Below are positions 1-64,000 of a stretch of 64,000 bases of DNA, piece after piece. The position numbers and the translations under genes were made by a program. Below the pieces are notes generated by a model. That model was given only the letters and a program-made list of their open reading frames with translations, searched no databases and had not been told where the DNA came from. The stretch comes from Octopus vulgaris (Eukaryota): assembly GCA_951406725.2 (NCBI GenBank), contig OX597827.1, positions 53,072,001 through 53,136,000 of the forward strand, in the 5' to 3' direction. The stretch's first letter is position 1; the number at the start of each line of letters is the position of its first letter.

Positions 1-432
1 AAACATCATGAAAATTGTTCAAATTGAAGTCCTCCTTCAGTGACACCTTTTCCCATTTGAGTCAATACAGAATTACCAATAGTGTTTATGGTTTACTGTC
101 AGGTGACTTTTGGCCATATAAGCATCTATTGGCTATAAGCATCTGTCAACAGGTTAAGAAAGAAAATAAAGTCTGGTTGCTTGGAGCAACATCATATAAG
201 CTAAGGATTGAAAGGTATCTGATTTTGTATTGTCTGGTCAAGAGAATATCAAGTGTGTTTGTTCAGTATGAATTTGAAAAATTTTGTAGTGTAGAAAAAA
301 CATTATGTCAAATTGAGACCTCATTAAACAAGCCTACTGCATCATTGAAAACTGAACTGTAAATCCATGATGATAATGATCACAGAGGGCAGGATTTATA
401 AGTAATAAGGTACTACAGTTGAAAAACCTTAC

Positions 433-500
433 TGAGTCTTCATAGGTGTCCAATGGGAACAGCTGCAATATAGCTTTTAATAACTCTGGTATTTTGTGTC
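433..500 (-). CDS. FUOM: Fucose mutarotase, coding exon 3 (GHKIPELLKAILQLFPLDTYEDS); gene continues beyond window start
   Basis: Polypyrimidine+AG acceptor at 502-501, GTAAGG donor from 432. 68 nt, phase-compatible with exon 2. Peptide matches human FUOM GLGIPQLLEAVLKLLPLDTYVES as recalled. Confidence 0.93.
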
Positions 501-580
501 CTAAAAAAAGAAAAGAAAGAAATGAATACACACACATATATATACTTATGTATCTATACACATATATACCTATACACAAT

Positions 581-880
581 CATCATCATCATTTAACATC
601 CGTTCTCCATGGGTTGGACGGTTCGACCGGGGATCTGGGAAGCCAGAAGGCTGCACCAGGCTCCAGTCTGATCTGGCAGTATTTCTACAGCTGGATGCCC
701 TTCCTAACGCCAACCACTCCGTGAGTGTAGTGGGTGCTTTTTACGTGCCACCTGCACAAGTGCCAGGCGAGGCTGACAACGGCCACGGTCGGATTGGTGC
801 ATTTTACGTGCCACCGGCACGGAAGCCAGTCGAGGTGGCACTGGCATCGGCCACGATTCGGAAGGTGCTTTTTACGTGCC
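581..880 (-). mobile_element. SINE with (GAT)n RTE-type tail and internal short tandem repeats
   Basis: Same sequence recurs at ~15.2, 20.7, 26.8, 27.6, 28.0 and 45.6 kb; (CAT)n on + strand is the 3' tail. Confidence 0.8.
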
Positions 881-1178
881 AATTTCTCAGTTTTTGAGGA
901 TTTGTATATTTTCTTTTTTTATTTTTTTGCAACATTTTAATGTTTCTATCTCCCTCCCTCTTGCTGTGCATTTGTATATTTCTTAATGTGTGAGTCTGCT
1001 TTTAATGCTACTGCTAAAATAAGTTTAGTGACCAAAAAGCTGTAACCAAATATCCAGTTCATACCCAAAGGCATTATTTGAACAATCTTAATTTCATCAA
1101 GAATTGTGTGTGTGTGTGTGTGTGTGTAGCTATCCAGTTATCTGGTTATAACAAATGATTAAGAAATTTTTAACTTAC

Positions 1179-1247
1179 CATCTGCCCTAATTTCAATTGG
1201 TCCCCGACGACAAATAGATGATGTAGGAAAGTGTGCATCTGCCAAAA
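1179..1247 (-). CDS. FUOM: Fucose mutarotase, coding exon 2 (VLADAHFPTSSICRRGPIEIRADG)
   Basis: ATTTCAG acceptor, GTAAGT donor, 69 nt, phase 1-1. RbsD/FucU family motif LAD.xFP..S and IRADG. Confidence 0.95.
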
Positions 1248-1849
1248 CTGAAATCAAACACAGCAAACAAAAGATCTACTTTTAGGAAGTCTCAATTCAA
1301 GAGTTAATGATTTACTGCCATAAGTACTTATAAGTGAACAATTGAATGCATACAAAACAATATCACATACTTTCTGTTCTTCCCCACAAATTTGAAATGG
1401 TAATATGGAAATTTGTGGCCCTGTATCAATCAGTTAGCAACATTTTTGATGAATGTTAGGAAAATTTGTCATCTCTATTTGTGGCCCAAAGTGTTTCTTG
1501 TTATGGAAAGAGGAAAATCCAGAAACAAGATTCACCTGCAGAAAACCACAAGACTGAAGAATACACTGCTGAGCCTTTAATCCAAATCTGCAATAGTACT
1601 AATTGTATAATTGCTTTGAGCTTAAAAAACTAGGGCTTTGAGAATATTCATGAGAGAAACTGTCTGCAGATAGAGGATCAGTTAAGCTCATCATCTAATA
1701 TACACGGTAAGTGTCTGTACTAATATGGCCTGATGCTCCATCTTAGAATCAAAGGTCATAGAAGAAATGCCCAGTGAAGAAGAAACTAGACTGTCAACAC
1801 AAATACTACTGAATGAAGTTCATCAATATTATAAGCATGGATGGTGAAA

Positions 1850-2182
1850 AGAAAACAGAAGCGATAAAAATGAGCACTTGCACAGCCCTAGACCCCCAAA
1901 CCGCTTGGGCAAAATTTATAATAATAATAATGAAATTATTGTATACAGTGCTCAGGTGCACCACAACTTGTCGGAAAGTGCATATAAAGTACATGCAGTA
2001 ATGTAGAAATGTCTGGAAAGCGAACAATGTAGGAGTCAGATACATGCTTGTGTGTGTATGGAGGGGAGAAAATCAAGTGTAGTGTTGGCGAATCTCAGGA
2101 AGCATGGAAGTTTTGAAGGATGCAATGCTCCGACAACTAACAACTGATGCCGGCAGTTTGTTCCATGCCTCAGCAACTCTCT
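1850..2182 (-). mobile_element. 3' fragment of CR1-like LINE
   Basis: Minus strand reads RVAEAWNKLPASVVSCRSIASFK, the typical CR1 ORF2 C-terminus (WNxLP..VV....SFK), followed by a 3' UTR. Confidence 0.6.
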
Positions 2183-2454
2183 CTTTAGTTGTGGGAATTT
2201 GGAGAAAGTTTGACATCAAACATGCTGACGTCCCTTGAGTATGAATGTTTAGGGGAGAGTGGCTTCGCCTTTTCCTTGCCTAGAAATTTGTCATTGTGCC
2301 TAAATTAGAAATCATATTTACTCCTTTATGTATTTATATCGCTGATAATAAATAAGGTCAAATACTTCTTACACTAAGAATAAAACACCTAATGACGATC
2401 AAAGATTAAAAACCCCAACAATCGAAATAGAGTTTAGATGTAAATATTAGAAAG

Positions 2455-2808
2455 TAGTGGCTGCGTGGCACGAAGTTTGCTTCTCAACTACATGGTTTCA
2501 GGTTCAGTCCCACTGCGTGGCATCCCGGGCAAGTGTCTTCTTCTATAGCCCCGGGTTGACCAAACCCTTGTCACTGTATTTGGTAGACGGGAACTGAAAG
2601 TCCATCGTGTGTGTGTGTGTTCCACCACCGCTTGACAACTAGTGTTGGTGCGTTTACGCCTCGTAAATTAGCGGTTCGACAAAAGAGAGCGATAGAATAA
2701 GACTTAAAAAAAAAAAAAAAAAAAAAACGGTCGGATTCATTCAACTAAAATTCCCCAAAGCGGTGTCCCAGCGTAGCCGCAGTCGAATGACTGAAACAAG
2801 TAAAAGAT
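2455..2808 (+). mobile_element. tRNA-derived CORE-type SINE
   Basis: Degenerate A/B boxes (GGTTCAGTCCC) and a GGGCAAGTGTCTT core; related copies at 23755-23900 and 59230-59370. Confidence 0.7.
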
Positions 2809-3668
2809 GGAAGTATTTTATCTAGAGGTCAATAGTCTGAAAATTATGATCTTGTTTTGTTTAAAACTTTAATTTTCTTTGCAACCAGGAAAATATTACA
2901 TGAAATATACGTGAAAACCAGTGATCTTTATCATCTGATATCAGACCAAGAAAGAGTACTTGTAAATCATTAATTACGTCGACTTCTTAAATTTATACAA
3001 GAATTGGGGGCGGCTCTTCGAATGGAGAGATAAACGCAAATTCGAACGAATGAGAATTGTTATTTTTTAAAGAAATAGATAGAAATTCAGTTTTTCAACA
3101 AAAAGTTTTTGTTTCCATCTACGTTATAAACAAAAACTTATTGATTGTTCAAAGACTTAATTATGTTTGTTTGTTTTTTAAGACTAGATAAAAACATTAA
3201 ATTAAAATATTCAATATAACTGATTTGTGCAAATATATCAAACACATAGCATATATACACATACGGAAATGTAACAACCACCCAAACCATTTCAAATGAA
3301 AGCTTTACAGAAGGAAAACCTTGTGTGGCAATTGTGGCGTGTTCGAGAGCGTACGCATACGTAAGCACCTAGGTGCATAATTTTAAAAGTTTTGCCAACA
3401 AAACCTAAATTGTATGGACATCTTATTTTATCTCGAATGAATGAAGAAAAATTATTGGTGGAATATTTAGATTTGTAATTAATTCATTACGAATAAATAG
3501 AATAAGTCAAAACAAATAAAATTTCTGATAACACAAATTGCATATCGTAACAATAGAATCAACATACACATTTCAAAAAAAAAAAAAAAATGAAAAAGTT
3601 GGCGGGATGTTTTAAGTTTTGTTAGCAGAACGCAAACATTGCATTGCCTTACAAATGTTTCTAAATAC

Positions 3669-3750
3669 CTATTTCATCTCCATGTCCCATAGCAGCTAAT
3701 GCGTGAAGCAAAGCGGGACTGATAATCGAGGGAATTCCTTTCAACGGCAT
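3669..3750 (-). CDS. FUOM: Fucose mutarotase, coding exon 1 (MPLKGIPSIISPALLHALAAMGHGDEI)
   Basis: ATG at 3750-3748, GT donor at 3668-3667. Signature LKGIP..ISP.LL..LA.MGHGDEI of FucU/RbsD; 27 codons + 1 nt joins exon 2 in frame. Confidence 0.96.
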
Positions 3751-3883
3751 TTTCTTGGACGCGAAATAGACAAGTAATTGAGTTGTTGTTGTCAGAGCTT
3801 TCCACTATAGTTGTTTCCCTTGAAGTGGGTGTGTTTCTGCAGCAAAGCAGAGACTTGTATTCTATTTAATACGGCAATACACA

Positions 3884-3900
3884 CCAAAGTAAATACGCTC
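3884..3900. repeat. 17-bp target-site duplication CCAAAGTAAATACGCTC, copy 1 of 3
   Basis: Exact copies at 3884-3900, 5612-5628 and 7339-7355 bound the two element copies. Confidence 0.95.
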
Positions 3901-5611
3901 TATTTCTTTATTACCCACTAGGGGCCACGAAGAGGGAACATTACAAAACATGGGGGACATAAAACAATGCGATTAAAATTATGATTAAATGAATGTTAAA
4001 ATGAAAAAATGATAACATGAAAGCGATGCTAACGGCCCCCTCCGCCAGCATCACTTACCTTTCCGTTTCCTATCGCGATTCCAAAGTTTTTCACCTCACC
4101 TTTCATTTCTCTCTCATATCTCTCTATCATATCATCCTTCAAATATACTGATATACAATTTATTCTTAGTTCATAGCACTTGTTCATCAAAGAGCCCATG
4201 AGTTCAAAATCGAATACCGCATAGCTTCCGTCCTCATACTCCTGCCATACATCGTCTTCAAAAAGCCTTCTTGCGTTCTCAGTATCTCCCTTCCCCACAA
4301 CACATAAAAAGTAGGACTGGGGCTTTTGTATGTTCTGTGTGTCTGTTTTCGTTTTTCTTGTAGGCGGGGAGTGGGTGGGATTGCTGTTTGCGGGAGCAGG
4401 ATGGGTCTCCAAGGGTGTGGGTGGTATTGGGGTGGGTTGGGGCTTCGCACAGTTTTTCCTTTTCTTTCCTTTTCTCTTCTTTCTGCCCTCCTCACACTCT
4501 TTTTGCATCTCCTCCTCCTCTGTCATTTCCCTTTCCGTCTGCTTCTCTTTAATTTCTTCTTCTTTTGGGGCCTCCTCTTTTGGAGTTTCCTCAACGATTT
4601 CCTTTTCTCTTGGTGGGGGAGGGCAGAAGGCTCTTATGTGGCCCCTCAGGCCACACTTGTAACAACGTGGAGCTCTGCCCTCCACCCACACTCTCATAAT
4701 CACGTCTCCCAATTTAATGCTCTCCGCCAGGTCCACCAGTACCTCGTTCTCCGCCTGCACGTTTAGCTCTACTATTACGCCTCTCCAGCCCTCGGTTTTG
4801 ACCGAGGCATGGAGAATATCTACTTTCTCCTCGTGGCCGCTGATCACAGCCGCCACAATCCACTCAGCCTCCACGTTTGGTGGCACTCCCTCCACCCTTA
4901 CTCGTGTGATCCTTCTATTCAAGTACATAGGTAAAAGTGTTACCCTTTCTGACTTCACCGCCTTCACCGCCATCCTCCTCGCTGCAGTCTCACTTTTAAA
5001 ATGCACCACTACAGTACCGTACTTCGATCCTCGAGTCAGAAAAATGATTTCCTCCTCCGATCTTCTCAGGGCCTCCTCTATCCATTCCATGTTTACGATC
5101 TCTATTTTCTTTCTTTCGTTCACGAACACCCTGTAAATTATGGTCCTCTTATTGTACCATTCCTTTCTCTTTGGTGGTGGTTCCAGTTCCACCTCGCCGC
5201 TGTCCTTCCTCATATACCTCTGGAAACCTGGCAATTTTTCTAGGTTTATTTCTTTTTCCTGTTCCGTCTTCTTTTTTGCAACTCCTGCGTACGTTTTCCT
5301 GTTTTTTGTCTCCACATTATTTACATCACCGATTTGCTCGTCTTCAGAGTTCGATGTCTCCGACAAGCTTTCAAATATCCATTCTTCCTCCGACTCCTCC
5401 ACTAGGGAGTGGTCATCCATCTCCTCCCGCCTGACAGGCCAAAACGGCCGTCAAACAGAAAAAGTGTAACGCGCAGAACCAGTGGAACGCGAAACCGCTC
5501 CAACGCCGTTCAAAATTTCCACAACAACAACAACAATTCTTTTTGATCTTTTTTTACCGAATTTTACGAGCGTAAAAAAACACGACCGAACTCGAACAGA
5601 CAACTGCTCAC
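3901..5611 (-). mobile_element. ORF1-only non-autonomous non-LTR retroelement (Tx1/L1-like), copy 1, 1711 bp
   Basis: Flanked by the 17-bp TSD. 191-nt 5' UTR, single ORF, 128-nt 3' UTR ending GCCCCTAGTGGGTAATAAAGAAATA. No RT or endonuclease, no LTRs or TIRs. Confidence 0.85.
4029..5420 (-). CDS. 463-aa LINE ORF1/gag-like protein: acidic N-terminus, RRM-like region, CCHC zinc knuckle, charged/Pro-rich linker, unknown C-terminal domain
   Basis: Intact ORF. CYKCGLRGHIRAFC is CX2CX4HX4C; the RRITRVRVEGVPP motif upstream of the knuckle is typical of Tx1/L1-clade ORF1. Confidence 0.88.
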   Translation of the reverse strand: MDDHSLVEESEEEWIFESLSETSNSEDEQIGDVNNVETKNRKTYAGVAKKKTEQEKEINLEKLPGFQRYMRKDSGEVELEPPPKRKEWYNKRTIIYRVFVNERKKIEIVNMEWIEEALRRSEEEIIFLTRGSKYGTVVVHFKSETAARRMAVKAVKSERVTLLPMYLNRRITRVRVEGVPPNVEAEWIVAAVISGHEEKVDILHASVKTEGWRGVIVELNVQAENEVLVDLAESIKLGDVIMRVWVEGRAPRCYKCGLRGHIRAFCPPPPREKEIVEETPKEEAPKEEEIKEKQTEREMTEEEEMQKECEEGRKKRKGKKRKNCAKPQPTPIPPTPLETHPAPANSNPTHSPPTRKTKTDTQNIQKPQSYFLCVVGKGDTENARRLFEDDVWQEYEDGSYAVFDFELMGSLMNKCYELRINCISVYLKDDMIERYEREMKGEVKNFGIAIGNGKVSDAGGGGR

Positions 5612-5628
5612 CCAAAGTAAATACGCTC
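5612..5628. repeat. 17-bp TSD, copy 2 of 3 (between the two elements)
   Basis: Exact match to 3884-3900. Confidence 0.95.
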
Positions 5629-7338
5629 TATTTCTTTATTACCCACTAGGGGCCACGAAGAGGGAACATTACAAAACATGGGGGACATAAAACAATGCGA
5701 TTAAAATTATGATTAAATGAATGTTAAAATGAAAAAATGATAACATGAAAGCGATGCTAACGGCCCCCTCCGCCAGCATCACTTACCTTTCCGTTTCCTA
5801 TCGCGATTCCAAAGTTTTTCACCTCACCTTTCATTTCTCTCTCATATCTCTCTATCATATCATCCTTCAAATATACTGATATACAATTTATTCTTAGTTC
5901 ATAGCACTTGTTCATCAAAGAGCCCATGAGTTCAAAATCGAATACCGCATAGCTTCCGTCCTCATACTCCTGCCATACATCGTCTTCAAAAAGCCTTCTT
6001 GCGTTCTCAGTATCTCCTTCCCCACAACACATAAAAAGTAGGACTGGGGCTTTTGTATGTTCTGTGTGTCTGTTTTCGTTTTTCTTGTAGGCGGGGAGTG
6101 GGTGGGATTGCTGTTTGCGGGAGCAGGATGGGTCTCCAAGGGTGTGGGTGGTATTGGGGTGGGTTGGGGCTTCGCACAGTTTTTCCTTTTCTTTCCTTTT
6201 CTCTTCTTTCTGCCCTCCTCACACTCTTTTTGCATCTCCTCCTCCTCTGTCATTTCCCTTTCCGTCTGCTTCTCTTTAATTTCTTCTTCTTTTGGGGCCT
6301 CCTCTTTTGGAGTTTCCTCAACGATTTCCTTTTCTCTTGGTGGGGGAGGGCAGAAGGCTCTTATGTGGCCCCTCAGGCCACACTTGTAACAACGTGGAGC
6401 TCTGCCCTCCACCCACACTCTCATAATCACGTCTCCCAATTTAATGCTCTCCGCCAGGTCCACCAGTACCTCGTTCTCCGCCTGCACGTTTAGCTCTACT
6501 ATTACGCCTCTCCAGCCCTCGGTTTTGACCGAGGCATGGAGAATATCTACTTTCTCCTCGTGGCCGCTGATCACAGCCGCCACAATCCACTCAGCCTCCA
6601 CGTTTGGTGGCACTCCCTCCACCCTTACTCGTGTGATCCTTCTATTCAAGTACATAGGTAAAAGTGTTACCCTTTCTGACTTCACCGCCTTCACCGCCAT
6701 CCTCCTCGCTGCAGTCTCACTTTTAAAATGCACCACTACAGTACCGTACTTCGATCCTCGAGTCAGAAAAATGATTTCCTCCTCCGATCTTCTCAGGGCC
6801 TCCTCTATCCATTCCATGTTTACGATCTCTATTTTCTTTCTTTCGTTCACGAACACCCTGTAAATTATGGTCCTCTTATTGTACCATTCCTTTCTCTTTG
6901 GTGGTGGTTCCAGTTCCACCTCGCCGCTGTCCTTCCTCATATACCTCTGGAAACCTGGCAATTTTTCTAGGTTTATTTCTTTTTCCTGTTCCGTCTTCTT
7001 TTTTGCAACTCCTGCGTACGTTTTCCTGTTTTTTGTCTCCACATTATTTACATCACCGATTTGCTCGTCTTCAGAGTTCGATGTCTCCGACAAGCTTTCA
7101 AATATCCATTCTTCCTCCGACTCCTCCACTAGGGAGTGGTCATCCATCTCCTCCCGCCTGACAGGCCAAAACGGCCGTCAAACAGAAAAAGTGTAACGCG
7201 CAGAACCAGTGGAACGCGAAACCGCTCCAACGCCGTTCAAAATTTCCACAACAACAACAACAATTCTTTTTGATCTTTTTTTACCGAATTTTACGAGCGT
7301 AAAAAAACACGACCGAACTCGAACAGACAACTGCTCAC
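5629..7338 (-). mobile_element. ORF1-only retroelement, copy 2, 1710 bp
   Basis: Appears identical to copy 1 except one missing C (CCC at 4288-4290 vs CC at 6016-6017). Confidence 0.85.
5757..7147 (-). pseudogene. ORF1 of copy 2, frameshifted near 6016 (real or homopolymer sequencing error)
   Basis: ORF track splits it into 5915-7147 and 5757-6032; restoring one C gives the 463-aa protein. Confidence 0.75.
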
Positions 7339-7355
7339 CCAAAGTAAATACGCTC
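7339..7355. repeat. 17-bp TSD, copy 3 of 3
   Basis: Exact match; unique sequence resumes at 7356. Confidence 0.95.
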
Positions 7356-7479
7356 GCGTGCACACACGTGTACAGTAAGCACTAATACACATATATTTGC
7401 ATACACACTCACACAGCCAATAACATGCAAGCAGCTGATATATACAGCTGACACACACACACTTAAATATTTGCGCATG
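7356..7479. promoter_or_regulatory. Probable displaced FUOM proximal promoter fragment (E-box, octamer, CCAAT, NRF1-like half site)
   Basis: CACGTG 7365-7370, ATTTGCAT 7395-7402, CCAAT 7417-7421, TGCGCATG 7472-7479. Would lie ~150-275 bp from the FUOM ATG if the 3455-bp insert is removed. Confidence 0.4.
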
Positions 7480-7492
7480 TTGGTGCCCACAT

Positions 7493-8601
7493 TTTGCGAG
7501 GTAACGAGCAAGGTGGCTGCAGTAGCCAAGACCTGGTCTTGGCGGTGGCTATCCTTGAAAGGGAGGGCGGAGGTGGCCAATGTGTTTATCGCATCGGTTA
7601 TCACCTACCGCCTTTCCGTCGTTCCCTGCCCTGATTCGTGGTTGATCAAGTTGGAAAGACAGCTCTTCTACTTCTTGTGGAAGGGCGGGAAACCACTTGT
7701 GAAACGCTCTACTTGCTGTCAACAACCGTTAAAGGGTGGGCTAGGGATGCCTTGGCTGATGATGCGCAGACATGCGCTGAGGTTAAGACATCTGTGGCTC
7801 TACCTGGATGGTGAACGGGTGTGGTCTTCGCTAGCAAAACTGATGTTTCCCAAGTTCACCAGTTTCGGTGGATGGGAAACCTGGCTGAATCGTAGATCGA
7901 AACTTGGTACTTGGTACACGGAGTGTCGCAAGGCTCTCCTGCTATTCCGTCGCTCGGGCAACGCCTGCGGTGGGGGTTCCACCACATTCTTCTATAGAGG
8001 GTTGGTAGAGGCGGAATGTGAAGATACCTTGGGGGAAACCCTAGGTCTCGACGATAATCAGCTGGCCAGTCTGTTCCGACGTACGTTCGAGCCAAGGACA
8101 CTGGACAACTTCCAGAAGTCTCTGGCATGGCAATGCTACAGAGGAGCTCTACCTGTTCGGGATAAACTCGCAAGGCACGGTGGCCAAGACAGTCCGATAT
8201 GTCCAAGATGCGGGCGGGATAGGGAAACCGTCCCGCACGCGATTGTTCATTGTCCGGACGTGTCTGAGGTGTGGGTTTATGCCGAACACCTGTTGTCAGG
8301 TACACGAAGAGTACAGCTGTCGACTGAGTCGATTACAAAAATTGACCCACCGGATTTCCTCGTGAATGAAGGTAAGTTTCGTTTTCTCGTTGTAGTAGCA
8401 ATCGCGAAAGAGGTGATATGGAAGACGAGAATGAAAGGTGTACAGTCAGGCAAGTTCATCTCCGGCCCTGGTTTGATGAAGTATTTCATCTTTCACCTGA
8501 AAAGGAAGATAGGGCTGGAGAGAATATGCCTGACTAGGAGAGTGTATGAAGAACGATGGAAGGATGTAGCACGAAAGTTGCGAGCGAAAGATACAACATA
8601 A
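7493..8601 (+). CDS. C-terminal part of Tx1-type ORF2 (post-RT region and zf-RVT CCHC); no native start
   Basis: Uninterrupted frame with W..RWLSLKGR, FLWKG, GGLGMP, LPVRDKL and CPRCGRDRETVPHAIVHC. Confidence 0.85.
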
Positions 8602-8845
8602 ATGTGATACCAAGCTTAACCAAAAGTATCAGTGGGGAGGCGGGGCTCGTGGGGTCCGAGCTAAACCCGCACCCACTCCACCCGTAACGTCTTCCGGTCT
8701 GTCCCATCATCCGATTTCTGTCCATTTATTGTAATTCATGAAAATTTTTAAATCCGATTTTGTGTAAAAACCATTCGTATGTCTGACCCCAAATCAGATT
8801 GTTTTGTCCCCTCTGTGTTCGCCCCTTGTGGGTAATAATAAAACA
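7493..8845 (+). mobile_element. 5'-truncated Tx1-clade (L1 group) LINE with 16-bp TSD
   Basis: ATGTTGGTGCCCACAT at 7477-7492 and 8846-8861. Contains the ORF2 C-terminus and a 3' UTR ending GCCCCTTGTGGGTAATAATAAAAC. Confidence 0.9.
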
Positions 8846-9317
8846 ATGTTGGTGCCCACATATGGCCGTGTTTCTGTTAGTCCCTCCAAAGGCCAGCCAG
8901 ATACGAAGGCACTACCAGCTTCCTGCCCAAACACGACCTGCCTTGATCAATAGCAGCCTTGTTTCCAGTAGCCATTCAGTTAACGAAACCTGAATGAACT
9001 AGGTTTCTGTAAAGAGGCCTGCAAAACTTTAAGCCACATAGAGCCAAATCAAACCGTTTTAAATAATAATTAATGTAACTCCTACTAAATGTGTTGAGTG
9101 CCTTTTTCTTTTGTTTGCCCCCACCAAGCATATGCACAGAGTGTTTGAAGTGGTGTACAGATATTGTATATTAAGAAGAAGGAGGCAGTCAGAATTTTTG
9201 ATAATTCTTTATTAGTGTTTTTGTTTATTTAACTGAACTCTTCAAGATAATAAAACCAGGATCATTGTCAGTGCTAATAAAGAATTATCCAAAATTCTGA
9301 CTGCCTCCTTTTTTTAA

Positions 9318-9354
<37 letters not shown>

Positions 9355-9378
9355 CACATACACACACACATGTGTATG

Positions 9379-9414
<36 letters not shown>

Positions 9415-9590
9415 GGGAGAGTTTACGAAAAAAACAACAAATGATGAAGCCAGGTGGTGCACAAAACAAACATGTATTAGTATAACGCTCAGGAATAGAA
9501 AAAGTCTTTTACGTTTCGAGCCTACGCTCTTCTACAGAAAGGGACAGAGAAAACAAGGAGAGAAAAAAATGTGTGTAGTGGCTAACAAAT
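9415..9590 (-). mobile_element. Penelope-like terminal fragment with atypical hammerhead-like motif (9511-9537)
   Basis: Minus strand CTGTAGA-A-GAGC-GTAG-GCTC-GAAACGT, next to a (TA)n tract. Confidence 0.5.
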
Positions 9591-9795
9591 CCTTTCTACT
9601 ATAGGCACAAGGCCTGAAATATGGAGGATGGTGATAGTTGATTACATTGACCCCCAATACTCAACTAGTACTTATTTTATTGACCCAAAAACGATGAAAG
9701 ACAAAGTTGACCTCAGCAGAATTTGAACTCAGAACATGAAGGCAGATGAAATACTGTTAACCATTTTGGTTGGCATGCTGATGATTCTGTCAGTT
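9590..9795 (-). mobile_element. tRNA-derived SINE, degenerate
   Basis: Minus-strand B-box-like GAGTTCAAATTC and a core ending AATAAGTACTAGT. Confidence 0.6.
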
Positions 9796-10688
9796 TGGTT
9801 TGATGCAGGGACAGAGGGAAATCCACTTCTTTGTCCCATTTCTTCTAGAGTTTTTGCAAATGCTGTATGTATCTCCCTTTGAAGTCATTGGCCATCAAGT
9901 CTGTATAGTGCCTTTTGATACTATTGGATGGTGTGAGGTTGGTGTTATTAGAAGTAAGTTCAGTGTTTTAGCAACACCAGATGCATTAGAAAAGAGAATT
10001 CTTTGGACTGCATGGTTAGACAGGAAGCTAACAGAACTTTGGTGTCTGGGTGGCTTTTGGAGGGATTAACAGAAACATGGCAATAAGATGTGGGATGAAG
10101 TGATGAGGACTGATCTTATGATGTTGGGGCTCATGGAGAGATGACAAGGGACCAAGATGTTTGGCAATATGAGGTTCTAGAGAAGACCCACCCATGTCAG
10201 CAAGACAGAGTGCTAGAAGCATTGTGTCCCACCCACATGTAACAACAAAATTTTCACACACCCTACCCCAAGAAACTAAACTACATCTCCTTTTCTAAAC
10301 TGAATCTTTCTTTTCCTCACATTTCCTCTTCATAAACTATGATTGTCTTTCAGTCCCCTTTCCTGCTCCCACTGCCCTGCTGACTGTATTGCTGCTTTCC
10401 ACCCCACCCCATTTTTGTACCCAGGTTTTTGCCAGTCACTGCAATCCCCACTCCCTCCTTGCACTTTTTTGGCTATACCTGACTGCATATATTATGACCT
10501 TCGTACCTCTCTCTTCCTTACTCTACCATCACATCTATGCTCTGATCACGCTAGTGAACAGAGCATATTTACCGTGCATGTATGGGTGTGTGCACATATA
10601 GTTGATTGAAAGCAATGAATATATTTACACTACTTTGTTGAAAAGCTCAAAAACTTTATTGGCACAAAGTTATATATATATATATTTA

Positions 10689-10833
10689 CACTAGCATAGC
10701 TAGGGAGTGGGGGCGGTCCACCCCAGGCGGCACCACATTTGGGTCTGCTGTAGGCAATACATGTTTTTCGTGGGGTCCAGGGGCGGCAAATGGAAGGCCA
10801 CCCCAGGCAACATGCACTCTAGCTGTGCTAGTG
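10689..10833. mobile_element. MITE with 15-bp terminal inverted repeats
   Basis: CACTAGCATAGCTAG ... CTAGCTGTGCTAGTG (14/15 complementary), GC-rich interior; no clear TSD. Confidence 0.65.
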
Positions 10834-11328
10834 GCCCTGATCCTTGTTACTTGTGAGTACACCCTGACACTTCACCATCTTTCTCCTGCTCTCTCTAACA
10901 CTTTTGCTGTTTCCTCCCCCTCTCTCTCTTCCCTTGCTTTTCCTTCTGGCTGGGTAGCCATGTAAATCTCTACAACAGCACACCTATTTCTACCCTCATT
11001 CTTGATCACTCTCTCTCCTCTTGTTTACCTCTGGCTAGGTAACCAAGTATCTCCTTTACATCAGTGCACCTGTTTCTGTCCTCTTTCTTGAATCTCTCTC
11101 TCACTAAGTAACCATGAACCTCCCCAATAGCAAGACGCCTATTTCTGCCTTTCTATTTCTCTGCCCCACTCTAACTTTTCATCATCTGATATAAGATCAT
11201 CTCCTCCAATGCCCCCTCTGTTATACCAAGACACCTGTTTCTGCCTCTCTGTCACACTCTAGGCTATCATCCTCTGATACAAGCTCCCTTCCTCAAATGC
11301 TCCTGCTCCTCGCAAAATTCCTTGCCTT

Positions 11329-11370
11329 GTAGTTTTCTATTTAGCTGGCTCCAGCTAAATAGAAAACTAC
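11329..11370. repeat. Perfect hairpin, 20-bp arms, 2-nt spacer
   Basis: GTAGTTTTCTATTTAGCTGG-CT-CCAGCTAAATAGAAAACTAC. Confidence 0.9.
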
Positions 11371-11894
11371 CCTAAGCAACTGTGTGTTTTAACTGGATTT
11401 TTATGGCTGGATGTCCTTCCTAACATCAACCACTCTGCAGAGGGGACTCATTGCTTTTTACATGGCACTAGCACAGGTGAGGTTAGTTTTGGCATGATTT
11501 TTACAGCAAGATGCGTGACACCTTGGGCAATTGAATTTTCCACGTCCTCTCCCACGCCCCTCATTGTTTTTTTCATATTCGTTTACTACATGTTGTTTTT
11601 CACCTATTAGACTATTTTTTTTCACTTATATGTCTTTCCTAACCACCTAAATAAGGGGTTTGCAGGAAAGTTGATTCCACGCGAAAAATTCGAGTTTTTT
11701 TTTTTTTGTGAAAAGCAGGGGTGGTGTTAAAAATTTACCAAATATTTTGCTTACATCCCAAAAAGTTATAGTTTTTTTCTGAGTTAAATTGTATGCCTCG
11801 GAAATCAATTAGAGGGATGCCTGAGCGTGTGCGCGCGCTCGAGTGAGCACGTGAAGCTAGGATTTGTACGAAAGTATAACATATTTATTTATAT

Positions 11895-12101
11895 TGGGTA
11901 GCCCAAAAGAAGGTTTACAGTTATTCAACAATTTCGCATTCATGTATTAACAGTTTAAATCTTAATTATAAAAAAAAAAATTGAAACAATTATTCTATGC
12001 TAATTTATTTAGGTAATTGTAAGATAGAAATTTAAATATAATAAAATGTTTTAAAAGAAATTTAAAGTGCCTGCGTGTGTAAATCTACTTTTGGGCTACC
12101 G
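11895..12101. mobile_element. Tc1/mariner-like MITE upstream of ATP6V0E
   Basis: TIRs GGTAGCCCAAAAGAAGGTTTACA / TGTAAATCTACTTTTGGGCTACC (21/23), TA flanks, AT-rich interior. Confidence 0.65.
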
Positions 12102-12325
12102 TACATATATGTATACATAAACGTAAATACTTTGTATATGCATATATATATATGTGTGTGCGTGTGTGTGTATTATATCTAAAAAAACTCGCACACACTC
12201 ATTAAAAAATTAAACTAAATATCAATTTTTCGGTTTAAAAAAATTTATTCCAGCAGTAGTTACTGTATTTTATGAATCCAGTTTAATAGAATACGAGAAT
12301 AAAAGTGTAGCAGAATCTAGTTATA

Positions 12326-12335
12326 GTCATGTGAC
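12326..12335. promoter_or_regulatory. CLEAR/M-box motif (MITF/TFEB site) GTCATGTGAC
   Basis: 48 bp upstream of the ATP6V0E ATG; V-ATPase genes are established MiT/TFE targets. Confidence 0.7.
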
Positions 12336-12382
12336 TTCTCGATGATTATTTTTTCTTCATCGATCTACACTGAAAGAGAATC

Positions 12383-12489
12383 ATGTCGACCGAAGTTGTA
12401 ATGACCGTTGTGACTCTATTTTGGGCATGTGTTGGTATTGTCATTCCAGTTTTTGTCCAATACACAATGTCTACTTCCCCAAACAAAGG
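12383..12489 (+). CDS. ATP6V0E: V-type proton ATPase subunit e, exon 1 (MSTEVVMTVVTLFWACVGIVIPVFVQYTMSTSPNKG)
   Basis: FW..VG...P...PNKG motif, GTATGT donor at 12490, 35 codons + 2 nt. Confidence 0.93.
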
Positions 12490-14384
12490 GTATGTACAAT
12501 GAATTATCAGAATTTCCTTTATTTTGTGTGTTAAATACAACCTGCAGTAATAATGTCATTGCTTTCTCGAACCTTAATATCCGCCTACAATGGCCTAAAC
12601 CTAATGTTTGCGTTTAATCCTTAATAATACATTTGCTGTTATCGTTATTTAAAGAATAAATGCTTTATTTATTTTTCATAAGGTGTCGTTTGTACTGTTT
12701 CATTAATAAATAAAATAATTGATGTCATAAATAGCTTTCAGTGTGGATATTTTCGTAAATATTTTGTGTATTTGCATTGAAATTATTCCTGAGAAGTAGT
12801 AATAAACAAGAAAGTGTGTAAAACAATAGCCGTAATCATGATCAGTTGTTTATCGCGAGATATTCAATAAGAAGTTTGTTTCCGTACATAGTGGAAACCA
12901 GTAACAGTTAAGTCAGTCGTCTGTCACGAGTGTTTTTGTGTGTGCAGCTGGGAATTTTGTCAATGAACAGGTCGCGGTTTCAAAGTAACGAAAATATTTT
13001 GACAAATTAAATTTAAATGTTGAAGTGAATCTAATGATTTTTGTGTGTTTTTAAATGGCTTATAAACACCTTCCACGCTGTATACATACATACACGCACC
13101 CATTGCAGGGTTCTAATACAATATACTGTAGTTATGTTCGTCTGTATATATTGGGCATAATTAAGTGTAAAACATTTTACTCAAATTTATGCAAATTATT
13201 TATAACAGAAGATGAACAGACACCATATACATCGTGGGGAGTTAGAGTTACAGAACTTGAGTAGGTATAAATTGAGTATATTTGGTGCAGACTTAAATTG
13301 TACAATTACATCTCAAAATCGTATTAACAATTTTTTTTCTTGTTACTATAGTCTCAACTAGTGGATAATTATACAAAACGTGAATTATTTACGACGTTAG
13401 AAATAGAGCATTAACTAAAAGGATGTACTTTGACCTAGAGTTTACTTATTTTGTTTTTACATTTACGAAATAATTATTTCTAACTTGAATTTGTGTTGTG
13501 GGAGAGGTTAATTAAATCGTTCCCTGTGCTTGGCTAATACTGATTGCCCGCTTCCTCGGTCACATGAACGACAAAGTGGAAGAAGTTTTGACTTCGGCAA
13601 ATAATGATAATCATTTTTTTTCTAACATAAATATTTTTACTTAGAAAATGTGGATTTAAAATATCTTCATTCACCACTAATTAGGTCAACTATTTCCCCT
13701 TCAGTCACTTATTCCTTCCTTGTAGGATAGTCTGAATACTAATACACTGTTTAATATATGTTGAACATTTCAGTAGTTAGGTGGGAAGGTGAGCAGTTGA
13801 AAACAAAGCTCTTTACCAAATTTGACTTGTCCAGGCCGGTCTTGACTGAGGGGACATGATTAGAGAGCATTCCACTCATGACCATCCATCTTTTTAAGGG
13901 CTATTTAAGAAAGGTTCCCTTTCCTTTGACAGGAGGTTGTGATTTGATAGATTTTTGGCCTTATTTCCAACAAGTTGAATGTTCACGTACGGGCTCCTGC
14001 CGTGTGTCTTGTGAATGTCATCAGTTACTATAACCTTGCTGAATTTGAATTTTCTCAGTGTACGATTTCTGTACTGTATTAAAAGTCTATATTAGTGAAG
14101 ATCTGTTTTAACTGGGATAGCATTCAGCAATGTCTAACATACCTGTCTTCAAGCTAAACTGCCTATCAATCTACCCATCTCTATCACGTTGCATCATTGA
14201 TATGCCACTGGAGTTCTCTTTGACGTTCACTATCAGTTTTGGACAGGGCTATTAGAGAGTGTTCTGTGCTGTGAGGACCAAAGACTTGAGGTATTTCGTG
14301 TTGCAAGACAGTGTGTGAGAGAGAATTGTGATGTTGTAGAAGAGAAATATGTCTGCATGGATGATGGTTCACTTGCATTAAACG

Positions 14385-15210
14385 AGGCTGCTTAGAGATA
14401 GGTTTGGAGACGCCACTATGAAAGGTTGCTCAATAAAGAAAATGAATGGGAGAGAGTCTGCCGAATGTCGACCCAACAAAGAGACCAGCTATCGGAGTTG
14501 ACAGTACCTTGGTAGATAAAGCAATTAAGAGTATGAAGACAGGGAAAGCCCCTGGCCCTTCAGGAATCACTGCAGAGATGCTCAAAATATCTGGCAGTGT
14601 TGGCTATAGTCTAGTCACCCATATAGTTAACCAGGTGATACACGAACGAGTCATACCCAATGACTGGTGTAGCAGCACCATAGTCAACTGCTACAAAGGT
14701 AAAGGTGACGAAGAATTCCGTGTAGAGGTAGGGGTTTACCAAGGTTCAGTCCTCAGCCCCTTCCTATTTATCATAGTCCTCTTGGCAGTAACAGGAATTC
14801 AAGACAGGATGCCCCTGGGAGCTCCTCTATGCTGACAACCTTGCTCTAATTGCTGAGTCACTATCAGAACTAGAGGAAAAGTTTCAGGTGTGGAAACAAG
14901 GATTAGAATTGAAGGGCCTTAGAGTCAACCTAGCTAAAACCCAAGTCCTAATAAGTAGGAAGGTAGACAAGCTACAAATCCCTTCAGGTAGATGGCCCTG
15001 CTCGATCTGTAGAATGACTAGTGACAGAGACCTTTGGAAATATGCTGTGCTTGAGAAGATGACCCAGCAAGCCAAGTGAGACCATAACCTGTGGCCTATG
15101 TCAGGGGTGTAACCAGCCCACATGTGCACCTTTCCTTCATGGGACACTAAACCTGTTGAGGCAAGTGAAATCAAAATCAAATTCGATGACTGGCATCCTT
15201 GCTAGTGGAG
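14385..15210 (+). mobile_element. Internally deleted RTE-clade LINE fragments
   Basis: MKTGKAPGPSGITAEMLK, VGVYQGSVLSPFLF, LLYADNL and GLRVNLAKT motifs with deletions and frameshifts. Confidence 0.8.
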
Positions 15211-15229
15211 CGCTAGGAGTACCGTCTGA

Positions 15230-15625
15230 GTGTGATCATTGCCAGAGCAGCTGATTGGCTTCCGTGCTGATGACACGTAAAAAGCACCATTCGAGTGTGA
15301 TCGTTACCAGCATTGCTTTACTGGCATGTAAAAAAACATTTGAGCAAGGTCGTTGCCAGTGCTGCTGGACTGGCTCCTGTGTAGGTGGAATGTAAAAAGC
15401 ACCATTTGAGCATGGCTGTTGCCAGTACCACCTGACTGGCCCTTGTGCTGGTGGCATGTAAAAGCACCTACTCCACTCGGAGTTGTTGGCATTATGAAGG
15501 GCATCCAGCTGTAGAAACTCTGCCAGATCAGATTGCAGCCTGGTGCAGCCATCTGGTTTGCCAGTCCTCTGTCAAACCATCAAACCCATGCTAGCATGGA
15601 AAGCAGACATTAAACAATGATGATG
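15230..15625 (+). mobile_element. SINE, (GAT)n-tail family
   Basis: Reverse complement of the 581-880 family; repeated AAAAGCACCATT units; ends GATGATGA. Confidence 0.75.
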
Positions 15626-15699
15626 AGGTTGAGAAAAGTGGTGTATGAATGACTGTCACAGCCATCTGTGATTTGTGAGATCTATGTGATCAATGATTG

Positions 15700-17480
15700 C
15701 AGGAAAAATAAGTAGTAAGGGAAATTCAATGGACTGAGTTCCTAGGAAGGAAAGACTGGATGTAGGAGGTTGGAAACACTATAGGGAAGCAGAGACTAGT
15801 GGGTCTGATGTGCCTGAATAGATATTAACCAGCTTTCATTTGAAATTTTGAATAGGATTACTAACTGTTGAAAGCTGAATTATTTTCTGGCGTTGTAGAT
15901 GGTTTGTCTTTGTGATGTTGCCTTTGCTCTGCTGTGGATGTGAGAGCACTAGAAGAAACTGTCAGTTATGGTGAGGCCTAGCATTTGTAGTGATTTTGAG
16001 GGTTGTAGATGCATGTTGAGTTGGAGTATGTTTTTTTGATATGCCTAACATTTGTCTTTGTACTGTTGGAATCAGTATTAACATGACCTAATTGGGGTAA
16101 TAGTAATTTGGGCCTCTGTTTATGGATGTAATGCATGATTGGTGTGAGATGTGTTTGTAGGCTATCTTTGCATAAGAGTGTTTGGTTTTGGATATACTGG
16201 CATGTAGGTTGTTGATGTATATATATGAGGGAGGGTGTTGGGACACAATGGAAACTTAGATCTACCCAAAATTGATAGAAGTCAAAGAGACTTCCATCAG
16301 TATGTTAATGATGTAATTAGACTAGAAGCATCAGATTCCAATAATGAAAGATGGCTAGAGCAAATTGGTAGGCAGTTCAGCTGGGAGGTAGGTATGTCAA
16401 ACATTGTTGAATGCCTTGTTGGTGTCAGATACAAAATTGTTTTGCCAAATTCCTGAAGGATGAGGGCTCACTGGTGTGTGACATATATATCCCCCATAAA
16501 AGACTTATGGTCATGACTGGAATGCTCTTTGATCATGTCTCCTCAGTCAAGATTGACCTGGACTAAACAACTCAAGTTAAAATTTGGTAAAGAACTTGTT
16601 TCCAATTGCTCACCTTCCCACCTAACTAACATATATTAAGGAAGAATTTATAAACAGTGTAATCTCTTGTAGATCTTATGGATCATGTCCTCTTCTTTTG
16701 AGATGTTGAAAGTGAAGGCAATAAGTTGACAGTAAGAGCAGAATGGGATACATTATAGTGTGTTTCCAAAGATCTGGAGAGATTTATGCAGAGAGATAGA
16801 TTGAAGAGTTTGGCAAGGATTTGCCCTGGAGCACCTTATATGAGAGTTACGGAAGAGATACTGGTAGGGCCAGTGGCCCAGTTCACATGAACCTACAGGA
16901 GTTGCTTTTGTATCCGGTATGTTGGGATTGACCTGGAGAGTAGAATGGAATAATTTTGGAGGTGTTTTACCTAGTGTGTGCAATGCAAAGTGGATAGAAT
17001 ACGTGGAAGTTTTTTTTCCAGGGAATTTGGTTACAGTGTCCACATAGTTGCATAGTAATAGCAAGGGAGTGAAAAGACTGGCTGCAGTTTGGCAGGTAGG
17101 AAATCTTGCAAGCTGTGTAATGCATGGAGTTGTGATGATAGTGGAGGTAAAAGCAGCTGAATTTGTGGGTATGAGTGATTTTTTTTTTTTTTTTTTTTTT
17201 TTCATGTTTTTGCATGAACTGTCACAGTTCAGCTACAAGTAAACTATTAGGCATAATAAAAGTTGTAGCTTTTTAATATTCACCCATTTTGTGTTACAGG
17301 TGTAATACAAAAATTTACTGAGAAAGGAATGGGAGAACAAAAATGTAAAAATATGAAATTTCTTTGGACAAAAAATTATTTCAGAGAAGGAAACAACCAC
17401 TCGATACTTTGCCCTTTTCCTTCCCTGTGAGGGAGTGATAGCTATTCTGAAAGTCCACCTGTCAGAGATTACATCCGTCA
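15700..17480 (-). mobile_element. Highly decayed LINE-like remnant
   Basis: Codon-like composition with broken minus-strand ORFs; clade not resolvable. Confidence 0.3.
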
Positions 17481-19136
17481 CACAAGATAGGTGAAGTAGT
17501 GAAAATTTATTGAAGTTATGAGTTAGGAAGTGTGTCGGGGTGGCATTGTGTAATGGGTAGGCAACATATGACAGTTTTTGACTCCTGTAGATACAGAGAC
17601 TATGGTGGATTAGTAGAAGCTGGGTTTGTGATGAGAAAATAAGGTATTGTGAATGTCTGTCTGGGATATGTATTGGATAATATTTTTAACCCCAGGTCAA
17701 CCTGAATTGAGTAGGTTTATCAGAGATTTTCTAGAGTACATCTTTGTATAATGGACTTAAACAATTCTGATCACTATTTTTGTTTGCTATACTAGATAGC
17801 ATGTGGGTATAAAGCACTTTTTAAAACTCTATTTGTTACAAAAGCTTACCTATTTCAAGGTGCCTCATTGTCCTTCAAATATATTCATTCTAGATAGCTT
17901 TTCTAGTTGATTTTATTTCCACAGAAAATTGAAACAGTTTTCAGATTCTCCTCTGCTAAAACTGATTGTTCTCTTAAAGCTGACTGTTCTTTTGTTTGTC
18001 CATTAGCTTATATTTGTATTTGAAAATCCATTGTTTCAAATATTATACACTTTTAACTGTTTCACTTAACTCAAGGCTATGATCTGCTTTCAATCTTAAG
18101 GATAGTAAATTGAAGATTGTTGCATGCTATTGTCATCTACCATTTGTCTAGCTGTCATAACAGCATTTGTTTCTTGAAATCTCATGTAAGATGTCTCTTA
18201 ACTGGTTAGCCAACTATTGCTTGTGATATTTTGTGGTGATATTCAACAAAACATAATTACATATTTACAACTTGTTACACTTTTAAAGAACAATATCAAA
18301 TAGCTTGGAGAGAGACTAGATGTTAAGTATAAAGGGAGAAGTCAAAAAGAAAGAGGTTTGTACATATTTTGTGATATGAGTATAGAGGCATGAGGTGTTT
18401 GCAAAGCAGTGTATCAGAGGTAATCAAAATATTGTTGGAAAGAAGTGTGTATGGAATGATAGTGTAGCACTTCCCTCCATTGATTCTAAAAAGAAAGAGG
18501 CATAGAAGTGATACTAAGATATTGACAACTGATGAAAATGTATAGGGTCATTGATGTTGACAGCTGTGTGGTCAAAAGTGTGATTAAAATAAAGTATTAA
18601 ATGTTACAAAGATGTTCCAGTGTGGGCCAACTACAGAAGCATTAAATTGAGGTTATATAAATAATCAGTGTAACGAACTGAGTAGGAAAAAAAAATTAAC
18701 TGAGATAAGATGCAGTTTGGGCTAGGATGGAATATCACTGATGCCCTCTTCGTTTAAAAAGATCTCAGGTAAAGTACATAGCTTGGAGTGAACCACTCCA
18801 CATATCATTTATTGATTGAGAACTTTAACAGTATTCTACACTAGTTATGTGGTTGCTAAGAAAAGTAAATGAATGGCCAATGTACATAGGAGCCATCTGC
18901 AACATTACTCCTATTCCATTGATAAGATAGCCTTTTCTTCACAATATATTTCCTAAATTGTTGTAAAGCCTAAGTTGCTGATGAACTAAAATAAATATTC
19001 ATTTACTGGTTCTAGCCAGTTGGCTCTGGTCACGATGATGCACTGCTTAGAAACATTTCTATTTGTTTATTTCTTTTGGAAATATTTTCCATTCATTTTT
19101 TTAAGCCTTGTGTATTTATAGGGATTTTTGAAAATC

Positions 19137-19174
19137 CAGGCATTTGTTGAGATTAAAATCTCAACAAATGCCTG
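19137..19174. repeat. Perfect hairpin, 18-bp arms, 2-nt spacer, in ATP6V0E intron 1
   Basis: CAGGCATTTGTTGAGATT-AA-AATCTCAACAAATGCCTG. Confidence 0.9.
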
Positions 19175-20715
19175 TTTTAGTGTGGTGAACCTGTTCGTTG
19201 ATGAGGTCTTTCAATATCTTATTAACAGATGTTCACTGATTTAATCACTCAGCAATCTAGTTAACTGTTGTAAATACAGAAATAGTTTTGTCAGAGAAAT
19301 AGTGAAACACATTAATTTGAATCCCTATCAGAATATTTACTTCAGTTATTGTATTAGTATATAGGAGAGATAATGAGCTACGTTATTCTACTTCAGCAAT
19401 GTTTTGTATCTAATACTGAGTGCATATTTTTCTTATATCTAGTAATTATGTTTTCAAAGAATGTACACTGACTGCTGTTCAATCTAGAGAAACCTTTGTG
19501 TGTAAGAGGGTTTCCAGCTGTTATTAACAATAGATCTTTATTAAAATGTGTATTCTGGGTGTACGTATAATTTTAGCTTATGTAAACAGTCCATATGTGA
19601 CTGATATTTTCAGAAGTGTGTCTGTCTTTTCTGTTCTATATTTGCATTTTACATTCAGTGATGACATCTAATGGCTGTCATATATTGTAAAAAAAAAAAA
19701 AAAACCTTTCTTGATGGTGCCATTGAGTGAGATTCTTATATTTTATTCTCAGTAATTGTTTTTATAAGTTTAGTATAATGAACTCTTGAGTTTATAATTT
19801 GTAGTAAATTTGGTATTGTTTTGGTATCCTGTGTTATACATTTAATTGTGTATTAATAGTGTAAGAGAAGGAAGGGTTTTTTTTTTCTGAATGGTATTCA
19901 TATTGTGTATTCACAGCTATAGTTTTAAGTGCTCTATTCCTTTGGAAATAAACATAGGCAACAAGCTGTGTCTGTGTTGCAGTAGTAGTTAGTTAAGATG
20001 ATTTAACAAGTGTGTAATTTACACATAAAATCAACAAATAATGGTGCAATTTGTTCTATTTTCTGCTGTAACTATATATTACATAAAATTTAAGAAATAT
20101 AGAAAGTTTTGAATGCCTTATTTTTGAATTAATGAGGGCCCCCTCCCCCAAAATCGATGCTAAATGGAAGAAATAAAATAAGATCCTCGAAAGACTCCCA
20201 GAATGAAATCTTAAACATGTAAGAGACTTTCTATCAATCAGGCTCTCCCCCATTGTTAAAAGTAAAAGGAATAGAAAATATCGCTTGTACTCTGTATAAT
20301 GTTAATGGTAATCTCAAGTGTGACTCACCTCTCTTACTTCTTTTCTCCACTATTTGAAAATAGAAAAGTCGATTGTTTTATATAATTCCTCAATGTTTTA
20401 ACTGACCATGTAGTTTTATCCCAAATTGCGGTGCATTGACAAACTCCAAATCAGAGTGAAATGAATTTGTCTGCAGCTACTAGGACAACCAAAACATTAA
20501 AAAAAAAAAGAAAATAAAAAGAATGAATTGTACTCACATAATAAAATAAGTATATAAAAAATAAAAAATTTCTCTCAGCAATTCTCTCTCCTTGAGGGAA
20601 ATTTCTCCCCCTATTTTATTTCTTAGCAAACCCTATTTCTCTCTACCTTTTAAGTTGAAAAAACTGCAGATAGCGACAGCGGCAGCAATGGTGGTCACCA
20701 GTCAAATTTCACATG

Positions 20716-20965
20716 TCATCATCATCATCGCTTAATGTCCGTTTTCCATGCTGGCATGGGTTGGACAGTTCGACTGGGCTCAGGGAAGCCAGGAGGCTGC
20801 ACCAGGCCCCAATCTGATCTGGCAGTGTTTCTACAGCTGGATGCCCTTCCTAACACCAACCACTCTGAGAGTGTAGTGGGTGCTTTTTATGTGCAACCGG
20901 CACAGGGGCCAGAGGAGCTGGCATTGGCCATGTTTGGATGGTGCTTTTTACATGCTACCAGCATG
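20716..20965 (-). mobile_element. SINE, (GAT)n-tail family
   Basis: Matches 581-880. Confidence 0.75.
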
Positions 20966-20989
20966 GGGCTCACAACTACTATTTCCATT

Positions 20990-22010
20990 TGATTTGGTTT
21001 TGATATTGCTGATGTTGATGTGCTTGACTCAATAGGTCTCCTCAAGCATGGCATGTCGCCCTACGATCCAAGGTACTTTTGAGTGGGCTGGTTATGCAAC
21101 ACTGGTGTAGGTTACAGCTGTGGACTCTCTTATTTGCCAGGTCTTCTCAGTCACAGCATACCTCCAGAGGTTTTGGTCTTTTGTCATTACCTCTGTGAGG
21201 CCCAATGTTCGAAGGTCATGCTTCACCACCTCATCCCATGTCTTCCTCTACCCCAGATTCCTTCCACTGTTTGGGAGTGGCACTTCTTCACATAGCTCTC
21301 CTCGTCCACCTGCAGTATAGTACCAATGCAAACGTCTCTCTTGCATGCAACATCTGATGCTTCTTATGTCTAACATTTCTCTCAGGGCACTTACACTCTG
21401 TTGTGTGTGCACACTGACATTACACATCCAGCGGATCATACTAGCTTAATTCCTTTTGAGCCTATGCATGTCTTCAGCAGTCACGGCCATGTTTCACTGC
21501 CGTGAAGCATAGCAGTTCGCACTCATACATCATACAATCTACCTTTCACTCTGAGTGAGAGGCCCTTTGTCACCAGTAGGGGTAGAAGCTTTCTGAACTT
21601 TGCCCAGGCTATTCTTATTCTAGTGGCAACACTGTCTGAGCATCCACCCCCACTACAGACTTGGTCACCTAGGTAGCAGAAGCTATCAACTACTTCTAGT
21701 TTCTCCTCCTGACATGTGATGGAGTCTGTTTTCTGAGCATCTGTGGTGTTTATTGCCCCTGTTCATCTGCTGCACGTGAAAGCTATCTTTCCAGTTAATC
21801 TTCCTTTGATGTTGCTGCACCTCTTATGTGTCTATAGCTTATACTGGGTACATCTTAAGGATTTTCTACCTACACCTTTTCTACAGATCGAGCAGGGCTA
21901 CCTACTTGAAGGGGTGCATGATGTGTTTGCCTTCCTACTTACTAGGACTTTGGTTTTTGCAACATTGATTCTAAGGCCCTTTGATTCTAAACCTTGCTTC
22001 CAAACTTGAA
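20990..22010 (-). mobile_element. RTE-clade LINE 3' fragment
   Basis: Minus strand GLRINVAKTKVL, MLHGSETW, MIRWMCNVS...RRLHW motifs. Confidence 0.8.
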
Positions 22011-22029
22011 GGAAGCAAATTCATGGATT

Positions 22030-22660
22030 ATACATAGTAACCCATGAATTATTATGGGGGAATAAGAAGGCCAGAAATTAGGACCAGTGAAGTCACAGAA
22101 ATTTGCTGACAACCATTTGTGACCCTTTGTGGAGGTATGGCAAGGAGCCAAATCCTGCTGTCACACATATATGGCTTTACAGCAGCAGCCTTCTCCAGCC
22201 AGTGTTTGACCACAATCTCCAGCAGCTCCACACTCTTTTCATCTGAGAAACAGGGTATGCCCCAGTTTGTTCAGGAGCTTTTTCACTTTGATCAAATGGT
22301 TCTCCTTGGCTGTCAGAATTCATCCCTTGTGCCTCTTGTACAAGTGGTAGTGAACATCCCCATTCAGGGCAAGCTTCATAGAAGTGACACCAAAATCCAT
22401 ACACTCTTGCTCAGATCTTCCACCACTTTATCCTGTAGTTGTTGGATGAATTCTAGTGTGTGGACACAGTCAGAATACCTGCTGTGTCCTTTCTCGCTGG
22501 CTATAGCTTTGTAGTCTCTGTTGCAGCTCTCCATGTCATGTCTTATGGCCTTTATATGTTCATATAGCATTGAGCAACACTCATGATATTGGCATTTTGA
22601 TACCCAGCACAGACCATCAGGATACAGGTAACTTTTTCCCAACATGTAGGTGGCTTCTAG
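22030..22660 (-). mobile_element. Older degenerate LINE (probably RTE-like) fragment
   Basis: Broken ORFs with codon-like composition; weak motif support. Confidence 0.35.
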
Positions 22661-23017
22661 TCCTCCATCTCAGCTAACTTTTTTTTGATTACAACTGTAA
22701 TCTTTATGCTTTGCAATGCCATTGATTTTTCACCAATACATCAAGATGTTCCTGAAAAATGGAGACAATAAAAATCCTCAACATTAGCCCAAACACCTTG
22801 TAATTCTTTGGTTGTTGTTTGATTGAATCCAGTGTGTCTACTTTATGGTAAATATGTTTGTACTTGAAAAGTTTTTAAACGATTAAAAAAAGATATCTTG
22901 TAAATATTTTGATGGTTTAGAACACTAATTTTGATGTTTGCTATCTGAGTGTTGTGTAGAAAATTTGCTAAAATATTGAAATGAATTTTACATGTAGTTT
23001 CTGAACTTCTTTTCCAG

Positions 23018-23065
23018 ACTCATTCAAACGATGTGTATCCTTACGGCCTTTTGTTGTTATTTATT
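23018..23065 (+). CDS. ATP6V0E: V-ATPase subunit e, exon 2 (LIQTMCILTAFCCYLF)
   Basis: TTTTCCAG acceptor, GTAAGT donor, 48 nt phase 2-2, conserved CCYLF. Confidence 0.95.
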
Positions 23066-23555
23066 GTAAGTTCAGTTTTTCTCTTTTCTTTTAATTTTTC
23101 CAAAATGTTTTTAGTTCCTTCTTTTTAGTTTGGTAGTGGTGATGAAAAGTAAATATGTTGCTATTTGAGTTAAGTTCCTAATCTAGTTGCAATTTCCAGT
23201 TGGATCTGTATCACTTTTTCCTGCCTACCTTTCTAGTGTCTACTTTCTTATCTTTTTACCTTTCTCTTTCTACTCCTCTATAGATATTTCTCTGATTATA
23301 TCATTTATTTTATTTTCTTACTAGTTTCAGCTATGATCACGTTTAGTAACATATATTTTCAAAATGATTCATAATCAAGATTTTCTTGCAGCAAGCAGTC
23401 AAAAGATGAACTGTCAGAAAGCAATAGTTTGGGTCATATAAAACTGTATACATCATTTGTTCAAATGCAGTGCACAACTAAATTTGGAAATTTTAAAATT
23501 TATATACTCCAAGTAATTTTTCTTTGTTTCTAAAGTGCTGTTTATTTTTCTACAG

Positions 23556-23649
23556 TTGGTTATGTGCTTATTTGAGTCAGTTAAACCCTCTCTTTGGTCC
23601 CCAACTTGACAGTGAGGTCATCAGATATCTTCAAATTGCATGGAATAAT
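23556..23649 (+). CDS. ATP6V0E: V-ATPase subunit e, exon 3 ([31 protein letters not shown])
   Basis: TTTTTCTACAG acceptor, GTAAGT donor, family signature [10 protein letters not shown]. Confidence 0.96.
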
Positions 23650-23754
23650 GTAAGTATTTTCTGAAATATTTAGGATACATTTTTGTTTATTGAAGTTATT
23701 TTACTTTCATACTATGTGTAGAATTTGTTAAATGTTTGTCAAACTGAATGCAAA

Positions 23755-23900
23755 TATGGTTAGATGTTTGTTTCCTAATCACATGGTTCCAGGTTCAGTC
23801 CCACTGATTGGTTCCTTGAGCAAGTGTCTTCTATAGCATTGGGCCAACAAAAGCCATGTGAATGGGTTTGGTTGATGGAAACTGAAAAGAAACTCTCATA
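23755..23900 (+). mobile_element. CORE-type SINE, 5' part
   Basis: Matches the head of 2455-2808. Confidence 0.65.
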
Positions 23901-25168
23901 TCATCAATATACACATCTCATTTAGCCTACAAAAAATGTGTTCTGGAGAAGCTTACATTTCCATATATTGATATAACCGAAATCAAATGTGTAACAGTTG
24001 AAATGTTTACCAAATAAATAATGCTCTTCATAGTAAAAGTAATGTATAGTTTGAAAAAAATGAAAACTAAAGTGATCTATTTTCAGTAGGATAAGATCTT
24101 TACTGCAGATGAAGTGTGATCATTTAATTTGAACTGAAGGTTATCTTGCTTTTTTTTTTTTACTGATCTTATTTGATCATATCAATCTCTGTACTAATTT
24201 CAACCTGATAATTATTTCATTTATTGAATTGCTAAAATTTCAAAATCTTCACTTAGTCATAATAAGGAAGTTATTTACAAACATTTAGTGGTTTTTAACT
24301 TTGATTTCTTAGAAACCATTTTGTGATCTCTACAAAAAATGTTCAAGCTTCAATCTTTTCATTGACTTTTGGTGAAAAAAGTAAAAGGCTGATGACTAAA
24401 ACATCCTGGAGTTTGTTTTTCAAATGTTGAAAATCTGTTCACGAGACGATTGAAACTTTGAAATAATCTTTTGACAAATCTGATTTCGATGCAGAATAGA
24501 AGATTTTTTTTTTTTCATGATCTACCTGAGCTTTATGTTGTATATTATATTTGTCAACTACAGTCTTTTTTGGGGGGACAGGTGTGTTTTTATTGTGGCT
24601 TCTATCATCCATTTTATCTCATAAATGCATATTTTTGTGTATACTGTATGTATAAACCAAAGATGTAGTGAAATAACATTCTACCTGTGATTCTTTTATT
24701 GATAAATTTTAATTGAAGTGTCATGACTTTATAAGTTTTTTAAGACATATTTGCTCAACAGGAACTGAAGGTTTTTGTTGTCAGTAACCCTTGTATGAGA
24801 CAGTTGATGGCAGTACATTTAGTAGATCTGTTTTATTATGCAGCACTGGATTCAAGGCTGGATACTTGACTTTAGATTTATTTCTCTTTGTAAAAACCTA
24901 TCTTCATGTAGAAGCAATAATTGTAGTGATTCATGGGAACAGTGAATGTCTTTTTCCATTCAACCAAGTTGTTAACATTATTTTATACTATGTACACTTG
25001 GTATGTAGTGCCCAACTCTTCTCTTGGTCTTCTACTTTACAGCCAAAGCAGTGTGTGTGTGTGTGTGTGTGTGTGGACAAATTCCATTTTCATTGCAATA
25101 TCTGTTTCTTTGCTGTTGTGGTGTATACTTTTTACATACATTTAATTTTATTAAATTTTCTTTTACAG

Positions 25169-25174
25169 AAATAA
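25169..25174 (+). CDS. ATP6V0E: V-ATPase subunit e, probable terminal exon (K-stop), followed by 3' UTR
   Basis: Strong acceptor TTTTCTTTTACAG then AAA TAA in phase 0, giving an 84-aa protein. AT-rich UTR with AATAAA near 25992. Confidence 0.7.
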   Translation, partial: K

Positions 25175-26774
25175 ACAACATGCTGATTGATGCAGAAAAC
25201 TACTCAAAGAAATGAAAGACTGTAATTTCAACAGTAGAACATAAAAGGTTGATGGAAAATGAAATGAAATGTATATGGAATGTAAGAGAAGAAAAAATAT
25301 AAAAAAGGAAAATTAATCTTTGAAAGTTATAGTACATGATTTTGTATCTAGACCTGTATTAAATAATGGTGATTGAGTTCATTTTTTTTTTTTATTACAT
25401 TACAGTCGTCTTCAACTTTTATATAATTAAATTTTGAGGATGAATATAAGCCTGCATGAAAAATTCATTGTATGTATCCACATACAAATGCCATGAAAGG
25501 GTGGAAAATGTCATCATTTTACTCTATCATAATCTTTGTATTTGGATTCAAAGTTAAAAAAAGATATAAAAAATCTTTTCTTTTAAGTTTTAGTTTTGTC
25601 CTTATATTTTTTTTTTTAATTTCTTCAGACAGTTCCCCTATATTGTTTAATGTTAAAAAAAAAATGACAAATATTACAAGTATAAAATTAATTTCTTTCT
25701 GAAAGTGGTTTTTCTTCTTTTGTCTGTTGAATCCAAATAGTCTTCATTATTCAAGTAATCTGCAGCAATTTAGAAAGTCTTCTTGAAATAGTTATTCTGC
25801 AACCTACTACATTTTTAGTAATTTTCCAAGCATTGATTTTACTTTCCTTTATTGTGATGTAAACATACATTAGTCAGTTGTTTGGTAAAAATTGCTGGAA
25901 CCAGAACTCTTTAATTGTTACTATATTCTATTTCAAATTAATTATTTTGTTTTTGATGGAATATTTGTTTTTATTTCTGTACAAATTGGTTAATAAATCA
26001 CTAAACAGTGTCAAAATTTCTGTTTTTCTTTTATAATCTGCCTTACAAAATGTATAATACCTTACTATTGGTTGAAATATATAAGATTCTGGATTTTTCC
26101 CTCATCGGGTTTGAAGTGCTTTGTGTGTGTTCTTTTTTAAAAATTTCTACTGTGAAATAGCAAATTATTGAAGAAATGGAATACAATCTTTAGTTTCCCT
26201 CATTGAGTTTGAAGTGTTTGGTGTGCATTCTTTTCTCAAAATTTCTACTGCAAAATAGCAAATTAATGAAGAAATTGAATACAACTTATACGACGGCACA
26301 GAATTCTTTCCCTTCATCGGAAGGGAGGTATATGAGGTCCTATCACATGTTTAGAATGAGGCATTCTTTCTGGATGCACAAGAAATGATCTTGCATGTAT
26401 CTGGAATAAATGTGGCAAGACAGAGGACCAGATCACTCACACTGCACATTTCATAGATGTACTGAAGATGAATGGATACCCAACATCCACAATGAATCGA
26501 CTTAAGAATTGAAGGCACCATGGGCATAAGACCTCCTCTAACACCTGCTTCATGAAATTACCACATTTCAGCGAAAGCATAACCACAGCTATCTGCAAAG
26601 GACTGGACATACAGTTAGCACACTCCGGCCCTTCTCTGTGGATACCTGTCTAAAAGGCAATCTAGAGACAACAATCGATGCTTGTTGACTAACTGTCCTA
26701 TCCACAATACAGGTATGTGCCAATGGACATATATGGGATACTGGATTGAATGCAACAAGTGTAAGGAGTTCTAC

Positions 26775-27080
26775 ATCATCATCATCATCATTTAACGTCC
26801 GTTTTCCATGGGTTAGACGGTTCAACTGGGGTCTGGGAAGCCAGAAGGCTGCACCAGGCCCAGTCTGATCTGGCAGTGTTTCTACAGCTGGATGCCCTCC
26901 CTAACGCCAACCACTCCGAGAGTGTAATGGGTGCTTTTTTATGTGCCACAGGCACAGGTGCCAGACGAGGCTGGCAGACGGCCACGATCAGATGGTGCTT
27001 TTTATGTGCCACCGGCACGGTGACCAGACAAAGCTGGCAACGGCCATGGTCGGATGGTGCTTTTTACATGCCACCGGCAG
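26775..27080 (-). mobile_element. SINE, (GAT)n-tail family
   Basis: Close match to 581-880. Confidence 0.8.
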
Positions 27081-27529
27081 AAAATTTTGAAGCTATGAGA
27101 TAATGTATGATTAATTCAAAACAATGTGAATAGATAAGCATTGCATTTCACAGAGCAATATGGATGCTAAAGGGTTAAGTCTGCAATTCAATGGGTCCTC
27201 CTTTTCTGAATTAGCAAGCTGCATACCACCTCCATCAAATTTATCAATCACTTTTGTTCGTCATACTGTCTCACTTTCCATATTCTTCACCAGTCATTTT
27301 TTTTATACCTTTTCATTTCAATTGCAATTCTTTGGCACTACTTTCTTCATAACCCTTTCTATTGTATTACTCTTTAAATCTTACACTAAACATTGCCATT
27401 CTCTTCTCTACAGAACTATCTGGAATTTTCTCCCCGTCCATGTTTTTCTTAAGAAGCTTAAACAATATGTCAAGTTCATTGATGTGGGACAAGGTGGTGA
27501 ATTGCGATCTTCAGATGTTGCGTCATATG

Positions 27530-27836
27530 GAGGCGATGATAACTGACCAAGATCTTTGGCAAATTGCTGTGCTTGGGAAGACGTGAAATTGTTGTTGTGG
27601 CCAGTGCCAGTGGTGCATGAATGGCACTTGTGCTGGTGACACACAGGGAACCAGTGCTGGTGACAAATAAACAGTACCCAGTACACTCAGTGGAATGATT
27701 GATGTTAGGGAGGGCATCCAACTGTAAAAACCAGCCCAAAGCAGATTGGAACCTGGTGCAGCTCTCCAGCTTACTGTCTCCAATCAAACTGTCTAACCTG
27801 TGTGAACATGGAAAATGGATGCTAAATGATGATGAT
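27530..27836 (+). mobile_element. RTE 3' piece plus (GAT)n-tail SINE
   Basis: DLWQIAVL motif followed by SINE body and GATGATGAT tail. Confidence 0.65.
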
Positions 27837-27967
27837 TTTAAAAAAACCAACAAAATCCTCATTTTCTTCCATTTTCAAGAGTTCATACTTTTCTTAGCAT
27901 TAAAAATTTTTTTTTTTTTTAATATTTGTTTCCACTAAAATTTAAGCAAATTATATGAAATTTCATC

Positions 27968-28340
27968 CTCATCATCATCTTTTAACGTCTGTTGTCCATG
28001 CTGGCATGAGTTGGACAGTTTGACTGGGCTGGAAGGCTGTGCCAGGCTCCAGTCTGACTTGGCATGATTTTCTATGGCTGGATGCCCTTCCTAACACCAA
28101 CTACTCCAAGAGTGTAATGTGTGCTTTTCCGTGCCACCAGCACGGGTGCCATTTACGTGACACGGGGGGGGGGTGTTTATGTGCCAATTTGTGTGACACC
28201 GGTATCTGCCATGATTGCAATTTTGCTTGGCTTGATGAGTCTTCTCAAGTACAACATAATGCCAAAGGTCTTGGTCATTGCCTCCATGAGGCCCAACACT
28301 TGAAAGGAACTCAACCACATTGCCAATGGTCTTGGTCACT
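27968..28340 (-). mobile_element. (GAT)n-tail SINE plus RTE 3' piece
   Basis: Inverted counterpart of 27530-27836. Confidence 0.65.
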
Positions 28341-28877
28341 AAAATTCAATACTCAAACTCTAAGTGGATTGGAGCAAGAAAAAAACTTCTTTTTTTCAAA
28401 ATAACTTTTTAGGAATGTTGTAAGGCAATAAAACCTTCCTTTTTCTAATGCGATTTTATCAAAAGTAGAACTAGAGATGGATTGATTACTAACTATGTAA
28501 GTGGTTATTATTGTTTAATCCTTATCAGCTCTGACTGAACAGATGTATGATCTAAGTTCCAAATGTAACCATCTCACCTGTATCTAGGATTACATCAAGC
28601 TGTCAGATGTTATTTGAATGAAGTTTCATTGCTATTTCTAGCTGTTCGAATGACCACATAGAGGCTAGCCCATTTGTTCAAAGTAACAATAGTTCAAAAG
28701 GTTGGTATTTATTAGTGGGATTGTGAAATGGACCAAGATTTTTCAGTTTTCAGTACCATGTCACCATGTAAATATAGTTTCTATAGTTTTGTCTTCTTCG
28801 TTGTTCCCTTAAGATAACCTTAGTTCACACATTTCCTTAACTGCAACATATTCATTCATTCATCTATTAAAGTTTAT

Positions 28878-31864
28878 CACGCAGTTACTTATTTCTCTAA
28901 TTTTGTCTTAGATTGGCTCTCAGATTTTTTTCAATTCTATTTTACTATTATCGACATTTGCTGTCTCGTTAAATTATGCTACACAAATCCCAAAAGAATA
29001 TTTTTCTCCTTCGTGTTCTGACCACTACACCCTCTCTCTGTGCCTCACTCTATCTTTCTCTCGTCCTCACTGTGCCTCTCTTTCGGCCTCACTCTCTCTC
29101 TCGGCTTCACTCTGTCTCTCTCTCTCTCTCTCGGCTTCACTCTGTCTCTCTCTCTCTCTCTCTCGGCCTCACTCTGTTTGTCTCTGTCTCTCTTTCGATT
29201 ACCACCACCACCACCACCACCACCACCACCCTATATAAACTAGCGCACGCACTCGGATTCTCTCACTCGATTTTTTTTTACCTCCGCCGAAGGAATACGT
29301 ATCCAGAAGATGCTCTCGTCTAAATTTGCTAGTTAACGGTACGCCTGCACAACCTGCTCTATCTGTAGCGGAAGTTCCTATCCTTTGTCATCGTTTGGTT
29401 GTCTCCCATGAACACTTCTAAAGGCTTTTCGCCACCCCCACCCCTACTTACAAATTTGCGGTTCTTCTCTTCTGTTCATTCGTGTGTATAAGTTTGTACT
29501 GCTTTTCCGTTTTGAGGTAAAGCGAACACACGAACATAGAAAGACACAAGGCGCAGCACAGAGAAGCGACTGGCTAATGGGAATATCTACAACATTCAAC
29601 GAGTAGAAGATAAGGTGTGAAGTCGTCCACCTGTGTAGCTCATTCTTTTAGGAATTGTAACGATAGCGAAACTTTTGTATTCAAATTCGGGCTGCGAAGT
29701 TGATGGCCGGCTTGCTTGAAATATGTCCTCTCGTTGCTGCATTTAGAAACAGAGTTCATCGTTCAACAACGATAGAAACTTTCGGCTGCTGAAAATCCTT
29801 TTAGAGTGGGGTCACCATTTTAAAATGGAAGGAAGGTTTTTATGATACTTTTGGGGTAACTTCTTCCATTATGATTATCCTGTTGATTCAAGGAGCTGGA
29901 AATACGACGAATAAAGTTCTCAGGCGGAGTAAATTAAAAAACCATTTATTTACAGGTGTTTCGTACCAGTGGTTTGCTTTCAGTAACCATCTTCACAGCA
30001 GTGCGTAGTTAGCCTTCCCTCCCATACAGACTCTATTTCGGAATACCCATGGGTGACCAGGACAAACCATGGGCCCCCACATGTGATATGTGGAAGCTGT
30101 CGATCTACTCTAGAAGGATGGTGAAGAGATACAGGAAGGAATGCCTTTTGCTATTCCAAGGGTATGGAGAGAGCCAAAGAACCATCACGATGACTGTTAC
30201 TTTTGTATGTTCGATGTGACAAAGTACAGAAAAGTGAAAGGAAGACAAACTCCTCAGTATCCAGACATACCATTATCTAGAGCACTTGTCCCACATGATG
30301 ACAGTTTATGAATACCACTACCACCAGAAAATATTTCATCTGAAGAGTCAACAAATAGCAGCAGCCGTGAAATGGAGGAAGCTTTCGTACTAAGAAGAAC
30401 TTCGGAGCCTCACTTTCCAAATCAGAGTGAGCTAGATGATTTAATCAGGGATCTGGGTCTTACTAAGTCAGGAGCTGAACTTCTTTCATCAAGGTTGAAG
30501 GAATGGAATCTACTGGGGGAAGACTGCAAGAAATCTGTGTACCGGAAACGCCATGAAGAATTTGAAATTTACTATGAAAATATTAATGATTTGTGTTATT
30601 GTAAAGATGTGATTGGTTTGTTTACTGCTATTGGACTCAAGTATGATTCTGCAGAATGGCGACTGTTCATAGATAGCTCAACATGAAGTCTCAAAGCAGT
30701 GTTGCTCCACAATAGAAATAAATAGACTTCTTTGCCTCTTGCACACTCCATACAGAAGAAAGAAAATTACGATAATGTCAAAGAACTTCTCAACAAAATA
30801 AATTACGCTGAGTTCAAGTGGGATGTTTGTGGTGATTTCAAGATGCTTGCCTTCTTTCTTGGCTTGCAAAAGAGGATACACAAAGTATTCATGTTTCCTT
30901 TGCTGATGGGACAGCAGAGCTGTTGATGATCATTACAGGAGAGTACATTGGCCCCCCACGAGTGGAACTCCAACCAGGAATCTTAAATGTTCTCAAGCAG
31001 CCTCTAGTAGATTCCAACAAAATCTTATTACCCCCACTTCATATCAAACTCAGATCGGTAGAACAGTTTGTGAAGGCCTTAGATCTTAGAGGAGAAGCTT
31101 TTCAAGAAATGTGTCTTATGTTTCCAAAGCTATCTGAGGCTAAGATCAAGGGTGGCATATTTGTTGGGCCCCCAAATAAATGCAATGTTAAAGTCGAAGA
31201 AACTGGAAAGAGCGATGACAAAAGTCGAAAAAGAAGCTTGGTGTGCATTTCGTGATGTAGTTCATGGATTCCTAGGAAATCACAAGGATCCTAATTACAA
31301 ACAGCTGGTAGCAAAAGCTTATTGAAAACTTAAAGAAAATGGGTTGTCATATGTCCTTCAAGGTTCATTTTTTTGCACTCTCACCCAGATTTCCCCTCCG
31401 ATGTTAGTGAGGAGCATGGCGAGAGATTTCATCAGGACATCGCAACTATGGAAAGAAGATAACAAGGACGATGGGATACTGCGATGATGGGAGATTATAT
31501 ATGGTCTCTAGTCAGAAGAGATGAAGGTATGCACTCTAGAAAATCTCGATCGTGAAAGCACTCCTTATATTAAGAAAAGAGTAATCAAGGCATTTACAGT
31601 GCAGAGTTTTATTGTTTCTTTTTGTTCCTAAATACCTTTCAATATATGAAAAAGTACTAAATGTTGTGTAATTATCCTTACAATACTAGAATAGATTGAA
31701 CCAACAAAGTGCTGTAGAGAAAAGTTACAAATATAACGAGCAAATATGAAATTAAAAATAAATAAATAACTATCGATATTACGTCAAAACGAATATGATT
31801 TTTGAATTTAGTGGCAAAAAATTCATATATGAACATTAAAAATTACAAATAAACAAAACACGTG
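28878..31864 (+). mobile_element. Decayed Chapaev3-like (CMC) DNA transposon with fragmented transposase (~29950-31555)
   Basis: Motifs WREPKNHHDDCYFC, ELDDLIRDLGL, WRLFIDSS, LKAVLLHN, LLPPLHIKL, EEHGERFHQDI across several frames with stops. Candidate CAC...GTG termini are tentative. Confidence 0.72.
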
Positions 31865-32399
31865 TAATTGATACATATGTGGTGGTAATATAAACAAATG
31901 TAGCAAGACTTACATCAAATTATGTTCTTGCGCTGGTAAATTCGCTGGGTAGACGTTAGATTATGGTAGATTGCTTAGTTTCGTTGGGTAATTAGGGTGA
32001 GGTGAGTATTATTTAGGTGCAGGGTTTCTAGTTTAATTAATCACATTTTTTTCGCACGTGTGTACTCAATTTGTTTAAACTGCAATTGTTTACTACCAGC
32101 GGTGTAAGGGAAGTAACTCTAACAGGGTGAAGAGGGAGCTAACTCCTGCCAAATTTTTATGTGACTAGATGAGGTGGTTTAAAAATGTATTATGCTAGTT
32201 TAGGAAGTTCTTAGTGCTAGAAGGGGCCCTATGTATGTGCAAGGTGTATTGTTTTATGGAATGTAGCGGGGTGGGGGTGCGAGTGGGTTACCTAATCAAA
32301 ACCTGAAACGCTGGGGAATTAACACAGCGAATTGAAATAATAAGTTTCCGCAAATGAAAACAATTAGCATTGAAATGCAGAATTAACAAAGGCTAAATA

Positions 32400-32682
32400 A
32401 GTTATCGTTAATAAGCTGTCCGTTTATACCCATCAAATATTTCTCGTCAAATAGATGTAACGATGGCTAGTGCGAAAAATGCCAATTTTAGGATTTTTAG
32501 ATAAATCGATGCTTATAAAAAATCGATTTAAAAAAGAATTCCAAGTGTGTAAGTGACCCCATGGGCATAAGTCCGCCCATCCCCCACAAGTGTCAAGTTT
32601 CATCAAGGTCTGTTGGATAGTCTCAGAGGAGTTGAAGTAACAAATACATAAACACACTAACTTGCCATTTCTTATCATAGAT
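32400..32682 (+). mobile_element. Possible non-autonomous Helentron/DINE-like 3' fragment
   Basis: AAGTTTCATCAA motif and ...ATAGAT end adjoining a microsatellite; pattern resemblance only. Confidence 0.3.
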
Positions 32683-32732
32683 ATGTATATATACTTATAT
32701 ATATATACTTATACATACATACATACATACAT

Positions 32733-32798
<66 letters not shown>

Positions 32799-32810
32799 AT
32801 ATATATATAT

Positions 32811-32854
<44 letters not shown>

Positions 32855-32949
32855 GCATACTTATATACTCTTTTACTCGTTTCAGCCATGTGGATGTGGT
32901 CATGCTGGAGCACCACCATGGTCTTTCTGACCTCCCCAGTCTAAGTGTT

Positions 32950-34830
32950 TTACATCACCATTCCTGTATGTGCCTTTATCCCAGCTGTTGGGACATTCGG
33001 TGTATAAAGGAGTTTGATTCTGCTACCTTCGTCTGTATCTGGTCCTGAATTTAGATGGGGTGGATGGTACAATACAATGGTGGACAGGTCTCTCAATTGT
33101 ATGATACTCAATGCCAAAGTTAGATACTAGTCCATATAGGATTTTCTATATGTATGTTATTGCATATCTCTCACGCCTTCGTTCCAGGGAGTAAAGCTGT
33201 AGTTTTCTCAGCCTATCCCTATAGCTCATCTACCGCACTGTTTCAATCTTTTTAGTGTAGTGGCGTTGGACTGCTTCAAGCTCCACTGTTAGTTTGGCAC
33301 CATGTGGTGACCATAACTGGGAGCAGTAGTCCAGGCGGCTGAGAACAAAGGTTCTCCACAGGGTCAACATAGTTTCTTGGTCGCTTGTCTTGAAGGACCT
33401 CAATATCCATCCTGCCATTTGTCTGCACTTTACTACCATCTTGCTACTGTGCATATAAAATGATGCGTCATTGCACATACTGATCCCTGACTCTTTCACT
33501 GCCTGTGACTGGGATTGTAGTGCTTTCGTGTCCTGTAAAAGTAGGTTGTACTGTATTCGTGAGTTGATAGTGCAGTGCTTGAAATTTTCCAGCATTAAAC
33601 TGCATGTTGTTTACTTCAGCCCACTTGTATATTGAATTTAGGTACCACTTTAAGCTTCTGACATCATCTTGGTTTTTTTATTTCCTGTGATAATTTTGTA
33701 TCATTGTCATAGTTAGAGAAAGTGGCTGTCCGAGTGACCGTGGGCATGCCTAAGAGGGCTATTATGAACAGTAATGACCCCAGAACAGTTCCCTGGTTGA
33801 CACCACTTAGGATTTGAGTTTCCTCGGAAAGGGCACCATTGGTTGCTACTACCTGACTTCTGTTTTTAAGGAAGTCATGTAGCCACTCTCTCAGTTTCCC
33901 AGCAATGCCAAGGTCTTGTAGCTTATGATTTATCATGCCATGATCTACCTTATCAAATGCCTTTGTGAAGTCAAGGTATATTACACTGACATCTTAATGG
34001 TTAAAAAGCTGCTTCAAAACCCAGTCATAGTGCTGTAGGAGCTGTGTGAGGCAGCTTCTTCCTGGATGGAAGCCATGCTGTGTATTGTTCAGGAGGTAAT
34101 TTTCTGCTCGGAACTTTATCAGCTTCTTTCTGATGATTTGCTCCATGACTCTACTGATATGTGAAGTCAGAGAGATTGGCCTGTAGTCTTTGGCCTCGGC
34201 TCTGCTTCCATCTTTGTGGATAGGGCATATAATACCTTCTTTCAGCTTTTTAGGAAGTATACTACTTGCAAAGAAACTTTGGAAAAGTATCTGAAGTGGT
34301 TTCGCTAGAGCCTGCTTACATGACTTTAGGAGAATAGCTGGGAAGTCATCAGGATCAGTGGCAGGGCATGAGTTCAGTTCATCCTTGGTAGCTGCTACGT
34401 CTGTTTCTTCAATGTTGATGTAATTGATGGCTGGCGCCTCCTTTTTTAGAGCTGCAATATCGAAGAATTTAGCCAGATTTTTTATCTGCATGTGTCCAAA
34501 GGGGGAAGTGAAGACACTTTTAAATTGTTCATTGAAATCTCACTTATCCTTCCTGGATCCGTCATCAGTGAGTCATTCCCTTGGAACAACGGTCCTATTT
34601 TGTATTGTATTGTGGCTGTTTCCTTTGCGAATTTATAGAAAGCTTTGGGATTTGTTTTTATGCTTTCCACAGCCTTTTTCTCTCTCTCTGCTCTTTCTCT
34701 TTCACGAGAGAGTTTGATCTTGCTTTCTAGGAGTGTCCGTGTTAAGATAGACTTTTCTCTATCCTTCAGTTGCCTATTCAGCCACTTTGAGATCTTTGAC
34801 CTGCTTTTTCTTCTTTCTAAAGAATATTTA
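32950..34830 (-). mobile_element. Degenerate CR1-like LINE ORF2 (same family as 42795-45490)
   Basis: [40 protein letters not shown]; many stops and frameshifts. Confidence 0.88.
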
Positions 34831-35264
34831 GAAAGCAGAAACAAGCCGTATACAGAAGAGAAAAACCATCCAATTTCAACACAAAAAACAATAAAATTTT
34901 AGTAACAATCTTCCACCAGGGTTTCGAAACCGCAGTTCCAAATCACTACACAAACACAAGATGCTGATGTCACCTACCTCCAGTCCAGTGAAATTCCACA
35001 AACACCAGTTGCTGACGTCACATAATTCCAAACAAATCAAAACCGAACTTCAGCGAATACAACGAAAAGACCCTTTAAGAGAACCAACCAACCAGAACGA
35101 CCTATAACTGTATCCGCAAGGAAATCAACCAAGCAGAACGACAAGCTTGACCATGGAAGAAAAACGTCATCAATCTTTTAACGAATCAAAATCAGATCCA
35201 TTCGCAGAAAAAAATTTATAAATATATCTTTCCCTAAACATACCATTACAAGCGAAAGCGAAAG

Positions 35265-35569
35265 CAACGAGGGGGTAACCAGACTGTTGGAGTTCTGCAA
35301 TGCAAATGATCTTATGGTTTGCAATACTAACTTCAGGAAACCTGCTAGTTATCTAGTCACCTACTGTTCTGGCAGACACATTAGCCAAATTGATTACATC
35401 CTCGCCAGAAAAAGGGAAAGATGGCTGCTTATAAATGCCAAAATTTTCCCAGGTGAAGAATGTAGCCCACAACATAGACTGGTAATTAGTGACTTCAGGA
35501 TCAGAGCTAAGTGGATGCCCAGAAAACGACCAGCATGGAGGAGAAGGGTCTGGAAGCTGAAAGATCCTA

Positions 35570-35570
<1 letters not shown>
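35265..35570 (+). mobile_element. RTE apurinic-endonuclease fragment
   Basis: LLEFC...NTNFRK...TY.SG...SQIDYIL...QHRLV. Confidence 0.8.
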
Positions 35571-37200
<1,630 letters not shown>

Positions 37201-37269
37201 TCCCTACTGACTTAACAGAAATTATTTAGAGTTAACAATTATTACTATTTTATATTAGGTTAATTGTGA

Positions 37270-37307
37270 TGATTATACAGTTATATATATGTAAGTGTGT
37301 ATATGTT

Positions 37308-37387
<80 letters not shown>

Positions 37388-38010
37388 TATATGTATAAGG
37401 GTATATAAGGGTATATAATAAGTTAGGTATAATTAGATATATATATATATATGTATATGTGAGTATTTATTACTATAGACATTACTTATGAAGTTGTATT
37501 TCATATCAATGTGTATATATTTGTATATATATGTGTATATATGTATATATGTATATATATAAATATATATATGTATATATGTATATATATATATGTATAT
37601 ATATATGTATATATAATATATATATACATATATATATATATATGTATATATATGTATATATATATATATATATATGTTTATATGTATATATGTATATGTA
37701 TATATATATGTAGATATATGTATATATGTATATATATGTATATATATATATGTATATATATGTATATATATGTATATACATATATGTATATATATATGTA
37801 TAATAGTATAAATAATATATAAATATGCGTATATATACCTACATATATGTACATGCCTACATATATATGTATATATACATGCTTATATGGGTACAGGACA
37901 TAAAAAACGTTGAACAATATGATAAACGAAAACATAAAAACAAAAACAGAGAAACCAGCCATAGAGACGATATGTATGTATATGTGTATCTATATATGTA
38001 TATATATATG

Positions 38011-38090
<80 letters not shown>
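37270..38090. repeat. (TA)n/(TATG)n microsatellite field
   Basis: Directly visible. Confidence 0.9.
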
Positions 38091-38091
<1 letters not shown>

Positions 38092-38093
<2 letters not shown>

Positions 38094-38422
38094 CATGGCT
38101 CAGTGGTTAGAGCATCAAGCTCTCAATCATGAGGTTGTGAGCTCGAATCCCGGACCGGGCTGCGTGTTGTGTTCCTGAGCAAGGCACTTTATTTCACGTT
38201 GCTCCAGTTCACTCAGCTGTAGAAATGAGTTGCGACGTCACTGGTGCCAAGCTGTATCGACCTTTGTCTTTCCCTTGGATAACACTGGTGGCGTGTAGAG
38301 GGGAGGCCGGTATGCATGGGCGACTGCTGGTCTTCCATAAACAACCTTGCCCAGACTTGTGTCTAGGAGGGTAACTTTCTAGGTGCAATCCCATGGTCAT
38401 TCATGACCGAAGGGGGTCTTTA

Positions 38423-38425
<3 letters not shown>
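38092..38425 (+). mobile_element. tRNA-headed SINE inserted in (TA)n
   Basis: A box TGGCTCAGTGG, B box GCTCGAATCC, CORE-like CTGAGCAAGGCACTT. Confidence 0.8.
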
Positions 38426-38487
<62 letters not shown>

Positions 38488-38677
38488 GAGTCTATCGCTA
38501 TACAAATCCATCATTTTTTGCTAAAATATCGTATTGACGAGTTTCGTTTTTTTCACTTTCCCGAAGAGAAGATTGCATTGTTTATACCATTTATTCTTTT
38601 GAATAGTATCAGTGGAATTTTCGAAACATGTGTCGAAAGTAAAAATATTTGTTTACACCTGCGTTAACTCCATTTTC

Positions 38678-38729
<52 letters not shown>

Positions 38730-38735
<6 letters not shown>

Positions 38736-40712
38736 AAACAAGTCAAAAATAGAAAATGCTAAGATGATTTTATAGTGAATCTTTCAGTACCGGTTTCGGT
38801 CATTTTGAGACCTTTTCAACTGTAACGATTAAATAATTAAATTTAGAAAAATTTAGAAAAATTAGAAGAAAGGTTTTTTTAAAGGAATACTTCCATAGTA
38901 GTGTTCAGATATAGGTGGCATTCTGCCTTTCTCTGACTCCCTTGTTTGCACTTGTGTATTCGAGGTCGTTGTGAGTTCTTGAGTGGGTGGGAGTGGGAAA
39001 ATCTGGGCTGGTCAGTGGCGACCGGCAGTCGCTGCGTAGACGTTATACTTAAAGACATTAGTGACAAGGTTAAGGGGTAGAAGGTGGAGAAGTAGAAGAA
39101 GAAGAAGAAGATGACGGTGCCGATGATGATGACGATGAAGAAGAAGAAGGAGAAGGAGAAGATGACGATGATGATGGTGGTGATGACGATGACGACGATG
39201 ATGATGATAAATGATGATGAAGAAGAAGAAGAGGAAGAAGAAGAAAAAAACAGAGAAGGGAGAATATGAATGGGTGAAGATATAGCTGTGATGGGGCGAT
39301 TAGTAATGGATTCTATGGAATGTAATATTTGTGTGTGTATATATATTTCTTTTATTCTTAAGTTGAGGTATATTAATTGTTTGTCGTAGACCCGTTAAGA
39401 AGTGGCCTGTATTTTATAATAAAGAGATTTTCTTTACTTATTCGTTGTCTCGAGGTTGTATCGTCCCTAAATTGGTAGAGGGGAAAATTCTGAAGTTTGG
39501 TGTTTTTTTGTTGGCGCAAGTATCTATGTGTTGGCTAAAAGCTATTTTTCTGTTTTGGGGAATTTTTATCTGGGATCTGTGCAGGGCCATTCGTTTACGC
39601 AAACCATTTTTTGTTTGGCCTATGTACTGCTCTTGACACCCGGAGCAGGTTAGTGAGTATATTAGGTTCTCCGAAGCACATGTGAAGTTGCTTTTCACTG
39701 TAAACCGTTGTCCCTGTTTGAAGGAGAACTCAGAACCCTCGATTAGATAGTCGCATATCCCGCAATTGGGTCTTCCACATTTTTTTACTGTCGGCTTCTG
39801 TGTTGAAGAGTGAATTCGGGCTTGTGTTAGGAGACTTTTCATGGATCTAGGCTGTCTTTTGCTTTTTATGATCGTGTGTGTTTGGAGGATTGTGTTCATT
39901 CTGTGGTCTTTTTTTAGGAGGGGTATGTTGTGGAGGATGGTGCCGAAGGCTTCGTTATTGAGAGGGTTGTGTGTGGAGATGTATGGTAAAGCTTTTGGTT
40001 GTAAGTTATTCTTTGATTTGGGATGTCTCAGTTCCTTGATGTTAAGTTGAAGGGCACGTTGAATGCACTTGTCAATAAGTGAAGGTGGATAGTTCCTGGT
40101 GATAAGGGTATCTTTTAGTTCTTGTAGTCGTGTGTCTCTGGTGTTTGCGTTAGAGACTATAGTGCATATCCTTTTTGCTAGATTGAAGGGGATATTCATC
40201 CTGGTGTGTCTGGGGTGGCATGAATTGAATGGAAGATATTGCTTAGAGTCTGTAGGCTTATAGTATATGTCTGTTTCTATTATATTATTAGCTTTCTTAA
40301 TGAGGATATCGAGGAAGGGAAGTTGTTGCTGGCTATATTCCATCGTGAATTGGATGTTTACGTCCAGCCCGTTTAAAATTTCCTGGAATTCTATGAGTTT
40401 TTCTATATTTTTATGCCAAAGAATGAAACAGTCATCTAGATATCTCTTCCAGTTGTTTTCTATGTAGATGGAGAAAGGGCTGCTATATCTTTCTAGAACC
40501 TTACGATACAGACTGATCTCTAGGTATCCTATGACTAAGTTGGCAAAGGAGGGGGCCATTCGTGTACCCATCGCAGTCCCCGATTTTTGTCGGTAGAAGT
40601 TGTCATTGAAGGCGAAGAAGTTATTTTCCAGGATGAATTTAACCCCTTCTATCACGAATTCTTTTTTGATGCGGTGTGGTAGTTCGTTGGCGTGATTCTC
40701 TAGCCAGAATTG
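38730..40712 (-). mobile_element. 5'-truncated Penelope-like retroelement (RT + GIY-YIG endonuclease, 3' UTR with GAA/GAT repeats)
   Basis: GTAMGTRMAPSFANL, WKRYLDD, PFLD, SCHP, C..C..C, LIYSLTC..C..QYIGQT. Frame open from 40712 to ~39480. Confidence 0.93.
38785..38822 (-). ncRNA. Minimal type I hammerhead ribozyme motif, U3-A8 variant
   Basis: CAG-TTGAAAA-GGTC-tcaaaat-GACC-GAAA-CCGG-TA-CTG, on the Penelope sense strand downstream of the ORF. Confidence 0.7.
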
Positions 40713-40744
40713 GATATATATATATATATGTATATATGTATATA

Positions 40745-41470
40745 CATTTTTCTGTTGTAGTTTCAGGTCATAGCAGCAGCCACGCTGATTCACCGCTGTT
40801 TTCTGTTTTGCAACACTGTTATTGCTGAGAGCCTCCTCCATTATATGGCACATGATAAAGAATGGAGTTTGATGTAGCTACCCTCATTTTCACCTCCTGC
40901 CGTGAAGTAGGTTAATATAGTACTCTCGACAGGAAGATGTACAGCTTTGATTTACAAACGTCTACATCTACTTTGTTCAGGTTCCTAAGGCTCTTTGGGA
41001 GAATATTAAAAACCGGTGAGCCACTGAAACCTAGGCTGTTGCAGTAGCTGGTCCTGAGGAGCGATGGCATTGCGAGGATCTTTGGCACTATGCAGTGTCG
41101 TCCCGTTCTGGCATTGGTGTAGCTTTCAATGTCAAAATTTGGCACAGTTCCTTCCAGGATCTACCAGGTATATACTACTGCATACCTCTCTCATCTCTCT
41201 CCAGGGAGAAGAGTCGTAACTGTTTCAGCCCTTCCCAGTAGCTGAGTAGTTGCAAAGAGGCAATCTTCTTTGTGAATCTTCTCTGGAATACTTCAAGGTC
41301 TGCTGTTAATTTAACACTGGTGGGTGACCACAACGGTAAGGAGTAATCCAGGCAGCTGAGGACGAATGTCTTCCAGAGGACCATCAGAGTTTCCTTATCT
41401 CTGGTTCTGAAAGTTCTCAGGATCCATCCAGCCAATCGTCTGCAATTTGTAGCCATCCTGGTAATGTGCA
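40745..41470 (-). mobile_element. CR1-like LINE 3' fragment
   Basis: [28 protein letters not shown]. Confidence 0.85.
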
Positions 41471-41578
41471 CTTGTACATATGTATATATATATAAGGGTA
41501 TATGTATATATTTATATGTATACATATATACGTATATATATATGACTATATATGTGTATAGATATGTAAATATATACG

Positions 41579-41651
<73 letters not shown>

Positions 41652-41696
41652 ATATGTATATGTATATATATAAACATATATATGTATATATATATG

Positions 41697-41729
<33 letters not shown>

Positions 41730-41733
<4 letters not shown>

Positions 41734-41935
41734 CGCGTGTGTACCGTTGGCAATTTTTTTCTCTCCGTCGTCCCTTCTTTGGATCTTTCCTTTTCCTATG
41801 TTTCTGACGAAGAGCTCCGCTTGAAACGTTAAACCCTCCTTCTTTTCTTCTTTCCTGAGCGTCCAATAATACTATACTTGTTCCACGTCCTCGCGTTGTT
41901 GTGATTTCTCTGTGTTTTCATGTTTGGATTAACTT
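41730..41935 (+). mobile_element. Penelope-like terminal fragment with hammerhead-like motif (41804-41831)
   Basis: CTGACGA-A-GAGC-TCC-GCTT-GAAACGTTA embedded in (TA)n. Confidence 0.5.
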
Positions 41936-41975
41936 TATATATGTATGTATAAATATATTTATATATATGTATATA

Positions 41976-42050
<75 letters not shown>

Positions 42051-42232
42051 GTATATATGCATATATATATGTATATATGCATATATATATGCATAAATAT
42101 GTATATATGTATATATATATATAGGTATATGTGTATATATGTATGTATATATGTATATATAAATATATAATATATGTATATATGCAGATATAAATATATA
42201 ATATATATATATTTGTATATATATACATATAA

Positions 42233-42272
<40 letters not shown>

Positions 42273-42371
42273 AATGTATACATACATATAAAATATATGT
42301 ATATATATAATATGTATTTATATATATATATATGTAAATATGTGCATATATATGTGTATATATGTATATAC

Positions 42372-42404
<33 letters not shown>

Positions 42405-42455
42405 CATGTATATATATGTTTATATATATACGTATATGTAAATACGTTTAAATAT

Positions 42456-42489
<34 letters not shown>

Positions 42490-42725
42490 CATGTATATAT
42501 ATGTTTATATATATACGTATATGTAAATACGTTTAAATATTTATAAATGCATTTATGTATGTATATATGTATATATATAAATATATATACATATTTCTTT
42601 ACATATATGTATATATATATACTTATATATACATATATCAATATATATGCATATATATACATATATTTATATACATATATCTACATATATACACATATAT
42701 CTACATATATATACATATATCTACA

Positions 42726-42774
<49 letters not shown>

Positions 42775-42794
42775 ACATATCTATGCATATATTA

Positions 42795-45490
42795 CAACAA
42801 GCCATGTAGGCAAGTTTGAAGACTGCCTTATAAAAATAGAAGAAGTTCTAATCACATTAGAACAACACATAAGTGTACTTCTTATGGGAGACTTCAATCT
42901 ACCCAATGTCAGATGGCCCGAGGGCCTTTCTCTCCCAGGAATGACAAGATGTGAACGAGGACAGGCGAGATCCCTCCTGAACCTCATCAACACCCTGTAC
43001 ATGGAGCAAGCAATACTCCAACCAACCAGGGCAGGTAATACATTGGATCTCTGCTTCACAAATAATATGGATCTCATCCATAATGTGAAAGTGACACCGA
43101 CACTACTCTCGGATCACAACATGGTAGAGCTGACCATGTACGGGCCAAAGGAAAGCATGGACATGCAGCCTACAAGAAACCCTCAGAATCTTTCCAGCTT
43201 GAACTTCCATAAGGCAAACTGGAGACAAATTGAGAAAGAGATCCTCAAACAAAACTGGCCTGAATGTCTCTCCTCGCCAGACATCGACGTGAAACTTCAA
43301 CAATTCATGTCTGTAATGCAAGCCATATGCTACAAATGTGTCCCAGAGAGAAAGGCCACTGTACACAAGAACAAAATCTCCAGAGAGAGGAAAATTTTAA
43401 TGAGACGGCGTACAAAAATTTCAAATCGCCTAAACAAACAAATTGAAAGCAGTGAAAAGTCCCGCCTGAAAATAAAACTGTTGGAAATTGAAAAATGTCC
43501 CCAACTCTTCCATGAAAAGGAAAGAGTAGACAAAGAAGCCTGGGCTATAGACAACATAAAATCTAACCCCAGAGCTTTCTACAGGTATGCCAAAGAAACA
43601 GCTACGGTGCACTGTAGGATAGGGCCACTCCTTGAAAAGGATGGCACACTCACAGGAAAACCAATGAGGGTAAGTGAAATACTGAATGAGCAATTCAAGA
43701 GTGTTTTCACTCCACCCCTTGGGCATTTCCAAATCACCAATGCAACTAACTTCTTTACCACTGCAGATATAAAATCAGAGGCGGCGACGATAGATTACAT
43801 CGATATAAAGGAAGACGATGTAATAAAGGCTATAGATGAAATGAAAACAGACTCAGCTACTGGCCCCGATGGATTCCCGGCAATCCTCCTAAAAGTATGT
43901 AAGAGAGTCCGAGCAAGACCACTGCAGTTCCTCTTTCAGAGCTTCCTTGCAACTGGCAAACTTCCAAGAAAACTGAAGGAAGGTAAAATATGCCCTATTC
44001 ATAAAGGAGGTAGCAGAGCGGAGGCCAAGAACTACAGACCTATCTCTCTGACCTCACACATCAGCAAGGTCATGGAACGAATAGTCAGAAGGAAACTGAT
44101 CACCTTCCTTGAAGAAAATGACTTGCTGCCTGACACCCAACATGGTTTCCGACCAGGAAGAAGCTGCTTAACTCAGCTCCTACAACACTATGACTGGGTG
44201 CTGAAACGGCTGCTTAACCACTCAAATGTGGAAGTGATATATCTCGACTTTGCAAAGGCCTTTGATAAAGTCGATCATGGAATGATATGTCACAAACTGC
44301 GTGATCTTAGCATAGTTGGAAAACTGGGAGAATGGCTTCATGACTTTCTGAAGAATAGAAGTCAGGTGGTAGTAGCCAATCGTTACTTCCATTAACACGC
44401 AAATAGTGAGCGGTGTTCCGCAGAGCACTGTTTTGGGACCACTACTGTTCATAATGGCCCTCTCAGACATGCCCTCAGCCACGCAGAGAGCCACGATCAC
44501 AAGTTATGCAGATGATACAAAAGTTTCACAGGCAATACAGAACCCTGAGGACACTAAACATAATATACAATAATATACATAATAAACAAAATATACAAGT
44601 GGGCTGAAAAGAATAGCATGCAGTTCAATGCTGAAAAGTTTCAAGCTTTATGCTATTAGCATGCAAAACTAAATGCAATACCCAATGAATACACTGGACC
44701 GGGAGGAATTGCAATCCCAGAGGCACAATCAGTGCGTGACCTGGGTATTTACATGAGTGATGACGCAACCTTTCGTGTACATGTTGCTAAATTGGCAATG
44801 AAATGTAGACGACTGGCCGGATGGATTCTTAGAACCTTTAGAACAAGAGAACAAGAAACCATGATGGTCCTCTGGAGAACACTTGTCCTAAGCCACTTTG
44901 ATTATTGCTCTCAGCTATGGTCACCATCCAGTGTCAAGTTGATCACAGAACTTGAGGCGATCCAACGTAGCTACACGAAGATAGCCTCTGTGCAGAATAT
45001 AAGCTATTGGGAAAGACTCAAGAGATTAAAACTCTATTCCTTGGAGCGTAGGCGAGAAAGATATGCCATAATATACATCTGGAAGATCCTGGAAGGACTT
45101 GTCCCAAACTTTGGCATCGAGAGTTACCCAAATGCCAGAACTGGGCGAACCAAAGACTCCAAAATTTGCCATCTAGATGTAGGACAAGATACTGTGATAG
45201 CCTGGGCTTCCGAGGCCCACAGCTCTTCAATATCCTCCCGAAGAACCTAAGAGACATGCATGGGGTGGATGCAGATGTCTTTAAAATGAAACTGGATCTC
45301 TTCTTCTCAGGTATCCCAGATGAACCAACTTCACGGCAAGAGGTGCAGATGAGGGCAGCTGCATCGAACTCTCTCATGCACCAAATGGCAGTTGCTAAAA
45401 AGCATTCGTGAAGTAAAACCATGTAGCAACACCAAATGGCGGTGCCCCAGCATGGCCACAGCTCGTGAGCTGAAACTAGAATCAATCAAA
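42795..45490 (+). mobile_element. 5'-truncated CR1-like LINE (APE C-terminus + RT), disrupted
   Basis: [45 protein letters not shown]; deletions and frameshifts after 44380. Confidence 0.92.
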
Positions 45491-45525
<35 letters not shown>

Positions 45526-45554
45526 TATCTACATATATATATATACATATATGT

Positions 45555-45740
45555 GCAGGTGGCACGTAAAAAGCACCCACTACACTCACGGAGTGGTTGG
45601 CGTCAGGAAGGGCATCCAGCTGTAGAAACATTGCCAGATAAGACTGGAGCCTGGTGCAGCCTTCTGGCTTCCCAGATCCCCGGTCGAACCGTCCAACCCA
45701 TGCTAGCATGGAGAACGGACGTTAAACGATGATGATGATG
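45555..45740 (+). mobile_element. SINE 3' part, (GAT)n tail
   Basis: Near-identical reverse complement of 585-750. Confidence 0.8.
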
Positions 45741-45881
45741 ACATATATCTACATATATATACATATATATACATATATCTACATATATATACATGTATCT
45801 AGCTATATCTCCATATATCTACATATATATACATATATTTACATATATATACATATATATACATATATACATATATCTACA

Positions 45882-45917
<36 letters not shown>

Positions 45918-46176
45918 TATATGTACATATATCTACATATATATACATATATCTACATATATATGCATATATTTAGACATATCTACATATATATACATAT
46001 ATATATACATATATCTACATATATTTACATATATACACATATATATACATATATATATCTATATATGTATCTACCTATACCTACATATATCTACATATAT
46101 ATACATATATCTACATATATCAACGTATATATATACATATATGTACATATATATGCATATATCTACATATAACTGC

Positions 46177-46207
<31 letters not shown>

Positions 46208-46209
<2 letters not shown>

Positions 46210-46497
46210 ACAAAATATTAAGGAATGACCCTGAGAGGTCGTTCAACTCACTTGAAAAGAGCAGCCAAACTCAAACCGCAAAAATAGTAGTAATTCTGAA
46301 AGCTAAAGGAGAAATAAAAACATTTATCCCTTTCAACTTTGTACCCTGCAAGGTTTCAACAATTTTTACGCAATCGAACTTAATTAAATTAAATTAAATC
46401 CGTTTACGATTGGCTTGTTTCATCAGCAAAGTCAGTTTGGCTGCTCTTTTCAAGTGAGTTGAACGACCTCTCAGGGTCATTCCTTAATATTTTGTTG
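46208..46497. repeat. Perfect 64-bp inverted repeat with 162-bp spacer
   Basis: 46208-46271 is the exact reverse complement of 46434-46497. Confidence 0.9.
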
Positions 46498-46785
46498 AAT
46501 ATATTATATAGTCTGTGACTATTTCTATTTTCTCACTTGACCGCTGGTTGCAGAAAATTTTTCTTGAATGTTTCTTGAATTTTTTTGCTACCCTATATTG
46601 ATAAATTAATAATTTTTGACTAATTCTGAAATTGTATCAGCAGTTTATATTTGCTGCTGAGTAGTTGGCGCAGTTACGTTGGATTTCGAAAAATTAGGAT
46701 ATATACACTCGAATTCTTGAATTTTTCTTGAATTTTTTTGCTACCCTATATTGATAAATATATATATATATATATATATATATTG

Positions 46786-46836
<51 letters not shown>

Positions 46837-46847
46837 TATATAGAAGG

Positions 46848-46898
46848 AGCTTCTACAGGACTAGAACTGTTTCATTCAAGAGAAATCTTCAGGAAGCT
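46848..46898 (-). ncRNA. Type I hammerhead ribozyme motif, copy 1 of 4
   Basis: AGCTTC-CTGAAGA-TTTC-tctt-GAAT-GAAA-CAG-ttctagtc-CTG-TA-GAAGCT. Confidence 0.7.
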
Positions 46899-47050
46899 AG
46901 TTAACAAGAATTGTATTGGCATTTATACATTTAGGCAGGTTTAAAGGGGTGTTGGTGGGGGACTTTTTGGGGGTAGGCATAGCACAAAATATCATACTTG
47001 GGGGAGTGGTCAAGGAGTCAGTGTTAAATTAGATAGAAGAATAAATAAAA

Positions 47051-47080
<30 letters not shown>

Positions 47081-47082
<2 letters not shown>

Positions 47083-47276
47083 CTACTTAGAGAATATTTT
47101 CCCTCAGACATTGTTTACTCAAAAAAATAATGGTCCTTTTACATACTGAATACTTGGTGAAATTGATTAATAACTAATTAACTTTACCCTCAATTGTTGA
47201 TATATGTATGTGTGTGTATATATATGTGTGTGTGTATATATATGTACATGTATGTATATGTATGTATGTATGTATG

Positions 47277-47316
<40 letters not shown>

Positions 47317-47317
47317 G

Positions 47318-47369
<52 letters not shown>

Positions 47370-47731
47370 ATTTGTGTATTATATATGTATATATTTATAT
47401 ATATATATATGTATATGTATGTGTGTGTGTGTATGTGTATATATGTGTATATATATGAGTGTACGCGAGTATGTAGATGTATATGTAGGTATGTAGAGTT
47501 ATGTGTATGTGCATGTATGTGAGTGTAGATACAAATTGTAGATGTGTATATATATGTATGTGTATATATACATGTATATAGGTATATGTATGTGTGTGTA
47601 TATGTATATATATATATATGCGAGTATGTAGAGATATAAGTATGTGCATGTGTATATATGTGTGTATATATATGTATAGGTATGTGTATGTGTATGTATG
47701 TATATATATATATATGTGTGTGTATGTATGC

Positions 47732-47764
<33 letters not shown>

Positions 47765-47876
47765 TGTATATGTGTATGTATATATGTGTGTAAGTGTGTG
47801 TATATATGTAAATGTAAGTGTGTGTGCTTGTATGAGTATGTATGTATGTTTGCACACAGGTATATGTGTGTGTATG

Positions 47877-47907
<31 letters not shown>

Positions 47908-48190
47908 ATATATATATGTGTATATATATATATGTGTATATGTGTGTGTGTGTATATATGTGTGTATGTGTATGTATGTATGTATATATATGCGTGTGTA
48001 TGTGTATGTGTATATGTACATATACGCGTACGCTCGTGTGTTTATGTATATGTAGGTACGTAGAGTTATCTATGTGTGTATATATTTGTACATGTGTGTA
48101 AGTATGTATATATATATATGTGTATGTGTGTGTGTGTATATATATATGTGTATATATGTATATGTATATATATGTGTATATATGTATGTA

Positions 48191-48239
<49 letters not shown>

Positions 48240-48616
48240 AAGTTTATATGTATGTATCCGTCTATATAATAGGTAACTGCACGTACATATACTTAATATT
48301 TATTATTTATTTTTTGAGTATGCATGTATGAATAACTGCGTGTATATATATTTTACTATTTACTTATTTTTTGAGTATGCATGTAAGTATGAATATAAGG
48401 AGGTGCGTGTGTGTGTGTGTATGTGTAAGCATAGATATATGTATACTTTTACGCATGTGTGTACTTATGTGTATATATGGATGCGCGCGCGCGCGTGTGT
48501 GTGTGTGTATGGGTACGCATGTACATGTGTATGTGCGTGTATGTGTATATGAGTATGTATGTATGTGTGTGCGTATATTTGTATATGTATGTATGTATAT
48601 GTATGTGTGTGTATGA

Positions 48617-48679
<63 letters not shown>

Positions 48680-48888
48680 TATATATGCGCGTATATATAT
48701 GTATGTATGTGGGTGTGTGTATGTGTATAAATGTATGTATGTATGGATGTATGTATGTATGTATATGTATGTATGTGTATGTGTGTATATGTATGTATGT
48801 GTATGTGTGTATATATGTGTATATGTGTGTATATGTGTATATATGTGTATGTATGTATATGTATGTATGTATGTGTATATATATGTGA

Positions 48889-48923
<35 letters not shown>

Positions 48924-49340
48924 CATGTATGTATTTGTATGTAGGTGTACGTGTATGTGTGTGTATTTATATTTATTGGTGTATATGTATAGACTAGCCT
49001 TCTAAGAGTGTAGACATGAATCTGTAGGTAGGTACGTATGTGTATATACGTGAATGTATGTAGATGTATGTATGTATGAATATAACGCGTGCGTGCGTGT
49101 ATGTGTATGAGTGTACGAATGAGTGAGTGTACGTGCTAAAGAGTGTGCGTGAGTGAATGAGTGCTTGTTTTCCAGTAGACAGATAAATGGACTGGCTGTC
49201 ATAGCCAAGATGTTTGTGACCAAGCGGCCAAAGATAACAAAAGTAATAAACGAAGATAATAAAATTAAAATTAGGAATGGGTCTGTATTTGTATGTGTAT
49301 ATATATATATGTGTGTATGTGTAGGTATGCATAGGTACAC

Positions 49341-49375
<35 letters not shown>
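47081..49375 (+). repeat. Left arm (B) of ~2.3-kb inverted repeat made of cryptic microsatellite plus unique anchors
   Basis: Anchors 47083-47200, 48240-48400 and 48980-49300 match reverse complements at 52360-52484, 51170-51340 and 50240-50560. Confidence 0.85.
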
Positions 49376-49381
<6 letters not shown>

Positions 49382-49471
49382 GGTCCCGGGTTTATTCGGG
49401 GGGGGGCGTTAACCACAGTAAATAAGGTACTCAATACATAGCAGAGTAAAATTAATTTATTATATAGAAGG

Positions 49472-49522
49472 AGCTTCTACAGGACTAGAACTGTTTCATT
49501 CAAGAGAAATCTTCAGGAAGCT
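49472..49522 (-). ncRNA. Type I hammerhead motif, copy 2 of 4
   Basis: Identical to 46848-46898. Confidence 0.7.
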
Positions 49523-49716
49523 AGTTAACAAGAATTGTATTGGCATTTATACATTTAGGCAGGTTTAAAGGGGTGTTGGTGGGGGACTTTTGGGGGGTAG
49601 GCATAGCACAAAATATCATACTTGGGGGAGTGGTCAAGGAGTCAGTGTTAAATTAGATAGAAGAATAAATAAAAAAAATAAAAAAATAAAAAAATATATA
49701 AAAAAATATATAAAAA

Positions 49717-49748
<32 letters not shown>

Positions 49749-50151
49749 AAAAGGGAATAGAGTTTTAGGTAAATAAGGATATTCTCACTTATACCTATGC
49801 ACATATGTATACATATATACACACACATACAAACATATATACATATACATACACACATACGTACACACACACATATATACATATATATATACACTTACAC
49901 ATACATATACATATCTACACATACACATATATGTATACATACACACACTCAAATGCATACACGTATACACACATGTATATATACACACACGACCACACAT
50001 ACATATACACACAGAAAAATATATATACACATACACACACAAACTCACATACACACATACACACACATATCCACACACACACATGCACACACAGCACACT
50101 AGTCCCTATATACACATATATACACATACACACACATATACGCACACATAC

Positions 50152-50169
<18 letters not shown>

Positions 50170-50193
<24 letters not shown>

Positions 50194-50601
50194 GTGTACC
50201 TATGCATACCTACACATACACATACATACATATATATACACATACAAATACAGACCCATTCCCTAATTTTAATTTTATTATCTTCATTTATTACTTTTGT
50301 TATCTTTGATCGCTGGTCACAAACATTTTGGCTATGACAGCCAGTCCATTTATCTGTCTACTGGAAAACAAGCACTCATTTACTCACGCACACTCTTTAG
50401 CACGTACACTCACTCATTCGTACACTCATACACATACACGCACGCGTTATATTCATACATACATACATCTACATACATTCACGTATATACACATACGTAC
50501 GCGTACCTACAGATTCATGTCTACACTCTTAGAAGGCTAGTCTATACATATACACCAATAAATATAAATACACACACATACATATACACCTACATACAAA
50601 T

Positions 50602-50632
<31 letters not shown>

Positions 50633-50649
50633 CACATATTCACATATAT

Positions 50650-50731
<82 letters not shown>

Positions 50732-50917
50732 ACATACATACATATACACACATACACATACATACGTATACATACATACATACATCCATACATCCATACA
50801 TACATACATTTATACACATACACACACCCACACGTATACATATACGTACATATATATACGCATGCATACACATACAAATACATACACATACGCATATACA
50901 TATACATACATACATAT

Positions 50918-50970
<53 letters not shown>

Positions 50971-51336
50971 CACACACATACATATACATACATACATATA
51001 CAAATATACGCACACACATACATACATACTCATATACACGTACACGCACATACACATGTACATGCGTACCCATACACACGCACACACACGCGCATCCATA
51101 TATACACATAAGTACACACATGCGTAAAAGTATACATATATCTATGCTTACACATACACACACACACACGTGCTTCCTTATATTCATACTTACATGCATA
51201 CTCAAAAAATAAGTAAATAGTAAAATATATATACGCGCAGTTATTCATACATGCATACTCAAAAAATAAATAATAAATATTAAGTCTATGTACGTGCAGT
51301 TACCTATTATATAGACGGATACATACATATAAACTT

Positions 51337-51389
<53 letters not shown>

Positions 51390-51396
51390 TACACAC

Positions 51397-51427
<31 letters not shown>

Positions 51428-51606
51428 CACACACATATATACACACATATATATATATACATACTTACACACATGTACAAATACATACACACATAGATAA
51501 CTCTACGTACCTACATATACATAAACACACGAGCGTACATGTATATGTACATATACACATACACATACACACGCATATATATACATACATACATACACAT
51601 ACACAC

Positions 51607-51703
<97 letters not shown>

Positions 51704-51931
51704 TATACATGTGTGGAAACATACATACATACTCATACACGCACACACACTTACATATACATATATACACACACTTACACACATATATATACATACACAT
51801 ATACATACATACATACATATATGCATACTTACACACACACATATATATATACATACATACACATATACATACCTATACATATATATACACACATATATAC
51901 ACATGCACATACTTATATCTCTACATACTCT

Positions 51932-51981
<50 letters not shown>

Positions 51982-52216
51982 TACATATACCTATATACAT
52001 GTATATATACACACACATACATATACACATCTACAATTTGTATCTACACTCACATACATGCACATACACATAACTCTACATACCTACATATACATCGACA
52101 TACTCGCGTACACTCATATATATACACATATATACATATACACACACACATACATATACATATACATATACATATATATATATATATATATATAAATATA
52201 TACACAATACACATAT

Positions 52217-52287
<71 letters not shown>

Positions 52288-52484
52288 CATATACATACAT
52301 ACATACACATATACATACATGTACATATACATATACATACACATATATACACACACATACATATATCAACAATTGAGGGTAAGGTTAATTAGTTATTAAT
52401 CAATTTCACCAAGTATTCAGTATGTAAAAGGACCATTATGTTTTTGAGTAGATAATGTCCGAGGGAAAATATTCTCTAAGTAGT
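50170..52484 (-). repeat. Right arm (B') of the ~2.3-kb inverted repeat
   Basis: Collinear reverse complement of 47081-49375 with scattered substitutions and different tract lengths. Confidence 0.85.
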
Positions 52485-52881
52485 GGAAGAGGCTAAAAAA
52501 CTTTTTTGGCTGCTATTTCTAGAAAGTTCAGTATGTGGCAAAGTAATTTATTTTACTAAGCCCTAATTATATATTTTATACATACATACACATACATACA
52601 CACATACATATACACATACATATATACATATATACAAATATACATATATACATATATACATATTTTTATATATATTTTTATATATTTTTTTATATATTTT
52701 TTTATTTTTTTATTTTTTTTATATATTTTTTTTATTTATTCTTCTATCTAATTTAACACTGACTCCTTGACCACTCCCCCAAGTATGATATTTTGCGCTA
52801 TGCCTACCCCCAAAAAGTCCCCCACCAACACCCCTTTAAACCTGCCTAAATGTATAAATGCCAATACAATTCTTGTTAACT

Positions 52882-52932
52882 AGCTTCCTGAAGATTTCTC
52901 TTGAATGAAACAGTTCTAGTCCTGTAGAAGCT
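52882..52932 (+). ncRNA. Type I hammerhead motif, copy 3 of 4
   Basis: Identical motif on the + strand. Confidence 0.7.
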
Positions 52933-53228
52933 CCTTCTATATAATAAATATATATATATATATATAATAAATATAAGAGAGTGGTCACTATATTAATCAC
53001 TCTAGCACCAGTTAATCCAAAGGTTTCAACCACGAAGATACATGTTTCCCAGAAAGCCAGTACGACTGTTAGCTCACACGGACAGGGCAAATAAAAAATA
53101 ACAAAAATACAGATTATTTTGGGACAATTGTTCGCTATTAATGAATTAAATGTAACATTACTTACAATAATCCATTTGTAGCTCTTCAGCCAAGACTATC
53201 TGGATATATATATATATATATATATATG

Positions 53229-53268
<40 letters not shown>

Positions 53269-53863
53269 ATGTATGTGTGTGTATATATGTGTGTATGTGT
53301 ATATATGTGTATATAGGGACTAGTGTGCTGTGTGTGCATGTGTGTGTGGATTTGTGTGTGTATGCGTGTATGTGAGTATGTCTGTGTATGTGTATATATA
53401 TTCTTCTGTGTGTATATGTATGTGTGGTCGTGTGTGTATATATACATGTGTGTATACGTGTATGCATATGAGTGTGTGTATGTATGCATATATGTGTATG
53501 TGTAGATATGTATATGTATGTGTAAGTGTATATATATGTATATATATATGTGTGTGTATGTATGTGTGTATGTATATGTATATATGTTTGTATGCGTGTG
53601 TATATATGTATACATATGTGCATAGGTATAAGTGAGAATCTCCTTATTTACCTAAAACTCTATTCCCCTTTTTTATATATATATATTTTTTTATTTTTTT
53701 ATTCTTTTATTTTTTATTTATTCTTCTATCTAATTTAACACTGACTCCTTGACCACTCCCCCAAGTATGATATTTTCCGCTATGCCTACCCCCAAAAAGT
53801 CCCCCACCAACAGCCCTTTAAACCTGCCTAAATGTATAAATGCCAATACAATTCTTGTTAACT

Positions 53864-53914
53864 AGCTTCCTGAAGATTTCTCTTGAATGAAACAGTTCTA
53901 GTCCTGTAGAAGCT
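53864..53914 (+). ncRNA. Type I hammerhead motif, copy 4 of 4
   Basis: Identical motif, inside 53260-54000, an inverted copy of 49378-50160. Confidence 0.7.
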
Positions 53915-53997
53915 CCTTCTATATAATAAATTAATTTTACTCTGCTATGTATTGAGTACCTTATTTACTGTGGTTAACCCCAAATCAACCCGGGACC

Positions 53998-54050
<53 letters not shown>

Positions 54051-54135
54051 ACATATATCTACATATATATCTACTTGTATATAACTAAATCTATATATTT
54101 ACATATATGTATATCTACATATATATCTTCATATT

Positions 54136-54211
<76 letters not shown>

Positions 54212-54299
54212 CATCTACATATATATCTACATATATATCCATCTTCATAAAAATTTATATATATACATATATATCTTCCTATATATCCATATATATGTA

Positions 54300-55308
<1,009 letters not shown>

Positions 55309-55407
55309 TGTATATATATATATATGTATATATGTATATATATATGTATATATATATATGTATATATATATATGTACATATATATGTATGTATATATATA
55401 CACACAT

Positions 55408-55480
<73 letters not shown>

Positions 55481-55482
<2 letters not shown>

Positions 55483-58400
55483 TAGATAAACTTAGATAAA
55501 CTTAGATATGTTTCGACCAAAGATTGGTCCAGGCCATGTCTAACTTAATAGCACCACCTGATAAGATTATTCAAATCCTGTTTAAGTCAAGTTTTGTTTG
55601 AGTCAAGTTTTGTTCAAGTAGTGAGTTCTTGTTGGGTGAGTTGTATCCAATTATGGGTGGCTTATCTGGTATTCTTTGAAGGAATCTATCCAGACTCTGT
55701 TTAAAGTTGATGGGATCCTTTTCCTCTTTGATCTCCCTCGGGACAATGTTAAATAGGGCAAGGCCTGTTGAGGAAAAGAAATTATGTTGCAGTGTGCATG
55801 TATGTTGTGATCTTGAATTGGGCAGGGGACGTATAGCCCGTGGTCCAAGTCTTGGATGAACCTTGAAGCTAATGTTTAGGTCGTTTGGGCAAAGTTGGCG
55901 GTATATTTTCCACATCGTACAAATGATGTACCGCTCACGGCGACGTTGGAGGGAGTAAAGTTTCAAGGCTTTAAGGCGATCCCAATAATCGAGAGCAGCC
56001 ATGTCTTCAATTTGTTTCGTGAGTGCCCTCTGGGGTGACTCAATTCTGGAGATGTTTTGTCTTGTGTGAGGAGACCACAGTGGGCAGCAGTATTCAAGGT
56101 GTGGCCGTACAAAGGAGGAAAAAAGTGGTATGATGACACCTTGTTCTCTGGACCGGAAAGTTCTTAAGATCCAGGAACTCATCCTACGAGCTATATCGAC
56201 CTTCTTGTTGATGTGTGCACTCCAACTGAGATCGTCATCAACAATTACACCCAGGTCTCTGATATTGTTAGAGGCTGTGAGCGGTTCCCTTGAAGGAAGA
56301 GAGTATGGTTGTTTTAGTGAGGAATTTCTTCCAAAATGCATCAGCTCAAATTTTCCCTCATTCAGTTGCATTTTGTTTCTGTCTGCCCATTGACTCACAG
56401 CATATAGATCAGACTGGAGTTGAGTTCGGTCTGCTTCTTCATTGACGATTTGCTGGAGCTTAGTGTCATCAGCAAATATTTTCACTTTGCAGTAATGTAC
56501 GACACTGGAAAGGTCGTTTAAGTAAATTATGAAGAGTAGCGGACCCAAAACAGTTCCCTGGGGAACACCGCTGGTGACTTTTGCTGGGTTTGAGTGGACT
56601 CCATCAACTACAACATGTTGTGTTCTATTCGCCAGGAAATACTTTATCCAGTGTAGAACTTTTCCACGGATTCCAACATTTGCCAATTTTGAGAGTAGGA
56701 TGTTATGGTCTACCCTGTCGAACGCTTTACTGAAGTCAAGATATATGACGTCAGAGTTCGAACCTGTTCCCAAGGCTTTGAGTACATCTTCAATGTGGCG
56801 TAAGAGCTGTGTTAGACAGTCCCTGCCACAGCGAAAGCCATGCTGATTTGCATTTAGGAGTTTGTGGGTCTCCAGGAAGTCAGCTATCCTTGATCTTAAC
56901 ACTCTTTCAGACACTTTAATGATGTAGGAGGTGAGTGAGATTGGGCGATAGTTGACTGCGAGGGATCTGTTTCCCTGTTTGAAAACCGGGATGACCGACT
57001 GGGATAGAAACTGTTTCGGTATATAACCTGCGTCTAACGAATTTCTCCAGAGGTTGGTCAGAGGGACTGCAAGTTGGTATCTACATTCCTTCAGGAGACT
57101 AGCGGGAAATCTATCAGGGCCTACAGCAGAGTAATGTTTGACCTCATTTATTGCTACTACAATGTCAGTGGCAGTGAAGGTCATGTCTGAGATTTTGTGT
57201 TGGGAGTCAACTTCGTTCGTTTCCCTTACGTCAATATCAGTGGGAACACTAAAGACAGAGCAGTATTGTTTCTGCAGTATTTCTGCCATTTCTTTAGCAT
57301 CGTGTTGGGGAATGCCGTTATCATCAATCAATGGCCCAATGGGCGAGACAGTGGTTCTATGCTTATTTGCATAAGAATAGAACACTTTTGGGTTCTGTTT
57401 GATGTTTTTGATTACCCATTGTTCCTCCACAGCTCTTTGATTTTCAATGGAGGTTTTCATGTTGTTCTGCAGATGAAGTTTTTCCAGCTCTAGTCTTTTC
57501 ATTGTTGTTGAATGTGGATGTTGTGTGTGGGAATATTTTAATTGGTTGATTTTTTTGTTGAGTCTTTTGATGCGCCTGATGAGGGTTTTTTTCTTTTTAG
57601 GGAGCCGGTTTCTGTTTGTGTTAGTAGATTTCTTGGGAGCGTGTTTAGAGCATTTATAGGTGACAATGTTTTCAAAGTGCTGCCACGCAGTCTCAATATG
57701 AGAGGAATTGAGAGTAAAAGACTAGTCGATGGAAGACAGATCCTTTCTGATTGTTCCCCAGTCCGCTTTGTGGAAGTTTATGTTGTCAAATGGGTGCCAT
57801 GGAGTGGGATTGGCTGGTTTGGTTTTTATATGCGGGAATTAAGATTGCAGAGTACCATGTCGTGGTCTGAGAGGAGAGTTTTTTCGACTGAAATACTGTG
57901 AACGTAGCTAGAGTGATTGGTCAATACCAGATCCAAGATCGTTTTATTCTGTCTCGTTGGTTCAAGCACTAGCTGAGTCAGGAAATACTCATCCATCAGA
58001 TTAAAGAGCAGTTCTGCTGCTGCTCTATCTGATGTAGAGCACTTGCCTAACTTCAGAGTATTTGTGGGCCAGTTCACATGAGGGAGGTTAAAATCACCCA
58101 TCACTAGTAAGTTTCCGGAGTGGTACTTCCGAAGGAAGGACTTGACTTTGCTAAGGCACTCTTCAAAGTACTTTAGAGGTGCTTGGGGAGGCCTGTAAAG
58201 ACCAACAATGGTTATGTCCTTGGCTTTGTTGTATAGTGATACCGATTCACAGTAGCCATTGGAAAATATGTCCTTGGCATCAAGTGAAAAGGAGTCATGG
58301 ATAAAGATGGCTGTCCCTCCCTTATTTCGGTCTGTGCGATCCGCACGAACAATGGTGAAATCTTTTATTTTCACCTCTGCATCCATATGGGTGTTGTTCA

Positions 58401-58944
58401 GGTGAGTCTTGGTAAGGATAAAGAAAGGGAAGCAATGTGCCATTTCGGCAAGCCAACTCTCTATATATGGGATCTTTCATTTTTGGGCAATAATTGATGG
58501 GTTGATGCCACGTACATTTAACAGGAATGTCGAGGTAAGGGAAGTTGGTAATGGGTGAGTGGTCCTTGTGATTTGCATAGATGGTTGGTGATAGCTCGCT
58601 GGATCTCCTGGCTTAGGTCGGCCTTCATATTTTCTAGGTATGTCAGTAAAAAAGAGTTACTTGTTTGGTTTGCCACTTGGTCAGGGGATACATATTTCAT
58701 GTTGGCGTTGTTTGGTGTTTTTTCATGGTTCTGTCTACGTTGTTTGATTGTGGGAGGGGAAACGTGGTTGTATTTTGTTCTTGTTGTTGTCCTAGATTTC
58801 CTCTGTTCCTGTTTATATTTAGTCTGTGATCGTTTTGTGCCCTTCAGATGGTGGTGGTTGCATTCTGGGTTCAGGCACATCCTTTGTGAGACAAAAGTTT
58901 GGCACAGTTTAGGATGGAATAAGGTGCATACATTGTCTTTTATG

Positions 58945-58945
<1 letters not shown>
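55481..58945 (-). mobile_element. Near full-length CR1-like LINE (ORF1 C-terminal Cys/His region, APE, RT, tandem 10-nt tail)
   Basis: 58880-58518 Cys/His motif; 58443-57826 APE (LYRPP, MGDFNLP, SDH); 57502-55571 RT (FADD). (CTTAGATAAA)n tail at 55481-55508. Confidence 0.92.
55571..57502 (-). CDS. Reverse transcriptase portion of CR1-like ORF2 (643 aa open)
   Basis: [40 protein letters not shown]. Confidence 0.85.
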   Translation of the reverse strand: MKRLELEKLHLQNNMKTSIENQRAVEEQWVIKNIKQNPKVFYSYANKHRTTVSPIGPLIDDNGIPQHDAKEMAEILQKQYCSVFSVPTDIDVRETNEVDSQHKISDMTFTATDIVVAINEVKHYSAVGPDRFPASLLKECRYQLAVPLTNLWRNSLDAGYIPKQFLSQSVIPVFKQGNRSLAVNYRPISLTSYIIKVSERVLRSRIADFLETHKLLNANQHGFRCGRDCLTQLLRHIEDVLKALGTGSNSDVIYLDFSKAFDRVDHNILLSKLANVGIRGKVLHWIKYFLANRTQHVVVDGVHSNPAKVTSGVPQGTVLGPLLFIIYLNDLSSVVHYCKVKIFADDTKLQQIVNEEADRTQLQSDLYAVSQWADRNKMQLNEGKFELMHFGRNSSLKQPYSLPSREPLTASNNIRDLGVIVDDDLSWSAHINKKVDIARRMSSWILRTFRSREQGVIIPLFSSFVRPHLEYCCPLWSPHTRQNISRIESPQRALTKQIEDMAALDYWDRLKALKLYSLQRRRERYIICTMWKIYRQLCPNDLNISFKVHPRLGPRAIRPLPNSRSQHTCTLQHNFFSSTGLALFNIVPREIKEEKDPINFKQSLDRFLQRIPDKPPIIGYNSPNKNSLLEQNLTQTKLDLNRI

Positions 58946-59034
<89 letters not shown>

Positions 59035-59049
59035 CTTTACCTTTAATTT

Positions 59050-59372
59050 ATGTCATTAAACTGTGGTCATCCTGGGGCACCGTTGAAGAATTTTCAGTCA
59101 AATGTACCGACCCCAGTTCTTATTTTTAAAAATCTGATAGTGTTATATCGGTCTCTTTTACAGAAACAGTGATGAGTGACAAAGACACAAAGATACACAC
59201 GCACATGCACACACATATATACATATATACGAAGGCTTCTTTCAGTTTCCGTCCACCAAATTCCCTCAGAAGTCTGTGGTCAGCTCCTGGCTATAGTCTG
59301 ACCAAAGGGTTACGCAGTCAGTGTGAACTCTGAACTACGTAGTTGGGATGCAAGCTTCTTATCACACCAGCA
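59050..59372 (-). mobile_element. CORE-type SINE, degenerate
   Basis: Reverse complement of the 2455-2808 family. Confidence 0.6.
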
Positions 59373-59833
59373 CACTTTTATATAACCATTTTGGGAACGG
59401 GGTAGCAAATGCGATCTCTACAATACCGAAAAACTAAAATTCATAGCATCAGCAATAAATATTTTAAATGTCAGGGAAAAAGCTTTCTCATCCTGCATGT
59501 ACAAACAACAATTCATACTTAGAAATTTCAAGCGTGCTTCCCACCCACTTTGCCATCCCTCCAACCTTGATAAGTTTTTCTCTGGACATCGATTATATGC
59601 ATTACATGAACATTATACATGAAAGGTATATGCTCCCATAAACTTATGCTGGAAGCCTTTATTACACAGATATATGTGCATTGCACATATTCATAACATC
59701 ACGAGAAAAATACATATATACATGAAGTTATGAATTTACAACTCCATGGGCTAAGTTTGGTGTCAAAATCTGTGGAATGTCACATTTATGTTCACATACT
59801 AAAATGCGAACAAAACGCATAATGCAGGTGTGA

Positions 59834-59866
<33 letters not shown>

Positions 59867-60789
59867 TGTATGTATGTATGTATGTATGTATGTATGTATG
59901 CATGCATGCATGCATGCATGCATGCATGTATCTATGGATGTGTGTGTGTGTGTGTCTGCGTGTGGGTGTGAGTGTATGCCTGTATGTATGTGAGTGTGTG
60001 TATATATTTTGCATGGATGTGCATGTGCATATAATTGTGTATTTAAATTTATAAATTTTGACGTGAACGAGTTTTCTCACATAAGATGTTTAAGGAATTA
60101 ATTAATTCATGGTGAACGCACTTCCTTGCAAAAATCCCAGGTATAATGCAAGGGGGAAACAAGATGTTCTTTGAAGTTACCTCCCATGATCTGTATAATT
60201 ATTCAGCCTGATATCCCGTATAGTCTCGTGTAACATTCTGTATTCCCATCCAAAATGGACGGGAATGCATCTCATATTTGTGAAATTTGTCCGCAGATAT
60301 GCTCACGCTATGCTTGATTTAGTTTGACAATCATTGCAAACCAGGTAAGACATGTTTTGTTGAAGCTTTAACTATTTCTTATGAAAATTGGTATTTTCAA
60401 CGCACCCTTAATGTCTATGTTATGAGGACAATAATGGAACACCTCTCCGAGTGGTATATGATAATCGTTACAAAAACTGTGACGTAGGAAATCGAGTGGT
60501 CGAGAGTCGGCGAAGTAGGTCATAGATAGTCATCTCTTTATTTGTATAACTATACTGCTATACCGGAGTGGATGTTATAACAGTCCGACAATGGATTACA
60601 ATAGTTTAATTGTGAGGTAAGATGGGTCAAGATCACTTTTTGTCAAGCATGGTCAACGAACTGTAAAAATAAAACTTCATTGTATGTTTGCTCTTTATGG
60701 AACTTTGTCATAACAATTCTACACTTATAACTGATGGCAATTCTGAAAATGCTTTTCCCAGGTGATAACTGGCTTGAATATATGTTTTC

Positions 60790-61440
60790 TATTTCAGAAA
60801 TATGATGAAGAAGAAAGTGCAAAAACAGCCTCGCCGTTTTCTGCTATATTTGTAAATGTTACACTTTGCCTAGGCAGCGAAGCAAAATGACAGATTTCTA
60901 AAGAAAGCTTACATGAATGAATTTGGCATGAAACTGGGCACCCTATACAGTGTGTAAAACGTGTTGAAATACTGAGACAGTGACTGTTTCAAGTACTTAG
61001 GTAGAAAGTTCCCACACTTGTCTTCTAAGAAAATTAAAGTTGGTGTATTCGACGGGCCACAGATTAGGTGGCTATTGCAAGACGAACAGTTTTTAGAAAT
61101 CATGCTTGGTGCTGAAAAAGAAACATGGAATGCTTTTGCTGCAGTTGTATCTGATTTCCTTGGAAACAGGAAATCATTAAATTATGAAGAACTTGTGCAG
61201 GTTCCGTTAAGCAGTTTTCGAGCACTGGGCTGCAACATGGACTTCTTCCCTGAAAATTGTAAGTGCAATAATTGATGAGTAAAGAGAAAGATTCCATCAA
61301 GACATTGGGATCATAAAGATTACGTATCAAGGCAGCTGGAACACAAACATGATGACTGATTATTGCTGGTTTCTGCAAAGAGACTGTCATGATGCAAGTT
61401 ATTCACGCAAAGTAGCAAAGAGAAAGTTCACTCCTTGAGT
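60790..61440 (+). mobile_element. Internally deleted Chapaev3-like transposase remnant
   Basis: FCYICKC, KIKVGVFDGPQIR, FLGN, ERFHQDI, MMTDYCW; a related but distinct copy from 29-31 kb. Confidence 0.7.
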
Positions 61441-61579
61441 AGTTGAAATTCCAGTTTGACAGAAATATCTATCCTAAGTTGTGTGATGAAACGTTTTGTG
61501 TAATATATTAGTTAAACAATAAAAAGTACTATTTAGTTTGTGTTTGTATTTTTTTTTTATTTCAGTGTTGCATTTAATG

Positions 61580-61730
61580 ACAAGATCGACATTATTTACA
61601 TTCGACGGATATCTGTCCTCATCCTGTTTGTTGTTACAACAACGTTTCGATTGATATATCCTCCAGCCTTCTTCAGGTGTCTTGGAGAAATTTCGAAACT
61701 GGGTTATCATTCCTAAGATGTTTTTGGATA
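61580..61730 (-). mobile_element. Penelope-like terminal fragment with hammerhead-like motif (~61641-61680)
   Basis: Minus strand CTGAAGA-A-GGCTGG...TCAATC-GAAACGTT, stem II partly decayed. Confidence 0.5.
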
Positions 61731-61752
61731 TTATTATTATTATTATTATTAT

Positions 61753-64000
61753 TCTGGGCAAAAATAAAATAGAAGTCACTGCAGCACCAACGGCAGAAGA
61801 ATTGGAAGAATTCTGGGGAGAAATATGGTCGGCGAACGAACCACCAAAAAAAAGGAGTATCAAAATAACAAACTCGGCATCTGAACAAATTTGGACCCCC
61901 ATAACAACTGAAGAGGTCACCCAGGCACTGCAAAGACTAAGCAACTGGAAGGCACCTGGGAATGACAAGATCCCCAACTTCTGGTTGAAATATCTAACAG
62001 GAATGCACAAAAAGCTGGCTGAAAACTTTAACAACGTACTAGCAGAGCCAGAGACAATGCCTGAATGGCTCACGAAGGGGAAAACCATCTTAATTCCCAA
62101 ATCAAATGAAACAGAAAAACCAGAAAACTACAGACCAATAACCTGCCTCCCTACTATGTTCAAGACATTTACTGCAGTGATATCACAAAGGCTGAACAAG
62201 CACCTGGACGAAAACAAACTGTTCCCAGAAGAGCAGAAAGGATGCCGCAAAGGCTCATATGGCTGTAAAGATCAACTAATGATTAATAAAGCCATAACTG
62301 AAGACAGCCACAGAAAGAAGAAAGGCCTCAGTATGGCCTGGATTGACTACAAAAAGGCGTTTGATAGCATCCCCCACACATGGATCCTCGAAACACTAGC
62401 CATTAACAAAGTAGCACCAACAATCATAAAATTCATAGAGCACTCTATGAATAAATGGCAAACAGTCCTACACCTCCAAACAAAAGAGGGACTCATGAAA
62501 ACCAAAGACATCCCCATTAGAAGAGGAATATTCCAGGGAGATACGCTCTCTCCACTCCTTTTCTGCTCGGCACTGTCACCTCTATCTGATATGCTAAATA
62601 GAACTGGATGCGGATATAAATGTTACGGCAAAACGATCAGCCACCTTTTATATATGGATGACCTAACACTATACGCTGCAAATGACAAACAGCTGGAAAC
62701 ACTATTAAAGACAGTTCATGGATTTACCAAAGAAATAGATATGAAATTTGGATTAGAAAAATGCGCCAAAGTAACCATGAAAAGAGGAAAACTAGTTAAG
62801 AGTAACAACATCACACTAGATGAAGCAAATGAAATAAAAGAATTAGACCAAAGCCAAACTTACAAATACTTAGGAATCCATGAACTAGATAAGACACAAC
62901 ACACACAAATGAAAGAGAAAATAAAAAAGAATATTATAGACGAGTTAGATCAATACTAAACACAGAGCTCAATGCTAAAAACAAGATAATAGGTATCAAC
63001 ACTTTAGCTGTCCCAGTTATAAGTTACAGCTACAATATCCTTAACTGGACACGAAATGAACTGACCAAAATAGACAGGAAAACAAGAAAAATAATGACAG
63101 GATCTAGGATGCATCACCCAAAATCTGACATAGAAAGACTATATATACAACGTATAGAAGGTGGTAGAGGCCTTATACGGCTGGAAAACTACTATAAAAT
63201 AACCACCATAGGACTGCAAAAATATCTACTTCAGAAGGAAGGAAAACTGATCCAGATAGCGGCAAAACACGAGCAAAACAAAAAACTGTTCTCAGTATTT
63301 AAGGAAGCTGACAAATACAAACAAGAAATCATACCACCTAATAAACATGAAGAAGAAGAAGAAGATGAAGAAACAACAAAAGCTATAAAAAAAATGAAAT
63401 CCAAACTAAAAATAGAACAGCAACGAACCATGATAAAACGATGGCAAGAAAAGCCCCTTCATGGTAAATACTGGACTAAACTAAACGCAAAAGAAATAGA
63501 CAAAGAAAAATCCCAGCAATGGTTGAGAAGCTCAGGACTCAAAGCAGAAACAGAGGGATTTTTAATTGCAGCACAAGACCAAAGCCTCCCCACCAGAAAT
63601 TACCAAAAACATGTAATGAAAAGAAATATTACAAGTAACTGCAGAATATGTGGAGATGGACAAGAAACAATAAATCATATTATCTCTAGCTGCCCAGTCC
63701 TGGCTAAGAAGGAATATATTCACAGACATGACAGAGTTGGAACTTACATACATTGGAAGCTATGCCAACATTATGGAATAACAACAGAAAAAAGATGGTA
63801 TAGGCACACACCAGAAAAGGTCACAGAAAACGAGAAAGCAACCATACTCTGGGATATGCTGATACACACAGATAGAGAAATTAAGGCCAACAGACCAGAT
63901 ATAGTTGTCAGAGACCATGAAGAAAAAAATGCTTTCTAATTGATGTATCAGTACCGGCAGATGACAACGTGTCTCTAAAAGAAATGGAGAAACTCTCAAA
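61753..64000 (+). mobile_element. 5'-truncated Dong/R4-clade non-LTR retrotransposon (RT + CCHC + restriction-like endonuclease), running off window
   Basis: NWKAPGND, YRPITCL, WIDYKKAFDSIPH, QGDTLSP, YMDD, CRICG...ETINHIISSC, RHD, NRPDIV, LIDVSVP. Only two 1-nt frameshifts. Confidence 0.92.

Follow-up and report, generated by a model that had tools for sequence, protein, structure and literature searches.

Introduction

Non-autonomous LINEs that keep ORF1 are known as HAL1 (from L1), HeT-A (from Jockey) and Ag-Sponge (from CR1) (PMC5786205, PMC5753468). Tandem insertions have also been described in Drosophila, where P-element dimers occur near promoters and jockey dimers lie no closer to genes than single insertions (bioRxiv 10.1101/158386), and in the HeT-A/TART arrays sequence upstream helps to transcribe the downstream copy (PMC5537684). 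Within the Tx1 clade, families have been treated as sequence-specific when more than 20% of their copies sit in one target type, and 5′ extensions transcribed from flanking DNA have been proposed for SINEU-2 (PMC4494074). For octopus, the repeat annotation in PMC13282606 lists 80 L1-Tx1 families, in its account of the repeats without describing them. Both ORF1-only LINEs and tandems separated by target-site duplications (TSDs) are already known, and the octopus case presented here is a Tx1-type version of them.

Architecture of the tandem insertion

The window, by which we mean the whole 64-kb stretch of Octopus vulgaris DNA analyzed, contains exactly three exact occurrences of a 17-mer, and these bracket and separate two head-to-tail units on the minus strand (Table 1). 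No substitution separates the units, their one difference being a 1-nt indel at about 4288, and the T-E-T-E-T structure (target, element, target, element, target) of the preliminary description is borne out. Each unit ends in AATAAAGAAATA, with poly(A) absent. Reverse transcriptase and endonuclease, already reported as missing from the unit, were not detected with Pfam either, the sole sign in that search being a sub-threshold zf-CCHC.

Table 1. Features of the tandem insertion and its surroundings (positions in the window).
Feature	Position	Strand	Remarks
Fucose mutarotase-like host gene, first coding exon	3669..3750	-	PF05025 positions 1-26, 22.7 bits, below cut-off; spliced to 1247
TSD copy 1, 3′ side of dimer	3884..3900	.	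single copy in empty allele
ORF1-only unit, downstream copy, 1711 nt	3901..5611	-	
3′ tail in common with autonomous Tx1-type element, 40/47 aligned nt	3901..3946	-	alignment
Intact ORF1, 463 aa, core predicted as two RRMs and a CCHC knuckle	4029..5420	-	ORF list, structure model
ORF1/ORF2 junction motif AGGTAAGTGATG, retained	4049..4060	-	
5′ tag, downstream unit	5593..5611	-	matches L003/L004 target duplication in 480-bp repeat, one mismatch
TSD copy 2, between units	5612..5628	.	
ORF1-only unit, upstream copy, 1710 nt	5629..7338	-	
Frameshifted ORF1, 410 aa as assembled, shift after residue 377	5915..7147	-	
Same 5′ tag, upstream unit	7320..7338	-	
TSD copy 3, 5′ side	7339..7355	.	
5′-truncated autonomous Tx1-type copy: ORF2 C-terminus with zf-RVT, 3′ UTR	7477..8861	+	empty in 4/4 runs

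An intact frame of 463 aa had been ascribed to both units; this holds for the left copy, while the right copy is frameshifted to 410 aa. The short allele is also present in the related copy L003; the long spacing is found in L004, in the five older copies inspected and in contigs of other samples. The 1-nt difference may therefore reflect slippage that recurs or an error of assembly in a homopolymer. Older relatives have the C-terminal domain of the 463-aa form in common. The ORF1 protein is predicted to have an RNA-binding fold of two RRMs followed by a zinc knuckle: a model of its core built with a 68-sequence alignment reached a pLDDT of 95.8 (a single-sequence fold was poor, at 45.5), the PDB entries that match it best are tandem RRM proteins, and Atlas matches (0.90-0.92) were to CCHC clusters and a ZCCHC3-like RNA-binding cluster. 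A word-index protein search found no relative; a full HMMER search returned 317 relatives, all unnamed.

The 5′ end of the unit, earlier taken as a defined end of the element, begins with 19 nt that are a captured piece of a former target and match the duplication at copies L003 and L004. Units of a 14-mer array within a Helitron-like element carry a tag matching a different multi-copy target, and the 5′ tags of L019 and of an autonomous copy in L005 likewise match other targets. Because such tags match earlier targets, transcripts likely start in the flanking DNA of a source copy.

An empty allele at a host gene promoter

In contigs from all four sequencing runs searched, position 3883 is joined to 7339 through 17 ambiguous letters, leaving one 17-mer and no dimer, and 7476 is joined to 8846 through 16 ambiguous letters, leaving the neighboring insertion missing. 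The four runs bear three organism labels and yielded short-read contigs, which show that the empty allele is present and are compatible with carriers of the dimer among those samples. The dimer insertion is polymorphic, the empty allele that the preliminary description had suggested looking for having been found with a single 17-mer. Since these empty-site contigs hold one copy, the 17-mer is a true target duplication. No monomer allele was seen in the short-read contigs of the four runs.

The dimer lies in sense to a fucose mutarotase-like gene whose ATG is 134 nt downstream of it; further motifs of this protein family occur at about 1191, -1145 and -3559. The splice joint 1247/3669 is present in three of four runs that we presume to be RNA, none being on record as such, and one of the spliced contigs starts at position 3810, which is 74 nt from the target duplication. 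Given the distance to the ATG and this contig start, itself an approximate marker of the transcription start, we place the site close to the promoter of the gene. The neighboring Tx1-type copy, 121 nt from the dimer and in opposite orientation, has its own 16-bp duplication (7477-7492 and 8846-8861) and is a recent, independent insertion. The promoter, this second recent insertion and the captured 5′ tag had all been overlooked in the preliminary description. Contigs of the presumed RNA runs contained no divergent transcript beyond 8861, and CpG in 250-nt bins was uninformative.

A family of ORF1-only copies

The initial reading placed the dimer in a young, non-autonomous ORF1-only Tx1 family and put forward a genome-wide search and ORF1 dN/dS across copies as checks; both agree with such a family, and its youth is the part that fails. 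The search covered 2.8 Gb and 38 of 614 candidates were scored, among which there were at least five other near-full-length copies at 93-99% identity and many at 69-83%, dispersed and ORF2-less. The exact 5′-core pattern has 214 matches genome-wide. We extracted 100 units (two places counted twice) by the presence of the 3′ motif 1.45-1.8 kb past the 5′ core, and because they were cut out in this way the extracted units have no room for an ORF2. In 34 of the 100, an ORF of more than 440 aa ends within 170 nt of the 3′ motif. Independent loci have target duplications of their own, with 16 sites (the autonomous neighbor included) showing duplications of 9-24 nt and five in which none was found.

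Across the ORF1 core, dN/dS was 0.11-0.19 in 14 of 14 comparisons, which shows ORF1 to be under purifying selection. There is at least one further ORF1-only lineage, with about 37% identity. Multiple copies without ORF2, duplications of their own, a 3′ end shared with the partner described below and a selected ORF1 are the features of an ORF1-present non-autonomous LINE, and judged from the copies themselves this is a real multi-copy, ORF2-less family of Tx1 type. With dS between sub-lineages of up to about 2 (the largest estimate about 2.4) and an ORF1 only 35% identical to that of the autonomous element, the family is old, and youth applies only to the insertion in the window.

A candidate autonomous partner

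One locus (L050) holds a complete element with a 473-aa ORF1 and a 1132-aa ORF2. An ORF2 with APE endonuclease, reverse transcriptase and zf-RVT domains, combined with an ORF1 bearing a CCHC knuckle, is typical of Tx1, and the partner has exactly these parts, on which domain architecture we assign it to the Tx1 clade. Its ORF1 is 35% identical to that of the unit over 291 aa; in the DNA alignment, good similarity is confined to the last 47 nt, of which 40 are identical. This shared 3′ tail is likely the site recognized by ORF2. The junction motif AGGTAAGT is present in 92 of the 100 units and at six of six autonomous ORF1/ORF2 junctions, and at no other place in 148 kb of unit sequence; its form in the window, AGGTAAGTGATG, we take to be a consensus splice donor as well. 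That ORF1-only units have retained this motif suggests that the family arose when ORF2 was lost by internal deletion long ago. Within a 480-bp tandem repeat, the L050 element and the ORF1-only copies L003 and L004 end at one and the same nucleotide. On sequence evidence, mobilization in trans by the ORF2 protein of such a partner, from one or another autonomous subfamily, is likely.

Landing sites and arrays

Reinsertion into a regenerated, sequence-specific target had been suggested for the 17-mer; other copies carry other duplications, and as a family target the 17-mer was rejected, being used by none of the other copies examined. Among relatives of the neighboring autonomous copy, 23 of 29 occupy one Helitron-like site, which makes them site-specific in the sense used for Tx1 families. 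The Helitron-like identity was read by eye from a TC start and a hairpin-CTAG end. A set of 30 3′ ends that overlaps this one in part has 16 at the site, eight before a clade member with that spacer, three at a second site and three elsewhere, compared with 0 of 30 for a CR1-type control. Eight of 30 copies of the Helitron-like element are occupied (the query's own included) and 22 are empty; from the tree, some of the occupied copies may be cargo of a single insertion. The sub-lineage found in the window was not detected at the Helitron-like site. Its copies in the 480-bp repeat lie 29 nt past a TATA-like motif.

Elsewhere, one copy directly precedes the ATG of a Tc1/mariner-like ORF (L006), another lies 40 nt ahead of a 404-aa ORF (L007), and L048 and L049 are upstream of zinc-finger ORFs. 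A known RNA gene as target was rejected: the Rfam matches were limited to microsatellite-like miRNAs and a single U6-like match some 1 kb away from the insertion in L006, and five more loci, among them the 480-bp repeat, gave nothing at gathering score. Over 176 nt that repeat, which looks hammerhead-like by eye, folds no better than its shuffled versions. There are also 5′-truncated copies in unremarkable or antisense contexts (C24, C7:64.8M, C4:45.3M and L068), and these count against strict targeting of start sites.

Stacking is the rule in the family. Among the first 100 5′ cores listed, 75 fall into clusters within 10 kb, all of which are same-strand and the largest of which has 14 units, against five of the first 100 listed for the CR1-type control. 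Arrays separated by other spacers were found at C4:45.68M, C4:80.14M, C5:118.81M, C26:13.93M and C29:24.54M. Adjacent units are less than 80% identical in 14 of 47 pairs, and short 5′-truncated pieces lie inside arrays, neither of which could be produced by DNA duplication alone. Return to used sites, as the preliminary description had proposed, is on these grounds common in the family.

Origin of the dimer

We consider it probable that an ORF1-only RNA was mobilized in trans and inserted twice by target priming at a single open promoter site. The family would have arisen long ago by loss of ORF2 from a Tx1-type LINE. Its RNA would often start in flanking host DNA, yielding 5′ tags, and would be packaged by its own ORF1 protein and reverse transcribed at a nick by borrowed ORF2 protein. 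The machinery of the clade would come back to sites already used; once a first insertion had duplicated the 17-mer, another event there would give T-E-T-E-T, its template being either the same source RNA or RNA of the first copy.

Doubling at the DNA level, in which one insertion was followed by unequal exchange or slippage between the 17-bp duplications, is in our judgment unlikely. It draws support from the lack of substitutions between the units and their identical private 5′ junction, from monophyletic arrays at other unique sites (C2:138.8M, C4:80.1M and C7:4.98M) and from C4:45.68M, where four consecutive units have a common mutated 3′ end. The identity of the units fits local duplication equally: they are sisters in the tree, they differ from their nearest other copies by 13 and 16 substitutions, and no identical source copy was found among six and seven exact pattern matches in the assembly. 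However, the family reinserts at used sites, an independent second insertion lies nearby, and 17 bp is short for homologous exchange.

It is very improbable that the assembly wrote one real unit twice. Apart from an indel in a homopolymer the units are identical, the contigs are short-read with no read spanning the dimer, and the low proportion of units with an intact ORF suggests frequent indel errors in the assembly; yet the 17-mer between the units is exact, and other loci contain equivalent arrays in which spacers separate diverged units. A one-off deletion of ORF2 with no family behind it deserves scarcely any weight given the many dispersed ORF2-less copies, the deep sub-lineages, the purifying selection and the distance to the autonomous ORF1.

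Beyond the two target-primed events that we favor for the dimer, a wider proposal is tentative, and we hold it to be somewhat doubtful. A clade with several ancient ORF1-only passengers would home to transcription starts instead of to a single sequence, land in sense at host and transposon promoters, be transcribed from the promoter where it landed, so that former target sequence becomes its 5′ tag, and reinsert there, building HeT-A-like polar arrays at ordinary gene promoters; the dimer and the opposite-facing neighbor would be an array caught at birth. Targeting of start sites is a habit of Ty3/Tf1-like retrotransposons, and the present locus together with several others makes a bias of this kind plausible. 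Enrichment of core-promoter motifs at 16 insertion sites was not significant, an Inr-like motif occurring at 3/16 (background 0.08) and a TATA-like motif at 3/16 (background 0.15), with the five sites lacking a called duplication left out. If start-site targeting were true, these elements would be the LINE counterpart of LTR elements that target promoters and would steadily supply octopus with regulatory variation.

Comparison with known systems

The passenger has kept a protein under strong selection over deep time and offers a natural system for the role of ORF1 protein with ORF2 protein supplied in trans. The locus itself combines an empty allele, a dimer allele and a recent neighbor at one promoter of an expressed gene, where both the mechanism of tandem formation and its effect on the host gene are testable. 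The papers searched contained no ORF1-only Tx1 derivative. The family may already be catalogued in the repeat library of PMC13282606, in Repbase or in Dfam.

The octopus family adds a fourth LINE clade to the hosts of ORF1-only passengers listed in PMC5786205. Like HAL1, HeT-A and Ag-Sponge as they are outlined there and in PMC5753468, the unit consists of a 5′ UTR, ORF1 and a 3′ tail, is ORF2-less and needs an autonomous partner; unlike them it is Tx1-derived, lacks poly(A) and occurs mostly in interstitial tandem arrays. HAL1 proper was rejected as an identification, as there is no Pfam match to L1 ORF1 and the ORF1 is of RRM-RRM-CCHC type, like that of the local autonomous element.

The family also resembles SINEU-3 and Tx1-Mar of crocodilians, among which Tx1-dependent non-autonomous elements stand in tandem around a TSD, Tx1 families target a DNA transposon and 5′ extensions come from the flank (PMC4494074). 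By that account SINEUs are non-coding with an snRNA head, whereas the octopus passenger encodes a conserved ORF1 protein; the main target of its relatives is Helitron-like, and the copy in the window is at a single-copy gene. The double insertions of R1, P and jockey in Drosophila are also TSD-separated tandem dimers (bioRxiv 10.1101/158386), but in the octopus family stacking is the majority state. Finally, the octopus arrays resemble those of HeT-A/TART as portrayed in PMC5537684 in being same-strand, head-to-tail runs of ORF1-only and complete elements, and they differ from them in being non-telomeric, in having TSDs, and in carrying 5′ tags that match former targets rather than the 3′ end of the upstream element.

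Insertion targets and arrays of Tx1-type elements

The 480-bp tandem repeat, in which ORF1-only copies and a complete autonomous element (L050) end at the same nucleotide, is a target common to Tx1-clade elements. At least 193 matches to it were found in the octopus assembly, with 40 of 1652 candidates scored, and an Rfam search of the repeat returned no match. An inverted end, a TATA-like motif and a hammerhead-like core were noted by eye. The autonomous element forms tandem arrays with a period of about 5.3 kb, and these arrays end within a second multi-copy region, in which nick positions are scattered across about 60 nt, possibly with a splice donor directly after this zone. At a single site, a short Helitron-like element, about 1 kb without insertions, harbours arrays made up of Tx1-type and ORF1-only units, which it seems to transport as cargo. 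Within the same arrays as the first ORF1-only lineage lies a second (ORF1 about 37% identical, units about 1.8-1.9 kb).

Features in the window, other octopus loci (L) and contigs (C) of assembly G000
Feature	Location	Strand	Remarks
480-bp tandem repeat	L004 811-1520	reverse	dispersed G000-wide
Conserved ORF1/ORF2 junction motif	window 4049-4060	minus	homologous places in L050, L103, L106, L115, L117, L255
tRNA-SINE-like repeat	L096 4387-4604; L111 5151-5352; L083		abundant
Autonomous-element arrays	L239-L251 (C8, C10, C22, C24, C27, C30, C58)		
Second ORF1-only lineage	L041, L035, L162-L164		
Helitron-like element	L039 2354-6880; also L037, L040		non-autonomous
Other retroelement fragments	window 33230-34491, 39438-40853, 42647-45250, 55571-58443, 61718-63939		ORF translations
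RbsD/FucU match	G000:C31:5713-5925		intron-less, full score; small contig

Junction motif, possible expression and probable shared machinery

The ORF1/ORF2 junction motif, which also matches the consensus splice donor, is retained in 92 of 100 ORF1-only units despite the loss of ORF2. This retention hints at selection on the motif, which could act through its binding of U1 or through splicing to exons further downstream. Contigs from a sequencing run under another organism label (X10) match the ORF1-only family at about 97-99% (query window 4155-6779) with a depth of about 190-360; this run may be RNA, and the matches suggest that the family is expressed under that label.

The window's other retroelement fragments were judged by eye to be CR1-like, Penelope-like and RTE-like, and the RbsD/FucU match is possibly bacterial contamination of the assembly. 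The tRNA-SINE-like repeat has the same 3' tail as Tx1-type elements and itself serves as an insertion target near its head; thus, it likely uses the same machinery as the Tx1-type elements.

Follow-up and report, generated by a model that had tools for sequence, protein, structure and literature searches.

Non-autonomous LINEs that retain only ORF1 have already been described in the L1, Jockey and CR1 clades, with HeT-A, HAL1 and Ag-Sponge (PMC5786205) and TRE5-A.2 (PMC5633606) as examples. Mammalian HAL1 is an L1-group, non-autonomous element coding for ORF1p only (PMC5753468; PMC5786205), descended from a mammalian L1 with a type II ORF1 (coiled coil, RRM, CTD) and relaxed, poly(A)-based recognition (PMC3747384; PMC5203782). 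Drosophila HeT-A (Jockey clade) carries only Gag/ORF1, obtains Pol from its partners TART/TAHRE and forms head-to-tail arrays (PMC5537684). Dictyostelium TRE5-A.2 has no ORF2 of its own and moves in trans by means of the ORF2p of TRE5-A.1 (PMC5633606). Anopheles Ag-Sponge is classed as an ORF1-present non-autonomous LINE (PMC5786205). No ORF1-only LINE from a Tx1-like lineage or from a cephalopod was found in the literature searched.

The Octopus vulgaris locus described here lies in a 64-kb window (the whole stretch of DNA that was analysed) and contains, on the minus strand, an element of 1,711 bp whose single ORF encodes 463 aa (Table 1). It fits the category of ORF1-present non-autonomous LINEs, encoding an ORF1-like protein, lacking ORF2, being flanked by target-site duplications (TSDs) and having a 3′ end in common with an autonomous lineage. 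The element departs from HAL1 in its ORF1, predicted to be of type I (RRM-RRM-CCHC), and in its tail, which lacks poly(A) and carries a specific terminal motif also present in the LINE; a strict HAL1, derived from mammalian L1, is ruled out by this architecture and the lack of Transposase_22. Whereas HeT-A is telomeric and combines poly(A) with a very long 3′ UTR, the octopus element is interstitial, bounded by TSDs and equipped with a short UTR. TRE5-A.2 is a variant of the very autonomous element that serves it, and its targets are tRNA genes; the present element shares only a short sequence with its neighbour, in a window without a tRNA gene. Ag-Sponge differs in being CR1-derived and belonging to the CR1 clade (PMC5786205).

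Table 1. Coordinates of the element copies, the neighbouring LINE and associated features in the window.
Feature	Position	Strand	Remarks
17-bp TSD, left	3884..3900		abuts copy 1 3′ end; exact triple repeat
Element copy 1	3901..5611	-	1,711 bp, ORF intact
3′ UTR, copy 1	3901..4028	-	128 nt, without poly(A); AATAAA ends 6 nt before terminus
18-mer, A variant, copy 1	3908..3925	-	predicted GCCC/GGGU stem, CUAGU loop; end 7 nt downstream
463-aa ORF, copy 1	4029..5420	-	
5′ UTR, copy 1	5421..5611	-	191 nt, CpG o/e 1.73; putative internal promoter
17-bp TSD, middle	5612..5628		between copies 1 and 2
Element copy 2	5629..7338	-	1,710 bp
18-mer, copy 2	5636..5653	-	
17-bp TSD, right	7339..7355		abuts copy 2 5′ end
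Spacer, pre-existing	7356..7476		121 bp; separates the two first-strand nick sites
16-bp TSD of LINE, left	7477..7492		
LINE, 5′-truncated, L1/Tx1-group	7493..8845	+	1,353 bp
18-mer, T variant, LINE	8821..8838	+	loop CUUGU; end 7 nt downstream
16-bp TSD of LINE, right	8846..8861		exact

Two element copies, the only ones in the window, lie head-to-tail at a single site with the 17-bp TSD between them and on both flanks. Copy 2 lacks one base of a C run around 6016 but otherwise equals copy 1, and its ORF is therefore out of frame after aa 377. This tandem pair with a TSD between its copies was absent from the original prediction. The element bears hallmarks of target-primed reverse transcription (TPRT), including exact TSDs and no terminal repeats, and tblastn searches of 3901–7338 with three ORF2 relatives as queries returned no ORF2 remnant. 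We thus consider it very likely to be an ORF1-only element mobilised by TPRT. Its identification as a SINE is ruled out by the 463-aa ORF and by the lack of any Rfam or tRNA match in the window. Crocodilian SINEU-3, which is non-autonomous and moved by Tx1-Mar, offers a parallel in having a TSD between tandem copies and shared hot spots with opposite orientations; however, SINEUs are short, snRNA-derived, non-coding and poly(A)-tailed, and have no 3′ similarity to a LINE (PMC4494074).

The 463-aa protein consists of an acidic N-terminus, two RRM-like domains (~aa 82–250), a CCHC knuckle (252–267), a disordered linker and a small alpha/beta C-terminal domain (~aa 367–439). An AF2 model built on a 71-sequence alignment has pLDDT >90 across most of aa 61–270 and resembles tandem RRM proteins, namely IMP3 RRM12 (Foldseek E 2.8e-5) and La (VIA Z 8.8 with an rmsd of 2.6 over 81 residues). 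The model predicts an ORF1-like nucleic-acid-binding protein with the RRM-RRM-CCHC layout of type I ORF1s (PMC4120745; PMC5203782). Such ORF1s are known in I, Jockey, R1, Tad1, plant L1, L2 and CR1 (PMC4120745) and are compatible with Tx1 (PMC5203782); because they occur in so many clades, the protein is not tied to Tx1 by its architecture. Its family is large and diverse, with 322 representatives at E<=0.001 (clusters at 50% identity). The 71 family members had no Pfam match to ZCCHC3 or plant-L1 ORF1 domains, and Transposase_22, the type II ORF1 domain, matched neither these nor the protein itself at E<=1. The nearest ESM Atlas neighbours were unnamed arthropod CCHC clusters (0.92) and a ZCCHC3-domain cluster (0.90); with the knuckle removed, PRE_C2HC and DUF4780 clusters ranked first, all below 0.9.

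The neighbouring LINE retains the final 368 ORF2 codons (open, with zf-RVT at E 9.9e-9), a stop at 8599–8601 and a 244-nt 3′ UTR. Longer relatives carry PF03372 and PF00078 in 4 of 9 cases, and a full-length relative, P0005, matched human L1 ORF2 at 1e-72 versus R2 at 6e-29. Judged by these similarities, the LINE is a member of the L1/Tx1 group with an APE-RT-zinc finger ORF2 nearest L1. The Tx1 label of the fragment, which lacks the RT core, is our assumption based on motif likeness and on the listing of the octopus L1-group class as L1-Tx1.

Both 3′ ends quoted in the original prediction are present in the sequence, end without poly(A) as claimed, and are flanked by TSDs of exactly the 17 and 16 bp reported. 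They share the 18-mer GCCCCTWGTGGGTAATAA at 17 of 18 positions, a claim upheld by shuffles and real windows alike. Allowing up to three mismatches, the 18-mer occurs in the 64 kb only at the three 3′ ends (0.07 expected; three matches in 0/100 shuffles), which amount to two independent ends since both minus-strand matches belong to copies of one element. When the terminal 40 nt of the two ends were compared, no 18-nt match exceeded this 17/18, against a shuffle maximum of 15 (n=1,000), and the core extends to 20/23. The local score between the two 3′ UTRs, 75, was reached by 0/5,000 shuffles and by 0/960 real 244-nt windows elsewhere in the window (maximum 54); regions following six other LINE-like or Penelope-like ORFs scored 15–32. 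A generic poly(A) signal accounts for 5 of the 18 bases. The statement that the remainder of the UTRs differ is roughly correct: similarity is marginal immediately 5′ of the motif (equalled by 208/5,000 shuffles) and further upstream (11/2,000 shuffles but 81/1,234 real windows as good), yet the last 63/70 nt still align alike in 48 of 70 columns (~69%). Two further features were missing from the earlier description: both element and LINE stop exactly 7 nt past the 18-mer, and each has a full AATAAA, 6 nt (element) or 3 nt (LINE) from the terminus.

Short 3′ stem-loops common to LINEs and their dependent elements, and bound by ORF2p, are known from the stringent tails of ZfL2-1/2, UnaL2 and one monocot L1 lineage (PMC4176376; PMC3747384). 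The predicted 4-bp GCCC/GGGU stem does appear in the minimum free energy structure of both octopus ends; however, the element end folds no better than chance (z -0.83; 43/200 shuffles equally good) and the LINE end modestly better (z -2.43; 5/200). The stringent tails were proven by mutagenesis or compensatory changes, whereas the stem here shows no covariation or compensatory change between the two independent ends. The single difference within the motif falls in the loop, which determines specificity in the L2 LINEs of zebrafish (PMC4176376). On balance, we lean slightly towards functional recognition of the motif by ORF2p. The original interpretation stands in part: an ORF1-only element shares an end-registered motif with an L1/Tx1-group LINE, but with two independent ends, no covariation and a z of -0.83 the 18-mer is a candidate RT signal.

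The occurrence of the same terminal signal in element and LINE suggests that the copying enzyme is borrowed from the LINE lineage. We posit that the element is a non-autonomous non-LTR retrotransposon keeping only ORF1, which is probably copied in trans by an L1/Tx1-group ORF2p using the terminal motif, and we place the donor ORF2 with somewhat greater assurance within the Tx1-like lineage. The neighbouring LINE's own family is an unlikely donor. As a recent parent the neighbour itself is rejected, its 3′ UTR being too different (~69% over 70 nt) even though the two insertions appear very recent; more likely, the enzyme now comes from a sister family whose 3′ UTR is closer. The element itself most likely originated long ago, when a Tx1-group element lost its ORF2. 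Transcription would start from a promoter in the CpG-rich 5′ UTR, and ORF1p may then coat the element RNA. The borrowed ORF2p could bind the last 25–70 nt, including the conserved core GCCCCTWGTGGGTAATAA, so that TPRT would begin 7 nt downstream of the core rather than at a poly(A) tail. The endonuclease would nick an unmethylated region after ...CGC with a stagger of 16–17 bp, and an intact upstream target hit twice, or duplicated via the TSD, could yield the TSD-copy-TSD-copy-TSD arrangement.

The alternative that survives best, though we consider it improbable, is shared ancestry without current function, in which the element arose from a different Tx1 family by internal deletion, the 18-mer is its slowest-changing remnant (a poly(A) signal and its GC-rich neighbour) and recognition is relaxed or relies on other features. 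The AATAAA within or beside the motif in both ends, the non-significant element hairpin and the weak upstream similarity (48/70 columns), as decayed homology predicts, are all compatible with this. Furthermore, the Tx1-mobilised SINEU-1 family has a 3′ sequence common to no known LINE (PMC4494074), which means that stringency is not obligatory for Tx1 enzymes. Against it, 17/18 identity beside ~60% identity points to local constraint. Cleavage usually occurs 10–30 nt from AATAAA; both ends stop nearer than this, in the same 7-nt register and without poly(A).

Less probable still is a chimera, in which template switching joined a short tail from Tx1 to the ORF1 of some unrelated LINE clade, or to an ORF1-like gene that had been domesticated, and the product now rides Tx1 as a SINE would. 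Similarity is essentially confined to the last 25–70 nt, and neither Pfam nor ESM Atlas assigns the ORF1 to Tx1. The compatibility of Tx1 with a type I ORF1 speaks against a chimera, as does the ZCCHC3-domain lead from ESM Atlas, a family that we take to be linked to Tx1 ORF1. This link was not found in PMC10351740. Both ORF1 exchange across clades and SINE tail exchange are documented (PMC4120745; PMC5786205).

The original prediction went further and proposed a bipartite system of ORF1-only RNA and an ORF2 donor; its strong reading is a Tx1 lineage split into ORF1-only and ORF2-only RNAs which complement each other via the common 3′ signal. No ORF2 piece is fused to the ORF1-family protein in any of 150 family hits, as expected anyway because the ORFs are separate. 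The depth of the family (322 clusters), the 121 bp between the insertions and the use of HeT-A Gag by TART in trans (PMC5537684) also agree with such a split. However, the LINE copy is 5′-truncated and uninformative on its ORF1. L1-Tx1 insertions recently active in O. vulgaris have a mean length of ~5.4 kb (2,288,644/421, our division; PMC13282606 Table 1) versus ~5.3 kb for 5′ UTR, ORF1, ORF2 and 3′ UTR summed here from parts, and are therefore long enough to hold their own ORF1. Since nothing points to ORF1 loss in the LINE, we regard the obligate two-part system as very unlikely. The same low standing applies to an extended version, in which the Tx1-like LINEs of octopods rely on a compact 3′ ruler independent of poly(A) (the 18-mer 7 nt from the end), and an old, independently evolving ORF1-only lineage that kept only that signal would supply ORF1p to ORF2-only partners, the interdependent halves both homing to unmethylated CGC sites. 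A chance match of two unrelated neighbours, short and chosen after the fact as the match is, can practically be dismissed given the scores of shuffles and real windows and its identical position relative to both 3′ ends.

Relaxed RNA recognition through poly(A) is classically illustrated by the L1 group, and PMC3747384 leaves open whether stringency is ancestral in this group. With its similarity to a Tx1-like LINE reduced to ~25 terminal bases, a young and intact element such as this is a minimal, naturally occurring candidate for the signal used in stringent recognition. It also represents a repeat class overlooked by RT-based annotation, the copies of which gene finders call CCHC genes. As the concept of ORF1-only LINEs is already known, the gain is incremental unless the donor turns out to be without ORF1.

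No Rfam or tRNA insertion target for the two nicks was found in the window; the TSDs are similar in length and the nicks 121 bp apart. CGC precedes the nick of both element and LINE, each on its own sense strand (n=2), and the chance of two random sites sharing a trimer is 0.019.

The ORF1-only element, present as a tandem pair on the minus strand, and the adjoining 5'-truncated LINE fragment end in a common 18-mer, as the original prediction held. The motif occurs three times in 64 kb, each time at the 3' end of an element copy or of the LINE, against an expectation of 0.07. Comparison of the two 3' UTRs gave a score of 75, which was equalled by none of 5,000 shuffles and none of 960 real windows, and the sequences following six other LINE-like or Penelope-like ORFs scored only 15–32. 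None of 161 stored proteins, tried in three frames, reads through the motif. The predicted TSDs of 17 and 16 bp and the lack of a poly(A) tail at either end were likewise found.

Coordinates of the element pair and the adjoining LINE
Feature	Position	Strand	Remark
17-bp TSD	3884-3900, 5612-5628, 7339-7355		exact triple repeat
Element copy 1	3901-5611	minus	
Element copy 2	5629-7338	minus	
Element ORF, copy 1, 463 codons	5420-4029	minus	
LINE, 5'-truncated	7493-8845	plus	between 16-bp TSDs

The pair is arranged as TSD-element-TSD-element-TSD across 3884-7355, and the copies match at 1,710 of 1,711 bases, the sole difference being one base absent from a C run near 6016 in copy 2, which causes a frameshift after residue 377. 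Copy 1 has a 5' UTR of 191 nt and a 3' UTR of 128 nt, and the LINE retains 368 open codons and a 3' UTR of 244 nt. Both insertions look young: their TSDs are perfect, their frames are open and CpG has been kept (observed/expected 0.82 and 0.87 in the two elements versus 0.34 for 9.3-34 kb). No further copies of element or LINE were found elsewhere in the 64-kb window, and no ORF2 remnant was found inside the element, which is not a SINE.

The distance from the 18-mer to the terminus is exactly 7 nt in element and LINE alike, and that from AATAAA is 6 nt in the element and 3 nt in the LINE, with junction calls that may move a base or two owing to target microhomology. This common register, together with the lack of poly(A), is consistent with a motif that sets where reverse transcription begins; common descent would yield an identical picture. 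Extensive homology upstream of the motif, initially read from shuffles, was weakened by an empirical null of real windows, the similarity there being marginal (matched by 208 of 5,000 shuffles and 81 of 1,234 real windows). The GCCC/GGGU stem of the original prediction was indeed predicted at both ends, but folding z-scores for the last 45 nt were -0.83 (element) and -2.43 (LINE), and there is no covariation because the only mismatch between the two 18-mers falls in the loop. Directly upstream of the motif, the element 3' UTR carries two similar TTGT..TGTYCCC units in tandem (3935-3975(-)), either of which can be aligned to the corresponding unit of the LINE.

The 463-aa protein encoded by the element had a weak CCHC knuckle (E 0.05) as its sole Pfam match. 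A HMMER search of 1.84 billion cluster representatives returned 322 relatives at E<=0.001 and 77 at 1e-10, the best being 51% identical; a word-index search with residues 85-275 gave no homologue among 677 candidates. An AlphaFold2 model, built from an alignment of 71 sequences (the query and 70 of 150 listed relatives), is confident across roughly aa 61-270 and moderately so over 370-439. Foldseek related this model to tandem-RRM proteins (E 2.8e-5), and VIA matched it to La (Z 8.8, rmsd 2.6, 81 residues). Among the 150 listed relatives, a single knuckle was present in all 45 having the canonical pattern, excluding P0013, an outlier with 26 knuckles. As modelled, the architecture is that of a type I ORF1, described in the relevant part of PMC4120745 as one or more RRMs followed by CCHC. 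Such an ORF1 is compatible with Tx1 according to a passage of PMC5203782, and is also recorded in I, Jockey, R1, Tad1, plant L1, L2 and CR1 (PMC4120745, same part). Atlas leads for the kinship of the ORF1 were mixed; fold searches returned no LINE ORF1 structures, a result compatible with kinship, and the viral structure library yielded nothing beyond generic RRM proteins.

Residues about 367-439 (4104-4322(-)) are predicted to form a small alpha/beta domain of ferredoxin-like resemblance after a disordered linker, with a match to YebC (Z 8.2, rmsd 2.3, 63 residues). A C-terminal domain that closes with L..FP.DVG is conserved in several relatives (in a leave-one-out test, E<0.002 for six of seven), and its strand-helix prediction is partly similar to that of the element; a profile from the seven relatives' domains did not detect the element's own. 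None of the 150 listed relatives carries an ORF2 piece, no fused long form was seen among proteins of 1,508-4,305 aa, a size range that makes this test uninformative, and neither the element protein nor the LINE protein had a relative in two scans of contigs from prokaryotic genomes. In three stored relatives (P0045, P0074, P0101), ORF1-family pieces are fused into predicted genes of unrelated kinds (LDL-receptor repeats, WD40); the fusions are probably gene-model artefacts from inserted copies.

The LINE contains zf-RVT and is 33–57% identical to nine longer relatives (52% for that of Argonauta hians, a match that points to an octopod genome). A full-length relative matched human L1 ORF2 at 1e-72 versus R2 at 6e-29, placing the LINE in the L1 group, and it is likely Tx1 in the strict sense. 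The anatomy behind the original prediction, that an ORF1-only RNA is mobilised by a Tx1 ORF2 through the motif, is present in the DNA, and the prediction is supported in part; we infer transcription of the element, ORF2p binding and the identity of the donor. Most likely, the element would be transcribed from its own 5' UTR, the ORF1p it encodes would serve its RNA, and the short terminal signal of that RNA would be presented to ORF2p from an autonomous Tx1-like family, the borrowed ORF2p then nicking the target and beginning cDNA 7 nt past the motif.

On sequence comparison, the neighbouring LINE and the element cannot be recent parent and derivative, since both are young yet share only ~69% identity over their last 70 nt. 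A sister Tx1 family is the likelier donor because octopus has many: the supplement of PMC13282606 gives 80 L1-Tx1 families in O. vulgaris. In zebrafish L2 LINEs the loop determines specificity, as stated in a section of PMC4176376, and the loop is where element and LINE differ. The figures quoted from PMC13282606 for recently active L1-Tx1 (13 families, 421 insertions, 2,288,644 bp covered) give a calculated mean of ~5.4 kb per insertion. This is close to the ~5.3 kb obtained by summing the element 5' UTR and ORF1, a 1,150-codon ORF2 and the LINE 3' UTR, which argues, indirectly, that the autonomous partners have an ORF1 of their own. A split LINE, in which an ORF1-only RNA and an ORF2-only partner each need the other, is thus very improbable in our estimation.

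The first-strand nicks of element and LINE lie 121 bp apart, and CGC precedes each on the sense strand of the inserted sequence concerned (n=2, noticed post hoc; probability of a trimer common to two random sites, 0.019). CpG observed/expected is 1.09 in the left flank of a window otherwise CpG-depleted (0.34), and the kept CpGs suggest that the target region (2900-3883 plus 7356-7476) is unmethylated and possibly regulatory. No RNA-gene target was found in the window by Rfam or ARAGORN, and no clear repeat target was recognised in the flanks besides an inverted match of 77% over 82 bp between the LINE right flank (8855-8933) and 10013-10094, an older repeat beside the target site. MITE-like inverted repeats of 49 bp (90%, 58 bp apart) occupy 9167-9322. 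Tandem copies with a TSD sandwiched between them are known in Tx1-mobilised SINEU-3, where a passage of PMC4494074 interprets them as sequential insertions. Sequential insertion is one of three options for the tandem element pair, and with one sequence at hand duplication via the TSD or an assembly error may also account for it.

Other retroelement ORFs lie at 55571-58946(-), 42581-45250(+), 33230-34898(-), 61655-63939(+) and 39438-40877(-), comprising RT-bearing LINE pieces (tblastn matches) and one Penelope-like ORF, and none contains the 18-mer. By likeness, we take these LINE pieces to be CR1-type and RTE/R4-type.

Like HeT-A (PMC5537684), HAL1 (PMC5753468) and Ag-Sponge (PMC5786205), as outlined in parts of those papers, the element is a non-autonomous LINE with an ORF1, and its working mode is comparable to that described for TRE5-A.2 in a portion of PMC5633606. 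Unlike HAL1 proper, it has a type I ORF1 and lacks poly(A). Within the L1 group, the relevant section of PMC3747384 reports stringent tails from a single lineage of monocots and from a green alga. Neither an ORF1-only Tx1 derivative nor the 18-mer appeared for cephalopods in the portions of full-text literature covered, including PMC8967140, PMC10294476, PMC11203168 and PMC10351740; subscription papers, the original HAL1 paper, Repbase, Dfam or the Zenodo library for O. vulgaris (PMC13282606) may already contain the element family.

A perfect splice-donor 9-mer, AAGGTAAGT, lies in sense orientation in element and LINE alike, at 4053-4061(-), 5781-5789(-) and 8369-8377(+), ~160 nt (element) and ~475 nt (LINE) before the 3' end. 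The 9-mer is a weak finding: shuffles contained one by chance in 147 of 3,000 and 100 of 3,000 cases (p about 0.03-0.05 per occurrence). A U1 site can suppress use of a terminal poly(A) signal, and one here could, tentatively, do so. The LINE's 9-mer sits in E-G-K codons, conserved in the protein of its two closest relatives, and may be a by-product of those codons.
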